Of a DNA stretch of 64,000 nucleotides, positions 1 through 64,000 are shown piece after piece (the first letter of the stretch is position 1; each line of letters begins with the position of its first letter). The stretch spans positions 1,056,001-1,120,000 of the forward strand of contig CBDCDS010000003.1 in the NCBI GenBank assembly GCA_965215365.1, in the 5' to 3' direction. Made by a program: the position numbers and the translations under genes. The stretch is from Gammaproteobacteria bacterium (lineage in GTDB: Bacteria; Pseudomonadota; Gammaproteobacteria; Eutrophobiales; Eutrophobiaceae). The notes under the pieces were generated by a model that did no database searches, was not told where the DNA came from, and saw nothing but the letters and a program-made list of their open reading frames with translations.

Positions 1-189
1 TTACGCGCCATTCAGAACCTCGCACAAATGCCTTATCCTCAAGGCTGCCGTAAATTGCGGGGTTATAAAAATATTTTTCGTATCAGGGAAGGAAACTACC
101 GGATAATTTACAGCGTAGAGGCAGAGCGGCTATCGGTTATTATTCTCAAAGTCGGCCATAGGAAAGGTGTGTACAGGTCGCCTATCTGA
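1..189 (+). CDS. RelE/ParE-family type II toxin, 3' part (runs off the window start)
   Basis: Frame 1 reads [62 protein letters not shown], with RelE-type RxRxGxYRIIY and VGHR..VY motifs. Not in the ORF track. Confidence 0.85.
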
Positions 190-305
190 TGCGTATTTCT
201 CACAGAAAAAAGCTCATCGAAGTGGCCCTGCCGTTGGAAGCCCAACGGCTGGGCCTTGAAGCCCACGCCAGCGACCTGAACCCGGTGGCGGTGCTTATCA
301 ATAAG
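189..305 (+). pseudogene. DUF1156 adenine methyltransferase-like N-terminal remnant (internally deleted)
   Basis: [12 protein letters not shown] is joined directly to [21 protein letters not shown]. In intact DUF1156 proteins these two motifs lie far apart. Confidence 0.7.
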
Positions 306-604
306 GTCAAAACCGACTACCTGGCAGCGGAGACGCGTGGTGGAGAAGATACCAGCCCCCTTGGGATCGAGGGCATCCTGCCCTCGTGGAAGGCTGGAAG
401 CCTTCCCTCCCGGGGCATCCGGGCTGGAAGCCCTCCTGCCAATTCCCCCGCCATTGACAAGGTCAAAACCGACTACCTGGCAGCGGAGACGCGTGGTGGA
501 GAAGATACCAGCCCCCTTGGGATCGAGGGCATCCTGCCCTCGTGGAAGGCTGGAAGCCTTCCCTCCCGGGGCATCCGGGCTGGAAGCCCTCCTGCCAATT
601 CCCC
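303..604. repeat. 156-bp direct duplication, each copy carrying a REP-like double hairpin (363-406, 519-562)
   Basis: AAGGTCAAAACCGACTACC... starts at 303 and 459. The core GGGATCGAGGGCATCCTGCCCTCGTGGAAGGCTGGAAGCCTTCC is essentially the reverse complement of the 48-bp unit at 1196-1580. Confidence 0.9.
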
Positions 605-619
605 TCTTAGGCAACCGGC

Positions 620-1190
620 GTGAGTCCTGAAACTCAATTCCACCGTACCCATCTTCCCCACTTCGAGGCAGGAGAGATACCCCAACACATTTGCTTCAGA
701 TTGGCAGACAGCCTGCCTCAGCCACTGCTCAGAGAGTGGGAAGAAGAACTGCATTGCCTCCCGAAGACCGAGCAGCAAGCGCAACGGCGCGACCGTATCG
801 AGCAAGCTCTTGACCAGGGCCTCGGCGCCTGCTGGCTGCGCCGTCCCGAGATCGCCGCTATGGTACGTGATGCCCTGCATCACTTCGATGGAAAACGTTA
901 TCAACTACATGGTTGGGTAATCATGCCCAACCATGTTCATGTGCTGGTCACGCTACTGGGGAATCACACCTTATCTGGCATTGTGCATTCATGGAAGTCT
1001 TACACAGCTAATCAGGCCAACAAAATTCTGGCGCGCTCGGGTGAGTTTTGGCACGAAGATTATTTTGATCGGTTCATCCGCACCGAGAAACATTTTGTTA
1101 CAAATCTGAATTACATTCACTGGAATCCGGTACAGGCGGGCTTGTGTAAGAAGCCAGAGGATTGGGAGTGGAGCAGTTATACCCCGGAGG
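620..1190 (+). mobile_element. REP-associated tyrosine transposase (RAYT/TnpA-REP, Y1 HUH family); N-terminal part of ORF 620..2173
   Basis: [21 protein letters not shown] (HUH), [29 protein letters not shown] (catalytic Tyr) and WEWSS; flanked by inverted REP-like repeats. Confidence 0.85.
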
Positions 1191-1195
1191 GTCTG

Positions 1196-1580
1196 GGAGG
1201 GAAAGCTTCCAGCTTTCCACGAGGGCAGGATGCCCTCGATCCCAGGGAGAAGGCTTCCAGCCTTCCACGAGGGCAAGATGCCCTCGATCCCAGGGAGAAG
1301 GCTTCCAGCCTTCCACGAGGGCAAGATGCCCTCGATCCCAGGGAGAAGGCTTCCAGCTTTCCACGAGGGCAAGATGCCCTCGATCCCAGGGAGAAGGCTT
1401 CCAGCCTTCCACGAGGGCAGGATGCCCTCGATCCCAGGGAGAAGGCTTCCAGCCTTCCACGAGGGCAAGATGCCCTCGATCCCAGGGAGAAGGCTTCCAG
1501 CCTTCCACGAGGGCAAGATGCCCTCGATCCCAGGGAGAAGGCTTCCAGCCTTCCACGAGAGCAGGATGCCCTCGATCCCG
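1196..1580. repeat. Tandem array of 8 x 48-bp REP-like units
   Basis: Unit GAAGGCTTCCAGCCTTCCACGAGGGCARGATGCCCTCGATCCCAGGGA with two hairpins; translates as ([16 protein letters not shown]) x8. Confidence 0.95.
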
Positions 1581-1624
1581 GAGGGACGGACACCTTGCCG
1601 GAATCATCGCCTGTTTTCAGGCGC

Positions 1625-1912
1625 ACCGGTTGGGAAACCTTCCTTGATGCAGTTATCCATGCTGGTTTCTCTATTACTGGCACTTGGCCAGTACGCACAG
1701 AAGGAGCAGGGAGAATTATAGCGAAAGGCACCAACGCCCTTGCCTCCAGCATCGTCCTGATCTGCCGCCGCCGTCCCGACGACGCGCCCACCGCCTCCCG
1801 CCGTGACTTCGTCGCCGCCCTCGTCAAACGCCTCGGCGCCAAAGCAGAAGTCGCCCGCGAACTATGCTACCGCCTGTACACCGCCTGCGAACGCAAACAA
1901 CGCCCCGCCGAG
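1625..1912 (+). pseudogene. DUF1156 methyltransferase C-terminal fragments
   Basis: [41 protein letters not shown] and [22 protein letters not shown] match my recollection of DUF1156 C-terminal motifs. Confidence 0.7.
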
Positions 1913-2400
1913 ACGGAAGCCGCCAAGGCCGCCGACAACTGCTTGTTGGTCATTAGCTTGCCTGCATCAGACACGGCCTCCTCGCATTATGAAGCTGCCG
2001 AGGTTGGCGGCCAGCGCGGGGCGGATGCATTGAAGCACTTGCAAAACGTCATTGGCCGGGTCGAATCGGCCTGGCGTCCGGCCAGCACCGAGGAAGGGTT
2101 CGAGCTCGTCCGGCGTCGCTTGTTCCAGCCCTTGAGCGGCAATGACGCCTACAAACACCGCCCTGTACCGTGACGGTAGCCGCTACTGGTACGCCACGCA
2201 GCGCCAGAGTAGGACGCGATGCCGGCTAGGTGGCCGAGGAGGTCATTTCACATCTCTCCGGTCTGGTCGGCGCCGATGTTACGGTTACGCTGGAAATTGC
2301 TGCCAACATTCCCAACGGCGCGCCGGATAATATCGTGCGGACTGTGACAGAAAACAGCAATACGCTGAAGTTCCGCAGCCACGGCTTTGAGAAGGACTGA
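1913..2400 (+). pseudogene. DUF499 AAA+ ATPase fragments (deleted, frameshifted, internal stop)
   Basis: [45 protein letters not shown]; then [13 protein letters not shown] in another frame; then RVGRDAG*VAEEVISHLSGLVGADVTVTLEIAA..RTVTENSNTLKFRSHGFEKD*, ending at 2400. Confidence 0.7.
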
Positions 2401-2477
2401 AAGAGAGACCCGGCCAGTAGTTTCCCGAGTAATCGAATCAACCAGATCGTTTTTCCACCCTGCGCAACGTGATCATT

Positions 2478-3968
2478 TCAACCCGGCTGATAGTCCCCTG
2501 TATATTGACTTAGCTGTTTGTTGAAGATCATCAACCCGTCATCGGCTTCCCGGTTGGTTGCGTGGGCAAGTAACTGTGCCTTGATATCGCCGTAATCAGA
2601 CCAGTTTTGTGCGGCACTGTATTGTTGCAACTGGTGTAATACCTTGACCATGATGCGAAAACTGTCACGCCGTGTCGCCTGACGCAGGCCGTTCAGGTAA
2701 TTTTCACGACACACCGGGGGAATGACAATCTTGTGCTGGTCATGCGCCACCAGTTCGGCGTTCATCATGATACGTGCCATGCGTCCGTTACCGTCGTTGA
2801 ACGGGTGCACTTCAGCGATCATGAAATGCATGAACAATGCGCGTTTAATACCGGGCCTTAGTTGCCGATAGAATTCAAAACCTTGTAATAGCGTACCTTC
2901 CACAAGTTCCGGCAGGACAAACTGTGTGGCGCCGGCCTGATTGGGAACCTGTTTGAACCGGCCCGGCTGTTGCTCGGGACGTTGCGCCAGCAGGATGCCA
3001 TGTCGTGATTTCAGTATGCAGATGAGGCTCTCGGCGCTATCAGGGGTCAGCGTCATCTCTGCGTGGTCGTGGCTAAGGTCGATATGCGACAGCAAATCGT
3101 GGCTGTCTTCATGTCGTTGATATAGCGCCTGACCGGAGCTGACGATGCGCTCGGCCTCGTCCATGGTGAACCGTGTCCCTTCAATATAATTAGAGAAATA
3201 ACTTTCAAAGAAGGCGAGGTTGCGCCAGCCGGCATTGTCATAGGTATAGCTGTGTTCAGTCAGGTCGAGTTTGGCAAGGTAGTTCGCCAGTGCGGAGAAG
3301 CGCTTAAGCCGTTCCCGGTCAAAGGGTTTGCTTTGCGCTCGCGCAATACCGGCGCGTGTGACCAGCGTGCCACCGACCGGATGGGTCTTTAGTATTGCGG
3401 CCGCCATTTCGTTGAGTTGTTGCTGTTGTCTCTCCTTGCCAAGTAAAGGCGCCAGGGCTGACGCTTCGTCCCTCAGTTGGTTTATCCCGGCCTCACCGCG
3501 CACTGCCAGTTCGTCCAGCAGTTGTAACTCGACCCATGCTCTCCCCAGTTTTTTCGGGGAGTCTGCTTTGGCACGCACCGAGGTGAGATTCTCCAACAGT
3601 TGGCGCGGCACATTACTGCGCTGCATTTCCGCAGAGAAAGGTTCCGTGCCATGTTTTACGTTACCTGCCTCAATGCTCAAGCGCAGCGGACCAACACTGA
3701 CGGTGCGGCGCGCGCCCGCAGCCACCATCAAATAAACGCGATTGTCGATGGGACGTAACTCACAAGCGGTGCTGTAAACTGCCACCGGCTCAGTGAAAAG
3801 AAAATTGGCAATAGTTACCCATCCAGTGTGTATAGTCTGTGTAATCTCTATCGGGTCATGACTGTCTATGTAAATGCCACTGCGCACTCGCGTGAGCTCG
3901 CCGCGGCGAAAACGCTGTTGCAGCGCGCGCCGCGTAAGTACGTCAGTGACAAAAAAAAGTGTCGCCAT
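2478..3968 (-). CDS. Fic family protein with N-terminal winged-helix-like region
   Basis: Canonical HPFNDGNGRMAR motif; FFESYFSNYIEG. Confidence 0.88.
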   Translation of the reverse strand: MATLFFVTDVLTRRALQQRFRRGELTRVRSGIYIDSHDPIEITQTIHTGWVTIANFLFTEPVAVYSTACELRPIDNRVYLMVAAGARRTVSVGPLRLSIEAGNVKHGTEPFSAEMQRSNVPRQLLENLTSVRAKADSPKKLGRAWVELQLLDELAVRGEAGINQLRDEASALAPLLGKERQQQQLNEMAAAILKTHPVGGTLVTRAGIARAQSKPFDRERLKRFSALANYLAKLDLTEHSYTYDNAGWRNLAFFESYFSNYIEGTRFTMDEAERIVSSGQALYQRHEDSHDLLSHIDLSHDHAEMTLTPDSAESLICILKSRHGILLAQRPEQQPGRFKQVPNQAGATQFVLPELVEGTLLQGFEFYRQLRPGIKRALFMHFMIAEVHPFNDGNGRMARIMMNAELVAHDQHKIVIPPVCRENYLNGLRQATRRDSFRIMVKVLHQLQQYSAAQNWSDYGDIKAQLLAHATNREADDGLMIFNKQLSQYTGDYQPG

Positions 3969-4056
3969 AATGTGCCAAAAACCAGACTGGTTGTTAATAA
4001 CTGTAGCATTTTTGTTAATTTCGTCAATTTCTCTCTCATATTTGTAGGTATTTCAC

Positions 4057-4090
4057 CCGGGCTGGAGGGGCAGGATGCCCCCGACCCCGG
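4057..4090. repeat. Isolated variant of the RAYT-associated REP hairpin
   Basis: GGGGCAGGATGCCCC resembles the array's GAGGGCAGGATGCCCTC. Confidence 0.55.
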
Positions 4091-4120
4091 ACGCAAGAAG
4101 GGACAGGTAATCGGTGGGTG

Positions 4121-4462
4121 TTACTTGGATTGTTTTTCCGCCCGGCGCAGGAATACCTGCATTTCCCTGGCGGCTTGGAGGTCGCCGCGTTGTTCGGCGA
4201 CGGTGATGCCTTGTTGGAAGGCGCGGATGGCTTCGGGGTGTTTGTCGGCGGCGGTCAGGGTGCGACCGTACAGTTTCCAGGCGGCGGAGTAGTGCGGGTT
4301 CAGCTCGGTGGCGCGGGCCAGGTGCCGCGCGGCGTTGGCGTAGTCCTGTTGTTGATAGAGCAGGTTGCCTAAGGTGAAACGCAGCAGCGCATTGTCCTGG
4401 CCTTGTTCCAGCATGGATTGCAGTGTTGTGGCGTCCATCAGTCGGGTAAGTTTGCCATTCAA
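4121..4462 (-). CDS. Tetratricopeptide-repeat protein
   Basis: LRFTLGNLLY..A..HL..A..LNP.YSAAWKLYG, a TPR pattern. Confidence 0.8.
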   Translation of the reverse strand: MNGKLTRLMDATTLQSMLEQGQDNALLRFTLGNLLYQQQDYANAARHLARATELNPHYSAAWKLYGRTLTAADKHPEAIRAFQQGITVAEQRGDLQAAREMQVFLRRAEKQSK

Positions 4463-5043
4463 CTACGGCGTTTTTGGGCCACCAGCATCGCCTCATTCCT
4501 GAACCCGCGGCGGGTGTCGCCCACCGCGCCTTCCTCATGGTAGTACAACACTTGCAGGGCAGGGAACAGCCGCAGCAGCTCGTTCGGCGCCAGCCGGTAG
4601 GCGGGATTGTCGGGGCCGGCGTCGGTGACTTTTTCCCGGATGAAGGTCTGGTAGAACAGCAAGCCCCGCTGACGCAGCGCGGCGCTGATAGCGGGCGCAA
4701 GGGTGCGGTCCAGGAAGCGGCTGACCACGATGACATCGAAGGACTCGGGGGTGGGAGGGTCGATGGTGACGTCACGTTGTTCGGTAATCAGTGCCAGTCG
4801 GCGTTGGTTGGCCTGTTCTGCAAGCGCTTGTATAGCTATCCTGGAAATATCCCAGGCGCGGGTGGCAAGGCCGTAGGCGGCGAGGTACAGGGCGTTGCCG
4901 CCGCGTCCGCAGGCCAGGTCCAGGGCATCGCCTCTGGCAGGCAGTAAATGTATATGGGAAGATAGTGCGCGGCAGGCTGCAACGGACTGCTCCACTTCGC
5001 CGGTGTAAATCCGGTCCCATTTGACCTGAGCTGTTTCGTTCAT
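4459..5043 (-). CDS. Class I SAM-dependent methyltransferase (TehB-like)
   Basis: ALDLACGRGGNALYLA and FDVIVVSRFLDR. Confidence 0.85.
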   Translation of the reverse strand: MNETAQVKWDRIYTGEVEQSVAACRALSSHIHLLPARGDALDLACGRGGNALYLAAYGLATRAWDISRIAIQALAEQANQRRLALITEQRDVTIDPPTPESFDVIVVSRFLDRTLAPAISAALRQRGLLFYQTFIREKVTDAGPDNPAYRLAPNELLRLFPALQVLYYHEEGAVGDTRRGFRNEAMLVAQKRRS

Positions 5044-5044
5044 T

Positions 5045-6496
5045 TCACTTGCGCCAGAAGGTCGGCGTCAGCAGTACCAGCAGGGTGAAAATTTCCAGTC
5101 GTCCCAGCAACATAGCCAGACACAGCAGCCACTTGGCTACGTCGTTGATGCCGGTGTAGTTGGCGCTGACCTCACCCAGGCCCGGGCCTAAGTTGTTGAG
5201 GCAGGCGGCCACTGCGGAAAATGCTGTGATCTGGTCCAGACCGGTTGCCATCAACAGTATCAACAACAACGCAAACACGGCCACATAGGAGGCAAAAAAG
5301 CCCCACACCGCGTTGATAACGGCTTCATCCACCGGTTTGCCGCCCAGTTTAATGCGGAAAATAGCGCTGGGATGAATCAGGCGCCGGATCTCCCGTCGGC
5401 CCTGCTTGTACAGCAGCACGATGCGGATCACTTTCAGGCCGCCGCCGGTGGAACCGGCGCAGGCGCCGATGAAGCTGGCAAACAGCAGCAGCACCGGCAG
5501 GAACGTGGGCCAGTCCTGGTAGGCCGCGGTGGTAAAGCCGGTGGTGGTGGCGATGGATACGGACTGAAAAATCCCGTGGCTGAGCGTCCCTAGGGTATCG
5601 GCATAAGTGGCCTTGGCCCACAGGTAAATACAGGTAATCACGCATAATCCGCACAACACGCCGATGAACGCCTTGACCTCGGAATCCCGGCGGTAAGTGT
5701 TCAGGCTCAGGGCGCGCCAGGCCATGAAATGCAGGGTGAAATTGATGCCTGCAATCAACATGAACACCACTGCCACGGCGTTGATCAGCTCACTGTCAAA
5801 GTGGCCGATACTGCGGTCGTGGGTGGAGAAGCCACCGATGGACACCGTGGAAAAGCTGTGGCTGACGGCGTCGAACAACGGCATACCGGCCAGCCAGTAC
5901 ATGAACGCGCAGGCAATGGTCAGCGACAGGTAGATATACCACAGCGCCTTAGCGGTTTCGGTGATGCGGGGCGTCAGCTTGGAGTCCTTGATCGGCCCCG
6001 GGGTCTCGGCGCGGTAGAGCTGCATACCGCCGATGCCGAGCATGGGTAGCACAGCCACCGCCAGCACGATGATGCCCATGCCGCCCAGCCATTGCAGTTG
6101 CTGCCGGTAGAACAGCAGGGATCTCGGCAGCTCGTCCAGCCCGGTCAATACCGTGGCGCCGGTGGTAGTCAGGCCGGACACGGATTCAAAGACCGAATCG
6201 GTAAAAGAGATATAAGGCTTGCCGGTGAGCAGGAACGGCATGGCCCCGGCCAGGCCCAGCCCGGCCCAGAACAATACCACCACGATAAAACCGTCCCGCA
6301 AACGCAGTTCCTTCTTCACCTTGTACACCGGCAACCACAGGAACGCGCCCACTGTGAGGATGAGGAACAAGCACAGCAGCAACGCCTTTATCGTTTTTTC
6401 TTCATAAAAGATCGCCAGGGCCAGCGGCGGCAACAGGGTCGTGCTGAACAGCATCAGCAGCAACCCCAGGGTTTTCTGGATGGCGAGGAATTGCAT
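5045..6496 (-). CDS. trkH: Trk potassium uptake membrane protein TrkH
   Basis: FESVSGLTTTGAT, GGFS, TTTGF, GSTGGGLK and LNNLGPGLG pore loops; next to trkA. Confidence 0.95.
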   Translation of the reverse strand: MQFLAIQKTLGLLLMLFSTTLLPPLALAIFYEEKTIKALLLCLFLILTVGAFLWLPVYKVKKELRLRDGFIVVVLFWAGLGLAGAMPFLLTGKPYISFTDSVFESVSGLTTTGATVLTGLDELPRSLLFYRQQLQWLGGMGIIVLAVAVLPMLGIGGMQLYRAETPGPIKDSKLTPRITETAKALWYIYLSLTIACAFMYWLAGMPLFDAVSHSFSTVSIGGFSTHDRSIGHFDSELINAVAVVFMLIAGINFTLHFMAWRALSLNTYRRDSEVKAFIGVLCGLCVITCIYLWAKATYADTLGTLSHGIFQSVSIATTTGFTTAAYQDWPTFLPVLLLFASFIGACAGSTGGGLKVIRIVLLYKQGRREIRRLIHPSAIFRIKLGGKPVDEAVINAVWGFFASYVAVFALLLILLMATGLDQITAFSAVAACLNNLGPGLGEVSANYTGINDVAKWLLCLAMLLGRLEIFTLLVLLTPTFWRK

Positions 6497-7869
6497 TACA
6501 GAAAAGTAATCCTTACCTGGAACAGTTTTTCCACCTCCGGCACGCGGCTTTTGTCGCCGACCAGCAGGATGACGTGGTCTTCGGAGGCGATGACGGTGTC
6601 GTGGTGGGCGATGATCACCTTGTCGTCGCGTACGATGGCACCGATGCTGGTGTCCGGCGGCAGGGTCAGTTCCTCGATCGTTCTGCCGACCACGTTGGAG
6701 GTGTTGCGGTCGCCGTGGGCGACGGCTTCGATGGCCTCTGCGGCGCCGCGTCGCAGTGAGTGCACCACCACCACATCGCCCTTGCGGATATGCGCCAGCA
6801 GGCTGCCGATGGTGGCCTGTTGCGGGGAAATGGCGATATCGATGACGTTGCTTTGCACCAGGTCCACGTAGGCTGCCCGGTTGATCAAGGCCATGACCTT
6901 GTGCGCGCCCAGACGCTTGGCCAGCATACAGGAGATGATGTTGGCTTCATCGGCATTGGTCAGGGCGCAGAACACATCGGTGTTCTCTATATTTTCTTCC
7001 AGCAGCAGTTCTTCATCGGCGGCATCGCCGTTTAAGACGATGGCGTGGCTCAGTTCCTCCGCAGCCTGCCGCGCGGTGTGCGCCGACAGTTCGATGACCT
7101 TGACTTGGTATTTCTTCTCCAGCAACTTCGCCAGCCGCTGGCCGATATTGCCGCCGCCGGCGATGATGATGCGTTTTACCGGTTCATCCGTGTGTTTGGT
7201 CGATTTCAGCAGGTTCCTGATATGTTTGGGGGCGCCGATGATGAAGACTTCATCACCGGCGAGTATTTCCGTGTCGCCGTCGGGGATAATCGTCTGCCCG
7301 CCGCGGAAGATAGAGACAATACGAAATTCGATAGTCGGCAGGCGTCCGCTGAGCTCGCTTATGCGGTTGCCGACGAGCATGCTTTGCGGCACTATCTTCA
7401 GCGCCACCATCTGCACCCGGCCGGAGGCAAAATCCATTACCTGCAAGGCGCCGGGGACGCCAATCAGGCGCGCGATATATTCGGTCACCACCTGTTCCGG
7501 GCTGATCAATACGTCCACCGGCATGGCTTCCTGGGCAAAAAACCCCGTGCTGTTGAGGTATTCGTTGTTGCGCACCCGGGCGATTTTCATCGGCGTGTGG
7601 AACATGGTGTAGGCCACCTGGCAGGCGACCATGTTAATTTCATCGCTGTTGGTGACCGCGATGATCATGTCTGCGTCTCGGGCGCCGGCCTGTGCCAGCG
7701 TGGAGGGGTAGGACGCAACCCCGGTCACGGTCTTTAAGTCCAGCCGTTCCTGTAAATTGCGCAACGGCGCCGGGTCGTGGTCAATGAGGGTAATGTCATT
7801 GGCTTCACTGCAAAGATTGGCGGCTACGGATGAACCGACCTGGCCTGCCCCCAGAATGATAATCTTCAC
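6496..7869 (-). CDS. trkA: Trk potassium transporter NAD-binding subunit TrkA
   Basis: MKIIILGAGQVG and a second GGGNIG Rossmann motif; 457 aa. Confidence 0.96.
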   Translation of the reverse strand: MKIIILGAGQVGSSVAANLCSEANDITLIDHDPAPLRNLQERLDLKTVTGVASYPSTLAQAGARDADMIIAVTNSDEINMVACQVAYTMFHTPMKIARVRNNEYLNSTGFFAQEAMPVDVLISPEQVVTEYIARLIGVPGALQVMDFASGRVQMVALKIVPQSMLVGNRISELSGRLPTIEFRIVSIFRGGQTIIPDGDTEILAGDEVFIIGAPKHIRNLLKSTKHTDEPVKRIIIAGGGNIGQRLAKLLEKKYQVKVIELSAHTARQAAEELSHAIVLNGDAADEELLLEENIENTDVFCALTNADEANIISCMLAKRLGAHKVMALINRAAYVDLVQSNVIDIAISPQQATIGSLLAHIRKGDVVVVHSLRRGAAEAIEAVAHGDRNTSNVVGRTIEELTLPPDTSIGAIVRDDKVIIAHHDTVIASEDHVILLVGDKSRVPEVEKLFQVRITFL

Positions 7870-9221
7870 GACTTGATATCAATACCGAGGGACTTGAGCT
7901 TCCGGTACAGGTGAGTGCGTTCCATGTGGACGTTCCGGGCCATTTTACTGACACTGCCGTTGGCCAGTTTCAACTGATACTCCAGGTAGTCCCGTTCAAA
8001 GTTTTCCCGCGCCTGACGCAGGGGTAAATCGAGGTTTTTCACGCTGTCGGCAGCTTTTTTGGCAGGCATATCGCCCAGCGTTGTTTCGACTTCCTCCAGG
8101 TCGATGGCCGTGGGTCCGCCCAGTATCAGCATTCTCTGCACCAGGTTTTTCAGTTCCCTGATATTGCCCGGCCAGGGATAGCGGCGCAGCCGGTTCTGTG
8201 CAGCAGTAGTGAAAGATCGGTACGGAAGTCCCTCCTGCTCGACCAGGAAATTGACAAAATATTCCAGCACCGCGGGGACATCTTCGTAATGTTCGCGCAG
8301 TGCCGGCACGATGATTGGCACCACGTTGAGTTGAAAATAGAGTTCGTCCAGGAACGCGCCCTCTTGCACCTGGTTGGCAAGGTTGTATCGGGTCGCGGCG
8401 ATGACCCTGGCATTGAGCGTAATCGGGGTGGAGCCGTTAACCCGCTTGTAAGACCTGTTTTTGAGCATGTCGCACAAGCGCGCCTGTGCAACCTGATCCA
8501 TATCGGCAATATCCTTGATGAACAGGGTGCCGCCTTCCGCCTCATCAAGATGACCCGTGACGGCTTCATTTTGGATCTGTTCACCATATAACTCGCTGAT
8601 GACCGCGTCCGGTTCCCGGGCTGACACGCTGACGTTGACAAAAGACTTGTCCCTGCGCGCGCTGGCTGTGTGCAGGTGGCGGGCAAGTGCCTCTTTGTCG
8701 GTGCCCGGCTCTCCCACAATCAACACCGGCGTATCGAGGTCGGCGACCTTGTGCAGTCGCTCGCGCAGGTTCGACATCAGGCTGCTTTTACCGATGATGC
8801 GGTAGGACGCATTAGAGTCCAGGCGTAGCCTCAGGTTTTCTTTCTGCAGTCTTGACGCATATAGGGCATTCCTGATAGTCAGCATCAACTTGGCCAGGGA
8901 CAACGGCTTTTCCAGGTAATCGTAGGCACCGAGGCGCGTGGCCTCCACCGCGGTGCCGATGTTGCCATGCCCGGACATCATGATGACCGGACTGCTCAGC
9001 TTGCCCGAGTCACGCCATTCCTTTAACAGGGTAATGCCATCCATGTCCGGCATCCAGATATCGAGCAACACCAGGCGCGGCCGGAATTGCTTCAGCAAGG
9101 TACGGGCCGCGGCGGCGTTTTCCGCGGTGGCTACCTCAAAACCCTCATCCACAAGGATTTCCCGGATCAGCCGCCTGATCTCGGCCTCATCATCAACAAC
9201 GAGAATCTTCTCACCGTTCAC
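7866..9221 (-). CDS. ntrX: NtrX-like response regulator (REC-AAA+-HTH)
   Basis: LLDIWMP receiver domain, WPGNIRELKN, C-terminal ERTHLYRKLK HTH; conserved position between ntrY and trkA. Confidence 0.8.
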   Translation of the reverse strand: MNGEKILVVDDEAEIRRLIREILVDEGFEVATAENAAAARTLLKQFRPRLVLLDIWMPDMDGITLLKEWRDSGKLSSPVIMMSGHGNIGTAVEATRLGAYDYLEKPLSLAKLMLTIRNALYASRLQKENLRLRLDSNASYRIIGKSSLMSNLRERLHKVADLDTPVLIVGEPGTDKEALARHLHTASARRDKSFVNVSVSAREPDAVISELYGEQIQNEAVTGHLDEAEGGTLFIKDIADMDQVAQARLCDMLKNRSYKRVNGSTPITLNARVIAATRYNLANQVQEGAFLDELYFQLNVVPIIVPALREHYEDVPAVLEYFVNFLVEQEGLPYRSFTTAAQNRLRRYPWPGNIRELKNLVQRMLILGGPTAIDLEEVETTLGDMPAKKAADSVKNLDLPLRQARENFERDYLEYQLKLANGSVSKMARNVHMERTHLYRKLKSLGIDIKS

Positions 9222-11431
9222 ATTGCATCTCTGTTTGCGGCAACCATGCGTTCCGGCGCGTTATCGCTGCGATTGACCGGCAACCTGATGATGACACAGG
9301 CGCCCGGTTCGTTTTCATTGTTGTTAATCATGACCAGACCGCCATGTTCTTCGATAATTTTCTTCACAATGGCCAACCCCAGGCCAGTGCCTTTCTGCTT
9401 GGTCGTCACGTAGGGTTCAAACACAGCCGACATTATATCCTTGTTTAGTCCACTTCCGGTATCCCGGATGCGAATTTCCACATAATCCATGGTCGTCCGG
9501 CTGATCTGGGCGGTGGAGATTAACACAGATAGAGGTTCTTGCGGGCGGCCTGCATCCAGCGCGTTCGTGATGACGTTGTTGAAAACCTGCCGCAGGCGCT
9601 CCGGGTCGGCGCTGAGCACCGCCAGCTCCCGGCTCAGGCTGAGGCTGATGCTGGCGTTGTTGTCCATGTTGTTATAGAGGTCGGCGACTTCCTCCAGCAG
9701 GCTGTTGACATCCACCGCACGCGGTGTCATGACCGGCGCCCTGGCATAATCGGAAAAGGCGCTCACCATGCCTTTCATGGTTTCCACTTGGTTGATGATG
9801 GTGTTGGTGAGCCGGTTCAGCGTCTTGGCCTGGTCCGGGGGTGAGCTATCGAGATATTTGTGGCGCAGGCGTTCCGCGGCCAGTTGTATGGGGGTCAGCG
9901 GATTCCTGATTTCGTGCGCCAGCCGCCGTGCCATCTCGCTCCAGGCCGCATCCCGCTGACCTTGCAGCAAGGCCGTGATGTCATCGAATACGACGATATG
10001 CACCGGTGCCTGTTCCTGCGCCGGCACCACGGAAGTGCCCCTGCAGATAAGCACCTGGCGCCCGCTGGCACCGAACAGGATAACCTGTCGCTCCCACACA
10101 TGTTCCACTTGATCGGACTGGGTGTTGATCAGTTCATGCAGGGGTTCCAGATGGTTATAGCGTGAGCAGATTTGCTCTAACGGCTGCCCGATAATCTTGC
10201 CGAGATCGAGCCCGAGGATGCGCCCGCCGCTGATGTTGATGGTGCGCAGGCAGTTTGCCGCATCCAGCACCAGCACGCCCGAAGATAACCGTTCCAGCAC
10301 CGCTTCTAGGTATTTTTGCTGGGTTTCCGCCTCGTCCTGACTGTATCTGGCCGCATCCCTGGCGTTGGCAATCTTGCGGGTCATGTCGTTGAAGGACACC
10401 ACCAGAAAGCCCAGCTCATCACTGCCTGATACCGGCAGTCTGGTGTGGTAATCGCCTTCGGCCACGGCGCGGGTGCCTTCCGCCAGATCGCGAATCGGCG
10501 CCGCCAGCCGCCGGGCGGAATAAAATGCGGCCCAGACTGCGGAGAACATGCTGAACAGGAATACCATGGTCAGGATCAGGATAAAACTCAACTTGAGCTG
10601 TTCTCTCAGGTAAGACAGTTCCTCGTACTCGGTAAACGCCGACTGCACGCTTTGCGCGAGTTCGTTAACCCGTGCGGTGACCGGGTACAGGGCATGCAGG
10701 ATGCGCGGGCCCACACCGAAGGTGTAATTGGGCAGGTTGACTACGACCCGGAAGGACAATCCAGCGTTTCTGATGGTGTCCATGCCGATATAACTGTTGC
10801 CTTGCAAAACCTGGAACAGGACGCTGTCGGCGGGCGCTTCCGGCACCAGATTATCCGGGTTGGCTGAGCTGTAACCGATAATAATCCCCTGTCTGGTCAG
10901 GACGGTCAGTTCATCGGCACCGCTGCGGCCGCGCAGGCGATCGACTTCAAGGGGAATCGATGCGTCCGGGGTGCGTGCAATATATTCCGCCATTTCCTCA
11001 GACTGCCTGAGCAGTTCCTTCATGCGATTCTCAAGGCCGAGCTGGCTCAATTCCAGCGAGTCCTCCAGCGCTTGTTCTATGCGCAAATCGAACCAACTGT
11101 CGATGCCCCGGTATAGAAAATCCAGGGAGAAGTAGTAGAGGATGAGGATTGGCGCGACCGACAGGATCGCGAACATAGTGACCATGCGCACCGTCAGACG
11201 GGCACCGGCAATGCGTTGCCGGGCCTGTTTGATCAGGCCGCGGATATTCAGGCCGATTAAAATGACCAGGGCCAGCAGGCCCAGAGTGTTGAAAATTAAC
11301 AGGCCGGTATAGAATTCATCGAACTGCGCCGGGTTCTGCAGGGCTTGGCTCAGGATTAACAACGATGCCAGCATGCACACGAACAACAGCACGCCCAGCA
11401 GCAGTATCAAACGTCCGCCACCCGCTTTCAT
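9218..11431 (-). CDS. ntrY: NtrY-like HAMP/PAS sensor histidine kinase
   Basis: ARRLAHEIRNPLTPIQL H-box and GTGLGL G2 box. The ATG at 11431 overlaps the DUF4390 stop; an alternative start is at 11446. Confidence 0.8.
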   Translation of the reverse strand: MKAGGGRLILLLGVLLFVCMLASLLILSQALQNPAQFDEFYTGLLIFNTLGLLALVILIGLNIRGLIKQARQRIAGARLTVRMVTMFAILSVAPILILYYFSLDFLYRGIDSWFDLRIEQALEDSLELSQLGLENRMKELLRQSEEMAEYIARTPDASIPLEVDRLRGRSGADELTVLTRQGIIIGYSSANPDNLVPEAPADSVLFQVLQGNSYIGMDTIRNAGLSFRVVVNLPNYTFGVGPRILHALYPVTARVNELAQSVQSAFTEYEELSYLREQLKLSFILILTMVFLFSMFSAVWAAFYSARRLAAPIRDLAEGTRAVAEGDYHTRLPVSGSDELGFLVVSFNDMTRKIANARDAARYSQDEAETQQKYLEAVLERLSSGVLVLDAANCLRTINISGGRILGLDLGKIIGQPLEQICSRYNHLEPLHELINTQSDQVEHVWERQVILFGASGRQVLICRGTSVVPAQEQAPVHIVVFDDITALLQGQRDAAWSEMARRLAHEIRNPLTPIQLAAERLRHKYLDSSPPDQAKTLNRLTNTIINQVETMKGMVSAFSDYARAPVMTPRAVDVNSLLEEVADLYNNMDNNASISLSLSRELAVLSADPERLRQVFNNVITNALDAGRPQEPLSVLISTAQISRTTMDYVEIRIRDTGSGLNKDIMSAVFEPYVTTKQKGTGLGLAIVKKIIEEHGGLVMINNNENEPGACVIIRLPVNRSDNAPERMVAANRDAM

Positions 11432-11982
11432 TGCTCGAGCATCCATCTGTGCCAGCCGCTCTCCGCTTGCCACTTGTTCACCAGGAAGGCCACCGGTTTC
11501 ATCGGCGGCGGCAGGTTTGTTACATTTATCACACCCTTGAGCGCGGCGCGCAACCTGGTCCCGCGCCTGAGTTCCGCAGCGCCCAACAGCAGGTACCGGT
11601 CGAGCCTGCCCATGTATTTCAGCGCGTTTTCCAGGGTGTCAAACTGGCGCTGCTCGGCTTTGCTGACGGTGGTAACGATATATACATCCGACAACGGCAA
11701 GTAGTCCAGCCGGTATTTTATCCGGGCCTCCCGGTACAGCCGGTCGCGCCACCACCGGCGCTGTTCCCTGACCCTGATGATAATGCGCACATCCAGTTCC
11801 ACACCGTGGTCCAGTGCCTCCCGCAAGTCCTCATCCAGGTTAAAATTGATACGCGCATTGATGTAATAATCGCCTGCCACCCGCTCGGAGGAGACCGCAT
11901 CCACAACGATCCCGCCCGCCGCCGCGTGCAGGTCGGCACTGAGCAGCACCAGCAAAAACAGGGTGACGTATGCTGTTTTCAT
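11428..11982 (-). CDS. DUF4390 domain protein
   Basis: Signal peptide, EALDHGVEL, RRWW and LPPPM; usual neighbour upstream of ntrY. Confidence 0.75.
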   Translation of the reverse strand: MKTAYVTLFLLVLLSADLHAAAGGIVVDAVSSERVAGDYYINARINFNLDEDLREALDHGVELDVRIIIRVREQRRWWRDRLYREARIKYRLDYLPLSDVYIVTTVSKAEQRQFDTLENALKYMGRLDRYLLLGAAELRRGTRLRAALKGVINVTNLPPPMKPVAFLVNKWQAESGWHRWMLEQ

Positions 11983-11998
11983 AAACAAGCGCTATTAT

Positions 11999-12152
11999 GG
12001 GCACCTCTAAAAATTAGAGGTGCCCGTGCAGCATAAGGATATGCTGCCAGTAACAGCAAGCACGTAAGTGCTTGAAAATGAAGGAAACGGAAAATCACAT
12101 TTTTTCGTTTCCGTCTCTAAAAATGCCACGGAGGGCATTTTTAGAGGTTACC
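11999..12152. mobile_element. MITE-like element family B (long form) at the left edge of the CRISPR island
   Basis: Terminal inverted repeats GGGCACCTCTAAAAAT ... ATTTTTAGAGGTTACC; interior similar to 41551-41742. Confidence 0.7.
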
Positions 12153-12208
12153 ATATATTGTTTCTCCCGGTTTAATCTACACGGGGGAAGGTCTGGTTTA
12201 CTCAGACT

Positions 12209-12219
12209 GGCAAGCTTGC
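12209..12219. promoter_or_regulatory. Palindromic GGCAAGCTTGC motif upstream of cas6
   Basis: The same motif recurs upstream of cas10 and cas2. Confidence 0.55.
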
Positions 12220-12294
12220 TGTTGGTAGCCATATCAGGGCAATGCTGTATGATCGGGATGGTAATCAGGATCCTATACTTCCTGATATCCCATT

Positions 12295-13305
12295 ATGACA
12301 GTTTCCACCAGACACAGAACTGAGGCACGCAGCAACCGGGAGGCCGCCGGCAACACCGCGTCGTTGGGTGAGATTAAACTGCCTCTGGCCTGTTATCGTT
12401 TCCGGTTGCGTGCGCGGGAGACGATGCGCTTGCCGGATTATTCTGGATCCGCTTGGCGGGGGGCGTTCGGCAACAGCTTGAAAAAGCTGGTATGTATCAC
12501 CCGCGAACCACAATGTGAGCCTTGCTTGCTGTATCGCAACTGTATTTATCCTTATGTCTTTGAAACACCGCCTGACCCGAGCACAGGCAAACTGCGGAAA
12601 TACAATGCTGCGCCGCATCCGTTTGTACTACGCCCCGGAACCACCCTGAGAGGATATCTGCACCCGGATACCGAACACAACTTGTACCTGACGCTGTTCG
12701 GTCGCGGCAATAACCACCTTCCTTATATCATACACGCACTGGAGCGAGCGACCCAACGAGGCCTGGGCAAGCATAAAGGCAAATTTGATTTGCTGGAATT
12801 GCAACAATATCAGGCTGACGACTGGCGCGGGGTCTATACCCCCGGCGGTGAATTACAGCATCACGCCGCGACTTATGTGGATACGCCGGATTGTCCGGCG
12901 CGCATGACTCTTGAGTTTTTTACACCGATGCGCTGCAAGACTGAAGGTCACTTGGTGACACCGGAACGTTTTACCTTTAAGACGCTGTTCTCCTCCTTGT
13001 TAAGACGGCTGTCCTTGCTCACCACGTTTCATACCGATACCCCGCTGGCAACCGATTTCAAAGGGCTGACCCAGGCCGCCGGAGAAATACCCACGGCACA
13101 CTCTGAGTTACGCTGGCATGACTGGACCCGTTATTCCAGTCGCCAGGACACTCTGATGCAGTTGGGAGGCCTGTCAGGTACGGTAAGCTTCGAAAGCAGC
13201 GAGCTGGCCGTTTTCTGGCCCTACCTGTGGTTGGGACAATGGACTCATGCCGGTAAAAACACCAGCATGGGGCTGGGTAAATATAAAATCACCAACAGGT
13301 ACTGA
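12295..13305 (+). CDS. cas6: Cas6 pre-crRNA processing endoribonuclease
   Basis: GSAWRGAFG, Cys cluster, PHPFVL and C-terminal G-rich loop HAGKNTSMGLGKY. Start uncertain. Confidence 0.9.
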   Translation: MTVSTRHRTEARSNREAAGNTASLGEIKLPLACYRFRLRARETMRLPDYSGSAWRGAFGNSLKKLVCITREPQCEPCLLYRNCIYPYVFETPPDPSTGKLRKYNAAPHPFVLRPGTTLRGYLHPDTEHNLYLTLFGRGNNHLPYIIHALERATQRGLGKHKGKFDLLELQQYQADDWRGVYTPGGELQHHAATYVDTPDCPARMTLEFFTPMRCKTEGHLVTPERFTFKTLFSSLLRRLSLLTTFHTDTPLATDFKGLTQAAGEIPTAHSELRWHDWTRYSSRQDTLMQLGGLSGTVSFESSELAVFWPYLWLGQWTHAGKNTSMGLGKYKITNRY

Positions 13306-13308
13306 GCG

Positions 13309-14562
13309 GTGTCTGTGATGAATGATATTGCCACAAAAACCAGGCCATCCTGCTCTCCGGCTGATTTCAAACGACGCATATTGCTGTGTGTAGCCGGTTT
13401 GTCCCCCCAGGTCATTACGGAAACGCTGTATGAACTGGTCACGCGCAAGGACCGGTTTATCCCAACCTGCATTTACGTCATTACTACGCGCGAGGGCGCA
13501 CACCGGATACGTCTCAACTTGCTGGAACCGGACCCGAACGAACAACATTTTCACCGGCTTTGCGCCGAACTGGATATCGATCCGGAAAGCATCGCGTTCC
13601 ATATTGATACCATCTGTCGAAACAGCCCCCCTACATCTGTCGGTATACCTGCTATCGGGGTCAGTCAGACAGCGCTGGCATCGGACATCGCAGTGCTGGA
13701 CGATATCCGTAGCATCACCGACAATGAAATTGCCGCTGACGCCATTACCAGTACCGTGCGCACCCTGACGGCAGACCCGGAGGCAGCAATCCACGCATCC
13801 ATCGCCGGCGGGCGCAAAACCATGGGTTTCTACCTGGGCTATACGCTGAGCCTGTTCGGACGGGAGCAGGACCGCCTGTCTCACGTTCTGGTATCGCCCC
13901 CATTTGAAGCGCATCCGCAATTTTACTATCCCCCGCAAAGCCCCAAGGTACTGCGTGACCGGGACAACCGGCCCATACACACCGGGGACGCCAGCATCAC
14001 ACTAGCTGATATTCCGTTCGTGCGTTTGCGCGGGCACTTGGACAGCAGCATCCTGGGTGAGGGCATAAGCTATTCAGAGACCGTCGCCCGCACCCAGCGC
14101 AATGTCAATCCGCCACACTTGGAACTGGATACAGCGAGCAAGTTGATAGATTGTGGCGGCTGTCGCGTTGAGCTGTCACCTAGCCTGTTTGCGTTTTATG
14201 CCTGGTTTGCACGCCGTCTGCTGGCAGGCAGGCCGGGAGTCCACTGGGCTCAGCCTGACGCCGCGCAAGAATACCTTGCCGAATATGCCCGAGTGGTCGG
14301 TGATTGCAGTGGCGACTACGAAAACGCGTGTAAAAGCCTGCAGCGGGGTATGGACCAGTCGTTTTATGAGCCGAAGATCAGTAAAATTAACCGTCGGCTT
14401 GAAAATATGCTCGGCAAGGGGCCGGCAAGACCGTATCTGCTGAGTAATATCGGCACGGTTCCCGGCACGCGTTATCGGCTTAAAGGGTTGACGTTGAAAC
14501 ATGAACAGGTACATTCGCAGGGAGAGCATATTCTATCGGCAAGCTTGCCACAGATAACATGA
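13309..14562 (+). CDS. CRISPR-associated CARF protein, NE0113/TIGR02584 family (putative ring nuclease) with C-terminal wHTH-like region
   Basis: ILLCVAGLSPQVITETLY, HASIAGGRKTMGFY and DRLSHVLV. Confidence 0.82.
   Translation: MSVMNDIATKTRPSCSPADFKRRILLCVAGLSPQVITETLYELVTRKDRFIPTCIYVITTREGAHRIRLNLLEPDPNEQHFHRLCAELDIDPESIAFHIDTICRNSPPTSVGIPAIGVSQTALASDIAVLDDIRSITDNEIAADAITSTVRTLTADPEAAIHASIAGGRKTMGFYLGYTLSLFGREQDRLSHVLVSPPFEAHPQFYYPPQSPKVLRDRDNRPIHTGDASITLADIPFVRLRGHLDSSILGEGISYSETVARTQRNVNPPHLELDTASKLIDCGGCRVELSPSLFAFYAWFARRLLAGRPGVHWAQPDAAQEYLAEYARVVGDCSGDYENACKSLQRGMDQSFYEPKISKINRRLENMLGKGPARPYLLSNIGTVPGTRYRLKGLTLKHEQVHSQGEHILSASLPQIT
14538..14549. promoter_or_regulatory. Palindromic GGCAAGCTTGCC motif upstream of cas10
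   Basis: Perfect 12-bp palindrome about 60 bp before the cas10 start. Confidence 0.55.
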
Positions 14563-14610
14563 CAGAGTTGTTGTAGTAATATCACTGTGTGAATAATAAA
14601 ACCGCCTGCT

Positions 14611-17286
14611 ATGTCAGAACCATCCACTCTCATAACACCATCTGCACGCGTAGCGCTGGCTGCTTTTTTGCATGATCTTGGCAAGTTTGCTGAGCGGGCA
14701 AAAATTGACGCTTCTGACGAGCTTATCGAGAATAATAAGCAGCTTTATTGTCCCTATCACCAGGAAGGCAAGTGGTTCTCTCACGTACATGCGGCTTACA
14801 CTGCTATTGCTATGGATGAGATTGAATCCTATCTGCCACCCTTGAAAGGCCATGATGTAGCGCCTTTCGCAGCATGGAGCGCAGCTCAGGTGGATGACTC
14901 ACTTATCAATGGGGCTGCTAAACATCACAAACCGGAGACGTTTCTGCAGTGGGTTATTGCCACCGCTGATCGCGTGGCATCAGGTTTCGAACGTAATGAG
15001 TTTGAACAGTACAACAAGGCGAGAGAAGGCACAAAAGCCGGAAAAAACCATTACACAGCCCGCCAGTTGACCTTGTTCGAGCAGATAAGGCTGGAACACA
15101 AGAACAGACAACAGGAATATCAGTATCGTTACAAACTCAAGCCGCTTTGTCCTGACGCGCTGGCGCCTGTATCAGCACGGGATTATGAACCTGTCGATGA
15201 TGATGTGGCGCAAAGGGAGTACCGGGAGCTCTGGGATGGCTTCGTCGATGGGCTGAAAAAAATACCTGAAGCTCACAGGAAAAATCTGCCGTTGTGGTTG
15301 GGACATTTTGAGTCTTTATGGGCCTGTTTTACTCACGCCATCCCATCTGCCACGGCGTTCAACACCCGCCCGGATGTCTCACTTTACGATCATTCCCGTA
15401 CTACGGCAGCCCTGGCAGTGGCCATCTGGCGTTATCACCGCGAGCACGCGCATGATGAAGCTGAAGTGGTCCGGCGCACGAGTAAGCGAGATGATTGGGA
15501 TGAGAAAAAGTTATTGCTTATCCAGGGGGATTTTTTCGGAATCCAGAATTTCATTTTTGCGAGTGGCGGGGAAACCCAAAAGCGCGCCGCCAAGCTGTTG
15601 CGAGGGCGGTCGTTCTATGTGTCGTTACTGATGGAATGTGCGGCATTGAAAGTGCTCGATCTTTTGGGCTTGCCGGCGACCAGCCAGATCATCAACGCCG
15701 CGGGAAAATTCCTGATTGTTGCACCGAATACCGAAGCCGTGCAGGAGGAGTTGGCTCAAATCCAACAGGAGTTAGACCGGTGGTTCAAGGAACACACCTG
15801 GGCTGCCTCAGGGATTGGCCTTGCGTCGCTGCCGGCTTGTTGTAACGATTTCCTGAAACGCTCGGGGTCAGGTAATGAACCAGCCCCGTTTCAGCAACTG
15901 ATGGACAAGCTGTTTGCAAAGCTGGAGCAGGCTAAACTGCAACGTTTTGACCTGTGCAGTCAGACGCAGGAGTCGGCTGTTTTCAGCAGTTTTTTTAAGC
16001 AGTTTCAACCTGACAAGGGTGTTTGTCGGATCGATGGCAAATCACCGGCCACGCGCCAGGACGAGAATGATAGCGAGGTGTTCCTGAGTGATCTGGCGCA
16101 TGACCAGATTCGAGTTGGAGAATGTCTTACCCGGTACGAGCGTATATTGGTCACACGTTCAAACATCGACCACCATACCCTGCAGCTACCTGTGTTCGGG
16201 TATTTTGTCAGCTTCACTAGGGACGAAGAGATAACCGGCAGGTTCAGTAAACTGGCGGTGGATGGAGACCTTTTACAAGCCTTCGACTTCTCTCTACCTG
16301 AGTCCGGGGGCGCGCCTCTCTGGAACGGCTATGCCAGAAGGCAAATTAACGGTTCCGTGCCCAGGTTTCAGGATTCCGATCTGGAGCATCCGCACAAGTA
16401 CCGGGGAGTGGATGAGCCAGCCAGGATTGGCGAGGTAAAGACATTGAGTCACATTGCCTGTGAGGATGCAGGAGTTGAGGCATTGATGACTCTGAAAGGT
16501 GATGTGGATAATCTTGGACAGATATTCAAAGAAGGGCTGGTGCATCCGGGCGTGGAGGGGATGACCTTTGCCAAAATGGCAGCTTTGTCACGGCAAATGG
16601 ACGCTTTTTTCACAATATATCTGCCTTATCGATGTCGGCAGGATTATCCTGATACCTATACGGTATTCGCTGGTGGGGATGATTTTTTCCTGATCGGGCC
16701 TTGGCATTCGCAGCTCGGTCTGGCCCGGAAAATGCGATACTGGTTCAGTGAGTATGTTGCCCATAACCGCGAAGTGCATTTTTCGATTGGCCTGACCATG
16801 ACCAAGCCCGGGTTGCCAATACGCCACTTGGCAGCTCAGTCTGAACATGCTTTAGAAGCAGCCAAAGGGCATAATCTCCGAGCAGTAAAACCGGCGCCAA
16901 AGAATGCCGTTACCTGTTTCGGACACAGCGTTGGCTGGAATGAGTTCGAGGCGCTGATGGAAAATGTCAGCGCCTTGGAGATGTTGGCTGAAAAGATAAG
17001 GCTCAGTACAGGTTACCTGTATGGCCTGTTGCAGTTAACGGACATGCGGGCAGAAATTGATAAAAAACTGGAAAATGCCTTATGGCGCGCCTGGTTTGCT
17101 TATCGCACCAAGCGGATGCTTGAACGTGACCATGGTCTGGATGAGGAGCAACGACAGGAATATCAGAGTACATTAGCTGCAACCATCGCAGAAAATGGGA
17201 TACAAAAGCACAAACGAGCATACAAAATTGCCTTGTTTACCTATCTCTATCAACATCGTGGGGAAGAGGTTCTAATACATGAATAG
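14611..17286 (+). CDS. cas10: Type III-A Cas10/Csm1
   Basis: HD nuclease motif LHDLGK, DVSLYDH, LLRGRSF, KGDVDNLG and intact Palm motif FAGGDD. Confidence 0.96.
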   Translation: MSEPSTLITPSARVALAAFLHDLGKFAERAKIDASDELIENNKQLYCPYHQEGKWFSHVHAAYTAIAMDEIESYLPPLKGHDVAPFAAWSAAQVDDSLINGAAKHHKPETFLQWVIATADRVASGFERNEFEQYNKAREGTKAGKNHYTARQLTLFEQIRLEHKNRQQEYQYRYKLKPLCPDALAPVSARDYEPVDDDVAQREYRELWDGFVDGLKKIPEAHRKNLPLWLGHFESLWACFTHAIPSATAFNTRPDVSLYDHSRTTAALAVAIWRYHREHAHDEAEVVRRTSKRDDWDEKKLLLIQGDFFGIQNFIFASGGETQKRAAKLLRGRSFYVSLLMECAALKVLDLLGLPATSQIINAAGKFLIVAPNTEAVQEELAQIQQELDRWFKEHTWAASGIGLASLPACCNDFLKRSGSGNEPAPFQQLMDKLFAKLEQAKLQRFDLCSQTQESAVFSSFFKQFQPDKGVCRIDGKSPATRQDENDSEVFLSDLAHDQIRVGECLTRYERILVTRSNIDHHTLQLPVFGYFVSFTRDEEITGRFSKLAVDGDLLQAFDFSLPESGGAPLWNGYARRQINGSVPRFQDSDLEHPHKYRGVDEPARIGEVKTLSHIACEDAGVEALMTLKGDVDNLGQIFKEGLVHPGVEGMTFAKMAALSRQMDAFFTIYLPYRCRQDYPDTYTVFAGGDDFFLIGPWHSQLGLARKMRYWFSEYVAHNREVHFSIGLTMTKPGLPIRHLAAQSEHALEAAKGHNLRAVKPAPKNAVTCFGHSVGWNEFEALMENVSALEMLAEKIRLSTGYLYGLLQLTDMRAEIDKKLENALWRAWFAYRTKRMLERDHGLDEEQRQEYQSTLAATIAENGIQKHKRAYKIALFTYLYQHRGEEVLIHE

Positions 17287-17773
17287 TAAGAGACATCACA
17301 GCAACGAAAGCCAACAACACAGGCAGCACGGTGGGACACAATCCCGGTCAGGATTCCCTTTTGAAATAGAGCGTATCGCGCTTGCAGAGGATGAATTAAT
17401 GTCGGATATGTTCAGCAGTGTTGCGGAAGATGCCGCAAAACACGTAGCCGAATGGGATGAGCAGAGCAAGGAAGCAGGGAAGCAAGCCAGCAAATCGACA
17501 CAGTTGCGTAAGTTCTACGATGAGATTTGTATGTGGCACAGCAAGGTTCAAGATGATAGCGCGTGTCTGCAAAAAAACTTGCCTTTGATACTGATGTTGA
17601 AAGCAAAAGTTGCTTATTCGGAAGGTCGTAAACATGTAAACAAAGCCTATGTAAACGTCTTAAACCGTTGCTTGGATCAACTGCAAGCAAGAGCAGAGCC
17701 ACGAACACTTCAAAATCTGAAATTATTCATGGAGGCCTTTACCGGTTTTTACAAGGTTTACGGCCCAAAATAA
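17279..17773 (+). CDS. csm2: Csm2 small subunit
   Basis: STQLRKFYDE, LKAKVAY and FMEAFTGFYK. Confidence 0.92.
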   Translation: MNSKRHHSNESQQHRQHGGTQSRSGFPFEIERIALAEDELMSDMFSSVAEDAAKHVAEWDEQSKEAGKQASKSTQLRKFYDEICMWHSKVQDDSACLQKNLPLILMLKAKVAYSEGRKHVNKAYVNVLNRCLDQLQARAEPRTLQNLKLFMEAFTGFYKVYGPK

Positions 17774-17788
17774 TCGGGAGATACCAAG

Positions 17789-18511
17789 ATGCAACTTACA
17801 GCAATCAGAATAATCACTGGAGAAATAGAGCTACTCAGCGGCTTACATATCGGTGGTGGCGATGCCGATATGCACATCGGTGGTATCGATAACGCAGTGA
17901 TCAAACATCCGGTTACACAGCAACCGTATATTCCCGGTTCCAGTATCAAGGGTAAAATGCGCAGTCTGCTGGAATGGGAGTTGGGAGTGGTTGGCCATAC
18001 GCAGGGGAAGCCACTCAGTTTCAGCCACGTTGAAAAGCTGGAAGACGACCAACAAGAAGGCGCTAAAATCATGCTGAAACTTTTTGGCGGCGCCCCCGAC
18101 AATAATGTACAACACCTAGTTAAGGAAATCGGCCCCACCCGTCTGGCTTTTTGGGACTGCTCCCTCGACACTGATTGGGTCAAGGAAATGGAAGACAGGA
18201 ATCTCCTGTTAACGGAGGCCAAGATGGAAAACTCCATCGACCGTATTCGTGGTGTGGCTGAGAACCCGCGTCAGACAGAGCGCGTGCCCGCCGGCGCGAA
18301 ATTCTGTTTCAAACTGAGCCTGCGTCAGCATGAAGGCGACGGCAACCTGATGGAGGTAATCCTCAAGGGGCTGCGTCTGATAGAGCTTTCCGGACTCGGA
18401 GGGTCAGGTTCGCGCGGTTACGGCAAGGTCAGGTTCAATAAGCTGGCCTGTGAAAACGAGTCTCTTGAAGAGCATATGAAAACTATTGATCCGTTTCTTT
18501 CTACGGACTGA
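17789..18511 (+). CDS. csm3: Csm3 RAMP backbone RNase
   Basis: GLHIGG, IGGIDN (catalytic Asp), PYIPGSSIKGKMRSLLE and LGGSGSRGYG. Confidence 0.95.
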   Translation: MQLTAIRIITGEIELLSGLHIGGGDADMHIGGIDNAVIKHPVTQQPYIPGSSIKGKMRSLLEWELGVVGHTQGKPLSFSHVEKLEDDQQEGAKIMLKLFGGAPDNNVQHLVKEIGPTRLAFWDCSLDTDWVKEMEDRNLLLTEAKMENSIDRIRGVAENPRQTERVPAGAKFCFKLSLRQHEGDGNLMEVILKGLRLIELSGLGGSGSRGYGKVRFNKLACENESLEEHMKTIDPFLSTD

Positions 18512-18522
18512 TCGATATACCT

Positions 18523-19512
18523 GTGAAGCGCTATTGTATCACCGTCGAGCCGGAATCCGCTTTCGGCACGCCGCTAAAAGGCGACACCTTGTTTGGTCAA
18601 CTGTGTTGGGCGATTTTGAACCGGCACGGTCAGGAGCACCTGGAAGTATTATTGGGCGATTATTCGAGACGGCCCTTCGCTGTTTGTTCGGACGGTTTCC
18701 CCAACGCCTATTTACCGCGCCCATCCCTGCCTGTTTCCTGTTTCAGTCTCCCGCAAGGTGAGGATTACAAAGCTATCAAGAAAAGACTCTGGATACCTAT
18801 GGATACATTGGACGCTCCGGTCCCACAGTGGTTACACACTGCCAAATCGGACAGTGAACTGCCAGTCAAACCGGGCGTGAGCAAAGCACAACGCCAGAAT
18901 ACGCAAAAACCGACATGGGAACATTATCAGCCCCAACCACATAACAGCATTAACCGCCTGACCGGCACGACTGGCGAGGGCATGTTTGCCCCGTACAGTC
19001 AGCAGCAAATCTGGTATTGGCCAGGCAGTAGCCTCAATGTGTACCTGTTGCTTGATGAGACGCAATTATCCCTGCAGGAGGTCCGGACGTTGCTATGTGA
19101 TATCGGTGTTTTTGGTTATGGTCGCGACGCAAGTATCGGGCTTGGAAAATTCAGGTTGACTGATTGTGTCGAAGCGGAATTTAACGCGCCTGAAAATGCG
19201 AATGCCTGCCTGACGTTGGCGCCATGCGCCCCGCAAGGGATGGGCATGGATGGCCGCCACAGCTACTACAACACTGTTACTCGTTTCGGTCGTCACGGCG
19301 ATGTTGGCGTGCATGGGGCGCATGGTCCTTTCAAAGCGCCGGTACTATTGGCCGACACTGGCGCAGTATTTACCCCAGTCAAGGAAGGTCAAACCCGCAT
19401 CGGCCAGGCTCTTGGCGGACTCTCAAAGACGATTCCGGGCACAGTACACCAAGGCTATGCGCCCTGCGTCCCCATCTACCTGCCGCCAAAGACACAGCAG
19501 GTGATAACGTGA
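18523..19512 (+). CDS. csm4: Csm4 RAMP subunit
   Basis: GDTLFGQLCW, HNSINRLTG and GYGRDASIGLGKF. Confidence 0.9.
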   Translation: MKRYCITVEPESAFGTPLKGDTLFGQLCWAILNRHGQEHLEVLLGDYSRRPFAVCSDGFPNAYLPRPSLPVSCFSLPQGEDYKAIKKRLWIPMDTLDAPVPQWLHTAKSDSELPVKPGVSKAQRQNTQKPTWEHYQPQPHNSINRLTGTTGEGMFAPYSQQQIWYWPGSSLNVYLLLDETQLSLQEVRTLLCDIGVFGYGRDASIGLGKFRLTDCVEAEFNAPENANACLTLAPCAPQGMGMDGRHSYYNTVTRFGRHGDVGVHGAHGPFKAPVLLADTGAVFTPVKEGQTRIGQALGGLSKTIPGTVHQGYAPCVPIYLPPKTQQVIT

Positions 19513-21140
19513 AATTTTTAGACGAGCATCATCTGGCAATTACCCTGCTGACACCGGTGCATATCGGTTGTGGTGAAGACTACACGCCGACTGATTACGT
19601 GATTGATGACGATGCCCTGTTTGCCTTTGACAGTGCTGGAATCATCAATGCGTTTTCGGAAACGGCCAGAATACAATTATCAAGGCTGGTCAGCGGCGCT
19701 GTAAAACCGGATGCTCTGATAAATATTCAAAAATTATTCTATGAGCAGCGCGAAGCTCTGATTGCAAAGGCCAGTCACTATCTTCCCGTTGCTGACGGAA
19801 TAATCGAGCTTTATCGAAAAAGCATAGGCAAGGCAGCCCAGCTGGAAAGTAAGGGAAAAAGAGTGGCAAATCGCTTGGAGATGGAACGCACGTTTTACAA
19901 TCCTGTCGACCAGAAACCTGTTATTCCGGGCAGCAGTTTGAAAGGAGCCATCCGGACGGCCTTGCTTAATTCGATAAACCAAGGCAACCCGCTCCGGCTC
20001 AATGAGAAAAACAGAAAATTACAAGGGCGATTGTTTCAATACGACAAGTTTGAAAATGACCCAATGCGGCTGGTGCATTTGGCTGACACGACGCATGACA
20101 GTGATGACATTGTTCATACTGAAATCCGATTTGCAACCAACCACCCCCGGCAGGAACCGAAACGGCCAAGGGGAAAGCAAACGCAGGCGGAAGCTAAAGG
20201 TCCGTATCAACTGTTGGAAATCTTGTCCGGGTTTGGTCCACGCCAATATCGTAGTCGATTAACTGTTCATAGTGTTGAACAAATACGACAAAACCACAGT
20301 TTGCCAAAAGTTGAACTTCGTTGGACAATCAAACAAATTGTGCAGGCCTGCAATGATTTTTATCTCCCGTTGCTGGAACAGGAATTGAAAATTATCAAAG
20401 AGAGGCGATATGCATCTCCCGATTGGGAACAGCAAATGGATGACCTCCTACCCAAAATCCGGCCCGTGCTCAAATCCAATCAGGCCATGGTATTACGCAT
20501 AGGACGCCATAGTGGCGCCGAAGCAGTAACTCTGAATGGTGTGCGGAGCATAAAAATCATGCAGGGAAGAGAGAAACCGAAGTTCAAAGACAAACCACAA
20601 ACCTTATGGTTGGCGGCCAATGCCCAAGACGCCCGTGCACAGATGCTTCCGTTCGGTTGGATTCTGGTTGAAATAAACCCTGCGGAAACGGTGCCGGCAG
20701 CATTGAGGAATTTTGCCGGTAAAACCAGTGACTCCAAGCAGAACTGGTTAAAAAAACAACAATGTCGAATTGCAGATTTACAGGACAAAATTACCCGTAA
20801 AGAGCAACAGGCTCAAGCCGAACAGCAAGCGGAGATTGATCGGCAAAGAGTGGATGCGGAAAAACAAGCGCGTTTGGCCTCCATGAGTAATGAAAAACGG
20901 GCTATCGAGGAGTTACGGGAGCAGTTCACGAAAGCCCAGGCATCCCAGACCTTGACTGCTCAAAGCGTAGTGCCCGATGAGTTAGCCAAGCTGCTCAAAC
21001 AGGCAAGTCAGTGGCCTGAGCGAGAGCGGACAGCCCTGTGCGATTTGGCAGAAGAAATCTACAAACCTCTGGGCATGTTGCGGGGGAAGAAAGGTAAAAA
21101 CCGCAAGACGATAATCCAACAATTAAAAGGACTGAGCTGA
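19509..21140 (+). CDS. csm5: Csm5 RAMP subunit with long helical C-terminal extension
   Basis: GTG at 19509 overlaps the csm4 stop; TPVHIGCGE, IPGSSLKGAIRTA, LRIGRHSG and PFGW. Confidence 0.9.
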   Translation: MKFLDEHHLAITLLTPVHIGCGEDYTPTDYVIDDDALFAFDSAGIINAFSETARIQLSRLVSGAVKPDALINIQKLFYEQREALIAKASHYLPVADGIIELYRKSIGKAAQLESKGKRVANRLEMERTFYNPVDQKPVIPGSSLKGAIRTALLNSINQGNPLRLNEKNRKLQGRLFQYDKFENDPMRLVHLADTTHDSDDIVHTEIRFATNHPRQEPKRPRGKQTQAEAKGPYQLLEILSGFGPRQYRSRLTVHSVEQIRQNHSLPKVELRWTIKQIVQACNDFYLPLLEQELKIIKERRYASPDWEQQMDDLLPKIRPVLKSNQAMVLRIGRHSGAEAVTLNGVRSIKIMQGREKPKFKDKPQTLWLAANAQDARAQMLPFGWILVEINPAETVPAALRNFAGKTSDSKQNWLKKQQCRIADLQDKITRKEQQAQAEQQAEIDRQRVDAEKQARLASMSNEKRAIEELREQFTKAQASQTLTAQSVVPDELAKLLKQASQWPERERTALCDLAEEIYKPLGMLRGKKGKNRKTIIQQLKGLS

Positions 21141-21424
21141 TGCACCCGTTAATCGAGAAGCATCGCGCTGATATACTCGCTTTGGCTGAGCAGTACGGGA
21201 TTGAAAACGTGCGCGTGTTCGGTTCTATGGCAAGAGGCGATGCCGGGGATACCAGCGATGTGGACCTGTTGGTTTTTCTTCCAAAGGGCCAGAGCGCATT
21301 GGCTCTGGGGGGGCTGCTCATGGATGTTCAGGATTTGTTAAAGCGACATGTAGATGTAGTATCAGAACGAGGTCTGCACCCGATGCTGCGAGAGAACATA
21401 CTCAAGGAGGCAGTACCTCTGTGA
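21140..21424 (+). CDS. Minimal nucleotidyltransferase (MNT/MntA-like antitoxin)
   Basis: VFGSMARGDAGDTSDVDLLV fits GSX10DXD. Confidence 0.9.
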   Translation: MHPLIEKHRADILALAEQYGIENVRVFGSMARGDAGDTSDVDLLVFLPKGQSALALGGLLMDVQDLLKRHVDVVSERGLHPMLRENILKEAVPL

Positions 21425-21783
21425 CCCCTACTTCGGAGTCTGATCGATTGATGCTGATGCACATACTTGATTGCATACAGCAGATCTGGGAATATACTGA
21501 AAACAGCCGGGAGGCGTTTTTTGGCTCACAAATGGTGCAGGATGCAACTGTACGTAATCTGCAAGTGCTAGCTGAATCCACCCAGAGACTCAGTGAAGCC
21601 ATCAAGGCTACCCAACAGGATATTCCCTGGCGCAAAATTGCCGGTTTCCGCAATGTTCTTGTCCATAGTTACCTGAGCCTCGACCTTGAGGCAGTATGGT
21701 CTGTAGTTGAGCATAATCTGAAAGATTTGTCTGAGGCAGCGGAAGCAATGTTGCTTATGGCGGACAAGGACACCAAGCCTTGA
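21421..21783 (+). CDS. HEPN/DUF86 (HepT-like) RNase toxin
   Basis: IPWRKIAGFRNVLVHSY fits RX4HXY. Confidence 0.9.
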   Translation: MTPTSESDRLMLMHILDCIQQIWEYTENSREAFFGSQMVQDATVRNLQVLAESTQRLSEAIKATQQDIPWRKIAGFRNVLVHSYLSLDLEAVWSVVEHNLKDLSEAAEAMLLMADKDTKP

Positions 21784-21947
21784 CGATGAAACTAGTTAAA
21801 GCAGGGCCCGCCTTAGTGGTGCGACGCTCAGCCTATCTTCAAGACGCCATAGATCAGCGTACCTACAAAAAAACAAATGACAGCAGCCAGCGCAATGAAC
21901 TCGATCATATTTTTCCGACCTCTTTGTAATTGAAACACTGTGTTTCC

Positions 21948-23266
21948 ATGAACAAGAAAATCCTTGTCCAGACCGTCGGCGGTTCCCATGAACCGATTCT
22001 TACGTCTATAAAAGAGAACAAGCCTGATTTTATCTGTTTTTTCTGCTCTGGCAAAGACTTGGCGACAGGCAAGCCGGGCTCCGAGAAACAGATTACCGGG
22101 AGGGCAGTGTTATCAAAAAGAGCCCCGGGGATGACAGCCCCAGCCTCCCCAATATTCCTACGTTGGCAGGCCTTGAGAAGGACCAATACGAGGTAGTCAT
22201 CATTCCTGCCGATGAGCCGGATGCAGCATTCAAAAAAATATCCGAGCGTTTGCACAAATTGATATCGCAACATCCGGGGGCTGCTTTTATTGCCGATTAC
22301 ACCGGCGGCACTAAATCGATGACCGCTGCTCTGGTACTGGCAGCAGTGGAACACAGAGAGGTTACCCTGCAACTGGTTACTGGCAATCGAGTCAACTTGC
22401 ATGGTGTGGAATCCGGCATGGGGACAACCGGATTAATACCTATGGAAACCGTTCGTGTGCAGCGGGCCCTTACTCAATTCACCGAGTTCTGGCGCTATTT
22501 TTCCTATGGTGAAGCAGCACGAGGCCTAGTCAACATTAAACCTGCCAAGCCCGGGTTGAAACGCAAGCTAAGAGTATTACTGGATTTAAGCAAGGCCTTT
22601 GGCGCTTGGGACCGGTTTGACCATCAGCAGGCACATAACATCATCGGCAATTATGGCAAGCTGATCGCACCGGCCCATCAGCATCTTCTGAACTCATTAA
22701 CAAATCTTACAACGAAATCAGACCGGCAAACCCTCGGCCTGTTGTGGGACTTGTGGTTCAACGCTTTGCGCCGCGCTGAGCAGGGACGTTATGATGATGC
22801 GGTTGCTCGCTTGTATCGCCTGTTGGAGTGGACTGCACAGTGGATTTTGCAGGTCAATTGCGGTGTCGACAAGACTGGTGATATTCCAGCAGACAAAATA
22901 CCCTCCAGCATGTCCTTACAAGCAAACCCGAAAGGCCAATACCAGGCTGGCCTGCTCAAGGCATGGGAACTGGTCGGCCATCATCACCCGGACAAGAATA
23001 GTGCGGCTTTCCAATTCAGTAAGTGTAAGTTGAAGGCGATGCAGACACAGCTTGAGAAGCGGAACTACTCCATACTGGCTCACGGCTTCAGTCCCATCAG
23101 CGAGGAAGACTGGCGTGCCTTCAGAAACTGGATGAAAGAAAATTTTCTACCCATGCTGAAAATGGAAACGCAGGGAGCCGGGCTAAAAACAATCCCGCAG
23201 CAACTGCCGCAGCGCACTTGGCCAGAGATAGAGCAAATGGATAACATTGCCGACAGTTTCAACTGA
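21948..23266 (+). pseudogene. CARF-HEPN effector (TIGR02710/Csm6-like) split by a single-base frameshift near 22100
   Basis: N-terminal ILVQTVGGSHEPI. Adding one G at 22098-22100 joins QITG to EGSVIKKSPGDDSPSLPNIPTLAGLEKD. Then DYTGGTKSM, YDDAVARLYRLLE and HEPN-type RNYSILAHG. Could be a sequencing error. Confidence 0.75.
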
Positions 23267-23338
23267 GTTACGGAGTCCGGGAAATGCTCCCATAACGGCG
23301 TGGATTGGAACAAGTGTGGCAACTTGATCTTTACTCAC

Positions 23339-23350
23339 GGCAAGCTTGCC
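23339..23350. promoter_or_regulatory. Palindromic GGCAAGCTTGCC motif upstream of cas2
   Basis: Preceded by TTTACTCA, as in the copy upstream of cas6. Confidence 0.55.
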
Positions 23351-23377
23351 GTCCCACCTGAGCGCCGGTTTTTGTGA

Positions 23378-23671
23378 TTGACTCCCAATGTGAAACGCCG
23401 ACTCTACCTTGCAGCCTACGACATCAGCAGCGCCAGTCGACTGCGGGCCGCACTGTATTTTCTGAAAGGGTTCGCCAGCGGTCGCCAGAAGTCTGTGTTT
23501 GAGTGCTTCCTGACAATGCCGGAACGCAAGGAGTTGGTAACAGGCATCAGTAACATCATTGAGCCGGACGAGGATCGTTTTTTATTGTTACCGCTGGCTT
23601 ATGGTGCCGGCATCGAAACTTTAGGCAGGGGTGTGGCACCGTCAGATGAATCCTATTACTACATAGGGTGA
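23378..23671 (+). CDS. cas2: Cas2 (copy 1)
   Basis: YLAAYDIS, QKSVFEC and EDR. Confidence 0.9.
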   Translation: MTPNVKRRLYLAAYDISSASRLRAALYFLKGFASGRQKSVFECFLTMPERKELVTGISNIIEPDEDRFLLLPLAYGAGIETLGRGVAPSDESYYYIG

Positions 23672-24642
23672 ACAGTATGCTGACCCTGTTCATTGACCGT
23701 AAAAACCTGAAACTGGAACTCGATAATAAATGCCTTTTGGTGCGCCCACCCGGCGCTGTGGTTCAAAGCCTGCCCTTGAATATACTGGACCGTGTTGTCA
23801 TCCGCAGTCAGGTTGCCTTGGATAGTCGCCTGTTGGGAGCCTTGGGGCAGCACAACATTGGTCTGAGTATCATGTACGGCCGCAACGGTCGCCAACATTT
23901 GCAATTATTCAGTCCGGGACACAATGATGCGCGGCGTCGACTTGCCCAGTATGCGCTTTGGAACGATACGCAACGCCGCCTCGACTGGAGTCGCCACCTG
24001 GTGGATGCGAAAGTCTGCGCCCAACGAAGGCTTCTGGAGTACGCGCGTGCACGCCGCCCGGACTTGCGTCATCGACTCACCACCGCTCTGAAAAGTCTGA
24101 ACAATATTATGCCTTCTATTGACAAGGCCACCGACATTGAGGTTTTGCGCGGCCTGGAAGGTTCATCGGCAGCCGTTTACTTCACTGGTTTTCAAAACCT
24201 TTTTGCCGACGGCCTGACATTCACCGGGCGTAACCGACGCCCGCCACGAGATCCGGTTAATGCCTGCCTGTCCTTGGTATATACCATGATCCACAATGAA
24301 GCTGTGCGCGCCTGTCATGGCGCAGGACTGGACCCCTTGCTGGGTTTTTACCATGAACCGGCTTACGGTCGTGAATCCCTGGCCTGTGACATTATTGAAC
24401 CCCTGCGCCCACGGGTTGATCATTGGGTCTGGCAATTGTTTCGCAAGCGTTTGTTAAGAGAAGATAATTTCAGCCGTGAGGGTGGGAGTTGCCTGCTTAA
24501 CAAAAGCGGGCGCAGGATCTTTTTTGAGGGATATGAAACCGAAGCCACACCGTGGCGCCGTTACTTTCGTTTGCAAAGCTATCGCATGGCACGCGCCCTG
24601 TTACAACTTGCTCCGGACTTGCCTGAACTGGAGAGCTCGTGA
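23668..24642 (+). CDS. cas1: Cas1 integrase (catalytic motifs intact)
   Basis: LRGLEG, FTGRNRRPPRDPVNACLS, GFYH and LACDIIEPLRP. Confidence 0.95.
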   Translation: MNSMLTLFIDRKNLKLELDNKCLLVRPPGAVVQSLPLNILDRVVIRSQVALDSRLLGALGQHNIGLSIMYGRNGRQHLQLFSPGHNDARRRLAQYALWNDTQRRLDWSRHLVDAKVCAQRRLLEYARARRPDLRHRLTTALKSLNNIMPSIDKATDIEVLRGLEGSSAAVYFTGFQNLFADGLTFTGRNRRPPRDPVNACLSLVYTMIHNEAVRACHGAGLDPLLGFYHEPAYGRESLACDIIEPLRPRVDHWVWQLFRKRLLREDNFSREGGSCLLNKSGRRIFFEGYETEATPWRRYFRLQSYRMARALLQLAPDLPELESS

Positions 24643-25403
24643 AACCTTGTTACATTCACGGCAAACAGGGTATGCAGATCAGGTTGGATGGTCCGGCACT
24701 GAGCGTCGACGTGCCTGGACAGTCTGCCGTGTTGACGCCGCTCTCCCGGATTTCCCGCATCGTTGTTTCCGGTTCGCCTGACTGTTCGGTGGCGGCTTTG
24801 CTTGCCTGTGCCGAACAAGGGATCACTATCACGTTCCTGCAACATGACGGCGCAGTCAGGGCGCAGTTATTTGGCAACAGCAAGACCCGAGGGGATTTAT
24901 TCACCCACTTGCGCGACCTGCTGGACCGTCCTGACTGGCCGGAGCACTACCAGCTCTGGCTGGAGTCTTCGGCTAGTCGTGCACGATGTGCGCTGTGCCG
25001 TAAATTGGGCTTGCAGCCAGACAGGTCGTCTGGCAGGCGACTGTCTTCGATTCTGAGCAGGCAGATGGATTATCTGATTGACCCGGGTAAACGGGGCTAC
25101 CTGCAACGCCGTCTGCGCGGCTTGTGTGTCGCCTTGGTCAATGAGGTATTACAGCAGGCAGGTCTTGACGCAACACGCTGCCGTTACTTGGAGCAACATC
25201 TTGACATACCGGGTGATTTCGCAAACCTGCTGGCTTTATCCCTGCAGTTGCCACTGATTGACTGGTTGAAGCGGCAATCACGAAATGAACGTATTGACGA
25301 CCGTGATGTGGTTGCGCTATTTGAGCGAAACAGTAAGAGGCTGGAAAATATTGCCCGGCGCTTGACCAGCCGCTTACATGGATTTTTGATTGACCTTACA
25401 TGA
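24639..25403 (+). CDS. Divergent Cas1-like protein (N-terminal domain only recognisable, no catalytic motifs)
   Basis: IRLDGPALSV..PLSRISRIVVSG...AALLACAEQGITITFL parallels the Cas1 N-terminal domain. The C-terminal half lacks the EG, RRPP, H and DxxE motifs. Confidence 0.7.
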   Translation: MKPCYIHGKQGMQIRLDGPALSVDVPGQSAVLTPLSRISRIVVSGSPDCSVAALLACAEQGITITFLQHDGAVRAQLFGNSKTRGDLFTHLRDLLDRPDWPEHYQLWLESSASRARCALCRKLGLQPDRSSGRRLSSILSRQMDYLIDPGKRGYLQRRLRGLCVALVNEVLQQAGLDATRCRYLEQHLDIPGDFANLLALSLQLPLIDWLKRQSRNERIDDRDVVALFERNSKRLENIARRLTSRLHGFLIDLT

Positions 25404-25717
25404 AGCAAAGACTCTATCTCATCGCTTATGATATTTCAGACCCTGGACGCCTTGGGCGCGTGGCCAGATACTTGAGCAAACACGCCTGCCGGGTGCAGTA
25501 TTCAGTGTTTGCCGCGCAGCTGAGCAAATCCCGCTTAAAGGGTTTGCTTTCTGAGCTTGAGGAGATAATAAACCCGGATCAGGATGACATCCGCGCCTAT
25601 CCATTGCCCGCCCGCGGTGAGGTAACGTTGTTGGGTCAACAATTCTTTGCAACCAGCGCGTTACTGGTGCAAAATGGCCCCTGTAGATTGGAACTTCTTG
25701 AAGACCCTGTCGCCTGA
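25400..25717 (+). CDS. cas2: Cas2 (copy 2)
   Basis: YLIAYDISDPGRL, RVQYSVF and DDIRAY. Confidence 0.92.
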   Translation: MKQRLYLIAYDISDPGRLGRVARYLSKHACRVQYSVFAAQLSKSRLKGLLSELEEIINPDQDDIRAYPLPARGEVTLLGQQFFATSALLVQNGPCRLELLEDPVA

Positions 25718-25904
25718 AATAGTCTCTGACTTTTGCGTGATAGGTGAACGTGAGGATTTTGTTGCTCTTTCAAAATCTGGCATTGGATTGAATCAATCTG
25801 TGAAAAATGGTAGCTTGGCTGTGCGGCTGCTCTCGCAGCAGGCTGTTTTTTCTGCAATCACCCTTGTAAGTGATTGTTTGAAAAAGTTCTTCTTGGCGCG
25901 GGGG
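25718..25904 (+). promoter_or_regulatory. CRISPR leader
   Basis: AT-rich non-coding stretch between cas2 and the first repeat; the degenerate repeat lies at the far end of the array. Confidence 0.75.
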
Positions 25905-28238
25905 GTTTGAACCGCAGACCTGATTAAGAAGGGATTAAGACCCGGTGGAGCACGAAAAACAAAACTCGCCCATCATGGTTTGAACCGCAGACCTGATTAA
26001 GAAGGGATTAAGACAAAGGTTGGCGTCGATGAGGTCGGCGTGGCTCAAGTGTTTGAACCGCAGACCTGATTAAGAAGGGATTAAGACCCCAGATTGGCGC
26101 CTTCTAGGTTGGCGGCGCTCAGGTCGTTTGAACCGCAGACCTGATTAAGAAGGGATTAAGACCAGCGCATGATCGACTATTTCGATCATGCGCTGTTCGT
26201 TTGAACCGCAGACCTGATTAAGAAGGGATTAAGACATTGTGCGCTGGGGGTATGATATAATTGCGATGTTTGAACCGCAGACCTGATTAAGAAGGGATTA
26301 AGACCAAGTTGGCGCCGGTGAGGTCGGCGTCTTCCAAGTTGTTTGAACCGCAGACCTGATTAAGAAGGGATTAAGACGGTGAGGTTGGCGCGTTTCAGGT
26401 TGGCGCCATCTAGGTTTGAACCGCAGACCTGATTAAGAAGGGATTAAGACTCACATAACCTGTGGTGATCAGGTTATGTTCTTCTGTTTGAACCGCAGAC
26501 CTGATTAAGAAGGGATTAAGACTTTCAATCATGCGCTGCTCTTCGGAAAGCCTAGCTGTTTGAACCGCAGACCTGATTAAGAAGGGATTAAGACCGCTAA
26601 TTTGTGGTTTAAGAAAAAAGTCATGGTGACGTTTGAACCGCAGACCTGATTAAGAAGGGATTAAGACCATACAGCTTGTCTCCCTTTTTGACGTATTGGT
26701 TGTTTGAACCGCAGACCTGATTAAGAAGGGATTAAGACCAGCAGCGCTTGATCGACTATTTCAATCATGCGCTGCGTTTGAACCGCAGACCTGATTAAGA
26801 AGGGATTAAGACCCTTCTTTAACTCGGCTTGCCATTCCCGCCGAGGTTTGAACCGCAGACCTGATTAAGAAGGGATTAAGACTTCCTTGAACAAAACATT
26901 CCCCCACATCAGGCTGTTTGAACCGCAGACCTGATTAAGAAGGGATTAAGACGGCGCCTGTCAGGTTGGCGCCTTCCAACTTGGTTTGAACCGCAGACCT
27001 GATTAAGAAGGGATTAAGACTGATGGGCTTCCCGAATTTATCGCTCAAGTAGTCTAAAGTTTGAACCGCAGACCTGATTAAGAAGGGATTAAGACTCTTG
27101 GCGCCGGCGAGTTTGGCGTCTTCCAACTTGGTTTGAACCGCAGACCTGATTAAGAAGGGATTAAGACAATAGGGCGGAATTTAAGGCCGCCGGATTTTTG
27201 GGTTTGAACCGCAGACCTGATTAAGAAGGGATTAAGACTTGGCGCAGTAGAGGTTGGTGCCTTCCATCTTGTTTGAACCGCAGACCTGATTAAGAAGGGA
27301 TTAAGACGCTTCTTTACGATCTTCTTTGCTTCTTTTTTGCTGTGTTTGAACCGCAGACCTGATTAAGAAGGGATTAAGACGCGCCGAATGCAATGGAGAT
27401 TCTCGCGAATCACGATCAGTTTGAACCGCAGACCTGATTAAGAAGGGATTAAGACGCTCCTCGTAGTCCATCCTGTCGTCGATTTTGGTCGTTTGAACCG
27501 CAGACCTGATTAAGAAGGGATTAAGACGTACGCTGTTGGCTCCCTACTTCTGCCTGTGACGCCGTTTGAACCGCAGACCTGATTAAGAAGGGATTAAGAC
27601 AAAAAAGCGCCAAGCGCAAATCTACCGAAACTGAAGAGTTTGAACCGCAGACCTGATTAAGAAGGGATTAAGACGCACAGCGCTGCCGATCCACCGATTG
27701 ATATGGTGGTGTTTGAACCGCAGACCTGATTAAGAAGGGATTAAGACTCATCATCATGTATAGGCCTTTTTTGTGTAATTATTGTTTGAACCGCAGACCT
27801 GATTAAGAAGGGATTAAGACGCCTCTGATTGTTGCGCCTCAACCTGATCATTGGTTTGAACCGCAGACCTGATTAAGAAGGGATTAAGACGACAGAATGT
27901 TACGTTTTCTAGTCGGGCAGCAACGTTTGAACCGCAGACCTGATTAAGAAGGGATTAAGACGAGGTCGGCGCCGTTCAGGTTGGCGCCAGTGAGGGTTGT
28001 TTGAACCGCAGACCTGATTAAGAAGGGATTAAGACTTGGTGATCCCGTTGATGTTGTTGCCGGACAAGGTTTGAACCGCAGACCTGATTAAGAAGGGATT
28101 AAGACATTAATGGGAAAAGTCAAGTGATTTTTCACCGCCGAAGTTTGAACCGCAGACCTGATTAAGAAGGGATTAAGACGGCATCTCCTCTAGTAGGTTT
28201 TAAGTTAAATGGAAGGTTGAACCGCAGACCTGATTAAG
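25905..28238 (+). CRISPR. CRISPR array: 32 complete 37-bp repeats plus a truncated terminal repeat; 32 spacers of 31-38 nt
   Basis: Repeat GTTTGAACCGCAGACCTGATTAAGAAGGGATTAAGAC, whose 3' ATTAAGAC fits a type III 8-nt tag. The last repeat at 28215 is GGTTGAACCGCAGACCTGATTAAG, cut off there. Confidence 0.98.
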
Positions 28239-28460
28239 TCGCTTATTGCCTTGTGAAACATGATTGCTCTCAATAAGTTATGATCATACTGCTACTCTTT
28301 CCGCATAACCCACTGCGCTTGATGCGCCCTCGCTGGTCTTGGTTCTGCCTGCGGGCACGTGCTTGTTCAACCATAGCTACCGCTATGCTTATCGTCGCAG
28401 GCACCCGCAGGCAGAACCAATCCGGCGCGATCTTCGCATCACTGGGTGAGATCTGCGGGC
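28237..28460. mobile_element. MITE-like element family A (left end missing), fused to the terminal CRISPR repeat
   Basis: Near-identical to 36077-36317; ends ACTGGGTGAGATCTGCGGGC followed by TAA. Confidence 0.85.
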
Positions 28461-29779
28461 TAAACATCCGTCCGGGTCAACGCCGCGTAGTAAAACCCGT
28501 CGGTGTCGTCCGGGCCGGGCAGCAGTTGGCGGCCGTACTTTGTGGGGGTTCCCCATGTTGCCCGGATGGTTGCAGGGTTGGCCTGCGGTTGTCGGTTCAG
28601 GAACGTCTTGATCACTGCGTCGTTTTCCGCGCGCAGCAGCGAGCAGGTGGCATAGAGCAGGTGGCCGCCTGGCTTCAATAACGGCCACAGGGCGTTCAGC
28701 AGTTCGGTCTGTGCGGATTGCAGTTTGGGGAGTTGCGCCGGCGCCTTTAACCGTTTGATGTCGGGATGGCGACGGATGACGCCGGTGGCGCTGCATGGGG
28801 CGTCCAGCAGGATGCGGTCAAACGGGCGGCCGTCCCACCAGGCAGCCGTGTCGGTGGCATCGGCGCGGATAACGTTTGCGCTCAGGTGCAGCCGGTTCAG
28901 GGTGGCACGGAGTCTCCGGATGCGATGTTCATCCACCTCCAGCGCCGTCAGACTGCTGAGTTGCGGTTGCGTCTCAAGGAGCTGGGCGGTTTTGCCGCCG
29001 GGCGCCGCGCACGCGTCCAGTACCAGGTCGTCGGGTTGCGCCTGCAACAGGCTTGCGGCCAACTGTGCGCCGGCGTCCTGTACCGATACGTGACCCTGGT
29101 TAAAGCCGGGTAGTTGATTCACGTCAACCGGTTCCAGTACCCATATACCGCCGGGTGTCAGGGCCAGCGCCTGTGCGGGAATACCGGCCTGCGCCAGCTC
29201 GTTCAGATAGTCTGCCCGGGTCGTGCGTAGCAGGTTGACCCGCAGGTGTTGTGGCGGGCGCCGGTTGTGAGCCTGTAGTACGGCTTGCCAATGTGCCGGC
29301 CAGTCGGCCTTGAGCCGGTCGATGAGCCAGGGCGGGTGGGCATAGCGCGCCGCCGGGCGCTGTTCCAGTTCCACCATGAGCTGCTCATAGTCGCGTTGGG
29401 AACGGCGCAGCAGGGCATTGACCAACGGTTTCGCCCAGTCCTTGCCCAACCCGGCCGTGGCCGCCACCGTGGCCGAGACCGCCGCATGAGCGGGCGTGTT
29501 CAGGTGGTGCAACTGGTACAGTCCGACCAAGATAAGCATTCTGAGATCGGTATCTTTGTGCTTGAGCGGCTTGTCTAGGTAGTGGTCGAGAATCCACTCG
29601 AGTTGCTCGAACCAGCGCAAGGTGCCGAAGCACAGTTCCTTGACGAAGCTGCGATCGTCAGCGCGGTCAATTCTGTACAGATATTGTTCCAGCGCCGCGT
29701 CCAGCGTGAGGCGGTCCTGCACAACCCGGCACAGTGCTGCGGCCGCAAGCGCCCTGGTGTGTTGTCCCGAGAACGGCAC
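28460..29779 (-). CDS. rsmB: 16S rRNA m5C967 methyltransferase RsmB
   Basis: NusB-like N-terminus, VQDAGAQ, DACAAPGGKT, LDAPCSATGVIRRHPD and YATCS. Confidence 0.95.
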   Translation of the reverse strand: MPFSGQHTRALAAAALCRVVQDRLTLDAALEQYLYRIDRADDRSFVKELCFGTLRWFEQLEWILDHYLDKPLKHKDTDLRMLILVGLYQLHHLNTPAHAAVSATVAATAGLGKDWAKPLVNALLRRSQRDYEQLMVELEQRPAARYAHPPWLIDRLKADWPAHWQAVLQAHNRRPPQHLRVNLLRTTRADYLNELAQAGIPAQALALTPGGIWVLEPVDVNQLPGFNQGHVSVQDAGAQLAASLLQAQPDDLVLDACAAPGGKTAQLLETQPQLSSLTALEVDEHRIRRLRATLNRLHLSANVIRADATDTAAWWDGRPFDRILLDAPCSATGVIRRHPDIKRLKAPAQLPKLQSAQTELLNALWPLLKPGGHLLYATCSLLRAENDAVIKTFLNRQPQANPATIRATWGTPTKYGRQLLPGPDDTDGFYYAALTRTDV

Positions 29780-29785
29780 CGGCAG

Positions 29786-30727
29786 TCATCGACCCGGGGC
29801 AAACAGGTCCGGGTAACCGTTATAAATCTCCTTGATGCCCTGTTGCTTTTTTCCTTCTAGTTGCAGGCGCAGGATGCGCAAGGGATGATCTCCCGTGCCG
29901 ACATCCAGCCCCTGCGGGCCGTAGGCAATAATTTGCCCGCCCGTGCCGTGTGCCCCCGTGCCGTGTACCGTTCCTGCAGCCAGCGTCTGCGCCTGCCAGA
30001 CTCGTAGTTTCACGTTGTGCAGGCGGGTATGGGCGACCGGCGCCGGATTGAAGGCACGCACGTTGCGTTCAATCTGTGCCGCCGGCAAACCCCAGTCGAT
30101 GCCGGCCTCCTGTTTGGTGACCTTGTGGGCGTAAGTCGCCAGGGCCTCATCCTGCGCCTGCGGTTTGCCAGAGCCTGCGTCCAGTGCCGCCAACGCCTCA
30201 AGCAGGCAGTCGGCCCCCAGCGTTGCCAGGCGCGCCGCCAGCGACAAGCCGGTATCGGCAGGGTCGATAGCGCATGCTTTTTGCAACAGGATATTGCCGG
30301 TGTCGATGCCGGCATCCATCAGCATAATAGATATGCCGGTGTGTGCATCCCCCACCTGCAGTGCCCGCTGGATGGGCGCGGCACCGCGCCATCTGGGCAG
30401 CAGCGACGCATGCACGTTGATACAGCCGTGGCGGGGGCTGGATAACACCGCTGCCGGAACGATCATGCCGTAGGCGGCGACGATCAGCGCCTCAATGTCG
30501 TCCCGATCCGCGTCCTGCGCCAGTTGCGCCGGGGTAACGGGCTGTTTGACCGGGACTGCATAGCGCTGTGCAAGCTCTTTGACGGGGCTGGGGCGGGTTT
30601 TCCGGCCGCGTCCTGCGGGCCGGTCCGGTTGGGTATAGACCTGCAGGACCTGGTGTTGCGGACTGTCAAGCAGCGCCTGGAGAATGACGGCCGCAAGCTG
30701 CGGTGTGCCGGCAAAAGAGAGCTTCAC
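29786..30727 (-). CDS. fmt: Methionyl-tRNA formyltransferase
   Basis: [15 protein letters not shown] and [18 protein letters not shown]. Confidence 0.96.
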
Positions 30728-31227
30728 GAGCGAATCTTGTTCTGTTTCTCGATTTTTTTACGCAAGCGCTGCCGTTTAATCGGGGACAGATAATCAATAA
30801 ACAGCTTGCCGTCAAGGTGGTCGATTTCGTGCTGGATGCAGACTGCGCGCAAGCCCTCGGCTTCGGCTTCGGCTGCTGCGCCGTCCGTATCAAGATAACG
30901 GTAGGTGATCTGTTCTGCGCGTTGCACCGGAGCGGTATAGCCGGGCACCGACAGGCAGCCTTCTTCCATTTCCTCCGTGCCGGTCTTGTGCGTGACCTCC
31001 GGGTTGATCAGGATCAACGGTTCATTTCTTTGTTTGGACAAGTCCATCACGACCACCCGTTGCTGCACGTTCACCTGAGTGGCGGCCAGACCGATGCCGT
31101 TCTCCGCGTACATGGTTTCTAGCATATCTGCCGCAAGCTGCCTAACCCCCGCATCCACCGCCGCGACCGGACGCGCCTTGTTACGCAGACGGGGGTCGGG
31201 AAAATGTAACACGGTTAATTTTGACAT
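30724..31227 (-). CDS. def: Peptide deformylase
   Basis: [16 protein letters not shown] and QHEIDHLDG; likely start [11 protein letters not shown] at 31227. Confidence 0.96.
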
Positions 31228-31299
31228 CGGCTGCACCACTTTGGTATTATCCACGAAAAAACACTCAGAGTTCAACTCTAACCGCACGGGAGAAGCGTC

Positions 31300-34200
31300 A
31301 TGCGTGATAAATTCGTGGGAACACTTGATCAGGTTGCCGACTATCTTGCTGCTCTTAAGTGGTTCTCCCAAAGTAAGTCCATTCTTGTGGATGTCTCGCG
31401 CTTGGATGCCGCCGGGCAAGTTCTGGCGCGTGAGACTCTCGACTTATACTCGCAAGCTACTGGTTTGCGCTTCGTTGAGTCCAGTCTCCATATCGGTGCG
31501 CCCGGCATTATTTTCGACGACGAACAGGCGGGCGGATACGCGCAGATGGTGTACACGCTTCCTGACGGCGAGTTGAAAACCGTCCTCGTTAACATTTACA
31601 AATCAGAGGCAGCGCGCCCTAAGCACTGGGCGCTCTACACATATCTTCACGAGGTTGGCCATGCGCTCGGCCTGAGGCATCCAGGCCCTTACAAGGGCGG
31701 CTACGGCACCGGCAATCACTTTGTGAACGACAGCATCCAGCTCACGGTGATGTCCTATTTCAACCAGCAGCAGAACACCTGGCTCGATGCCGACCGGGCC
31801 TATCCGGTCACGCCCATGGCGGCAGACATTCTGGCCCTTGAGAAGTTGTACGGCGACAGCAACGCCGTCCGTACCGGCGACACCGTGTATGGCTTTAACT
31901 CCAATGCCGGCGGCTACTTTGACAAGATTGCCGGGATCATGAAGGGCATCACACCGTCGTTGAGTCAGGCGACGCTGGCCTTCACCCTCATCGACGACGG
32001 CGGTATCGACACGTTTGACTATGCCGACGCTGTGCGCGGCAGCCGGGTGGACTTGCGCCCCGGCGCAGTGTCCGATGTATTTGGCGCTAAAGGCGCCATG
32101 GTGATTTATAAAGACACGGTGATTGAGAACTTCCTCGGTGGCACCGGGGATGATGATGTGACCGGCAACGACGCGGCCAACACGCTCGTGGGCAACGGGG
32201 GGGACGATACCCTGGTCGGTGGTGCTGGAGACGATACTCTGGACGGCGGGGCGGGAGATGACATCCTCGACGGCGGTGCTGGGGATGACACCCTGACCGG
32301 CGGGGCCGGCGCCGACACCTTCCGTTACCCGCTCATCGGGTTCGGCGCCGACACCATCATTGACTTCACCGACGGCACGGACCGGATTGATTTCCGCAAC
32401 ACCGGCCTGAGCTTTGCCGACCTGACTCTCAGTGTCAGCGGCAAGGACCTGATTATCGATGCCGGTTCCGGCAATACCATTACCCTCACCAGGCAGGCTG
32501 GTGTTACTCTCGATCAGGCCGACTTCCTGTTCGGGTCCGCTCCTCTTCACACGGCTACAATCGCCGGCCTGATTGCCGATGTGCGCGGCTATGCAGCAGA
32601 GACCTACCCCGGCGCCGACGGCGTGACCCGCTGGCAACGGGTTTTGAAAGCCCTGGGCGAGACCGACGCGGCCTTCGCCAACCTCACACCAATGACCGCC
32701 GCCGAGGCTCAAACCTACGCCAACAACGGCTGGCCTCGCTGGGACCCGGTGGTGACCGTCTTGACAGACATCGAAGCGCAACAGCAGCCGGAGGTGTCTA
32801 TCGGCGATGTCACCGTCACCGAAGGCGGCAACGCCCAATTCACCGTCAGCCTGGACAAGGCGTGGGGCTACGATGTCACGGTGGACTACATCACTGCCGA
32901 CGGCAGCGCCACTGCCGGCCGCGACTACACCGGTGTGAGCGCGGCGCAAACCCTGATCATCCCTGCCAGGCAGCAACACGCCACGATTACAGTAGCCACC
33001 ACGGACGACAATATCGACGAGCCCAACGAGACTTTTACCGTAGCCTTGAGCAATCCCACCAACGCGACTTTGGGTGATGCCATCGGCACGGCCACCCTCA
33101 CCGACAACGACGACCTGATTGCCGATGTGCGCGGCTATGCCGCTGAGACCAACAGCGGGGCCGAGCATGTGACCCGCTGGCAACGGGTTTTGAAAGCCCT
33201 GGGCGAGACCGACGCGGCCTTTGCCAGCCTCACGCCGATGACCGCCGCCGAGGCTCAAACCTACGCCAATAACGGCTGGCCGCGCTGGGACCCGGTGGTG
33301 ACGGCCTTGAGGGCAATCGAAGCGCAACAACCGCCGCCCCCGCCACCGGTGGCATCCATCAACGATGTCACCATCACCGAAGGCGGCAACGCCCAATTCA
33401 CCGTCAGTCTGGACAGGGTTTCGGGCAGCGATGTCACGGTGGACTACAGCACCGCTAACGGCACGGCGACGGCCGGTAGCGACTACGCTGGTGTCAGCAA
33501 GGCGCCAACCCTGACTATCGCCGCCGGGCAGTCAAGCGCGACGATTACCGTGCAAACCACGGACGACAGCACGGATGAGCCGGATGAGACCTTCACGGTG
33601 ACGTTAAGCAATCCCGTTAATGCCGTCTTAGGCGATGCCACTGGCGAGGCGACCGTCACCGACAATGACAGCCCGCCAGCGCTGTCCATCGGCGATGTCA
33701 CCGTCACCGAAGGCGGCGCGGCGCAGTTTACCCTTACTCTTGACGCCGTCTCTGGCAAGGACGTAACTGTGAGTTGGGCAACGACCGACGGCACCGCCAG
33801 CGCCAGCAGCGACTACACGGCGCGCAGCGGTCAGAGCGTCACCATCGCCGCCGGGCAGCAACGCGCGATGATTACGGTAGCCACCACAGACGACAGCATT
33901 GACGAGCCCGATGAGACTTTCACCGTCACCTTGAGCAATCCCGTCAATACCACCTTGGGCGATGCCAGGGGCGAGGCCACTATTACTGACAACGACGACC
34001 CGCCGCCACCCTCATCCGACAACCCCTACGCCGACCTGATTACCAAGGTGCGCGGCTATGCCGCCGAAACCGGTAACGGCGATGCGCATGTGCTCCGCTG
34101 GCAGCGGGTGCTCAAAGCCTTGGGTGAGACCGATGCGGCCTTTGCCAGCCTCACGCCCATGACCGCGGCGCAAGCGCAGAACATGGCCGACACCTACACG

Positions 34201-34857
34201 GCGGCCCGCTGGGACCCGGTGGTGACCGCCCTGACCGAGCTCGAGGCGCAACAGCCGCCCGATACCGAGCCCTCCACCCCATCAACTGACCCTGAACCCG
34301 AGCCGCAACCCGATCCTGACCCGTTGCCCGACTCTGGCACACGCCCACTGCCGGTCATCGACGGCCTGACGCTCATTAGCACGTCGGCTTTCGGTGAGGT
34401 GCTCATGGGTAGTGCCGCCAATGACCGCCTCGACGGTAACGCCGGGGGCGACGTGCTCGTCGGCAAGGGCGGCGATGACCTCCTCGACGGCGGCGATGGG
34501 CACGATAGGCTCTACGGCGGCGACGGGGATGACCACTTGGACGGCGGGCCGGGTGATGACCGCATCGACGGCGGCGGCGGCGATGACCTGCTCACCGGCG
34601 GCACCGGCACTGACTTTTTCTACATCTACGCAGACGACGGCCACGATGTGATTACCGACTTCGACAGTGCCACCAAATTTCTGATCTTCTGGCGGGTGGC
34701 GTTCCGTAGCGTGCAAGATCTGCGCGACAACTACGTGACCGAACAGGGCGATGACCTGGTGATTTATACCGACACCGACCGCAACCACAGCGTCACGCTG
34801 GAAGACTTCGTGAGCAACGGCGGGCAGGTCGCCGATCTGAATGTTGTGATCGCTTGA
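31300..34857 (+). CDS. Serralysin-like M10 metalloprotease with RTX repeats, three Calx-beta domains and three copies of an unrecognised helical repeat
   Basis: [12 protein letters not shown] zinc motif, TVMSY Met-turn, GGxGxD repeats and [31 protein letters not shown]. Confidence 0.85.
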
Positions 34858-36017
34858 GAGTGTCGGGCAAGGAGCCGGCACATGGCAACAGGACATTGGA
34901 GACGCTCTCTCAAGATACCCATCTGTATGACTGGCTGGTGCTGCTGCATGCGGCGGTCGCAACCGACTATAACCTGTTCCCATTGCTGGAGAACTTCGGG
35001 GCTGCGCCGGCAGTGCTGGAGGCGGCAAGGGCCGGGTTGATCAGTGGCGCCCACCTGCCGCCCGCGGCGCTGGCAGCACTGCAAAAACCCGATGCCGAAG
35101 CAATCAACAGTGAAATGGCGCGTCTGCAGCAGGCGGGTTATCACTTCATCCCGTTCAACCACGAGTGCTATCCGGCGTTATTGAAGCAGATACCGGCACC
35201 GCCGCCGGGTTTGTTTATGCGCGGCGACCCCGGGGTTATTGCCACTTGCCAGGTGGCCCTGGTCGGGAGCCGCAAGCCCACTATTGACGGCCGCAAGGAT
35301 GCCCGGTATCTCGCCGAGGCGCTGGCACAGGAGGGCATCACGGTAACCAGTGGTCTGGCGCACGGCATAGATACGGAAGCGCACCGGGGCGCGCTGGCGC
35401 GCCACGGCCGCACGGTTGCGGTGCTGGGCAGCGGCCTCGACTGTATTTACCCACGCGCCAATGCCGGGCTGGCCGAGGCGGTCTGTGAACGCGGCGCGCT
35501 GGTATCCGAGTTCCCGCTCTGCTGGCGTCCATATCCTGGTAATTTTCCGCGTCGCAACCGTGTTATCAGCGGCCTCAGCGCCGCCACGCTGGTGGTGGAA
35601 GCAACCCGCAACAGCGGGTCGTTGATCACAGCTAGGCATGCGCTGGAGCAGAACCGCGAAGTGCTGGCCGTGCCCGGCTCGATCAGGAATCCCATGAAGC
35701 AGGGTTGTCACAGCCTGTTGCGCGCCGGGGCGGCGCTGGTGGAAAACGTCGAGGATATCCTGGCCGTCCTAGGTCAGTTCCAGCAGCTTAAAAAGGCCGC
35801 GGCGGTGGCGACCGTGCAAGCCGAACATAACATTACACTTGACGAACAGGAGAAAGTGCTGCTTGATAATATAGGCTATGAGCCGACCAGCTTAGATGAG
35901 ATAGTGAATATGACCGGCAATGGGATCGAGGATATTATGGGCAAACTGCTAACCTTGGAACTGGACGGGTTGATCACGGCAGTGGCGCCGGGCTCGTACA
36001 TGCGCGTCGGGCGCTAA
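34854..36017 (+). CDS. dprA: DNA-processing protein DprA
   Basis: ALVGSR, VTSGLAHGID, FPRRNRVISGLS and SGSLITA. Confidence 0.93.
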   Translation: MRVSGKEPAHGNRTLETLSQDTHLYDWLVLLHAAVATDYNLFPLLENFGAAPAVLEAARAGLISGAHLPPAALAALQKPDAEAINSEMARLQQAGYHFIPFNHECYPALLKQIPAPPPGLFMRGDPGVIATCQVALVGSRKPTIDGRKDARYLAEALAQEGITVTSGLAHGIDTEAHRGALARHGRTVAVLGSGLDCIYPRANAGLAEAVCERGALVSEFPLCWRPYPGNFPRRNRVISGLSAATLVVEATRNSGSLITARHALEQNREVLAVPGSIRNPMKQGCHSLLRAGAALVENVEDILAVLGQFQQLKKAAAVATVQAEHNITLDEQEKVLLDNIGYEPTSLDEIVNMTGNGIEDIMGKLLTLELDGLITAVAPGSYMRVGR

Positions 36018-36560
36018 CCCGCAGGCAGCACCAATCCGGCGCGAGCTTCGCATCACTTGGTGAGATATGCGGGCCAGCCCGCAGATCTCACCCAGTCGCT
36101 TATTGCCTTGTGAAACATTATTTTTCTCAATAAGTTATGATCATACTGCTGCTCTTTCCGCATAACCCACTGCGCTTGATGCGCCCTCGCTGGTCTTGGT
36201 TCTGCCTGCGGGCACGTGCTTCCTCAACCATAGCTACCGCTATGGTTTCGGGCGCAGGCACCCGCAGGCAGAACCAATCCGGCGCGATCTTCGCATCACT
36301 TGGTGAGATATGCGGGCCAGCCCGCAGATCTCACCCAGTCGCTTATTGCCTTGTGAAACATTATTTTTCTCAATAAGTTATGATCATACTGCTGCTCTTT
36401 CCGCATAACCCACTGCGCTTGATGCGCCCTCGCTGGTCTTGGTTCTGCCTGCGGGCACGTGCTTCCTCAACCATAGCTACCGCTATGGTTTCGGGCGCAG
36501 GCACCCGCAGGCAGAACCAATCCGGCGCGATCTTCGCATCACTTGGTGAGATATGCGGGC
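36018..36560. mobile_element. MITE family A cluster: short form (36018-36074) plus two tandem 241-bp copies (36077-36317, 36320-36560)
   Basis: TIRs GCCCGCAGATCTCACCCAGT ... ACTTGGTGAGATATGCGGGC; internal 17-bp inverted repeat TTGGTTCTGCCTGCGGG/CCCGCAGGCAGAACCAA. Confidence 0.88.
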
Positions 36561-36577
36561 TAAAACTAAAATAAAGT

Positions 36578-38983
36578 GTGAAAAAAATGACATCAGCATT
36601 AGTTATCGTTGAATCTCCTGCAAAAGCCAGAACCCTGGAACGCTACCTGGGTAGTGGTTACAAGGTGTTGGCATCCAACGGGCATGTGCGCGACCTGTTG
36701 CCGAAAACCGGTGCGGTAAATCCGGAACAGGACTTTGCCATGCGCTATGAAATCATCGACAGAAACGCCCGTTCCGTGGACGCGATCGCCCGCGCCTTGA
36801 AAAAATCCGACGTGCTGTATCTGGCCACTGACCCCGACCGCGAGGGTGAGGCCATCTCCTGGCACCTGTACGAGTTGCTCAAAGAGCGCGACGCGCTGCA
36901 ACGCAAGGAGGTCAAGCGCGTGGTGTTCCATGAAGTCACCAAGCAGGCAGTGTTGAAAGCGCTGGGCAACCCCGGGGAATTATCTTGGGACTTGATCAAC
37001 GCCCAGCAGGCGCGCCGCGCGCTGGACTATCTGGTCGGGTTCAACCTGTCGCCGCTGTTGTGGAAGAAGATTCGTCGGGGCCTGTCTGCCGGGCGGGTGC
37101 AAAGTCCTGCGCTGCGCTTGATCGTCGAGCGTGAAGAGGAGATTGAGCAGTTCCAAACCCGCGAGTACTGGACGGTGGAGGCAGACCTGACGGTCTCAGG
37201 GACGCAGTTTCCCGCTCGGCTGAGCCGCTTTGATGACGAGAAAATAGAGCAATTCAGCATTACCGATGAAGCGCGTGCACAGGCGGTGACCGGCACGCTG
37301 GAACACAATGCCGCGGCGCAACTCAAGGAAGTTATGGCTGCCGGGGTCAAGCCCGGCATGGCGGGGGAAACTGCGGGGGACTTCGACCCGGCTGCCTGCC
37401 GCGGCGCGCTGCGCGTGCATGCGGTGACGCGCAAGCAGCGCAAGCGCAACCCGGCCCCGCCGTTCATCACCTCCACGTTGCAGCAGGAGGCCGTCAGGAA
37501 ACTGGGCTTTACTGCACAACATGCTATGCGTATTGCGCAACAGTTGTACGAAGGCATTGACATCGGTTCCGGCGAAGTGGGCCTGATCACGTACATGAGG
37601 ACTGATTCGGTGAATCTGGCAACGGAAGCCATCAACGAGATGCGTCGGTTTATCAAGACCCGATATGGTGCAGAATACCTGCCGGAGCAGCCCCGTCGCT
37701 ACCGTACCAAATCAAAAAACGCGCAGGAGGCCCATGAAGCCATACGCCCCACCGCCGTGGCGCGCGTGCCGCAGGACCTGCGCTCGAAGCTGAGCAAGGA
37801 CCAATTCCGCTTGTACGAGTTGATCTGGAAGCGAGCGCTGGCCAGTCAGATGGCCGCGGCCGTTATCGACACGGTTGCGGTGGATCTGAAGTGTGGCGCT
37901 GGTAACTTGTTCCGGGCGAATGGCTCCACCGTGGTCAAACAAGGTTTTATGACGCTATATACAGAAGGTGAGGACGACCGCAAGCAGGGACAGGCGGATA
38001 ACGCCACTGACAGAACCTTGCCCGCTATGGCGACCGATGATGTGGTGGCATTGCTGCAAATACGACCCGAACAGCATTTTACCGAACCGCCGCCGCGCTA
38101 TTCCGAGGCAACCCTGGTGAAGACGCTGGAAGAATACGGCATCGGCCGACCTTCGACTTATGCCGCCATTATTTCCACCTTGCGCAACCGGGAATACGTG
38201 GAAATGGAAAAAAAACGTTTTCAACCCACCGACGTGGGGCGCGTCGTCAACAAGTTTCTCACCGAGCATTTCGACAGTTACGTCGATTACAACTTTACCG
38301 CCAGACTAGAAGATGATCTCGATGCCGTGTCCCGCGGGGAGAAGGAATGGGTGCCGTTGATGCGAGATTTCTGGGAGCCGTTTGCTGCCAGAGTGAAAGA
38401 CAAGGAAGGTGGGGTGAGCCGCAGCGAGGCGGTCAGCGCGCGCATGCTGGGTAATGATCCGGCCAGCGGCCGCCCGGTTACCGTGCGCATGGGGCGTTAC
38501 GGGCCTTATGTGCAGGTAGGCACCCGGGACGATGAGGACAAGCCGAAGTTTGCCAGCCTGCGTTCCGAGCAGCGCATGGATACTATCGGGTTGGAGGAAG
38601 CGCTGGAACTGTTCAACCTGCCCAGGGAACTGGGTGTTTCCGAAGCGGGCGAGCAGATTAGCGTAAATATCGGTCGCTTCGGCCCTTATGTGCGCTATGA
38701 CGACAAGTATGCCTCCCTGCAGGATGGGGATGATCCTTATACGATGGACCTGGCACGGGCGCTGGAGCTGGTGCGCGAGAAAAAGGCGGCGGACGCGAAC
38801 AAGTACATCAAGGTGTTTGAAAATGAGGGCATTGCCATTCTCAACGGACGTTACGGACCGTATATCAAGGAGGGCAAGAAGAATGTCAAAATTCCTAAGG
38901 ATAAGGCGCCTGAGGACTTGACCCTGCAGGAGTGCAAAGACCTGATCGCCGCCGCCCCGGCAGGGCGCCGGCGCCGTAAGTGA
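36578..38983 (+). CDS. topA: DNA topoisomerase I
   Basis: LVIVESPAKA, ATDPDREGEAI, SAGRVQS, ITYMRTDS and GRYGPY C-terminal repeats. Confidence 0.97.
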   Translation: MKKMTSALVIVESPAKARTLERYLGSGYKVLASNGHVRDLLPKTGAVNPEQDFAMRYEIIDRNARSVDAIARALKKSDVLYLATDPDREGEAISWHLYELLKERDALQRKEVKRVVFHEVTKQAVLKALGNPGELSWDLINAQQARRALDYLVGFNLSPLLWKKIRRGLSAGRVQSPALRLIVEREEEIEQFQTREYWTVEADLTVSGTQFPARLSRFDDEKIEQFSITDEARAQAVTGTLEHNAAAQLKEVMAAGVKPGMAGETAGDFDPAACRGALRVHAVTRKQRKRNPAPPFITSTLQQEAVRKLGFTAQHAMRIAQQLYEGIDIGSGEVGLITYMRTDSVNLATEAINEMRRFIKTRYGAEYLPEQPRRYRTKSKNAQEAHEAIRPTAVARVPQDLRSKLSKDQFRLYELIWKRALASQMAAAVIDTVAVDLKCGAGNLFRANGSTVVKQGFMTLYTEGEDDRKQGQADNATDRTLPAMATDDVVALLQIRPEQHFTEPPPRYSEATLVKTLEEYGIGRPSTYAAIISTLRNREYVEMEKKRFQPTDVGRVVNKFLTEHFDSYVDYNFTARLEDDLDAVSRGEKEWVPLMRDFWEPFAARVKDKEGGVSRSEAVSARMLGNDPASGRPVTVRMGRYGPYVQVGTRDDEDKPKFASLRSEQRMDTIGLEEALELFNLPRELGVSEAGEQISVNIGRFGPYVRYDDKYASLQDGDDPYTMDLARALELVREKKAADANKYIKVFENEGIAILNGRYGPYIKEGKKNVKIPKDKAPEDLTLQECKDLIAAAPAGRRRRK

Positions 38984-39028
38984 GTAGTTTTGTTGGCCCC
39001 GTACATCTCTTGAATATGAGAAATAACG

Positions 39029-39535
39029 ATGACTGAAAACAAACCGTTTGTTGCAATTTTAATGGGTTCGGATTCCGACCTGCCGGTAATGCGCGCCACC
39101 GTTGAGGTACTGGACAGTTTTACCATTGCCAGGGAGGTGAAGATCACCTCTGCGCACCGTACCCCCGAAGCCACTAAGGCCTACATCAAGGATGCCGAGG
39201 CGCGCGGCTGCCAGGTGTTTATTGCCGCCGCCGGCCTGGCCGCGCACCTGGCTGGCGCGGTGGCGGCAACCACTACCCGGCCGGTCATCGGTGTGCCCTT
39301 GGCTGCCGGGCCGCTGAACGGCATGGACTCGTTGCTGTCAACGGTGCAGATGCCAGGCGGCATACCGGTCGGGACCGTTGCCATCGGCAAGGCCGGAGCC
39401 AAAAACGCCGCCTATCTGGCCGCACAAATTCTGGCGTTGCAGGACCGCGAGCTGGCCGCCGCCATCAGCGCCGAACGCGCGCAGATGAGCCACTCGGTGC
39501 AGGCCAAGGATGCGGCCTTGCAGGAACAACTGTGA
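39029..39535 (+). CDS. purE: Phosphoribosylaminoimidazole carboxylase/mutase PurE
   Basis: MGSDSD, SAHRTP, PVIGVP and [14 protein letters not shown]. Confidence 0.95.
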
Positions 39536-40106
39536 CCCTGGCTATCGAGCCATATTGAAAAGCTGGCAAATTCATAAGGCACTGAATGTCCTGCAGGACG
39601 GCGGTGTTATCGTCTATCCCACCGAGGCGGTGCTGGGTTTGGGATGCGACCCCTGGAATGGGGAAGCAGTGCAGCAGCTGTTACGGCTGAAACAGCGGTC
39701 GGTTGACAAGGGTTTGATCGTAGTTGCCGCCGCTGTGGAGCAGTTGGCAGACCTGGTGGATTTCCTGCAGGTTCCGGCGCCGGACACGATAACCGCGTCC
39801 TGGCCGGGCCCGGTCACCTGGCTGCTGCCGACGTATCCCGACACGCCGGGCTGGCTTAGCGGTCAACATGATACCCTAGCAGTGCGGGTATCGGCACATC
39901 CGCGCGTGCGGCAACTGTGCGAGCGGGTCGGGCCGTTGGTTTCCACCAGCGCCAACCCGTCCCGTTGCCGACCGGCCCGCACCCTAAGACGCGCCAGGGC
40001 GTATTTTGGTCGGCGCGTGGATTATTATCTGCCCGGCGCCGTCGGTGGAGACCCCAGACCCAGCGTCATTCGGGATGCCGTTACCGGTCGCGTGCTGCGC
40101 GGTTGA
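39510..40106 (+). CDS. tsaC: L-threonylcarbamoyladenylate synthase (TsaC/Sua5)
   Basis: YPTEAVLGLGCDP, LKQRSVDKGLI, WPGPVT and STSAN; true start probably slightly downstream. Confidence 0.9.
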   Translation: MRPCRNNCDPGYRAILKSWQIHKALNVLQDGGVIVYPTEAVLGLGCDPWNGEAVQQLLRLKQRSVDKGLIVVAAAVEQLADLVDFLQVPAPDTITASWPGPVTWLLPTYPDTPGWLSGQHDTLAVRVSAHPRVRQLCERVGPLVSTSANPSRCRPARTLRRARAYFGRRVDYYLPGAVGGDPRPSVIRDAVTGRVLRG

Positions 40107-40124
40107 TTTGTCCGGTAAGCCACC

Positions 40125-40290
40125 ATGCAAACAAGAAGACGCTTCATACAACACTCCCTGGCACTGCTGACGACCCTGGGGTCAGTGCGCGGATCTGCGG
40201 CAAGCCCGGACCGAACCTTCTCCGGTCCCCGCATTCCTGTCATCCTCGCTTCCGACATCGGCGATGACATCGACGACACCTGGGCCTTGT
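40125..40290 (+). pseudogene. Truncated Tat-exported nucleoside hydrolase-like fragment
   Basis: TRRRFI twin-arginine signal, then RIPVILASDIGDDIDDTWAL (IU-nucleoside hydrolase DxGxxxDD-like). Similarity stops abruptly afterwards. Confidence 0.6.
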
Positions 40291-40459
40291 TCCCGACTTC
40301 GACGATTTCTTTATCTAAAGAGTCTCACTTGTTTCTGAACCCGGACACAGATACCAGACCGGTCATCGGGGTGCATTCTGGTTTAACGACGGGCCGTAAG
40401 TTTAGGGGCACCCTTTACAATGAGTGTCCCCTGATTATGAGAGAATGGGGACAGCCCGC

Positions 40460-40990
40460 TTATTTCAGAGCCGGTTCAGCTACCAGCTCTTCCAGTGCGT
40501 ACAGCGTCTTTTGTGGGAATCGCTCCAACGGGTAATACTGACAGATGATATCCAGGGCATTTTGGTAATTCGTAATATTCAGGTAGCGTAGCAGGAAACG
40601 CACATCGGCTTCGTCGTGAAATTCTTCACCCAAACGCAGGGCCAGACATTTCATGGCCAGCAGGTATTCGGGGCCTGCAATCATCACCCGCAGATTGGAA
40701 AGTTCAAGGTAATCCTGAAAGTCGTTGCGGCTGCTCAGGTAGCCTTTCACGGCATCGTTAAGCCAGTTTTCATTCAGTCCCAAACTGGCAGCGACACGTT
40801 TTGCTGCTGAACGGACGGCGCCCGCCGGCTTGAAAAAACCATCCAGATCACGAGTTGATGGGCGTGCATTATATGCCAGACACATGACGGCGCCACCCAT
40901 CAGGTACAACTCTCCGGTAATACCGGTATGGGCCAGTTCATCATTCAGACGCTCGAGCAAATGCCGAATCTCATCCTGTTGCAGCGCCAT
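40460..40990 (-). CDS. Nucleotidyltransferase, DUF6036/AbiEii-like (putative toxin)
   Basis: ELYLMGGAVMCLAYNARPSTRDLD, WLNDAVKG, LLAMKC and DEADV. Confidence 0.75.
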   Translation of the reverse strand: MALQQDEIRHLLERLNDELAHTGITGELYLMGGAVMCLAYNARPSTRDLDGFFKPAGAVRSAAKRVAASLGLNENWLNDAVKGYLSSRNDFQDYLELSNLRVMIAGPEYLLAMKCLALRLGEEFHDEADVRFLLRYLNITNYQNALDIICQYYPLERFPQKTLYALEELVAEPALK

Positions 40991-41481
40991 TACATTCGCT
41001 CCCCGACACTGCTGTCAATGAACAGATTGCGCCGCCGAAAAGCAGGCGGTGAATGTGTCAACAAGTACAGCCGCAATCCCTGCAGAGATGAAGCAAACCA
41101 GGGTGTCTCAAGCCGTTCTATATTTTTTACCCACTCGGGGACAGGCACATTTCTTACGGCGGCGGTATATTCAATCATCGCCGCCAGATAGTTTGCTGCA
41201 AAGGGCGCGAGTTGCGCGGTAGGGGGATATTGCAGCGCCCTGGGAAATTCCTGTGGTTCAAGGCGTTTGAAAAAATCATGCAACTCCGCAAGAGTGTGGC
41301 TGCGTAGCGAAGGCTTTTCTGCAAGTTCCATGCAAAGTGTTTGAAAACGCTCCCCGACAGGAGGCAGGAGCCGGCGCAGCACCCATTTCGATACGTCCAT
41401 TCCTGCATCTTGCGCGCACCGCCGGATACGTTCCTTCTGGTGCGCATCGATTCGGATTTGAAGCTGGCTGGTCTTCGGCAT
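40990..41481 (-). CDS. Putative antitoxin with N-terminal ribbon-helix-helix-like region
   Basis: SQLQIRIDAHQKERIRRCAQDAGMDVSKW is RHH-like; C-terminal PPAFRRRNLFI; coupled to the nucleotidyltransferase gene. Confidence 0.65.
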   Translation of the reverse strand: MPKTSQLQIRIDAHQKERIRRCAQDAGMDVSKWVLRRLLPPVGERFQTLCMELAEKPSLRSHTLAELHDFFKRLEPQEFPRALQYPPTAQLAPFAANYLAAMIEYTAAVRNVPVPEWVKNIERLETPWFASSLQGLRLYLLTHSPPAFRRRNLFIDSSVGERM

Positions 41482-41550
41482 AACCGCATCATGTCAGGTA
41501 TCCGACAAACTGTCAATACATTGTCATGACAAACTTTGATATTAACACAA

Positions 41551-41810
41551 GGGCACCTCTCACAAACACGAGGTGACCGTGCAACACAAGGATGTGCTGC
41601 CAGTAACTGCAAGCACATTTTTTCATTTCCGTCTCACAAATCCGCCCGGAGCGGATTTGGACGTCCGCAGGACGCCCGCAGGGGGCGTCCCAAGGATGGG
41701 ACGCATCACAAAATACCAGGGAGGGCATTTTTAGAGGTTCCCATAATTACCTGCAAGGGGAAATGGGGTAGTATTATGGCAACTTCTAAAAATGCCCTCC
41801 GTGGCATTTT
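41551..41810. mobile_element. MITE family B long copy (41551-41742) plus a partial inverted copy (41778-41810)
   Basis: GGGCACCTCT ... GAGGGCATTTTTAGAGGTTCCC; shares AAGGAT.TGCTGCCAGTAAC.GCAAGCAC with 11999-12152. Confidence 0.72.
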
Positions 41811-41878
41811 GCTATGTAAATTTTCAAAATCCACGTAGCAAATAGTGATAAATCCGGGATGACGGATAGGCCTCAGAC

Positions 41879-42499
41879 ATGACAGAACAAAAAGCGACCC
41901 ATGTGCATTGGCATGACGGCGACATCACCCGCGTGGAGCGGAACCGGCTGCTGGGCCAGAAAGGCGCCACGCTCTGGTTTACCGGCCTGTCGGGCAGCGG
42001 CAAAAGCACCATTGCGGTAGCGCTGGAGGCGGCGCTGTATGAGCTTGGCAAACTGAGCTACCGTCTGGATGGGGATAATATCCGTATGGGTATCAACCGG
42101 AACCTGGGTTTTTCCGCACCGGATCGGGCTGAGAATATCCGCCGTATTGGCGAGCTCTCCAAGCTGTTTGTGGACGCCGGCCTGCTGGTGCTATCCGCTT
42201 TTATCAGCCCCTATCGGACTGACCGTGAGCAGGTGCGCGAACTGCATCGGGACGCAGGATTTGACTTTATCGAGATACATGTGGATTGTGCGCTGGAGAC
42301 TGCGGAGCAGCGCGACCCCAAGGGCTTGTACAAGCAGGCCCGGGCCGGAGAGATCAGGAACTTTACCGGGATTGACGACCCTTATGAAGAACCGGAAAAC
42401 CCGGAAATCCATCTGCGTAGCGACCGCATGACGCTGGCGGAGGAGGTGCAGATCATTCTTACCTGCATGCGGGAGAGGGGAATAATTCAGGGCGAGTAG
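41879..42499 (+). CDS. cysC: Adenylyl-sulfate kinase
   Basis: WFTGLSGSGKSTIA, LDGDNIR, RDPKGLYK and FTGIDDPYE. Confidence 0.96.
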   Translation: MTEQKATHVHWHDGDITRVERNRLLGQKGATLWFTGLSGSGKSTIAVALEAALYELGKLSYRLDGDNIRMGINRNLGFSAPDRAENIRRIGELSKLFVDAGLLVLSAFISPYRTDREQVRELHRDAGFDFIEIHVDCALETAEQRDPKGLYKQARAGEIRNFTGIDDPYEEPENPEIHLRSDRMTLAEEVQIILTCMRERGIIQGE

Positions 42500-42522
42500 G
42501 CAGCGTCTGCAGTGCCTGTTTA

Positions 42523-42593
42523 GCCCGCATATCTCACCAAGTGATGCGAAGCTCGCGCCGGTAATAGAGGTGACCTTAAAAATCAGAGGCGCC
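42523..42593. repeat. Inverted end fragment of MITE A next to a minimal MITE B hairpin
   Basis: GCCCGCATATCTCACCAAGTGATGCGAAG..., then GGTGACCTTAAAAATCAGAGGCGCC. Confidence 0.7.
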
Positions 42594-42594
42594 T

Positions 42595-43083
42595 TCAAGC
42601 CGTTCTTTCCAGCACCCGGTAACTGCTGGCATAGTCATTGTGCGCGTCAGCCTGACAGTCCTGGCGTTCAACCTCGTTCCAGGCGCTCTCGTCGAACGGT
42701 GGGAACCATACATCCCCCGCAACGGTGGCAGCTACCCGGGTTAAGTAGATGCGATGGCTAAGGGGCAGAAACAACTCGTACAGCGTGGCGCCGCCCATGA
42801 CCATAATCTCCGCAAAGCCGGCGCCGGCCGCCAGCGCGCCTTCCAGGTCGTGGCAGACGACACAACCCTCAGCCACGTAACCCGCTTGCCGGGTGAGGAC
42901 AATGTTGCGGCGTCCGGGCAGCGCGCGGCCGATGGATTCATGCGTCTTGCGCCCCATGATCAAGGGTTTGCCCATGGTGACGGCCTTGAAGCGCTTGAGG
43001 TCAGCCGACAAGCGCCAGGGTAACGCACCCCCGCTGCCGATGACACCCTGACAGTCCATGGCGACTATAAGGGAGATGATCAT
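42595..43083 (-). CDS. folA: Dihydrofolate reductase
   Basis: LPWRLSADLKRFK, IMGRKTHESIGRALPGRRN and MGGA. Confidence 0.95.
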   Translation of the reverse strand: MIISLIVAMDCQGVIGSGGALPWRLSADLKRFKAVTMGKPLIMGRKTHESIGRALPGRRNIVLTRQAGYVAEGCVVCHDLEGALAAGAGFAEIMVMGGATLYELFLPLSHRIYLTRVAATVAGDVWFPPFDESAWNEVERQDCQADAHNDYASSYRVLERTA

Positions 43084-43325
43084 CGCATGTACCGGGCTGG
43101 AGAATCCGGTTCTTCTTGTGCCTTAGGACCCATGATAATCGCGACAAGTACCATTATTGGGGGGATAGATATCCACAACAGTACTATTATTACGGCACAC
43201 AGAGCATCGTTTTTTACCCATTGGAACATCCGGGCGACACCTGCGCAGAAGCGTTTCAGTGCCCAGATTGCTACATACATAACTCCTGCTAACAGAATTA
43301 TGCTGAAGATTTGGTCGAGTGTCAT
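43080..43325 (-). CDS. Small hypothetical membrane protein
   Basis: 81 aa with two hydrophobic segments; fills the thyA-folA gap and overlaps the folA start. Confidence 0.6.
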   Translation of the reverse strand: MTLDQIFSIILLAGVMYVAIWALKRFCAGVARMFQWVKNDALCAVIIVLLWISIPPIMVLVAIIMGPKAQEEPDSPARYMR

Positions 43326-43346
43326 TATTTTCGACGGTTTGTCTGG

Positions 43347-44137
<791 letters not shown>

Positions 44138-44141
<4 letters not shown>

Positions 44142-44932
44142 GTCTTCCTGCGGCGGGCAAAAACCAGCAATGCCATACCGGCCAGAATCATCGGCAGGCA
44201 CAATACCTGCCCCATGGTCAGCCACTCTAAGCCCCAATCATAGCCGATATAGCCCAGCTGAGCATCCGGTTCGCGCACGAATTCCACCGCAAAACGGAAC
44301 AGGCCATAGCCTGACAGGAACAGCCCGGACACAGCCATCAACGGGCGCGGGCGGGCGGAGAACCACCACAAGATGACGAACAGGCACAGCCCTTCCAGCA
44401 ACGCTTCATAGATCTGTGACGGGTGGCGCGGCAGCGGGCCGGCGCCGGGAAAGATCATCGCCCAGGGCACCTCGGTGGGTTTTCCCCACAGTTCCGCATT
44501 GATGAAATTACCCAGGCGACCGGTAAACAGCCCGACCGGGACTGCCGGCGCTAAGAAATCGGTCACCTCAAAAAAGGTTTTGTGGGTCTTGCGCCCGCAC
44601 CACCAGCACGCGACCAGCACGCCGCTGAGGCCGCCGTGAAAAGACATGCCGCCCTGCCAGACCTTGAGCACATCCAACGGGTTCTCTAGGTAATAGGGCA
44701 GGTTGTAAAACAGCGCCGAGCCCAGACGTCCGCCGATAATCACCCCCAGGACACCGTAGAACATGAGGTCTGCGACCTGTTCTACAGTCCAGCCGCAACG
44801 CCCCGACTTTGCCCGGTAACGTAACAGCGCCCAGGCCCCCAAGATGCCGGCGATGTAGCTGAGCCCATACCAGCGCACCTGCAGGAATCCCAGGTCTATG
44901 GCTACGGGATCAATATTCGGGAAGGTCAGCAT
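44138..44932 (-). CDS. lgt: Prolipoprotein diacylglyceryl transferase
   Basis: [24 protein letters not shown] and HPSQIYE. Confidence 0.96.
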
Positions 44933-45019
44933 CCGGGTCGTTCGGAGATGGTGTCCATACTGCTATCATAGCAGTATCACGAAGCATTTGTTGCCTTACT
45001 TCCAAAGGGAGGAAGCTGT

Positions 45020-46054
45020 ATGAAAGCGTTGTTGTATGAACAACATGGCGGGCCGGAGGTGCTGCAGTACCGCGACATGCCGGACCCCGAACCAGGCCCC
45101 GGAGATGTCGTGCTCAAGGTCGCGCTGACGACCATCAACCGGCTGGATGTGGTGCAGCGTAACGGCTGGTTCACCGTGCCGGGCTTCACCCTGCCGCATA
45201 TTGCCGGGATGGATGTCGCCGGCACCGTGCTGGCAACCGGCGCCCGGGTCACCCGGGTAAAATCTGGCGACCGGGTACTGGTCAACCCCTCCATGGCCGA
45301 GGCTCCGGCGGGCTCGAAGCTGGCCGGAATGGACGCTCGCGACGGTGAGCCGGGCGTTATAGGCAGCACCTTCCCCGGTGGCTATGCGCAGCTGTGTCTG
45401 GCACCGGAGACGCACCTGTACGCCATCCCCGACACCATGCCGTGGGCGCGCGCCGTGGTGTTCCCCACCTGCTGGATGACCGCGCATCATGCCCTGTTCG
45501 AAGTGGGGCAACTCAAGGCCGGTGAGACCTTGCTGCTGCATGCCGCCGGCAGCGGCGTCTCCATCGCCGGCATCCAATGGGCGAAACAGGCAGGGGCGAC
45601 GGTGCTGGCCACTGCCGGCAGTGCAGAGAAATGCACGCGCGCGCTGGAACTCGGCGCCGCTCACACCTGTAATAACCGTACCACAGATGTGGCGGCCTGG
45701 GCGCGGGAGCTGACCGACGGCGCCGGCGTCGATCTGGTTTTCGATCATGTGGGCGAGGCCCTGTGGGAAGCCTCGTTACTGGCGCTCAGACCGCGCGGAC
45801 GCCTGGTCACCTGTGGCGCCACCTCCGGCGATACGGTACGCATCCCCAGCCTGGGCCGCCTGTACGGCATGGGCCTGCAGATTCTTGGCTCAGACACCTT
45901 CCGCTACCAGGAATTTGGCGAAGTCTGGGCGCGCTACTGCGCCGGCAACTTCCGCGCGGTAGTGGATAGCGTCTACCCCCTGGCCGCCGGCGCACAGGCC
46001 CAGGAAAAACTCCTCAGCAACGATTTTTTCGGGAAGATACTGTTAGAGCCGTGA
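45020..46054 (+). CDS. MDR-family NAD(P)H quinone oxidoreductase / alcohol dehydrogenase-like
   Basis: GGPEVLQY, HIAGMDVAG, AAGSGV and GKILL. Confidence 0.85.
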   Translation: MKALLYEQHGGPEVLQYRDMPDPEPGPGDVVLKVALTTINRLDVVQRNGWFTVPGFTLPHIAGMDVAGTVLATGARVTRVKSGDRVLVNPSMAEAPAGSKLAGMDARDGEPGVIGSTFPGGYAQLCLAPETHLYAIPDTMPWARAVVFPTCWMTAHHALFEVGQLKAGETLLLHAAGSGVSIAGIQWAKQAGATVLATAGSAEKCTRALELGAAHTCNNRTTDVAAWARELTDGAGVDLVFDHVGEALWEASLLALRPRGRLVTCGATSGDTVRIPSLGRLYGMGLQILGSDTFRYQEFGEVWARYCAGNFRAVVDSVYPLAAGAQAQEKLLSNDFFGKILLEP

Positions 46055-46066
46055 GACCGACCCGCA

Positions 46067-48373
46067 TCAGTCCCAACTATACCTTACCGAGCCGATGAGC
46101 TCGCGCGGCGGGATGTATTCGCGGCTGGTAGTCCACAGGCCGTAGGGGTTGGTGAAGACGTTATTGACACCGCTCTTGTCGAAGACATTGGTGATGCTCA
46201 GGCTGAGGTTGAGCGGCGCTTTGCCTGCGTCATAGTCAAGGTGCAAGTTGAGCAACTCATAGCTCGGCACTGTATCCACTCGGGGATGGTTGAACACGCG
46301 GGCCTGGAAGTTGCCCCGGTGGAGGTACTCCACCCGCGTGTACAGCACGGCGCCGTTGCCAAAGTTGTGGGTATGGGTCAGCGCCACGCGTGCCATGAGG
46401 TCCACCAGTTTCGGCGGTTCGTTGCCTTTCAGGTTGTTGGCGTTGCGCATGCGGATGCGCTCTTCCACCGCGCCTTCGGTGAACAGGCCTAGTACGAACA
46501 GGCGGGTCGCGGCGCGAAAATCCTCCACATCCAGCGCCAACATGTCCGACTTTATCCTGCCGTCCTGCCAGGCCAGCATGGCGTCGAGTTGCCAGCCGTC
46601 GGCCGGCAGCCAGCTCAGTTCGGACTCGATGCCATATTCCTCGGTCTCGGGGATAGTCCAGGTGCCGCCGGCGAATGGCTCCGGGTCCTCGTAGGTGAAC
46701 TGCAGGTGTTCGTGGTCGTAGTAGAAGGCCGTGACGTTCAGACGCAGACGCCCGTTCAGGAAGGTGTTGCGCGCCCCCAGCTCATAAGCCGTGACTTGCT
46801 CAGGCTCGAACCGGTCGGGTTTGAACAGGCCAGGACTGCCGGCGCCGCCGTTTTTCCAGCCGGTGGATACCAGGCCGTAGAGCAGGTTGTCCTCGGTGAG
46901 ATGCACATCCAGTCCCGCCTTCCAGGTCACTTTCGAGGCGTTCGTTGCCCGGCGACCATCTCCGAAAACGCCGAAGAACTGAGAGGTCTCGTCAAGCTGG
47001 TCCTCGTCCTGGTAGCGCACCCCTGCGGTGATGGCAAACATATCGTTGAGCCGCAAGGTGGCCTGCCCGTAGGCGGCGTAATCCTTGCGGGTGACGGTGC
47101 GAACTTCGGTAAAATTCAAATCGGACTGGAACGGCGGCAGGGTTTGCGCGTTCAGTTGCGCGCGCGGCAGGGAAGCCGGCGAGGCCGAAAACGGCGCTGC
47201 TCCCGTGGCCTCCAGGAAGTCATTGAAGTTCTTATGATGCAGGTAGTAGCCGCCGATGACCCAGTCCAGCTGCTCACCCCGGTAGCTGAGGTTGAGCTCC
47301 TGGCTGACGGCGTCGGAGGTGTTGTCCCAGAACGGCAAAACATCCCAGTTGTTGACTGAGAAACCAGAATTGATCAGCGCAGTGTGCTCTTCATTCAGGC
47401 GGTCGCCATCGACTGACTGCGCCTTGCTGAGCGCCTGCCAGCCGGTCAGTGACTTGACCGTTACGCCCGTGGAGGTTGCCCATTCCACGCTCAGCGCGGC
47501 GCTGTAGTTTTCCAGCGCGAAGATGCCGGGGTAATCCTGGGACAACCGGCGCGGGTCAGGGTTGGGGTCATGCTCGCTCTTCTGCGCCGCCGCGCCGTGG
47601 TCAGCGTCATGTACGAACACCTGGGCGCGGGCCGAGAAATCAGCCGCTGGTTGCCAGAGTAGCGCCACCTTGCCGGTGAAGGAATCGGCGTCATCCAGGT
47701 CATAGCCATGCAGTTCGCCACCGGCTATGTGCGCAAAACCATCCCGCTTGTATTGCTGTGCCGAGACCCGCAAGGCCCAGGTATCGGACAGCGGCACGTT
47801 CATAGAAGCGCGCCCCCGAATATGATCATAAGTGCCGTAGCTCAGTTCCACAGAACCGTCCACCTGCTCGAAATGGGGTTTTCTGGTAACGATGTTGATG
47901 GAACCGCCGGTAGTGCCCTGACCGAACTCTGTGCCCTGTGGGCCGCGCAACACCTCGACTCGCTCAATATCACCCAGGTCCAGGCCCAGGGACAGCGGGT
48001 TGGCAAGGTAGATGCCGTCGATATAGGTCAACACGCTGGGTTGGGTGACAAGGTTCTGCGCCGTCTCCCAGCCGACGCCGCGCAGGGTGACGACGCGGCC
48101 GGCGCCGTCATTTTTGGCAACGACAAGACCGGGCACATAGCCGTTGAAGTTATCCAGCCTTGCCACGTTGGACCTGTCAAAGTCTGCGCCGGACAGCACG
48201 GATACCGCAATGGGCGCGTCCTGCAGCGAGACCTCGCGTTTGCGGGCACTGACTGTAATCTCCTCCAGGGCTGTCTGCGCCAAAGCCGGGGCCAGCAGGA
48301 TTAAAGCGACAGCCTCTGCCATGACAATTTTGAGCAACTGAGTGGTGAATTTATCGAACCTGATCATTTCCAA
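46067..48373 (-). CDS. TonB-dependent receptor
   Basis: [12 protein letters not shown] TonB box/plug, [12 protein letters not shown] and aromatic C-terminal strand. Confidence 0.9.
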
Positions 48374-48428
48374 ACGCTGTCGCCGTGGTGAATTTTCGGG
48401 GTTTTACAAAGCTCAAAGAGGTTGCAGC

Positions 48429-48505
48429 TGGCGCGCCTGACAGGATTCGAACCTGTGACTTCTGCCTTCGGAGGGCAGCACTCTATCCAACTGAGCTACA
48501 GGCGC
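48429..48505 (-). tRNA. tRNA-Arg(CCG)
   Basis: Reverse complement is GCGCCTGTAGCTCAGTTGGATAGAGTGCTGCCCTCCGAAGGCAGAAGTCACAGGTTCGAATCCTGTCAGGCGCGCCA, with anticodon CCG and a CCA end. Confidence 0.96.
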
Positions 48506-48546
48506 TGGTGCTGGATACTGCCGCCATTATAACGGATAATGCTCCC

Positions 48547-50610
48547 ATGAGCGATCAATCCTTTCCACCCAACGAGCTGGCGGACGAAACCAGCCCGTAC
48601 CTGCTGCAACACGCGCACAACCCGGTTGCATGGTATCCCTGGAGTGAAGCAACTCTGGCGCGCGCTAAGGAGGAGGGGAAACCTATTCTGTTGTCCATCG
48701 GTTATTCAGCCTGCCACTGGTGCCACGTGATGGCGCATGAGTCGTTCGAGGACGAGGAGACTGCGGAGTTGATGAACCGCGAGTTCATCAATATCAAGGT
48801 GGACCGGGAGGAGCGCCCGGATATCGATAAAATCTACCAGACCGCGCAACAACTGCTGACCGGACGCACCGGCGGCTGGCCGTTGACCATGTTCCTGATG
48901 CCGGAAGATCAGACACCGTTCTTCGGCGGCACCTACTTTCCGCCGCAACCGCGCCACGGTCTGCCGGGCTTCAAGTCGCTGCTGACCCGGGTGGCTCAGG
49001 TCTGGCAGGAAGACCGGCCGGCCCTGGTCGAGCAAAACGGCGCGTTCCTGCAAGCCCTGGCGCAGACGCAGGAGCCGGCAGCGTCAGGCCCGGAGCCGGT
49101 TTTGGACCGCGGCCCGGTGAGTCGTTGCGTCGAGTTGCTGGCGCGCACCTTCGATGCGCGTGAAGGCGGCTTCGGCGGCGCACCCAAGTTTCCTCATCCG
49201 GTCAACATCGAGCTGTTGCTCAGCCATCACGCGCTGAGCGGTGACGCCAGCGCCCGGGACATGGCGCTGCTGACGCTGGAGAAGATGGCCCGGGGCGGCA
49301 TTTACGATCAGATCGGTGGTGGCTTCTGCCGCTATTCCGTCGATACCCTCTGGCGTATCCCGCATTTTGAGAAAATGCTGTATGACAACGGGCCGCTGCT
49401 GGGGCTGTACGCCCAGGCCTGGCGCAGCAGTGGGCGCGAGTTCTTCCGCCGGACGGCCACGGCTACCGCGCATTGGGTGATGCGCGAGATGCAGGCTCGG
49501 GACGGCGGCTACTACTCTTCCCTGGATGCGGATTCGGAAGGTGAGGAGGGGAAATTCTACACCTGGAAACCGGGGGAGGCGCAGCGCCTGCTGAGCGAAG
49601 CCGAATTCAATGACTTCGTACAGTATTCCGGACTGGACCGCCCCGATAACTTCGAGGGTCGCTGGCATCTGTATGTGGCACAAACTGCGGAGGCGATCGC
49701 AGCTCAATCAGGGCGCAACCCGGATGAGGTCACACAAAACCTGGAGCGCGCCAGGAAAAAGCTGTTCCGGGAACGGGAACGACGGGTACGGCCCGGCTGC
49801 GATGACAAGGTGCTGACGTCCTGGAACGCCCTGATGCTGAAAGGCATGAGCAGCGCCGCGCGGCATCTGCAGGAGCCCGACTGTTACCAGTCCGCATTAC
49901 GCTGCCTTGACTTCATCCATGCCAACCTCTGGGATGGGAAGCGTCTGGCGGCTACGTACAAGGACGGCAGGGCGCGCCTGAACGCCTACCTGGATGATTA
50001 CGCCTTTCTCATCGACGCCATCATCCATTTGCTCGCCTGCAAGTGGTCGAGCCGCTGGCTGGAGTTTGCCATGCAGCTGGCCGACACCTTGTTGGAGCAG
50101 TTTTTCGATGACGGGCAAGGTGGTTTCTTTTTTACTTCGCACGACCACGAAACCCTGTTGCAACGGCGCAAGGACTTCAGCGATGACTCACTGCCTGCCG
50201 GCAATGGCGTGGCGGCGCTGTCCTTGTTGTTGCTGGGACACCTGACGGGACGTCAGGATTACCTTGATGCCGCCGCCCAAACCCTGAGATGCGCCTGGGG
50301 CTTGCTGCAACGCTCCCCGCACGCCGGCGCCGCCATGTTGACGGCGTTAATGGAGTACAACAACCCCCGGCAGGTAATCATCCTGCGCGGCGAGGAACAG
50401 ACTCTCACTGCATGGCAACAACAGCTGGAACCGCGGCTGGGTCTGCACTCCCTGCTGTTCGCCATCCCGTCCGCGGCAACCAACCTGCCGGACCTGATCA
50501 AGGAGAAGCAGACCGATCAGGCGGGCACGGCCTTCATCTGCACCGGCTTTACCTGCCTGGCGCCGATTTCCGACTTGGAGGAGTTACAAGGAGTGTTGCG
50601 CGCTTCATAA
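48547..50610 (+). CDS. Thioredoxin-domain protein YyaL/DUF255 family
   Basis: [36 protein letters not shown] and DADSEGEEG; start moved to MSDQ, after the tRNA. Confidence 0.9.
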
Positions 50611-50624
50611 TGCGATTCCTGCCC

Positions 50625-50678
50625 CCTCCGTCATTCCCGCTTGCGCGGGAATGACGGAGGACGGGGCGCGGGAATGAC
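50625..50678. repeat. GTCATTCCCGC-type REP hairpin between convergent genes (possible terminator)
   Basis: CCTCCGTCATTCCCGC-TTGC-GCGGGAATGACGGAGG is a perfect 16-bp stem; a degenerate relative lies near 54056. Confidence 0.7.
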
Positions 50679-50696
50679 AGAAGTATTTGCCTTACC

Positions 50697-51560
50697 TTAC
50701 CCCTGATAAATATGCCCGGTCAGGGAGATGCGCGCAGCCAGACTCTCGACCGCCATCACCAGCGAATGCGTCAGCGCGGAGTTCTCGGAATAATCCGCCG
50801 GCGCCAGGTTCGATACCCGGCCATCCTCGATAAACCCCCAGGCGCGGCTGCGTTTTTCCCGGTCGTCCGGGTCACCCAGCACACCGAATGCGAATCCCTC
50901 ACCCTGCTTTACCAATGAGAAGCAGGGGATGTCCGTGTAACCATCCCCCACCATGATCATGTGTTTGATGGGTACCCGGATGCGCGCCGGGTCCACCTTG
51001 CGGTTTACCTCAAAGGGTTTGCCCACGTATTCAGCGCCAAAAATCCCTTTCTGCACGTGAAAGATATAGCGGGTCTTGTCGGTAAAACTGACAATTTTGC
51101 GCGGGAACCTGACACGCCCCTGCTCGTCGTAGGCAAAGTCCGAGGCCCAGATTTCCTTGAATTCATGGGCGATGGACGTATTTCTCAGCACTTCCCCGAT
51201 ACCGGAACTGATGAGATAAAACTCCAGCGTGACGCGCGGGTTGGCCTGGAATGCAGCCTCTCGCAGCCGGGTAAAGATGGTTTCTACTCCCCGGTACAAC
51301 GGCAGTTCCGCGCCCCAGCGCGCCAGACTGTCCCGGGTAATGGGGTCAATGGCGCCGCTGGCGGACTTTTCAATCATCTGGTACAGATAAGCCGGCACCG
51401 GGTCCCATTCCTCCGTTGCGGTGCGGGTTTCCATCATGGGGCGCACTTCTTCGGTCCAGAAATGGCGCACATCCAGGCCGCAACGCGCCAGATAGCCGGA
51501 GGTGCTGTCCGGCGCCAGGGTATCGTCAAAATCGAAGAGGATGGCGATGACTTCGTGCAT
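50697..51560 (-). CDS. HAD-superfamily hydrolase
   Basis: FDFDDTL motif I, ISSG and VGDGYTDIP motif IV. Confidence 0.85.
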   Translation of the reverse strand: MHEVIAILFDFDDTLAPDSTSGYLARCGLDVRHFWTEEVRPMMETRTATEEWDPVPAYLYQMIEKSASGAIDPITRDSLARWGAELPLYRGVETIFTRLREAAFQANPRVTLEFYLISSGIGEVLRNTSIAHEFKEIWASDFAYDEQGRVRFPRKIVSFTDKTRYIFHVQKGIFGAEYVGKPFEVNRKVDPARIRVPIKHMIMVGDGYTDIPCFSLVKQGEGFAFGVLGDPDDREKRSRAWGFIEDGRVSNLAPADYSENSALTHSLVMAVESLAARISLTGHIYQG

Positions 51561-51696
51561 GCAACGTAGTGTATCAAAATCTTTGCGATCAATTCCGTCC
51601 AGAGCCTGCCCCGGCATGGAGTTGAGTCGGGGGAGGGCCGCAATGAGTGACGAGCAGGGGGTGAGTAGTTACCATTTGTCAATTATACTGCCACTC

Positions 51697-52701
51697 ATGG
51701 CAACCCAGGACATTCTTGATACCGCATTGCAGTGGCTGGCTGAGGGTCGCAAGCTGGCCCTGGCGACTGTGGTGGAGACTTGGGGCTCGGCACCGGTTCC
51801 CGCTGGCAGCCAACTGCTGGTGGACGGGCAGACCCACTTTATCGGTTCGGTTTCCGGAGGCTGCGTGGAAACTGCGGTCATTGGCGCGGCGCAGGAGGTA
51901 ATAAGCAATGGGGCGCCGCGCCTGCTTGAATACGGCGTGACCAATGAAAGGGCCTGGGAGGTCGGACTGGCTTGTGGCGGACATATCAGGATTTACCTGG
52001 AATTTATCAGCGCGGCGCAGCAGACGTTGCTGCAACAGCTCAATACCTGCCGCGCCGCGGGCGCGTCCTGTGTCCTGCTCAGGAACCTCGATACCCATGA
52101 CGGTCTGGTGTTGGAACCGGGCTTGCATGTGGATGAGCAACATGCAGAGTTGCATGAACTGTCCCTGCAAGCGTTGCAGACCGACCGCTGTGTGCGGCAC
52201 CAGGTGCAGGGGCAGGACTGGTTCATTCAACCCGTTAACACGCCGTTGCGCCTGCTCATCATTGGCGCGGTGCATACCGCCCAGCATCTGGCAGGTTACG
52301 CCTTGTCCTGTGGTTACGAGGTGGTGGTGGTTGACCCAAGACCGGCGTTTGCCAGCGTCGCCCGTTTTCCCGGAGTGGCCCTGAACACGGAGTGGCCGGA
52401 TTATGCCTTGGAATTGCTGGCGCCGGACCGGCGTACCGCCCTGGTGACCCTGTCGCACGATCCGAAACTGGATGATCCGGCCTTGCAGCTGGCATTGCGT
52501 TCCCCGGCATTTTATGTCGGTGCTCTGGGCAGCAGGAAAACCCAGGCCGCGCGCCGGGAACGGTTGCGCGCGGCCGGCCTCGCGGAGGCTGAAATCGCCC
52601 GGTTAAAGGCACCGGTAGGACTGGATATCGGTGCCCGTTCCCCGGCGGAGATTGCGGTATCGATCATGGCACAGATGACCCAGACGCTGCGTAAGGCGTG
52701 A
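51697..52701 (+). CDS. XdhC/CoxI family molybdoenzyme maturation factor
   Basis: TWGSAP, GSVSGGCVE, GLACGG, YVGALGS and PVGLDIG. Confidence 0.9.
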   Translation: MATQDILDTALQWLAEGRKLALATVVETWGSAPVPAGSQLLVDGQTHFIGSVSGGCVETAVIGAAQEVISNGAPRLLEYGVTNERAWEVGLACGGHIRIYLEFISAAQQTLLQQLNTCRAAGASCVLLRNLDTHDGLVLEPGLHVDEQHAELHELSLQALQTDRCVRHQVQGQDWFIQPVNTPLRLLIIGAVHTAQHLAGYALSCGYEVVVVDPRPAFASVARFPGVALNTEWPDYALELLAPDRRTALVTLSHDPKLDDPALQLALRSPAFYVGALGSRKTQAARRERLRAAGLAEAEIARLKAPVGLDIGARSPAEIAVSIMAQMTQTLRKA

Positions 52702-52722
52702 TGCACTGAAAAGTAATCTGCG

Positions 52723-54039
52723 CTAATCTGCGCCATCTGCGGACCAATCACTCGCTTTAATCAAGCGATAGCAACAGCACAGCAGCAGCAGCGCGGTGAC
52801 CAGACTGGCGGCAATGGCAGCGAGGCCGGCGCCGGGCAGGCCGAGTTCCGGGAGCAGCGCCAGCAGCGCCGCGACCTGCACGAGGGTGGCGAACATCCGC
52901 ACGCGCATGGAAATTTCGGGGCGGCCGATGGCATGCAGGGCGGGGTCAAGCGCGAAGCTGGCCAGGGCCAGGGCCGCGGCGATCAGTAGCAGCATGAGGA
53001 CGTTATAGGCGCTGACGTACTCGGTGCCGAAGAACAGCCCCAGCAGCGGCTGTCCGAACAGGAAAACGAGCGCCAGGATGATGCCGGCCAAGGCCGCGCC
53101 GGCCAGGGCGGAATGGATTATCAGATCCCACAGGCGCCGGAAATTCCCGAGTGCCGCAATTTTTGTCATTTCCGGGTAAACAGTCTCAGTGAACAGCAGC
53201 GCCGGTTTGACCAGCGCGTTGGCAAATTCCTGGGTGACCTTGAACAGGCCGGCGCTGGCCGGGCCGGTCAGGGCGCCGACGATGAGGGTGGCAATATGCA
53301 CACTGGAGGTATGCAGGGTTGTGTTGATGTGCGAGGCCCAGATAAACGACAGAATCCCTTCGTGAGGCCGCAGCAGCTGGTGCAGGCTGAGGTTCATATC
53401 CTTGCCAAAGCCACTGCGACCGAACTCACGCCAGCCCAGCCACACCGTGGCAAAACATTGCAGCACGCCGGCGCCGAACCATACCAGCAGGAACGCCGCG
53501 ACGTGCCGGTAGAGCAGGAATGCGCCCAAGGCACCAACCAGACGCAGGGTGGGTACCAGCATCTGCATGAGCGCAATCAGGTCGAAACGGTCGAACAGGC
53601 GCAGCAGGCCCAGGGATGTATTCTTGAAGTTGAACAGGATCATCAGGCAGTAGAGGGCGGCCAGCGGCGCCAGTTCCGGAGTGACACCGAACCAGGGGGC
53701 GACCAACGGTATTGCCAGCACACCCACCAGTGTGCCGAGCACACAGAACCCCAGGTCCAGCAGCAGGGTGAATTTCACCAGTTTTTGGAAGTCTGCGCGG
53801 CTGTTCCGCTGCCGGCACAGTGCGCCGTACCTCACTACGCACTGCGAGGTCTTCAACGTGACCAGATCACGGATTGCGGCAGTATAGGCGTGGATGAGGA
53901 TGAGTACGCCGAAATTGTGAACACCCAGGGCGCGGGTAGCCAGCGCCAGATAAGCCAGACCCACCAACGCGGTATAAACCTTGCTCGCAGTGAGCATGGC
54001 GGAGTTCTTGAAAATCCGGAGGTAGAGACCGTCGTTCAT
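52723..54039 (-). CDS. MOP/Wzx-like oligosaccharide/lipid flippase family protein
   Basis: About 12 hydrophobic segments; LATRALGVHNFG; directly downstream of spt. Confidence 0.75.
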   Translation of the reverse strand: MNDGLYLRIFKNSAMLTASKVYTALVGLAYLALATRALGVHNFGVLILIHAYTAAIRDLVTLKTSQCVVRYGALCRQRNSRADFQKLVKFTLLLDLGFCVLGTLVGVLAIPLVAPWFGVTPELAPLAALYCLMILFNFKNTSLGLLRLFDRFDLIALMQMLVPTLRLVGALGAFLLYRHVAAFLLVWFGAGVLQCFATVWLGWREFGRSGFGKDMNLSLHQLLRPHEGILSFIWASHINTTLHTSSVHIATLIVGALTGPASAGLFKVTQEFANALVKPALLFTETVYPEMTKIAALGNFRRLWDLIIHSALAGAALAGIILALVFLFGQPLLGLFFGTEYVSAYNVLMLLLIAAALALASFALDPALHAIGRPEISMRVRMFATLVQVAALLALLPELGLPGAGLAAIAASLVTALLLLCCCYRLIKASDWSADGAD

Positions 54040-54109
54040 GTTACCTTTCCCATTCGTCATCCCTGCGCAAACAGGAATGTTAATGACGGGTCGTAATGCG
54101 CGGTGCCAT

Positions 54110-55297
54110 TTATTCTGTAAAGTCCGGCGCCAGATTACCGAAAGCCTCACAGATCCGGTCTATCTGTTCATCGGTATGGGCGGCGCTGACGCTGATGCGT
54201 ACCAGAGATTTGCCGTCAGGGGTTGCCGGGGGAAAGATCAGGTTCACATAGACGCCTTGTTCATGCAGACTGCGCCATAATGCCAGCGCCTGTTCCCGAG
54301 TGTCCAGCAGGGCGGCGATGACCGGGCAGGGCTCGGGGCCGAGTGTATAACCTGCATCATGCAAGTGTTGATACAGACGCCGCGCGTGACGCCACAGGCG
54401 GGCGCGCAGGTCGCCGCCCTGTGCCACCCGCCGCAGCGCAGCCCGGGTCGAGGCAATGACGGATGGGCAGGGCGAGGCGGTGAAGATATAGGGCCGGCTT
54501 GCATAACGTATCAGCTCGAGTTGCGGATGGTTGCTCACACAGTAGCCGCCGGTACTGGCCAGACTTTTACTGAAAGTGCCGGCAATGAAATCCGCGTCGT
54601 GGATAACACCGGCTTCCTCCACCAGACCCCTGCCGCGTTCCCCCAGCACGCCCAGAGAATGGGCTTCATCCACCAGCAACATGGCGCCGTGGGTATTTTT
54701 TACCTCGATAATCTCCCGGATACGCGCCTTGTCACCCAGCATACTGTAGATGCCCTCGATGATCACCAGAGTCGTCGTCGCGCGCGCCCCCAGGCGGCGC
54801 AGGCGTCGGTCCAGATCCGCGGGGTTATTATGGCGGAAGCGCAGGATGTCGGCGCCACTCAGACGGCAACCGTCGTAGATGCTGGCGTGGCTATCCGCGT
54901 CGATCAGGATGGTGTCCTCATTGTTGGTCAAGCCGGATATCACTGCCAGGTTGGCCTGATAGCCGGTGGTGAAGACGATGGCCTGCTCACAGCCATAGAA
55001 CGCAGCAATTTCCTGCTCCAGCGCGCGGTGGCCGGCAAAGCTGCCATTGGCCATTCTCGAGCCGGTGGTGCCGGTGCCCAGTTCATCCAGCGCAGCATGG
55101 GCGGCGCTGAGGCTGGCCGCATCGAAAGTGAGCCCTAGGTAATTGTTGGTGCCGGCCAGGATAGTTCTGCGGCCGTTAATGCGCGCTTCCGTTGCCGAGT
55201 AGATTTCTTCTATGGGCGCGCCGAACGGATCAATGCCGCGTCCCAGCAGGTTATGCCGGTCCCGCATCAACGGCTGAAACTTGGCAAACAGGGTCAT
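54110..55297 (-). CDS. spt: Serine palmitoyltransferase
   Basis: GTNNYLGL, GTTGSRMANG, DEAHS and GTFSKS (PLP lysine); next to an ACP. Confidence 0.85.
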   Translation of the reverse strand: MTLFAKFQPLMRDRHNLLGRGIDPFGAPIEEIYSATEARINGRRTILAGTNNYLGLTFDAASLSAAHAALDELGTGTTGSRMANGSFAGHRALEQEIAAFYGCEQAIVFTTGYQANLAVISGLTNNEDTILIDADSHASIYDGCRLSGADILRFRHNNPADLDRRLRRLGARATTTLVIIEGIYSMLGDKARIREIIEVKNTHGAMLLVDEAHSLGVLGERGRGLVEEAGVIHDADFIAGTFSKSLASTGGYCVSNHPQLELIRYASRPYIFTASPCPSVIASTRAALRRVAQGGDLRARLWRHARRLYQHLHDAGYTLGPEPCPVIAALLDTREQALALWRSLHEQGVYVNLIFPPATPDGKSLVRISVSAAHTDEQIDRICEAFGNLAPDFTE

Positions 55298-55575
55298 GGG
55301 TCGGATTTCTCACACCCGGAAAGGATAACAGCGTGAATCTTGTGCGCCAGATCCTTGACGGTCTGCACATCTGCCAGCAGGTTAACCGGCATGGATATGT
55401 CAAACTCATCTTCGATATCCATGAGCAGGTCCAGCACCTTGAATGAATCCAGCCCGAGCTCTGTCACCAGTTCGGAATCTTCCGTCAACCGGACTTCGGC
55501 GGCAGTCAGTCCGTCCAGTGCGCTGAGCACTTTTTCCAGAATTTCCCCGTAACTTGTACCGTGGCTTGCGCTCAT
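55294..55575 (-). CDS. Acyl carrier protein
   Basis: LGLDS phosphopantetheine site; IEDEFDI. Confidence 0.9.
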   Translation of the reverse strand: MSASHGTSYGEILEKVLSALDGLTAAEVRLTEDSELVTELGLDSFKVLDLLMDIEDEFDISMPVNLLADVQTVKDLAHKIHAVILSGCEKSDP

Positions 55576-55599
55576 GCAGTATTCTCCGGCTTTAAGGTG

Positions 55600-55634
55600 T
55601 GAAAATGCCACGGAGGGCATTTTCAGAGACGTCC
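55600..55634. repeat. MITE family B short hairpin
   Basis: TGAAAATGCCACGGAGGGCATTTTCA. Confidence 0.7.
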
Positions 55635-55635
55635 A

Positions 55636-56544
55636 TTATACTACCGAGTCAAGGGTCTCAGCCAAACGGAGAGTTGGCCGCCAGCCAATGCTGGTTGTCA
55701 AAGGCGCATTATCACATACCCAGTTTTCGTGCGTGACTTCGTTGACCTTGCCCGGGGTGAGCATGGCCGGATAACGGCAGGCACGGGCCAGCCACAGGTT
55801 GGCATGAGCGGCGCATTTCAGCAATGTTGCCGGAACCCGTAGCCGGGTAACGTTACGTTGCCAGGTGTCCCGGCTGATGGTTGCGAGGTCTTCCCAGCGA
55901 TACCCGCCGGCGTTGCCGTCATCCAGTTCAAACAGTCCTTGTGCTGCCTTTGCCTGTAACCACATCAGCATGGCTTGCGCCAGATCATGGACATAGATCA
56001 GACTGATCCGGGTCGCCGGCGAACCGAACGTCAGCAGCACGCCGCGCCGCAGCAGGCGAAACAGGGGACGCATTTCCTTGTCGCCCGGCCCATATACGGC
56101 GGTGGGACGAAAAATGGTGCGGGACAGGTCCGCGTAGCGGTCTGACAGCAGCAGTGCTTCCGCGTCTGCTTTACTGCGCGCATACCAGGAATAGTGCGGA
56201 TACCTCGCGGCCAGCGATGAAATCAGCAAAAATCGGGGCGCCGGTGTCACCTTTCGGGCTGCGGCCAACAGGTTTTCCGTGCCGTTGAGATTGACTTGCA
56301 GAAACTGCGCCAGGGAATTCCCGCGGGTGATGCCGGCGCAATGTATGATGCCGGCGCAGCCATCGACAAGTTCGGCCAGCGCCGCGCGATTGTCGAGATC
56401 GCCGTTGATCCAGCGAACACACTCGCGCCCGGGTTGCGGGCGGCGGGTGAGCGCCTTGATCAGGTAGCCTGAATTAACCAGCGCAGTGAGGAAATTGCTG
56501 CCGACAAAGCCTGTGGCTCCGGTCAGCGCCACAGTTGCTGTCAC
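55636..56544 (-). CDS. NAD-dependent epimerase/reductase, probable ceramide reductase (CerR-like)
   Basis: TGATGFVG and YARSK (YxxxK); located in the spt cluster. Confidence 0.75.
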   Translation of the reverse strand: MTATVALTGATGFVGSNFLTALVNSGYLIKALTRRPQPGRECVRWINGDLDNRAALAELVDGCAGIIHCAGITRGNSLAQFLQVNLNGTENLLAAARKVTPAPRFLLISSLAARYPHYSWYARSKADAEALLLSDRYADLSRTIFRPTAVYGPGDKEMRPLFRLLRRGVLLTFGSPATRISLIYVHDLAQAMLMWLQAKAAQGLFELDDGNAGGYRWEDLATISRDTWQRNVTRLRVPATLLKCAAHANLWLARACRYPAMLTPGKVNEVTHENWVCDNAPLTTSIGWRPTLRLAETLDSVV

Positions 56545-56546
56545 GA

Positions 56547-56589
56547 GGCCACCTCTAAAAATACCACGGAGGGTATTTTAGAGGTTCCC
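56547..56589. repeat. MITE family B short hairpin
   Basis: GGCCACCTCTAAAAATACCACGGAGGGTATTTTAGAGGTTCCC. Confidence 0.75.
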
Positions 56590-56636
56590 ATGACGGTCGC
56601 GCGCTCACGGCCTCCGCGTTGTCCGGCTGCAGCCGG

Positions 56637-58388
56637 TCAGGCGGTTTCGGCTTGTAAAGTAGCGGCCTGGGCCAGATCTACTCTTTTGGTAAAGCCTTTG
56701 CGCGCTGCAACCCGGGACAGTTTGCCCGATGAGGTACGTGGCAGAGTATGCGGGTCAACCAGGTCCACATAACAGAAAATCCCGAAGCCCTCATAGACTT
56801 TCCGTTGCAATTTTTTGATTAACAACTGTCTGGCCGTGCTGTCGGTCAGGCGGCATTCGACTACCAGCACAACGATCTGTTGACCGTTGTCAAGTTCTAT
56901 ATCGAAGGCCGAGGATTCGCCCATCCTGACTCCATCCATCTCTTCGGCTATTTCCTCTAGGTCCTGGGCACGGATGTTCCTGCCGTTGACGATGATGATG
57001 TCTTTGCGCCGACCGGTCAGATAGAGGTTATCGCAATACAGGTAGCCCAGGTCACCGGTATCGAGCCAACCGTTTTCCAGCATCACCCGGTCGGTAGCCT
57101 GCTGGTCGTCCAGATAGCCATCCATCAGACTGGGGCCCTTTATCAGGACTCTGCCGACGCGCAAGTCCGGCAACAACTCGCCGTCGCTGCCGACAATCCG
57201 GATCTCGTGTTCCGGCAGGGCGCGACCGCAATTCACTATCTCGTTGATCTTGCGGTGGTGCGACTGCACGCGCACAGCAATACCTCGTTCCGCCATGGTC
57301 AGGGCGTCTACTGACATGACATCCAGACCGCACTCAAGTTCTGAGAAGGTCGCCGCCAGCGAGGCCTCTGCCAACCCGTAACAGGGCAGAAAGGCATTGG
57401 CGTCAAAACCAGTTGCAGCCATAGTCTGCGCAAACGCCTTGAAGGTGCTGGAACGCAACATCTCTGCGCCAATGCCGGCAATGCGCCAGCAATCCAGATT
57501 AAGCTGTCCCAGATCCGCGCTACGAATCCTGCGGGTGCAGAGCTCGTAACCGAACGGCGGCGAGAAGGCAATCGTACAGCGATTGCGACTGATTAAACGC
57601 AACCATTGCAACGGGCGTATGGCAAAATCTCTGGTGCGCAGGTAATCCACGGACAGCTGCGAGGCGATCGGCCCGAGCACGAAGCCAACCAGCCCCATGT
57701 CATGGTAGAACGGCAACCAGGACGCGCAACGATCGCCGTTATGCACTTGCAGGCCGCTTCTGGTGATCCCTTGCAGGTTGCTCATGACGGCCTTGCCGGT
57801 AATGACAACGCCCTGTGGCGCGCGCGTGCTGCCCGAAGTAAATTGCAGGTAGGCCGGTTCTTCCGGCCTGCTTGGCTGCATGGGTAGCTCAGACGGGGGG
57901 ATATCAGCCAGTTGTTCCGGGGTGCCGATCCATTGCAGGTGTTCGTTATCGGCACTGGCTTCCTCGAGGAAGCTGATAAATTCCTTATGGGCGATGGCCA
58001 CTTTGGCCCTGCCGCTGCTGAGCAGCCCGTTGAGCTGCTGCACATACACCGCGTGGCTGCCGAGGTTCAGTGGTATCGGCATGGCAAACGGGACCAGCCC
58101 GACATATTGACAAGCGAAGAACAGGACCATGAAATCCGGGTGGGTGTCGGCCACCAGCGCGATGTGATCGCCGCGCTTCAGGTCCATACTGAGCAGGCGC
58201 CGGGCCGCAATTCCGGCTTGTTCCCGGAGTTCGCTATATGGCAGGACGGCGTTGAGCCGGCCCCTGGCATCGTAGAAATTGCACCCGGTGACACCCGTGG
58301 CCGCGTAATCCAGCGCCTCTGACAGACAGGAGAAACCGGCAAGATCTTGCGAAATTGTATTACCTGTGTTCGTCGCTTCTCGGCTCAC
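56637..58388 (-). CDS. Fatty acyl-AMP ligase / acyl-ACP synthetase
   Basis: YLQFTSGSTR, WLPFYHDMGL, YGLAEA, TGDLG and PRTSSGK. Confidence 0.88.
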   Translation of the reverse strand: MSREATNTGNTISQDLAGFSCLSEALDYAATGVTGCNFYDARGRLNAVLPYSELREQAGIAARRLLSMDLKRGDHIALVADTHPDFMVLFFACQYVGLVPFAMPIPLNLGSHAVYVQQLNGLLSSGRAKVAIAHKEFISFLEEASADNEHLQWIGTPEQLADIPPSELPMQPSRPEEPAYLQFTSGSTRAPQGVVITGKAVMSNLQGITRSGLQVHNGDRCASWLPFYHDMGLVGFVLGPIASQLSVDYLRTRDFAIRPLQWLRLISRNRCTIAFSPPFGYELCTRRIRSADLGQLNLDCWRIAGIGAEMLRSSTFKAFAQTMAATGFDANAFLPCYGLAEASLAATFSELECGLDVMSVDALTMAERGIAVRVQSHHRKINEIVNCGRALPEHEIRIVGSDGELLPDLRVGRVLIKGPSLMDGYLDDQQATDRVMLENGWLDTGDLGYLYCDNLYLTGRRKDIIIVNGRNIRAQDLEEIAEEMDGVRMGESSAFDIELDNGQQIVVLVVECRLTDSTARQLLIKKLQRKVYEGFGIFCYVDLVDPHTLPRTSSGKLSRVAARKGFTKRVDLAQAATLQAETA

Positions 58389-58459
58389 GATGAATAAACT
58401 CCCGTCTTACTCTTGTCAACGCCGGTTGACAAAGACAGACTTGCTTTTGATTCATTACC

Positions 58460-58822
58460 GGGCGCCTCTGAAAATGCCACGGGGGGCATTTTCAGAGTTC
58501 GCTCACAGCGTCCTTCCGCCAGCATAGAACGTTCCCCTGATATGTCGGCGCAGTTAATTATAAACATAAAGCACGGCCATTTTATGGCAGTACCATGGTG
58601 TAATCTACCGAATTGTTACATGTTCTGAAGAAAACTTCCAGTTTTTTTTTCATAGTCACCTGTAAAAATGCCACACAGTGTATTTTTAGAGGTTACTATA
58701 GGCAACCTCTTCAACCATAGCTACGGCTATGGTTTCGGTCGCAGGCACCCGCAGGCAAAACCAATCCGGCGCGATCTTCGCATCACTTGGTGAGATCTGC
58801 GGGCTAAAAATCAGAGGCGCCC
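58460..58822. mobile_element. Cluster of MITE B hairpins (58460-58502, 58654-58697) and a MITE A fragment (about 58710-58804) nested in a MITE B (58701-58822)
   Basis: GGCAACCTCT-[A fragment ending GCGGGC]-TAAAAATCAGAGGCGCCC. Confidence 0.7.
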
Positions 58823-58847
58823 TGTAGCAGCATACATAGCTTAAACG

Positions 58848-60011
58848 ATGACAGACGGACGATCAAAACCCTTTGCTGGCGGCAACGACTCAATCCGGGT
58901 TGTTGCGGTGAACAATCGGCGTCGGTTAGCCGAATTCATGCGACTGCCCTGGCATCTGTACGCGCAGGATCCGTGCTGGGTGCCGCCGTTGCGGCTGGAA
59001 CGGCGGCTGCATCTGTCTTCGTTCAATCCTTATTTTGCCCATGCCCGTTGGCAGGGCTGGGTTGCCTGGCAGGCCGACCGGCCCGTGGGTCGCATCAGTG
59101 CCCAGGTCGATGACCTGCATCGCCGCCATTACCACGTGAAATCCGGGCATTTCGGCTTTCTGGAGTGCACAAACAACCCGGGCGTGATGCGCGCGCTGGT
59201 GGCGGCCAGTGAACGCTGGCTGCAGCAGCAGCAAACCGAGGTGATTACCGGACCCTTCAATTTTTCCATAAACCAGGAGTGTGGCCTGCTGGTGGACGGT
59301 TTCGATACCCCACCGGCGATTATGACCCCGCATAACCCACCCTGGTACGCCGAATTGCTGGAGCAACAGGGCTACCGCGCCGCAAAAGAGCTGTATGCCT
59401 ACTGGATTAAGCCCGATTTTGTCATCCCCAAGGTCATGCAGAACCTGGTGAACAGGTTTGGCGGTGCCGTGCGCTTGCGCACCTTGCGGCGCAGCAGGTT
59501 CAAACAGGAACTGGAAACCCTGCGGGAAATTTTTAACGATGCCTGGTCTCACAACTGGGGTTTCGTGCCGTTTACCCGGAAGGAATTTGCTGAACTCGGT
59601 ACCAGTCTGAGGCTGTTTGTGCCGGATGATTTTATCTGTATCGCGGAATACCAGGGCGAACCGGTTGCGTTTATTGTGGGCCTGCCCAACCTGAACGAGG
59701 TCACCAAGAGCCTGGACGGCAGGTTATTTCCCACCGGATTGCTTAAAATCATCCACGCGTTGCGTAGCCGGCGTATTCGCAGCTGCAGAGTCCCGTTAAT
59801 GGGCGTGCGCAGTAAATGGCAGCATACGCCATTGGGTATTGCGCTGGCCTTGCTGGTGATCAACGATCTCAGGCAAGCGATTATCGAGCGCGGGATCACG
59901 GGCGTGGAAATGTCCTGGATACTGGAGGACAACAAGGGTATGCGCAGCATCTTAGAGCGGGTCGGCAGCCGCTTGTACAAGACCTACCGCATTTACGAAA
60001 AGCGCATGTGA
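58848..60011 (+). CDS. GNAT-fold acyltransferase, probable bacterial ceramide synthase (bCerS-like)
   Basis: DPCWVPPL, GRISAQ, GPFNFSINQECGLL, FNDAWSHNWGF and EMSWILEDN. Confidence 0.8.
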   Translation: MTDGRSKPFAGGNDSIRVVAVNNRRRLAEFMRLPWHLYAQDPCWVPPLRLERRLHLSSFNPYFAHARWQGWVAWQADRPVGRISAQVDDLHRRHYHVKSGHFGFLECTNNPGVMRALVAASERWLQQQQTEVITGPFNFSINQECGLLVDGFDTPPAIMTPHNPPWYAELLEQQGYRAAKELYAYWIKPDFVIPKVMQNLVNRFGGAVRLRTLRRSRFKQELETLREIFNDAWSHNWGFVPFTRKEFAELGTSLRLFVPDDFICIAEYQGEPVAFIVGLPNLNEVTKSLDGRLFPTGLLKIIHALRSRRIRSCRVPLMGVRSKWQHTPLGIALALLVINDLRQAIIERGITGVEMSWILEDNKGMRSILERVGSRLYKTYRIYEKRM

Positions 60012-61111
60012 GCACCCTCAACCTGTTCGACACGCCCGCAGTCATGTCTTATATTCAACGCTATATTGTATGGGAAGTGCTCAGGCCCTTCAGTTTTGTG
60101 CTGCTCATCTTGGTCACCCTGTTTGCCTGTTTCAGCAGCGCCAGATACCTGGCTCAGGCTGTGACCGAGACCCTGGGCATCTACTTCATGCTCAGGCTGA
60201 TTTTGTTGAAGACGTTGATTGCTCTGGAAGTGCTGGTTCCCATTGCGCTCTATACGTCGGTGGTGATTGGTCTTGGCAGATTACATCGCGACCGCGAAAT
60301 AATTGCCTTGAATGCCGCCGGCGCCGGGGATAAAAATATTGTCGGCCCGGTTATGCTGGTATCCATACCGATAGCCCTGCTAGCGGGCTACCTGTCCCTG
60401 TATGCTCGCCCCTGGGCTTATGAGAACAGTTATCGTCTGGATGCCACGGCCAAGGCGGATTTGAATACCGATCGGTTCCAACCAGGGCGCTTTTACGGCA
60501 ACGAAGAGACCGGAACAGTCATCTACATCGGCGCCAAAGACGAGGCCAGCGGCGAGATGGACAAAATTTTTTATTATACCCGCACGCCAGACGCCAGCGA
60601 GATTACCGTGGCGCGTAATGCCACCCAGGACCGGGACCTGGAGGACGGCCGCTTGCGGGTAAACCTCTATAACGGCTGGCTCTACCGCCTGCAGCGGGAG
60701 GCGGCGGCAGATGCACTGGCCAGTTATGAAAAGCTGGTCAGGTTTCATCAGGATCCGCAGGCGAGTATCGGCTACAAGCGCAAGGCGCAAACGACATCCG
60801 CCCTGCTCGACTCCGACAGTCCCGAGGATATAGCCGAGGCCCAGTGGCGCCTGTCCCGCCCCGTAGCCACCCTGCTGCTGGCGCTGATTGCCGTCCCGCT
60901 GAGCCGTTCGTCTCCCCGGCAGGGGAAAAATGAAAGGGTATTCACCGCGGCGCTGGTGTTTGCGGTTTATTACAACCTGAGCGGTGTCGCTCAGACCTGG
61001 GTGGAGCGCGGCATGCTGGGCGAAATCCCCGGCGTCTGGTGGTTGCACGCGCTGCTGGCGCTGGTGACCGCGCTGTTGCTGTCCGGCAAACGCCTGTTGC
61101 CGCGCCTGTGA
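60008..61111 (+). CDS. LptF-family permease
   Basis: LGRLHRDREIIALNAAG, FQPGRF and AEAQWRLS; alternative start at 60044. Confidence 0.85.
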   Translation: MSTLNLFDTPAVMSYIQRYIVWEVLRPFSFVLLILVTLFACFSSARYLAQAVTETLGIYFMLRLILLKTLIALEVLVPIALYTSVVIGLGRLHRDREIIALNAAGAGDKNIVGPVMLVSIPIALLAGYLSLYARPWAYENSYRLDATAKADLNTDRFQPGRFYGNEETGTVIYIGAKDEASGEMDKIFYYTRTPDASEITVARNATQDRDLEDGRLRVNLYNGWLYRLQREAAADALASYEKLVRFHQDPQASIGYKRKAQTTSALLDSDSPEDIAEAQWRLSRPVATLLLALIAVPLSRSSPRQGKNERVFTAALVFAVYYNLSGVAQTWVERGMLGEIPGVWWLHALLALVTALLLSGKRLLPRL

Positions 61112-62172
61112 CCGTGGTTGAAAATTACCTGATGCGCCAGATCGGCTTGGGATTGCTGATTGCCGCGGCGTTGTTGTTGCCATTATTCAGTTTTTTCGAC
61201 CTGATTGACCAGATGGAGCATATCGGCGAGGGCCTGTTCCGTATGCAGGATGCGTTTTACATCGTGCTGTTGCTGTTGCCCCGGCGGCTGATCCAGCTGC
61301 TCCCGTTCATTGCTCTGATTGGCAACGTCATTGCATTGGGCCGCCTGGCGTTGAATTCGGAACTTATCGCCATGCGCGCAGCCGGTTTGTCGCCGGCTAA
61401 AATCAGTCTGGCATCGTTCAAGGTGGGTCTGTGTCTGCTGTTGTTGCTGGGCGCGCTGGAGCAGTACGGCGCCCCCTACCTGCAGAAAAAGGCTATTTCC
61501 CATCGTCTGGAAGTGTTGAACCAGAGTGGCGAACTGGGCGCCGACCTGGGGATCTGGACGCGGGATCAGAACCGCATCATGCGCCTAGGAGAAGCCATCC
61601 AGGCGACTCTGGTACAGGATGTGGAAATTTTTACTCTGGATGACCAGGGGCTGCTTGGCGAATATATCTACGCGCAGGACGCCGAGATCGTCAACAATGA
61701 TCTGTGGCGGTTGCACAATGTCGCCATCAAGGAGTTCAACGGCGAACAGATCGATACGAGATCGCTCGCCCGCATGAGCTGGCGCCCTTTCTTGAGCGCC
61801 GAGCAGATGGACACGCTGACCCGGCCGCCGGAGAGTCTTTCCCCCGAGGAGTTATACCACTACATTGCATACCTGAAGAATGCCGGGCAGCAATATGATG
61901 AAATATCCTTGGCGTTCTGGCGCAAGTTCGGGGCCGGGCTGATCATGCTGGCCATGTTGCTGTTGTCGGCGCCGTTTGTATTCGGTTCGATACGCACCGG
62001 CATCGGTGCCCGGCTGGCGCTGGCGGGTATCACCGGTATTTGCGTCTATCTGCTCGATCAGATCTTCTCCAACGCCGGCTTGCTGCTCAACCTGCACCAC
62101 GCCCTGGTAGCGCTCACCCCCGGGCTGATGCTGATGTTTGTCGGCCTGTTGTGGTTGCGGCGAGTGGCATAA
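61108..62172 (+). CDS. LptG-family permease
   Basis: SELIAMRAAGLS, GIWTRD, PESLS and FGSIR. Confidence 0.85.
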   Translation: MTVVENYLMRQIGLGLLIAAALLLPLFSFFDLIDQMEHIGEGLFRMQDAFYIVLLLLPRRLIQLLPFIALIGNVIALGRLALNSELIAMRAAGLSPAKISLASFKVGLCLLLLLGALEQYGAPYLQKKAISHRLEVLNQSGELGADLGIWTRDQNRIMRLGEAIQATLVQDVEIFTLDDQGLLGEYIYAQDAEIVNNDLWRLHNVAIKEFNGEQIDTRSLARMSWRPFLSAEQMDTLTRPPESLSPEELYHYIAYLKNAGQQYDEISLAFWRKFGAGLIMLAMLLLSAPFVFGSIRTGIGARLALAGITGICVYLLDQIFSNAGLLLNLHHALVALTPGLMLMFVGLLWLRRVA

Positions 62173-63040
62173 GCCGCTGCTCAAATTCCTGCGTTTCTTC
62201 ATTGAGGATGAATGAGTTGACGCGGGTCTGCCAGCCTGATGGAAGTTGGCTGATTTCATAGATGTAGTAGCCCGGGGCCTTGGCCGGGTCGTTGTAGTTG
62301 GCCGAGGCAGAGGGTACGCCGAACACGGGGATACGGCGCGCTCCGGCTTGCAGTGTGGCCTGCATCTGCCGGTGACCGTGACCGTGAATAACCAGCTCCG
62401 CGCCGGGCCCGGCCAGGGTTGACAGCAGCGCGCCGGCATCACTGAGGCCGCGCCTCGCACTCATGGAATGCGGGCTGTGGTGCAGTATGACGATGCGGTA
62501 CAGGCCCTGTTGCGCGGTCGCTTCAAGCAGCTGGCCCAGGTATTGCAGCTGCTCTTCACCCAACCTGCCGCTGGCATAAAAGGGCGGCGTGGGCACGGCG
62601 CTGCACAGGCCAATGAGCGCCACCGGGCCACGCACCCGCAGGTAAGGAAACTGTGGCCCGCGCGCCGCCGCGCCGGGGTCGCTTTGCATGTACGCGCGCC
62701 AACGTCCGAGCGTTTGCTCTAGGTCGGCGGCAATGTAGCGATCATGATTCCCCGGCACAATTGAGATATAATCGGGCGCGCCGATGCGCGTTAACCAGGT
62801 TTCGGCTTCCCGGCATTCGCGTGCGGTGCCTAGGTGCGTGAGATCGCCGCTGATAGCCAGGTGGTCGGGTTGTTGTCCTGCCAGGTGCGCCAGCGTTCGG
62901 GATAATATCTCCCTGCTGTGCGCCCGGCGCCGTTTAAGGCGCCAGGAGAGGTAGCCGAGGATACGTTTGTTGAGTAATTCCCGCCACCGGACCGGGGCCA
63001 GCGAGGTCAGGTGCGGGTCCGACAGATGCGCTATTTTCAT
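62114..63040 (-). CDS. Metallophosphoesterase (calcineurin-like)
   Basis: HLSDPH, SGDL, PGNHD, HH and HGHGH. Confidence 0.88.
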   Translation of the reverse strand: MKIAHLSDPHLTSLAPVRWRELLNKRILGYLSWRLKRRRAHSREILSRTLAHLAGQQPDHLAISGDLTHLGTARECREAETWLTRIGAPDYISIVPGNHDRYIAADLEQTLGRWRAYMQSDPGAAARGPQFPYLRVRGPVALIGLCSAVPTPPFYASGRLGEEQLQYLGQLLEATAQQGLYRIVILHHSPHSMSARRGLSDAGALLSTLAGPGAELVIHGHGHRQMQATLQAGARRIPVFGVPSASANYNDPAKAPGYYIYEISQLPSGWQTRVNSFILNEETQEFEQRLMPLAATTTGRQTSASARG

Positions 63041-63123
63041 AACGCCACAGAGTACACAGAGTACGCAGAGAAATAAACACATCCATTCCTTATGAGTCAC
63101 ATCTTGTACCAACCGGTAGGGAA

Positions 63124-63181
63124 GCCCGCAGGCGCAAAAAATCCGGCGCGATCTTCGCATCACTGGGTGAGATATGCGGGC
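63124..63181. repeat. MITE family A short form
   Basis: GCCCGCAGGC...ATCCGGCGCGATCTTCGCATCACTGGGTGAGATATGCGGGC followed by TAG. Confidence 0.8.
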
Positions 63182-64000
63182 TAGGCCGCCGCTGCCAGCG
63201 GCGTTGCTCGAGCGTATCGAACGGCAGTGCGCCGCGCCGCCGCCGCCGGCCTGTGCGGCGATGACCCGGGCCTTGCAGGAAACCTACGGCGCGGCGCTGC
63301 AAGGCATATTGTTCTACGGTTCCTGTGTGCGCGGTATGTCTCTGACAGAAGGTGTGGCCGATGCGTTTGTAGTCGTCGACAGTTACCGCAATGCGCATCC
63401 TAAGCCCTGGCAGGCCTGGCTCAATGCCTGGCTGCCCCCCAACATATTATATCGGGAAATCCCCACTGAGGCCGGATTACTGAGGCTGAAACTGGCGCTG
63501 ATCAGTATGACGGATTTTTCCAAGGGTATCCGTTACGGGTTTCATTCCTATCTGTGGGGGCGCTTTGCCCAACCGGTGCACATACTCCAGGCCCGCAATG
63601 CGGCGTTGCGGGCGGAATTTCATGAGCTGCTGGCGCACGCGGTGCTGACTTTGCTCAGGACTACGGCGCCGTCGTTGCGCGAGCAGGTCAACAACGCGGA
63701 AACCATTTGGACCCATGCCTTGGCCCTGTCATACTCTACCGAGTTTCGGGCTGAGCCCGACTCCAAGGCGGCGGAACTGGCGCGCCATCACCTTGCTGAC
63801 TACGCGGCACTGCTGGAAGACTCCCTGCCGGCTCTGGAGGCTGTGCTACACCGGGAAGGCCACGACAGCTACACGCGCCGCGCCACTGCCGCCGGCGCCC
63901 ATCGCGCCCGCCGGCAATGGCGCCGCCGCCGCCGGCTGGGACATCTGTTGTGGATGCTGAGACTGTTCAAGGCTGCGTTCACCTTCAGCAACGGGGTCGA
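63174..64000 (+). CDS. Tam41/Mmp37-like cytidylyltransferase (CpgA-like), partial; runs off the window end
   Basis: Open frame absent from the ORF track: ...LQGILFYGSCVRG..DAFVVVDSY..WLPPNILY..YLWGRFAQPV. Start at 63174, 63204 or 63261. Confidence 0.65.
   Translation, partial: MRARPPLPAALLERIERQCAAPPPPACAAMTRALQETYGAALQGILFYGSCVRGMSLTEGVADAFVVVDSYRNAHPKPWQAWLNAWLPPNILYREIPTEAGLLRLKLALISMTDFSKGIRYGFHSYLWGRFAQPVHILQARNAALRAEFHELLAHAVLTLLRTTAPSLREQVNNAETIWTHALALSYSTEFRAEPDSKAAELARHHLADYAALLEDSLPALEAVLHREGHDSYTRRATAAGAHRARRQWRRRRRLGHLLWMLRLFKAAFTFSNGV

Follow-up and report, generated by a model that had tools for sequence, protein, structure and literature searches.

To our knowledge, every solved Cas1-Cas2 integrase draws its Cas1 subunits from a single gene and its Cas2 subunits from another. 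In Cas4-Cas1-Cas2 complexes, an added subunit, the PAM-reading nuclease Cas4, gives an asymmetry that has been linked to spacer orientation. Type III systems use no PAM, and the module described below bears on how those that lack a reverse transcriptase (RT) gain usefully oriented spacers. The Cas1(4)-Cas2(2) complex of the E. coli type I-E system (e.g., PDB 5ds4) is encoded by a single Cas1 gene, which fills both Cas1 roles, and a single Cas2 gene. Each of its Cas1 dimers has a catalytic subunit and a structural one (Cas1b), which contacts Cas2 (PMC10011333). For the type III-D RT-Cas1-Cas2A-Cas2B module of V. vulnificus, PMC6821258 reports that acquisition needs both Cas2 proteins and proposes a Cas2A/Cas2B heterodimer.

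Here, we describe a module of four genes, cas2a, cas1, cas1* and cas2b, found in a 64,000-nucleotide stretch of a Gammaproteobacteria contig (the window). It shares the Cas1 and Cas2 folds with the E. coli complex, on whose chains the Cas1* model superposes, but it has an extra Cas1 gene without an active site and two Cas2 genes. Its likeness to the V. vulnificus module is that of a type III-associated adaptation operon with two different Cas2 proteins. It differs from that module in having no RT, an additional dead Cas1 and another gene order; an RT fused to or beside Cas1, a trait of RT-CRISPR clades 6 and 13 (PMC6821258), is absent from the window module. The five RT-Cas1-like loci that we examined (L055-L059) have one Cas2 each and are therefore uninformative on Cas2A/Cas2B orthology. 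With the Cas4 complexes, the module would have in common an extra integrase subunit, although Cas1* has no nuclease site.

The module would split the catalytic and structural roles of Cas1 over two genes, and it carries two Cas2 genes. It makes testable what a non-catalytic Cas1 position contributes, whether asymmetry of the integrase can be hard-wired and whether heterodimerization of Cas2 is of importance.

Organization of the locus

The four genes are tightly packed on the + strand at 23378-25717, with a csm (type III-A-like) operon on one side and an array of 33 repeats on the other. The features of the locus are the following.

12295..13305, + strand, cas6 (336 aa); Pfam PF10040 CRISPR_Cas6, E 1.4e-19
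13309..14562, + strand, NE0113-family CARF/ring-nuclease-like protein; NCBIfam TIGR02584, 221.6 bits; Pfam PF09623
14611..17286, + strand, cas10/csm1; NCBIfam TIGR02578, 692.8 bits (cut-off 170)
17279-17773, + strand, csm2; NCBIfam TIGR01870, above cut-off
17789-18511, + strand, csm3; NCBIfam TIGR02582, above cut-off
18523-19512, + strand, csm4; NCBIfam TIGR01903, above cut-off
about 19530-21140 (start approximate), + strand, csm5; NCBIfam TIGR01899, above cut-off
21140..21783, + strand, MNT/HepT toxin-antitoxin-like pair; Pfam PF01909 (E 3.3e-15) and PF01934 (E 2.5e-25)
22163..23266, + strand, TIGR02710-family CARF-HEPN protein; NCBIfam TIGR02710, 179.5 bits; Pfam Csm6 HEPN, E 7e-23
23378..23671, + strand, cas2a (97 aa as ORF); Pfam PF09827, 42.7 bits
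23668..24642, + strand, catalytic cas1 (324 aa); Pfam PF01867, 256 bits, full length
24639..25403, + strand, cas1*, Cas1 paralogue without active site (254 aa); Pfam Cas1, PADLOC PDLC01185
25400..25717, + strand, cas2b (105 aa); Pfam PF09827, 68.3 bits
25718..25904, + strand, leader, between cas2b and repeat 1 (the array ends, away from the leader, in the degenerate repeat)
25905..28251, + strand, CRISPR array; 32 identical 37-nt repeats (GTTTGAACCGCAGACCTGATTAAGAAGGGATTAAGAC) and one degenerate terminal repeat

The components of a type III-A (Csm) locus are all present, namely cas10/csm1, csm2-5, cas6 and an adjoining array, whose 32 spacers are 31-38 nt long. The MNT/HepT-like pair is an insertion within the cas operon. 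Two neighbors recur in related loci: L043, L046 and L053 likewise have a cas6 orthologue next to the module, and an orthologue of the TIGR02710-family CARF-HEPN protein lies immediately 5' of cas2a in L035, L036, L039, L047 and L048. More generally, Csm- or Cmr2-type effectors are encoded near the module loci.

The initial annotation had described four coupled, overlapping genes, and the ORF coordinates are exact, with three 4-nt overlaps (GTGA, GTGA and ATGA). In other loci, the corresponding junctions are mostly between -4 and +10 nt. The start of cas2a is probably the GTG at 23390, giving a protein of 93 aa, and the homologues suggest a slightly later start for cas1 as well (ATG 23677); with these starts, the first overlap would become a short gap. 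The absence of Cas4 and RT, also part of that annotation, holds for the locus, where no cas4 was found, and a search of the genome (97.6% complete) gave no RT (PF00078). It does not extend to Cas4 genome-wide, as a Cas4-Cas1 fusion is encoded ~600 kb from the module, accompanied by an array of its own that differs from the module's.

The catalytic Cas1 and the two Cas2 proteins

The match of the 324-aa Cas1 to PF01867 covers positions 1-282 of 283 and reveals no extension, and TIGR00287 is matched with 198 bits. The active-site residues E164, H229 and D241 are kept, and all three are invariant in 21/21 aligned orthologues, in agreement with the presence of one catalytic Cas1 in the module. The locus-derived rows end one residue short in the alignments of Cas1, of Cas2a and of one further protein set.

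Both Cas2 proteins exceed the PF09827 cut-off of 23.8 with the scores listed above. With TIGR01573 (cut-off 24.5), Cas2b scores 47.8 bits and Cas2a, at 22.2 bits, is just below. The two are 38% identical over 80 residues and belong to separate orthologous groups, so the two Cas2s are indeed divergent, as was first noted. The Y and D of the N-terminal YD motif are invariant in each group. The Cas2a group is further marked by GGQKSVFECFLT and a C-terminal P.DP.FFYV tail, and the Cas2b group by VQYSVF and DD(V/I)R.YPLP.

Cas1* is a conserved Cas1 paralogue without the active site

The 254-aa Cas1* matches the Pfam Cas1 profile over residues 9-87 only (35.7 bits, cut-off 22.3; profile positions 5-83 of 283), and its TIGR00287 score of 27.0 bits is under the cut-off of 71.7. 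When the Cas1* and Cas1 profiles were compared with hhalign, however, they aligned over the whole length (253 columns, probability 97.5%, E 5e-12). The AlphaFold2 model of Cas1* has a pLDDT of 93 and a pTM of 0.90. A Foldseek search with this model gave 4xtk_D as the best match (E 4.6e-9, TM 0.75 by query), and the top matches were all Cas1 or casposase. By profile comparison and modeling, Cas1* thus retains the two-domain Cas1 fold, in which an N-terminal beta domain is followed by a helical C-terminal one. The first description, of a paralogue that keeps the N-terminal domain and has lost the active site, was right in both respects; it had missed that the C-terminal half is still a Cas1-type helical domain.

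A deletion in Cas1* removes the segment with the GLEG glutamate (E164) and the RRPPRDPVN motif. Cas1 H229 aligns to a Leu, and D241 to a non-conserved Asp. Cas1* therefore lacks the metal-binding Glu-His-Asp/Glu site that is conserved in Cas1. Among 132 diverse members of the family, zero columns are invariant. Ten positions are near-invariant (L4, Y5, L21, P34, R40, A53, L54, C57, G71 and W107); no Glu, His or Asp is among them, and W107 is the only one outside the N-terminal domain.

A dN/dS analysis, proposed with the initial annotation, gave values typical of purifying selection. Omega for Cas1* is 0.15 (NG86) or 0.14 (YN00) between L020 and L021, the one unsaturated pair (dS 0.40), and 0.165 (YN00) between the window and L032. 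Diverged pairs gave values up to 0.42-0.82 for Cas1* and 0.14-0.64 for Cas1 itself; these are unreliable because the pairs are saturated (dS 0.68-1.58 where NG86 was computable, which it was not for L009/L011). Cas1* is a conserved, non-catalytic Cas1 paralogue under purifying selection, with omega about 0.14-0.17. It is also the fastest-evolving of the four proteins, with a mean p-distance of 0.65 vs 0.46 for Cas1.

Proposed integrase and the loci that lost cas1*

The most economical reading of this composition would be a Cas1/Cas1*/Cas2a/Cas2b heteromer. Our best explanation, which we favor tentatively and at a little under even confidence, is a conserved type III CRISPR-Cas adaptation module built of four proteins; we infer its physical assembly and stoichiometry and the place of Cas1* within it. 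Cas1 would be the catalytic subunit of the integrase. Cas1* would most likely be a structural, non-catalytic partner, taking the role of the second, Cas2-contacting Cas1 of each dimer in E. coli Cas1(4)Cas2(2), and Cas2a and Cas2b would most likely form a heterodimer at the center. Such a module would insert new spacers into the adjoining array at its leader-proximal end, with Cas1* improving or tuning insertion and not being indispensable for it. Prediction of a complex of Cas1 and Cas1* gave scores of 0.15 and 0.09 against a mark of 0.32 in a single job without controls, a result that speaks neither for nor against their binding.

In two Nitrospirales loci (L064 and L065), cas1* is cleanly deleted, and cas2a-cas1-cas2b and the leader are kept. 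The two loci share 90% DNA identity and a homologous deletion junction. Their arrays have no common spacers (0 in 32 x 12 pairs), so that spacer turnover seems to have gone on without Cas1*. In L061, also from Nitrospirales, cas1* has suffered an in-frame loss of ~20 residues that removed the conserved PLxRxSR strand. In all three loci, cas2a, cas1 and cas2b persist together with large, fully different arrays. The purine fraction of the spacers is 0.475 in L064 and 0.431 in L065 vs 0.455 family-wide. With their differing spacers and equal strand bias, the arrays of the L064/L065 lineage make Cas1* look dispensable there and unlikely to be the determinant of spacer orientation, and its clean loss argues against a strictly obligate subunit. 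This three-gene deletion form of the Nitrospirales provides a natural control.

Alternatively, Cas1* may be an accessory or regulatory factor and not a stoichiometric subunit, for example, a dominant-negative brake that limits self-acquisition, or a recognizer of the leader or the substrate. Overlaps between the genes point to coupled synthesis in near-stoichiometric amounts, cas1* keeps to one position, between cas1 and cas2b, and the loci examined gave no case of Cas1* apart from the four-gene context; on these grounds we regard such a factor as somewhat unlikely. It would nevertheless agree with the dispensability of Cas1* in one lineage, with its being the fastest-evolving of the four proteins, and with the existence of a conserved leader motif that some factor could read. 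Moreover, the kept N-terminal domain would allow Cas1* to pair with Cas1 and titrate it.

Leader and spacer strand bias

A repeat family ending GGGATTAAGAC always adjoins the module, and its orientation relative to cas2b is constant across related loci. A motif like CAACCCCCTTTGTAAG..ATTG was found ~35-60 nt 5' of repeat 1 in most of 22 aligned leaders. Across this repeat family (57 arrays, 1,101 spacers), the purine fraction of the spacers is 0.455, and it is below 0.5 in 50/57 arrays. The strand bias first noticed in the window array is thus real across the family. In the window itself, the pentapeptide-repeat-like spacers are in the same orientation in 9/9 cases. The count of open frames in the window spacers does not discriminate between the strands (59 forward, 64 reverse complement), and searches of the genome itself and of a phage collection gave only chance-level protospacer matches for these spacers (best phage E 0.2-0.7).

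Because type III immunity needs a crRNA complementary to the transcript, selection alone predicts a spacer strand bias. A bias of this origin is reported for an RT-free Thermus system in a review (PMC9048733). As part of our best explanation, we propose, again with not quite even confidence, that the family-wide antisense bias arises mainly from selection for transcript-pairing crRNAs.

The initial annotation had instead linked the bias to an intrinsically asymmetric Cas1/Cas1*/Cas2a/Cas2b complex that selects substrates or fixes orientation, replacing a PAM, Cas4 or RT. We consider this improbable. With a heterodimeric Cas2 at its core, the integrase would lose its two-fold symmetry, and the strand-biased, co-oriented spacers, the genome without RT and the locus without cas4 are in line with the idea; we know of no asymmetric prespacer feature that such an integrase could read, which counts against it. 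Moreover, the arrays of L064 and L065, which have no Cas1*, are equally biased. Cas1* is unlikely to orient the spacers, and selection during type III interference explains the bias, in the manner described for Thermus (PMC9048733). Two required Cas2 proteins do have a precedent in PMC6821258.

The same idea can be put in a stricter form, to which we likewise give little credence. An obligately asymmetric (Cas1-Cas1*)2 assembly on Cas2a-Cas2b would have its ends dedicated to leader-side and spacer-side attack, respectively, and orientation would be set at integration. An asymmetric prespacer feature, e.g., a transcription-derived end, would combine with the complex to orient the spacer, and the three-gene form of the Nitrospirales would be partly degenerate, with the Cas2a/Cas2b asymmetry retained.

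Co-inheritance of the four genes

Conservation of the gene order was another check suggested at the outset, and it gave a clear result. A Cas1*-seeded search recovered 25 loci among 400 genomes of the class, and the cas2a-cas1-cas1*-cas2b order is found in 24/24 of those that are uncut. Among Cas2a-seeded loci with enough sequence, 64/70 contain all four families in this order. The module loci span several phyla. The pairwise distances of the four proteins, calculated for 74 non-redundant loci, correlate with r of 0.89-0.93; the four genes thus share a common inheritance, as a unit. The partial distance correlations are positive for all six protein pairs (0.21-0.46) and thus single out no specific co-evolving pair. 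The Cas1* family comprises 298 cluster representatives at E <= 1e-30; the best 150 of these are 128-302 aa long, mostly 245-286.

Two separate assemblies, e.g., a working Cas2a-Cas1 integrase and a dead Cas1*-Cas2b complex that serves a different purpose (prespacer capture, for instance), seem very unlikely to us. The gene order can be read as two back-to-back pairs, cas2a-cas1 and cas1*-cas2b, and Cas1* and Cas2b evolve faster than the other two proteins, but the partial correlations favor no pair, and cas2b is intact where cas1* was lost (L064 and L065), from which a role for Cas2b independent of Cas1* follows. In addition, V. vulnificus needs both of its Cas2 proteins with a single Cas1 (PMC6821258). 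Finally, that Cas1* is a decaying duplicate without function is scarcely credible: the active site is gone and a few loci have a damaged gene or none at all, but frames of ~255 aa are intact across phyla in the large family described above, omega is about 0.14-0.17, and the fold is predicted confidently.

An apparent Cas1*-Cas2b fusion in L023 proved to be an open-frame artefact of high G+C content, the real cas1* being at L023:1453-2241 in another frame. Fused Cas1*-Cas1 or Cas1*-Cas2 forms were not found among proteins of 446-2000 aa, which is weak evidence.

Prior record and host range

The Cas1* family is already catalogued, since PADLOC-DB holds a profile for it, PDLC01185, which carries the description 'Cas1, diverged variant, second in the loci'. 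This profile is matched by the window Cas1* (E 1.2e-13) and by 19/21 of the Cas1* family members (best E 1.3e-44), and the location of cas1* directly after cas1 fits the description. The entry consists of a profile and this one line only. The PADLOC Cas profiles presumably come from the Makarova/Koonin classification sets. In the main texts of the freely available literature searched, nothing was found on the function, partners or distribution of PDLC01185, and neither a cas2-cas1-cas1-cas2 module nor a heteromeric Cas1 was described. Novelty is limited by this profile of a diverged second Cas1 and by the experimental precedent for the two-Cas2 idea. The module variant is widespread and catalogued, and no published study of it was found.

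At least 533 relatives of Cas2a are encoded among species-representative genomes. Their hosts include methanotrophs, nitrifiers, Competibacteraceae, Chromatiaceae, Nitrospirales and Bryobacteraceae. Going by the record titles, some hosts of related loci are in culture, e.g., Methylotuvimicrobium buryatense 5G and Methylomicrobium sp. wino1.

Four Overlapping cas Genes Adjoin a Type III-A-like Operon

The cas2a, cas1, cas1* and cas2b genes lie exactly where the initial annotation had placed them, all on the forward strand, and their junctions are three 4-nt overlaps (GTGA, GTGA and ATGA in turn). As orthologues of cas2a and cas1 begin three or four codons further in, the true starts of these two genes may be GTG 23390 and ATG 23677, respectively. 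A type III-A-like operon is found upstream.

Features of the CRISPR island, in window coordinates
12295-13305: cas6, type III-A-like operon
upstream: NE0113-family CARF protein, type III-A-like operon
cas10/csm1, type III-A-like operon (TIGR02578, 692.8 bits)
csm2 to csm5, type III-A-like operon
21140-21783: MNT/HepT nucleotidyltransferase-toxin pair, inserted inside the cas operon with csm5 on one side and the CARF-HEPN gene on the other
TIGR02710 CARF-HEPN protein, type III-A-like operon
23378-23671, + strand: cas2a, 97 aa
23668-24642, + strand: cas1, 324 aa
24639-25403, + strand: cas1*, 254 aa
25400-25717, + strand: cas2b, 105 aa
25718-25904: leader, 187 nt, downstream of cas2b
after the leader: CRISPR array, 32 identical 37-nt repeats and one degenerate terminal repeat

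The degenerate repeat marks the far end of the array, which puts the leader on the cas2b side. The island is flanked by an ntrY/ntrX-like two-component pair on one side and by rsmB-fmt-def on the other. A 223-aa ORF directly upstream of cas6 (11365-12036) has no Pfam or NCBIfam match.

No reverse transcriptase match was detected in the window's genome (G000), and Cas4 is matched only by a fusion with Cas1 that lies outside the window, at a distance of about 600 kb (573-aa open frame, G000:C3:478324-479817), with its own 37-repeat array of a different repeat. Part of a Cas1 N-terminal domain also stands alone elsewhere in the same genome, outside the window (G000:C3 1530969-1531196).

Cas1* Is a Cas1 Homolog without an Active Site

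Cas2a and Cas2b are 38% identical, and each scores above the Pfam Cas2 threshold. The Pfam Cas1 match spans the full length of the 324-aa Cas1, in which E164, H229 and D241 are invariant and E244 almost so among 21 aligned orthologues. For Cas1*, the Pfam match is confined to residues 9-87, the score falls under the NCBIfam cas1 cut-off, and the 25% identity to Cas1 covers the first 100 residues only. The two proteins are homologous end to end by hhalign (probability 97.5%, E 5e-12, 253 columns). Cas1* lacks the stretch that carries the GLEG glutamate and the RRPPRDPVN motif; in the alignment a Leu stands opposite H229, and an unconserved Asp opposite D241. The AlphaFold2 model of Cas1* is confident (pLDDT 93.0, pTM 0.90); its top PDB match is a Cas1 chain (4xtk_D, E 4.6e-9, TM 0.75 normalised to the model), and further Cas1 chains (E. 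coli, Synechocystis and others) and a casposase come next.

A profile search covering 1.84 billion representatives recovered 298 cluster representatives of the Cas1* family at E <= 1e-30 and 736 at E <= 1e-10. Lengths range from 128 to 302 aa, mostly 245-286 aa, among the best 150 of the 298. Aligning 132 of the best-matching representatives gave no invariant column and ten near-invariant positions (L4, Y5, L21, P34, R40, A53, L54, C57, G71 and W107). None of these is acidic or a histidine, and all except W107 are in the N-terminal domain. The absence of catalytic motifs, claimed initially for the window's protein, is therefore true of the whole family.

The Gene Order Is Conserved and Cas1* Is under Selection

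We searched for the module with two seeds. The Cas1* seed found long matches at 25 loci among 400 sampled genomes of the class. Of these loci, 23 have the order cas2a-cas1-cas1*-cas2b by blastp; in L023 cas1* is present though missed by blastp, and L019 is interrupted by a contig end. With Cas2a, at least 533 relatives were recovered from 185,579 species genomes, and the best 80 loci were kept. Ten could not be judged, as the sequence ends less than 2,300 nt past cas2a. All four families occur in order in 64 of the 70 judgeable loci: 60 are clean, and four have one gene matched in two pieces (cas1 in L067 and L111, cas1* in L075, cas2b in L108). The six exceptions are L064, L065, L103, L110, L118 and L132. 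The catalytic cas1 is matched in two reading frames in L014, L024, L067 and L111, mostly metagenome-assembled genomes, and is explained by a frameshift or by misassembly.

By record title, the hosts include Methylococcales, Nitrosomonas, Competibacteraceae, Chromatiaceae, Burkholderiales, Nitrospirales and Bryobacteraceae. Cas1* was detected in just 4/126 genomes of the order, the window's own counted, and in 1/22 other genomes of the window's genus; this patchy occurrence suggests horizontal spread. Over 74 non-redundant loci, pairwise distances of the four proteins are correlated at r 0.89-0.93, so the four travel together.

Purifying selection on Cas1*, which its proposed role as a dedicated subunit presupposes, was confirmed in the sole pair with unsaturated synonymous change, the same-genus loci L020 and L021 (dN 0.059, dS 0.395, omega 0.15, or 0.14 by YN00). 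The partners gave omegas of 0.07 (Cas1), 0.05-0.09 (Cas2a) and about 0.01 (Cas2b). For the window and the same-genus L032 (72% identical), YN00 gives an omega of 0.165 for Cas1*, at a dS that has already reached 1.4. We set aside the values of 0.42-0.82 from more distant pairs, in which synonymous change is saturated and even Cas1 has omegas of 0.14-0.64. Of the four proteins, Cas1* evolves fastest, with a mean p-distance of 0.65 (Cas2b 0.53, Cas1 0.46, Cas2a 0.41).

Relation to Known Integrases

The four Cas1 subunits of the E. coli integrase are described in PMC10011333 as two asymmetric dimers, in each of which only one Cas1 is catalytic and the other touches Cas2. In the account of PMC6821258, the V. 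vulnificus type III-D RT-Cas1-Cas2A-Cas2B system requires both Cas2 proteins, for which a heterodimer was proposed, and two Cas2 genes are typical of RT-CRISPR clade 6 and frequent in clade 13. The genes studied here most likely encode a four-protein integrase in which Cas1* would be the dedicated non-catalytic partner and Cas2a and Cas2b the core, an assembly that we infer.

Cas1* had already been noticed by curators, since a PADLOC-DB profile named "Cas1, diverged variant, second in the loci" matches the window's protein (E 1.2e-13) and 19/21 family members (best E 1.3e-44). The main texts of openly readable papers gave no account of the role of Cas1* or of a cas2-cas1-cas1-cas2 operon. The module is a widespread, already catalogued and unstudied variant of the Cas1-Cas2 module.

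Two Nitrospirales Genomes Have Naturally Lost cas1*

The loci L064 and L065, from two single-contig Nitrospirales genomes, have the order cas2a-cas1-cas2b, with about 45 nt at the expected place of cas1*; Cas1* was looked for elsewhere in both genomes and is absent. The two operons are 90% identical over 1,660 nt of DNA and their junctions align, so the deletion would most simply be ancestral to both. The repeat is the same in both arrays, and among their 32 and 12 spacers no pair reaches 80% identity. This is most simply read as continued gain and loss of spacers without Cas1*. Both genomes have further Cas1 genes, of different kinds; help in trans from another Cas1, or an exchange of whole arrays, may also account for the difference. 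At a third Nitrospirales locus (L061), cas1* is still present, but an in-frame deletion of some 20 residues has taken out the conserved PLxRxSR strand. Cas1* is on its way out in this lineage, with both Cas2 genes retained. Cas1* seems helpful and non-essential, and the three-gene form offers a natural control for experiments on the module.

One Repeat Family Accompanies the Module

An array adjoins the module wherever sequence is available, mostly directly after cas2b. Its repeats are 36-37 nt, always end in ...GGGATTAAGAC (ATTACGAC in one array) and keep a constant orientation relative to the cas genes. Orthologues of the window's csm effector genes are found in L035, L047 and L053, and a Cmr2-type cas10 is located 6-9 kb from the module in the genomes G114, G012 and G178; the cassette is therefore tied to type III systems generally, and in particular is linked to one repeat family. 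Distant loci share a leader motif like CAACCCCCTTTGTAAG..ATTG, placed about 35-60 nt ahead of repeat 1, which the integrase or a host factor may recognise.

The Spacer Strand Bias Does Not Support Oriented Integration

Spacers of this repeat family are pyrimidine-rich in the crRNA sense (purine fraction 0.455, AT skew -0.14; 1,101 spacers in 57 arrays), and the purine fraction is below 0.5 in 50/57 arrays. Coding strands tend to be purine-rich, and the excess thus fits crRNAs antisense to mRNAs. The strand bias reported initially is real, but its attribution to spacer orientation by Cas1* is unsupported and meets some evidence against it: type III interference requires pairing of crRNA with transcript, and the Cas1*-less arrays of L064 and L065 are biased too (0.475 and 0.431). 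According to the review PMC9048733, counter-selection was the source of a bias of this type in a Thermus system that lacks RT.

No protospacers were found for the spacers of the window's array. Nine of the 31 analysed (2, 3, 6, 7, 15, 17, 19, 29 and 30; window 26015-28068) resemble pentapeptide-repeat coding sequence in antisense: their reverse complements read as A(N/D)Lxx-type repeats, 9/9 in the same orientation, and no target was found for them. At least two similar spacers are present in the array of the Cas4-Cas1 system (G000:C3:474890-477600), so both CRISPR systems appear to have drawn spacers from one kind of gene. Spacers 4, 9 and 12 are variant forms overlapping one target region. 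Finally, several spacers are strong inverted repeats, including 4 (26163-26198; -24.5 kcal/mol, z -10.5), 8 (26451-26485) and 12 (26739-26775), and the mean MFE of the 31 jointly is -7.76 against -5.40 in shuffles, beyond 50/50 shuffled sets.

What the first reader, a model, noticed from the sequence alone, without database searches (positions are those of the whole stretch)
26015..27998. A quarter of all spacers target pentapeptide-repeat genes
Seen: reverse complements of 8 of 32 distinct spacers translate to A(D/N)Lxx repeats. They are sp2 26015 LSHADLIDANL, sp3 26088 DLSAANLEGANL, sp6 26305 NLEDADLTGANL, sp7 26378 LDGANLKRANLT, sp15 26953 KLEGANLTGA, sp17 27096 KLEDAKLAGAK, sp19 27239 KMEGTNLYCA and sp29 27962 TLTGANLNGADL. 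They span old to new positions, so targeting was persistent. Known: some pentapeptide-repeat proteins (Qnr, MfpA) are DNA mimics, and type III tolerates mismatches. Inference: either a recurring phage/MGE expresses an early pentapeptide (possibly anti-defence) gene, with repeat-directed crRNAs giving multi-site, family-wide immunity, or the array regulates an endogenous gene family.
Basis: partly seen in the sequence, partly recalled or inferred. Interest (0 to 1): 0.85.

Follow-up and report, generated by a model that had tools for sequence, protein, structure and literature searches.

The report
CRISPR spacers against one pentapeptide-repeat gene
A bacterial type III-A CRISPR array really does devote a quarter of its spacers to one foreign, internally repetitive pentapeptide-repeat gene that the host lacks, and a second CRISPR system in the same genome targets that gene too; the invader carrying it could not be found.

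Summary
All 8 of 32 spacers translate as A(D/N)LXX repeats on the reverse complement. That strand is the sense strand of an RNA complementary to the crRNA.

Controls:
- 1 of 561 spacers from other arrays of the same repeat family scores, and it is a simple DNA tandem.
- 87 of 20,000 random host 36-mers score.

The cas genes upstream are type III-A with no reverse transcriptase.

New finding: a type I-G array elsewhere in the genome (G000:C3:474890-477583) has 2 clear pentapeptide spacers among 36. They overlap the III-A ones: 24/27, 24/26 and 14/14.

The similarity among the spacers fits sampling from one repetitive gene or from homologues. It does not fit unrelated pentapeptide genes.

The host has no such gene and no near-full self match. 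Endogenous regulation is therefore rejected.

No protospacer turned up in phage, plasmid, IMG/VR, JGI metagenome or related-genome searches. "Phage", "early" and "anti-defence" remain inference. They rest on analogy with a Ralstonia podophage early-region pentapeptide gene and on published type III hotspots at early genes (PMC13575424, abstract).

Verdict: a real, striking but ordinary immune memory.

The parts
12295..13305 (+). cas6
   Evidence: PF10040, 71 bits
13309..14562 (+). CARF ring-nuclease/Csm6-like protein (NE0113 family)
   Evidence: TIGR02584, 221.6 bits against a cut-off of 80.65
14611..17286 (+). cas10/csm1
   Evidence: TIGR02578, 692.8 bits against a cut-off of 170
17279..21140 (+). 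csm2, csm3, csm4 and csm5 (ORFs 17279-17773, 17789-18511, 18523-19512, 19224-21140; the csm5 start is uncertain)
   Evidence: TIGR01870, TIGR02582, TIGR01903 and TIGR01899, all above their cut-offs
21421..21783 (+). HepT-like HEPN ribonuclease inside the cas operon
   Evidence: PF01934, 89 bits
22163..23266 (+). CARF-HEPN (Csm6-type) effector
   Evidence: TIGR02710, 179.5 bits; PF09670
23668..24642 (+). cas1 (no reverse-transcriptase domain)
   Evidence: PF01867, 256 bits
24639..25403 (+). Second, short cas1-like ORF. Only its N-terminal ~80 residues match Cas1.
   Evidence: PF01867, 35.7 bits, residues 9-87
25400..25717 (+). cas2
   Evidence: PF09827, 68 bits
25718..25904 (+). Leader (inferred)
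   Evidence: It lies between cas2 and the first repeat. The degenerate repeat is at the far end of the array.
25905..28252 (+). CRISPR array A. It has 32 identical 37-nt repeats (GTTTGAAC...ATTAAGAC), 32 spacers of 31-38 nt, and a degenerate terminal repeat from about 28216.
26015..26050 (+). sp2. Reverse complement reads LSHADLIDANL.
26088..26125 (+). sp3. Reverse complement reads DLSAANLEGANL. Its last 14 nt equal the first 14 nt of I-G spacer B1.
   Evidence: short contigs in runs X1 and X2 with 0 differences
26305..26340 (+). sp6. Reverse complement reads NLEDADLTGANL. It overlaps I-G spacer B21 at 24/27 and resembles sp17 at 26/29.
26378..26413 (+). sp7. Reverse complement reads LDGANLKRANLT. 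It resembles sp29 at 25/28.
26953..26983 (+). sp15. Reverse complement reads KLEGANLTGA.
27096..27130 (+). sp17. Reverse complement reads KLEDAKLAGAK.
27239..27270 (+). sp19. Reverse complement reads KMEGTNLYCA. This is the weakest of the eight.
27962..27998 (+). sp29. Reverse complement reads TLTGANLNGADL. It overlaps I-G spacer B1 at 24/26.
   Evidence: short contig in run X1 with 0 differences
26163..26775 (+). Second multi-hit target, not pentapeptide. sp4 (26163-26198) and sp12 (26739-26775) are 31/33 variants of one site. sp9 (26523-26557) overlaps sp12 by 17/17.

Best explanation
Array A is the memory bank of a chromosomal type III-A (Csm) CRISPR-Cas system. It is transcribed on the + strand, so each crRNA is the + strand spacer behind an 8-nt AUUAAGAC tag.

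Eight of its 32 crRNAs are antisense to the coding strand of one foreign, internally repetitive pentapeptide-repeat gene, or of close homologues. The host does not carry this gene.

The spacers were taken up on separate occasions, from old to new positions. The co-resident type I-G system took at least two more from the same stretch.

The over-representation most likely reflects known behaviour of type III systems:
- spacer uptake concentrates in hotspots in strongly or early transcribed invader genes;
- only spacers antisense to transcripts survive selection.

The repetitive target probably adds to this (inferred). Each crRNA can pair imperfectly with several repeat units and with variant alleles, so such spacers stay useful and are retained.

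The carrier is most likely a phage (inferred, not shown).
For: Shown:
- III-A gene set with no RT.
- Translations confirmed, with 8 of 8 in one orientation.
- Enrichment against 1/561 in other arrays and 87/20,000 in random host 36-mers.
- The host lacks such genes and lacks any self match.
- A type I-G array in the same genome has 2 clear pentapeptide spacers of 36, also antisense in crRNA orientation. They overlap sp6 (24/27), sp29 (24/26) and sp3 (14/14).
- 5 of 45 pairs among the 10 spacers reach 30 bits or more. Ten fragments drawn from one repetitive pentapeptide gene give means of 5.1 to 36 such pairs.
- Unrelated pentapeptide genes give 0 of 1,600 in each of 9 gene pairs. Two homologous phage genes give 322 of 1,600.
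- Codon use differs from the host: Ala GCC 22/23 against 48%, Leu CTG 7/24 against 54%.
- Overlapping same-orientation spacer pairs are common in this repeat family: 10 pairs among 561 spacers.
- III-A 8/32 against I-G 2/36 gives p = 0.038.

By analogy or from literature:
- Pentapeptide genes occur in 266 of 50,697 phage records.
- In Ralstonia phage BHDT8 the pentapeptide gene lies among small ORFs just upstream of primase/helicase, which is the early region by gene order.
- PMC13575424 (abstract) reports type III-A uptake hotspots at early phage promoters, while the co-resident DNA-targeting system samples genome-wide.
- PMC7515739 (abstract) reports strand bias produced by selection.
Against: - No protospacer was found anywhere. 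The best nucleotide matches are 30-32 of 32-36 nt. They came from back-translated patterns that forced the amino acids, or from pentapeptide genes of unrelated phages and plasmids at 86-94%.
- Source, expression timing and copy number of the target are therefore unknown.
- If the looser regex is taken at face value, the I-G array scores 3/36 and the III-A versus I-G contrast weakens to p = 0.098.
- Seven of the eight spacers share the same codon phase at one end (p about 0.001). This may mean that a sequence preference of the uptake machinery, rather than transcription, drives the enrichment.
- crRNA orientation is inferred from locus layout, not from RNA data.
Confidence: 0.6

Rival explanations
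1. Uptake bias without special biology. Cas1-Cas2 of these systems prefers some feature that pentapeptide-coding DNA offers once every 15 nt, for example a flanking motif or the dense TTG sites on the antisense strand. Any pentapeptide gene on incoming DNA (plasmid, ICE, neighbours' chromosomes) would then be over-sampled, whatever its expression or function.
For: - The leader-distal spacer end is phase-locked. The Ala-codon offsets mod 15 are 11, 12, 12, 9, 13, 13, 12, 13. P(7 or more of 8 within 3 nt) is about 0.0013, and the other end is dispersed.
- The 5' flank of I-G spacer B1, read from the overlapping sp3, is TTG. This fits the TTN PAM that I recall for type I-G.
- Two different adaptation modules picked the same sequence.
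Against: - 1 of 561 spacers in other arrays of the same repeat family and 0 of 65 in other I-G-type arrays are pentapeptide-like, although pentapeptide genes are common in the genus (14 of 23 genomes). A general bias should show up there.
- The flanks of the non-pentapeptide hotspot, inferred from sp9/sp12, share no motif with the pentapeptide ones.
- The spacers trace to one gene family, not many.
Confidence: 0.2
2. Proportional sampling. The invader is a small element (plasmid or satellite) whose genome is largely one long pentapeptide gene, so a quarter of the spacers simply mirrors its share of the DNA.
For: - The target is unknown, so its size is unconstrained.
- The spacers behave like draws from one repetitive gene.
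Against: - Spacer G+C ranges from 0.28 to 0.68, so the 32 spacers cannot all come from one small element.
- In the phage examples seen, the pentapeptide gene is 0.9 kb of 41-45 kb.
- No plasmid in PLSDB matches better than 88-89%.
Confidence: 0.1
3. Endogenous regulation: the crRNAs tune the host's own pentapeptide-repeat genes.
For: None found. An 88-aa frame with one PF00805 hit lies 0.9 kb from array B.
Against: - No spacer matches the own genome outside the arrays beyond 25 nt at 88%.
- There is only one weak pentapeptide frame in 2.73 Mb at 97.6% completeness.
- That frame's sequence is unlike the spacers.
Confidence: 0.02
4. Not a gene at all: the spacers come from a non-coding 15-nt-period DNA repeat that merely translates like a pentapeptide repeat.
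For: GGCGCC recurs with a 15-nt period. One control spacer that scored was such a simple tandem.
Against: - All 10 are open in the one frame that gives A(D/N)L with the usual variable x positions.
- Their best database matches fall in annotated pentapeptide-repeat protein genes of phages and plasmids.
- Units differ mostly at positions that are variable in the protein family.
Confidence: 0.03

Closest known systems
Type III-A spacer-uptake hotspots at early phage genes (Streptococcus thermophilus; Noble-Molnar et al. 2026, PMC13575424; abstract and outline read)
   Same: - A type III-A array without RT has many spacers from one small region of the invader.
- A co-resident DNA-targeting system samples that region less (8/32 against 2/36).
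- Other arrays of this repeat family also show overlapping multi-hit spacers.
   Different: - The target, its promoter and its timing are unknown here.
- The hotspot lies in a tandem-repeat protein gene.
- The co-resident system is type I-G, not type II.
Type III spacers with strand bias through selection (Thermus thermophilus; Artamonova et al. 2020, PMC7515739; abstract and outline read)
   Same: - Conventional Cas1-Cas2 with no RT.
- All retained spacers are antisense to the coding strand.
- The repeat ends in a similar 8-nt tag (the Thermus tag is recalled, not taken from a call).
   Different: Natural array in an uncultured gammaproteobacterium, with no infection data.
Type III systems backing up type I systems against escape (Silas et al. 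2017, PMC5576922; only the search listing and the start of the abstract seen)
   Same: A type I and a type III system in one genome hold spacers against the same invader sequence.
   Different: Here each system has its own array, repeat and adaptation genes. No evidence of crRNA sharing was sought.
Phage pentapeptide-repeat proteins, e.g. Ralstonia phage BHDT8 ORF2 (OQ579022.1; Autographiviridae)
   Same: - High-G+C, very repetitive GA(D/N)L units.
- The best nucleotide matches of B21 (29/33), B1 (24/27) and sp29 (23/26) among the pentapeptide genes compared fall here.
- The gene lies in the early region by gene order.
   Different: - Not the target: identity is too low and the host is unrelated.
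- The function of these phage proteins is not established in anything I read.
Qnr / MfpA / McbG pentapeptide DNA mimics
   Same: Same protein fold family, described as DNA mimics that protect gyrase (PMC7261183, passages read).
   Different: - In that paper McbG and QnrB did not inhibit BREX.
- Nothing here shows that the target is a DNA mimic or an anti-defence protein.

Membership tests
Type III-A (Csm) CRISPR-Cas | Cas10/Csm1 together with Csm2, Csm3, Csm4 and Csm5 | tested here: met
   TIGR02578 (692.8 bits), TIGR01870, TIGR02582, TIGR01903 and TIGR01899, all above their cut-offs
Type III-A (Csm) CRISPR-Cas | Adjacent array with Cas6, Cas1 and Cas2, plus a CARF effector | tested here: met
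Type III-A (Csm) CRISPR-Cas | crRNA made from the + strand and complementary to target RNA | not testable with these tools
   Inferred from the cas operon direction, the degenerate distal repeat and the ATTAAGAC repeat end. There is no Rfam CRISPR-DR match and no RNA run is listed.
Pentapeptide-repeat protein gene (PF00805) as the spacer source | Tandem A(D/N)LXX units in one open frame | tested here: met
   - 5 of 8 spacers have two strict consecutive units and 8 of 8 pass the looser pattern.
- The fragments are too short for an HMM score.
Pentapeptide-repeat protein gene (PF00805) as the spacer source | The protospacer lies inside an annotated or predicted pentapeptide ORF | tested here: inconclusive
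   No true protospacer was found. The partial matches (86-94%) all fall in annotated pentapeptide genes.
Type III early-gene uptake hotspot | Several spacers from one short region, all antisense to the transcript | tested here: met
   Overlaps and similarity among the 10 spacers, all in the same orientation
Type III early-gene uptake hotspot | The region lies just downstream of an early invader promoter | not testable with these tools
   The target is unknown. There is only an analogy with the gene order of BHDT8.
Self-targeting / regulatory CRISPR array | Spacers match genes of the own genome | tested here: not met
   No match for any array A spacer. One I-G spacer does match upstream of dnaN, but it is not a pentapeptide spacer.
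Type I-G CRISPR-Cas (array B, outside the window) | Cas4g/Cas1g fusion, Cas3g with C-terminal HD, Csb1, Csb2 | tested here: met
   NF049935 (822 bits, cut-off 560), TIGR02621 (700 bits), TIGR02570, TIGR02165 and NF049934. A Cas2-like 96-aa ORF is also present.

The most novel reading that the evidence does not exclude
The target is an early-expressed phage pentapeptide-repeat protein that acts as a DNA-mimic counter-defence. Two unrelated CRISPR systems of the host have converged on it. Because it is a tandem repeat, each crRNA pairs with many sites and many alleles. That would make the repeat gene an escape-proof handle, which in turn would explain why such spacers persist from the oldest to the newest array positions.
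Probability: 0.15. Interest if true: 0.7.

Novelty: new member of a known kind. Interest (0 to 1): 0.4.

Why it matters
This is a clean natural example of two points.
- A type III array can pile a quarter of its memory onto a single invader gene.
- A DNA-targeting system in the same cell can pick the same gene.

If the carrier is found, two questions become directly testable:
- whether type III hotspots mark early genes in uncultured hosts;
- whether tandem-repeat genes make unusually durable CRISPR targets.

It would also flag phage pentapeptide-repeat proteins, whose function is unknown, as candidates for early host-takeover or counter-defence factors.

As it stands, this is ordinary adaptive immunity with an unusual target.

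Tried and rejected
**Protospacer searches that found no true target**
- Array A against phages: 10 records. The best hits were 25/26 and 32/38.
- Array A against plasmids: 8 records. Two are arrays with a similar repeat and six are pentapeptide genes at 30/34.
- Exact sp12 and a 29-nt piece of sp29 in IMG/VR: 0 hits.
- sp6/sp17 consensus in JGI metagenomes: 0 hits.
- Back-translated patterns in IMG/VR:
  - sp6: 2 loci, best 32/36.
  - sp29: 1 locus, 30/35.
  - sp19, sp2 and the sp4/sp12 site: 0 hits each.
  - B1: 3 loci, best 20/22.
- sp6 pattern in metagenomes: 47 loci, best 30/32 to 30/33, none at 34/36 or better.
- Array A against 41 genomes, array B against 41 genomes and array B against 400 scored class-level genomes: only arrays with similar repeats and one self match.
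  - One further genome, G272, was not scored.
  - G165 is flagged unpublished.
- Pentapeptide genes of same-genus relatives: the best spacer match was 17/19. Those in G011 are T6SS-linked (VgrG, DUF2169, IcmF), not mobile.

**Ideas dropped**
- Spacers taken from restriction-cut ends at GGCGCC. The site is not avoided in the host (observed/expected 0.95), so there is no sign of such an enzyme.
- Other arrays in the genome. A k-mer scan found only arrays A and B. The other repeat clusters that I inspected were tandem repeats.

**Other results**
- Rfam gave only a chance mir-214 hit.
- The look-up of sequencing runs listed no RNA holder.
- Read laying showed the strain in two runs but cannot show protospacers.
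- The literature searches returned no paper describing CRISPR spacers enriched for pentapeptide genes, or a phage pentapeptide protein shown to be anti-defence. I screened the listings and read passages of only two papers.
- Supplementary files were not opened.
- One spacer of array B flagged by the loose regex (LPAFVGADLPVG) was dropped after inspection. It has one unit only, the opposite orientation and no similarity to the others. With it included the I-G count is 3/36.
Full report
**What is at the coordinates.** Window 25905-28252 is a CRISPR array. It has 32 identical 37-nt repeats and 32 spacers of 31-38 nt. A degenerate last repeat sits at the right-hand end.

Upstream on the + strand lie these genes:
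- cas6
- a CARF ring nuclease
- cas10/csm1
- csm2, csm3, csm4 and csm5
- a HepT-like RNase
- a CARF-HEPN protein
- cas1
- a short second cas1-like ORF
- cas2

This is a type III-A locus without a reverse transcriptase. It sits in the chromosome between an NtrY-like kinase gene and rsmB-fmt-def.

Three features place the leader on the left and the crRNA on the + strand: the direction of the cas operon, the degenerate distal repeat, and the ATTAAGAC repeat end. This is inferred, because no RNA data exist.

**The observation.** With the crRNA on the + strand, the reverse complement is the RNA that the crRNA would pair with. All eight crRNAs are therefore antisense to a pentapeptide-repeat coding strand (8 of 8, one-sided p = 0.004).

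- A strict two-unit regex scores 5 of 31 spacers. A looser one scores 8 of 31. The last spacer was not in that set.
- The strict regex scores 0 of 230 spacers from five relatives' arrays.
- Either regex scores 1 of 561 distinct spacers from arrays with the same repeat family in public genomes. That one is a simple DNA tandem.
- Random host 36-mers score 3 of 20,000 (strict) and 87 of 20,000 (loose).
- Fisher 8/32 vs 1/561 gives p = 2.5e-10.
- Short contigs in two public runs carry sp3 and sp29 with no differences.

The enrichment is real and is specific to this strain's array.

**Not an endogenous family.** The genome is 2.73 Mb in 3 contigs, 97.6% complete and 58% G+C. It has one weak PF00805 hit, an 88-aa frame. 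My own scan for periodic A(D/N)L frames found nothing else convincing. No array A spacer matches the genome outside the arrays beyond 25 nt at 88%. The regulatory reading is rejected.

**A second system hits the same sequence.** The two best 'self' hits of sp6 and sp29 turned out to lie in a second CRISPR array at G000:C3:474890-477583. It has 37 repeats of a different sequence and 36 spacers. It stands downstream of a complete type I-G operon on the minus strand:
- csb1
- csb2
- cas3g and a Cas3-extension gene
- a cas4g/cas1g fusion at 822 bits
- cas2

Two of its spacers are clear pentapeptide spacers. One is leader-proximal (GANLSGADLSA) and one is mid-array (DADLAGANLVG). A third regex hit was dropped on inspection.

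In crRNA orientation both are again antisense. They overlap array A spacers:
- B21 with sp6: 24/27
- B1 with sp29: 24/26
- the first 14 nt of B1 equal the last 14 nt of sp3: 14/14

Within array A, sp6~sp17 is 26/29, sp7~sp29 is 25/28, sp2~sp6 is 21/23 and sp15~sp17 is 17/18.

Other I-G-type arrays gave 0 of 65 pentapeptide-like spacers.

**One gene or many?** Five of the 45 pairs among the ten spacers reach 30 bits or more.

| Source of fragments | Pairs at 30 bits or more |
|---|---|
| Ten fragments from one repetitive pentapeptide gene | mean 5.1 (887-aa gene of a relative), 8.2 (Ralstonia phage BHDT8), 36 (phage Sarlave) |
| Ten fragments from one degenerate T6SS-type pentapeptide gene | 0 |
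| Fragments from unrelated pentapeptide genes | 0 of 1,600 in each of 9 gene pairs |
| Fragments from the two homologous phage genes | 322 of 1,600 |

The ten spacers therefore come from one internally repetitive gene or from close homologues. It leaves the size of the carrier open.

Codon use in the spacers differs from the host. Ala GCC is 22/23 against 48%, Gly GGC is 13/13 against 54%, and Leu CTG is 7/24 against 54%. The codons are not independent, because the units are repeats.

**The target was not found.** Searches of phages, plasmids, IMG/VR, JGI metagenomes, 41 relatives and 400 class-level genomes gave no true protospacer.

Partial matches of 86-94% fall in annotated pentapeptide genes of unrelated high-G+C phages and plasmids (Ralstonia, Gordonia, Bordetella and Rhizobium phages; Azospirillum and Ralstonia plasmids). 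They show family resemblance only.

Pentapeptide genes of same-genus relatives do not match. Where examined, they are chromosomal. Some are T6SS-linked.

**Why so many?** Two abstracts I read describe the relevant behaviour.
- In S. thermophilus, type III-A uptake is strongly enriched just downstream of an early phage promoter, while the co-resident DNA-targeting system samples genome-wide (PMC13575424).
- In Thermus, strand bias of type III spacers arises by selection (PMC7515739).

Several results here fit that picture.
- III-A has 8/32 against 2/36 for I-G. This gives p = 0.038, or 0.098 if the doubtful third I-G spacer is counted.
- A second, unrelated three-spacer cluster exists in array A: sp4, sp9 and sp12.
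- There are 10 overlapping same-orientation pairs among the 561 spacers of other arrays in this repeat family.

Pentapeptide genes occur in 266 of 50,697 phage records. In Ralstonia podophage BHDT8 the 287-aa pentapeptide gene lies among small ORFs just before primase/helicase in the direction of transcription. By gene order that is the early region. This is an analogy, not evidence about the real target.

**An unexplained detail.** Seven of the eight array A pentapeptide spacers end at the same codon phase at their leader-distal end, right after the Ala codon. The other end is dispersed (p about 0.0013). This points to a sequence preference in prespacer choice. It feeds the main rival explanation, uptake bias. 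That rival is weakened because pentapeptide spacers are absent from 561 + 65 spacers of sister arrays, although 14 of 23 genomes of the genus carry pentapeptide genes. A restriction-end origin at GGCGCC has no support.

**Verdict.** 'Phage', 'early', 'anti-defence' and 'multi-site immunity' remain inference. It is a striking instance of a known behaviour of type III systems rather than a new kind of system.

Noticed in passing
G000:C3:474890-477583 (outside the window; L149:16891-19584): A second CRISPR array (37 repeats, 36 spacers) with a complete type I-G operon at C3:477788-489551 (minus strand). Two of its spacers target the same pentapeptide sequence as array A.
   Followed up: yes
G000:C3:645672-645707 (outside the window): One type I-G spacer (19th from the leader) matches the own chromosome 36/36. 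The match lies in an AT-rich stretch just upstream of a DnaN-like ORF, and its 5' flank is GAT. A same-genus genome (G006) has an 86% match. This is possible self-targeting without a functional PAM.
   Followed up: partly
window 26163-26198, 26523-26557, 26739-26775: sp4 and sp12 are variants of one site (31/33), and sp9 overlaps sp12 by 17 nt. sp4 is a perfect 14-bp inverted repeat with a 5-nt loop. sp8 (26451-26485) holds a 10-bp inverted repeat. The source is unknown.
   Followed up: partly
window 26015-27998 (the eight pentapeptide spacers): The leader-distal ends of 7 of the 8 spacers fall at the same codon phase, just after the Ala codon. The leader-proximal ends vary by up to 9 nt. This suggests a flanking-motif or cut-site preference of the adaptation machinery.
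   Followed up: partly
window 24639-25403: A second cas1-like ORF of 254 aa lies between cas1 and cas2. Only its first ~80 residues match Cas1.
   Followed up: no
window 21421-21783: A HepT-like HEPN ribonuclease gene is embedded between csm5 and the CARF-HEPN gene.
   Followed up: no
window 28236-28463: Directly after the array lies a palindromic element. In the public runs its depth is about 200 times that of its flanks, with many joints and inverted junctions. It looks like a REP/MITE-like repeat that is abundant in that community. Rfam gives only a chance mir-214 hit.
   Followed up: no
G000:C3:473767-474030 (outside the window): An 88-aa open frame carries the genome's only PF00805 hit (35 bits). 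It lies about 0.9 kb from the distal end of array B.
   Followed up: no
G000:C3:2323491-2324199 and 2120478-2120826 (outside the window): Long tandem arrays of a ~71-nt unit sit at two loci in opposite orientation. They are not CRISPR-like, having no spacers.
   Followed up: no
window 25925 and every repeat (table 3): The same-study runs contain many contigs with this repeat carrying a T>G change at one position. Sister arrays of the same repeat family are therefore abundant in that community.
   Followed up: no
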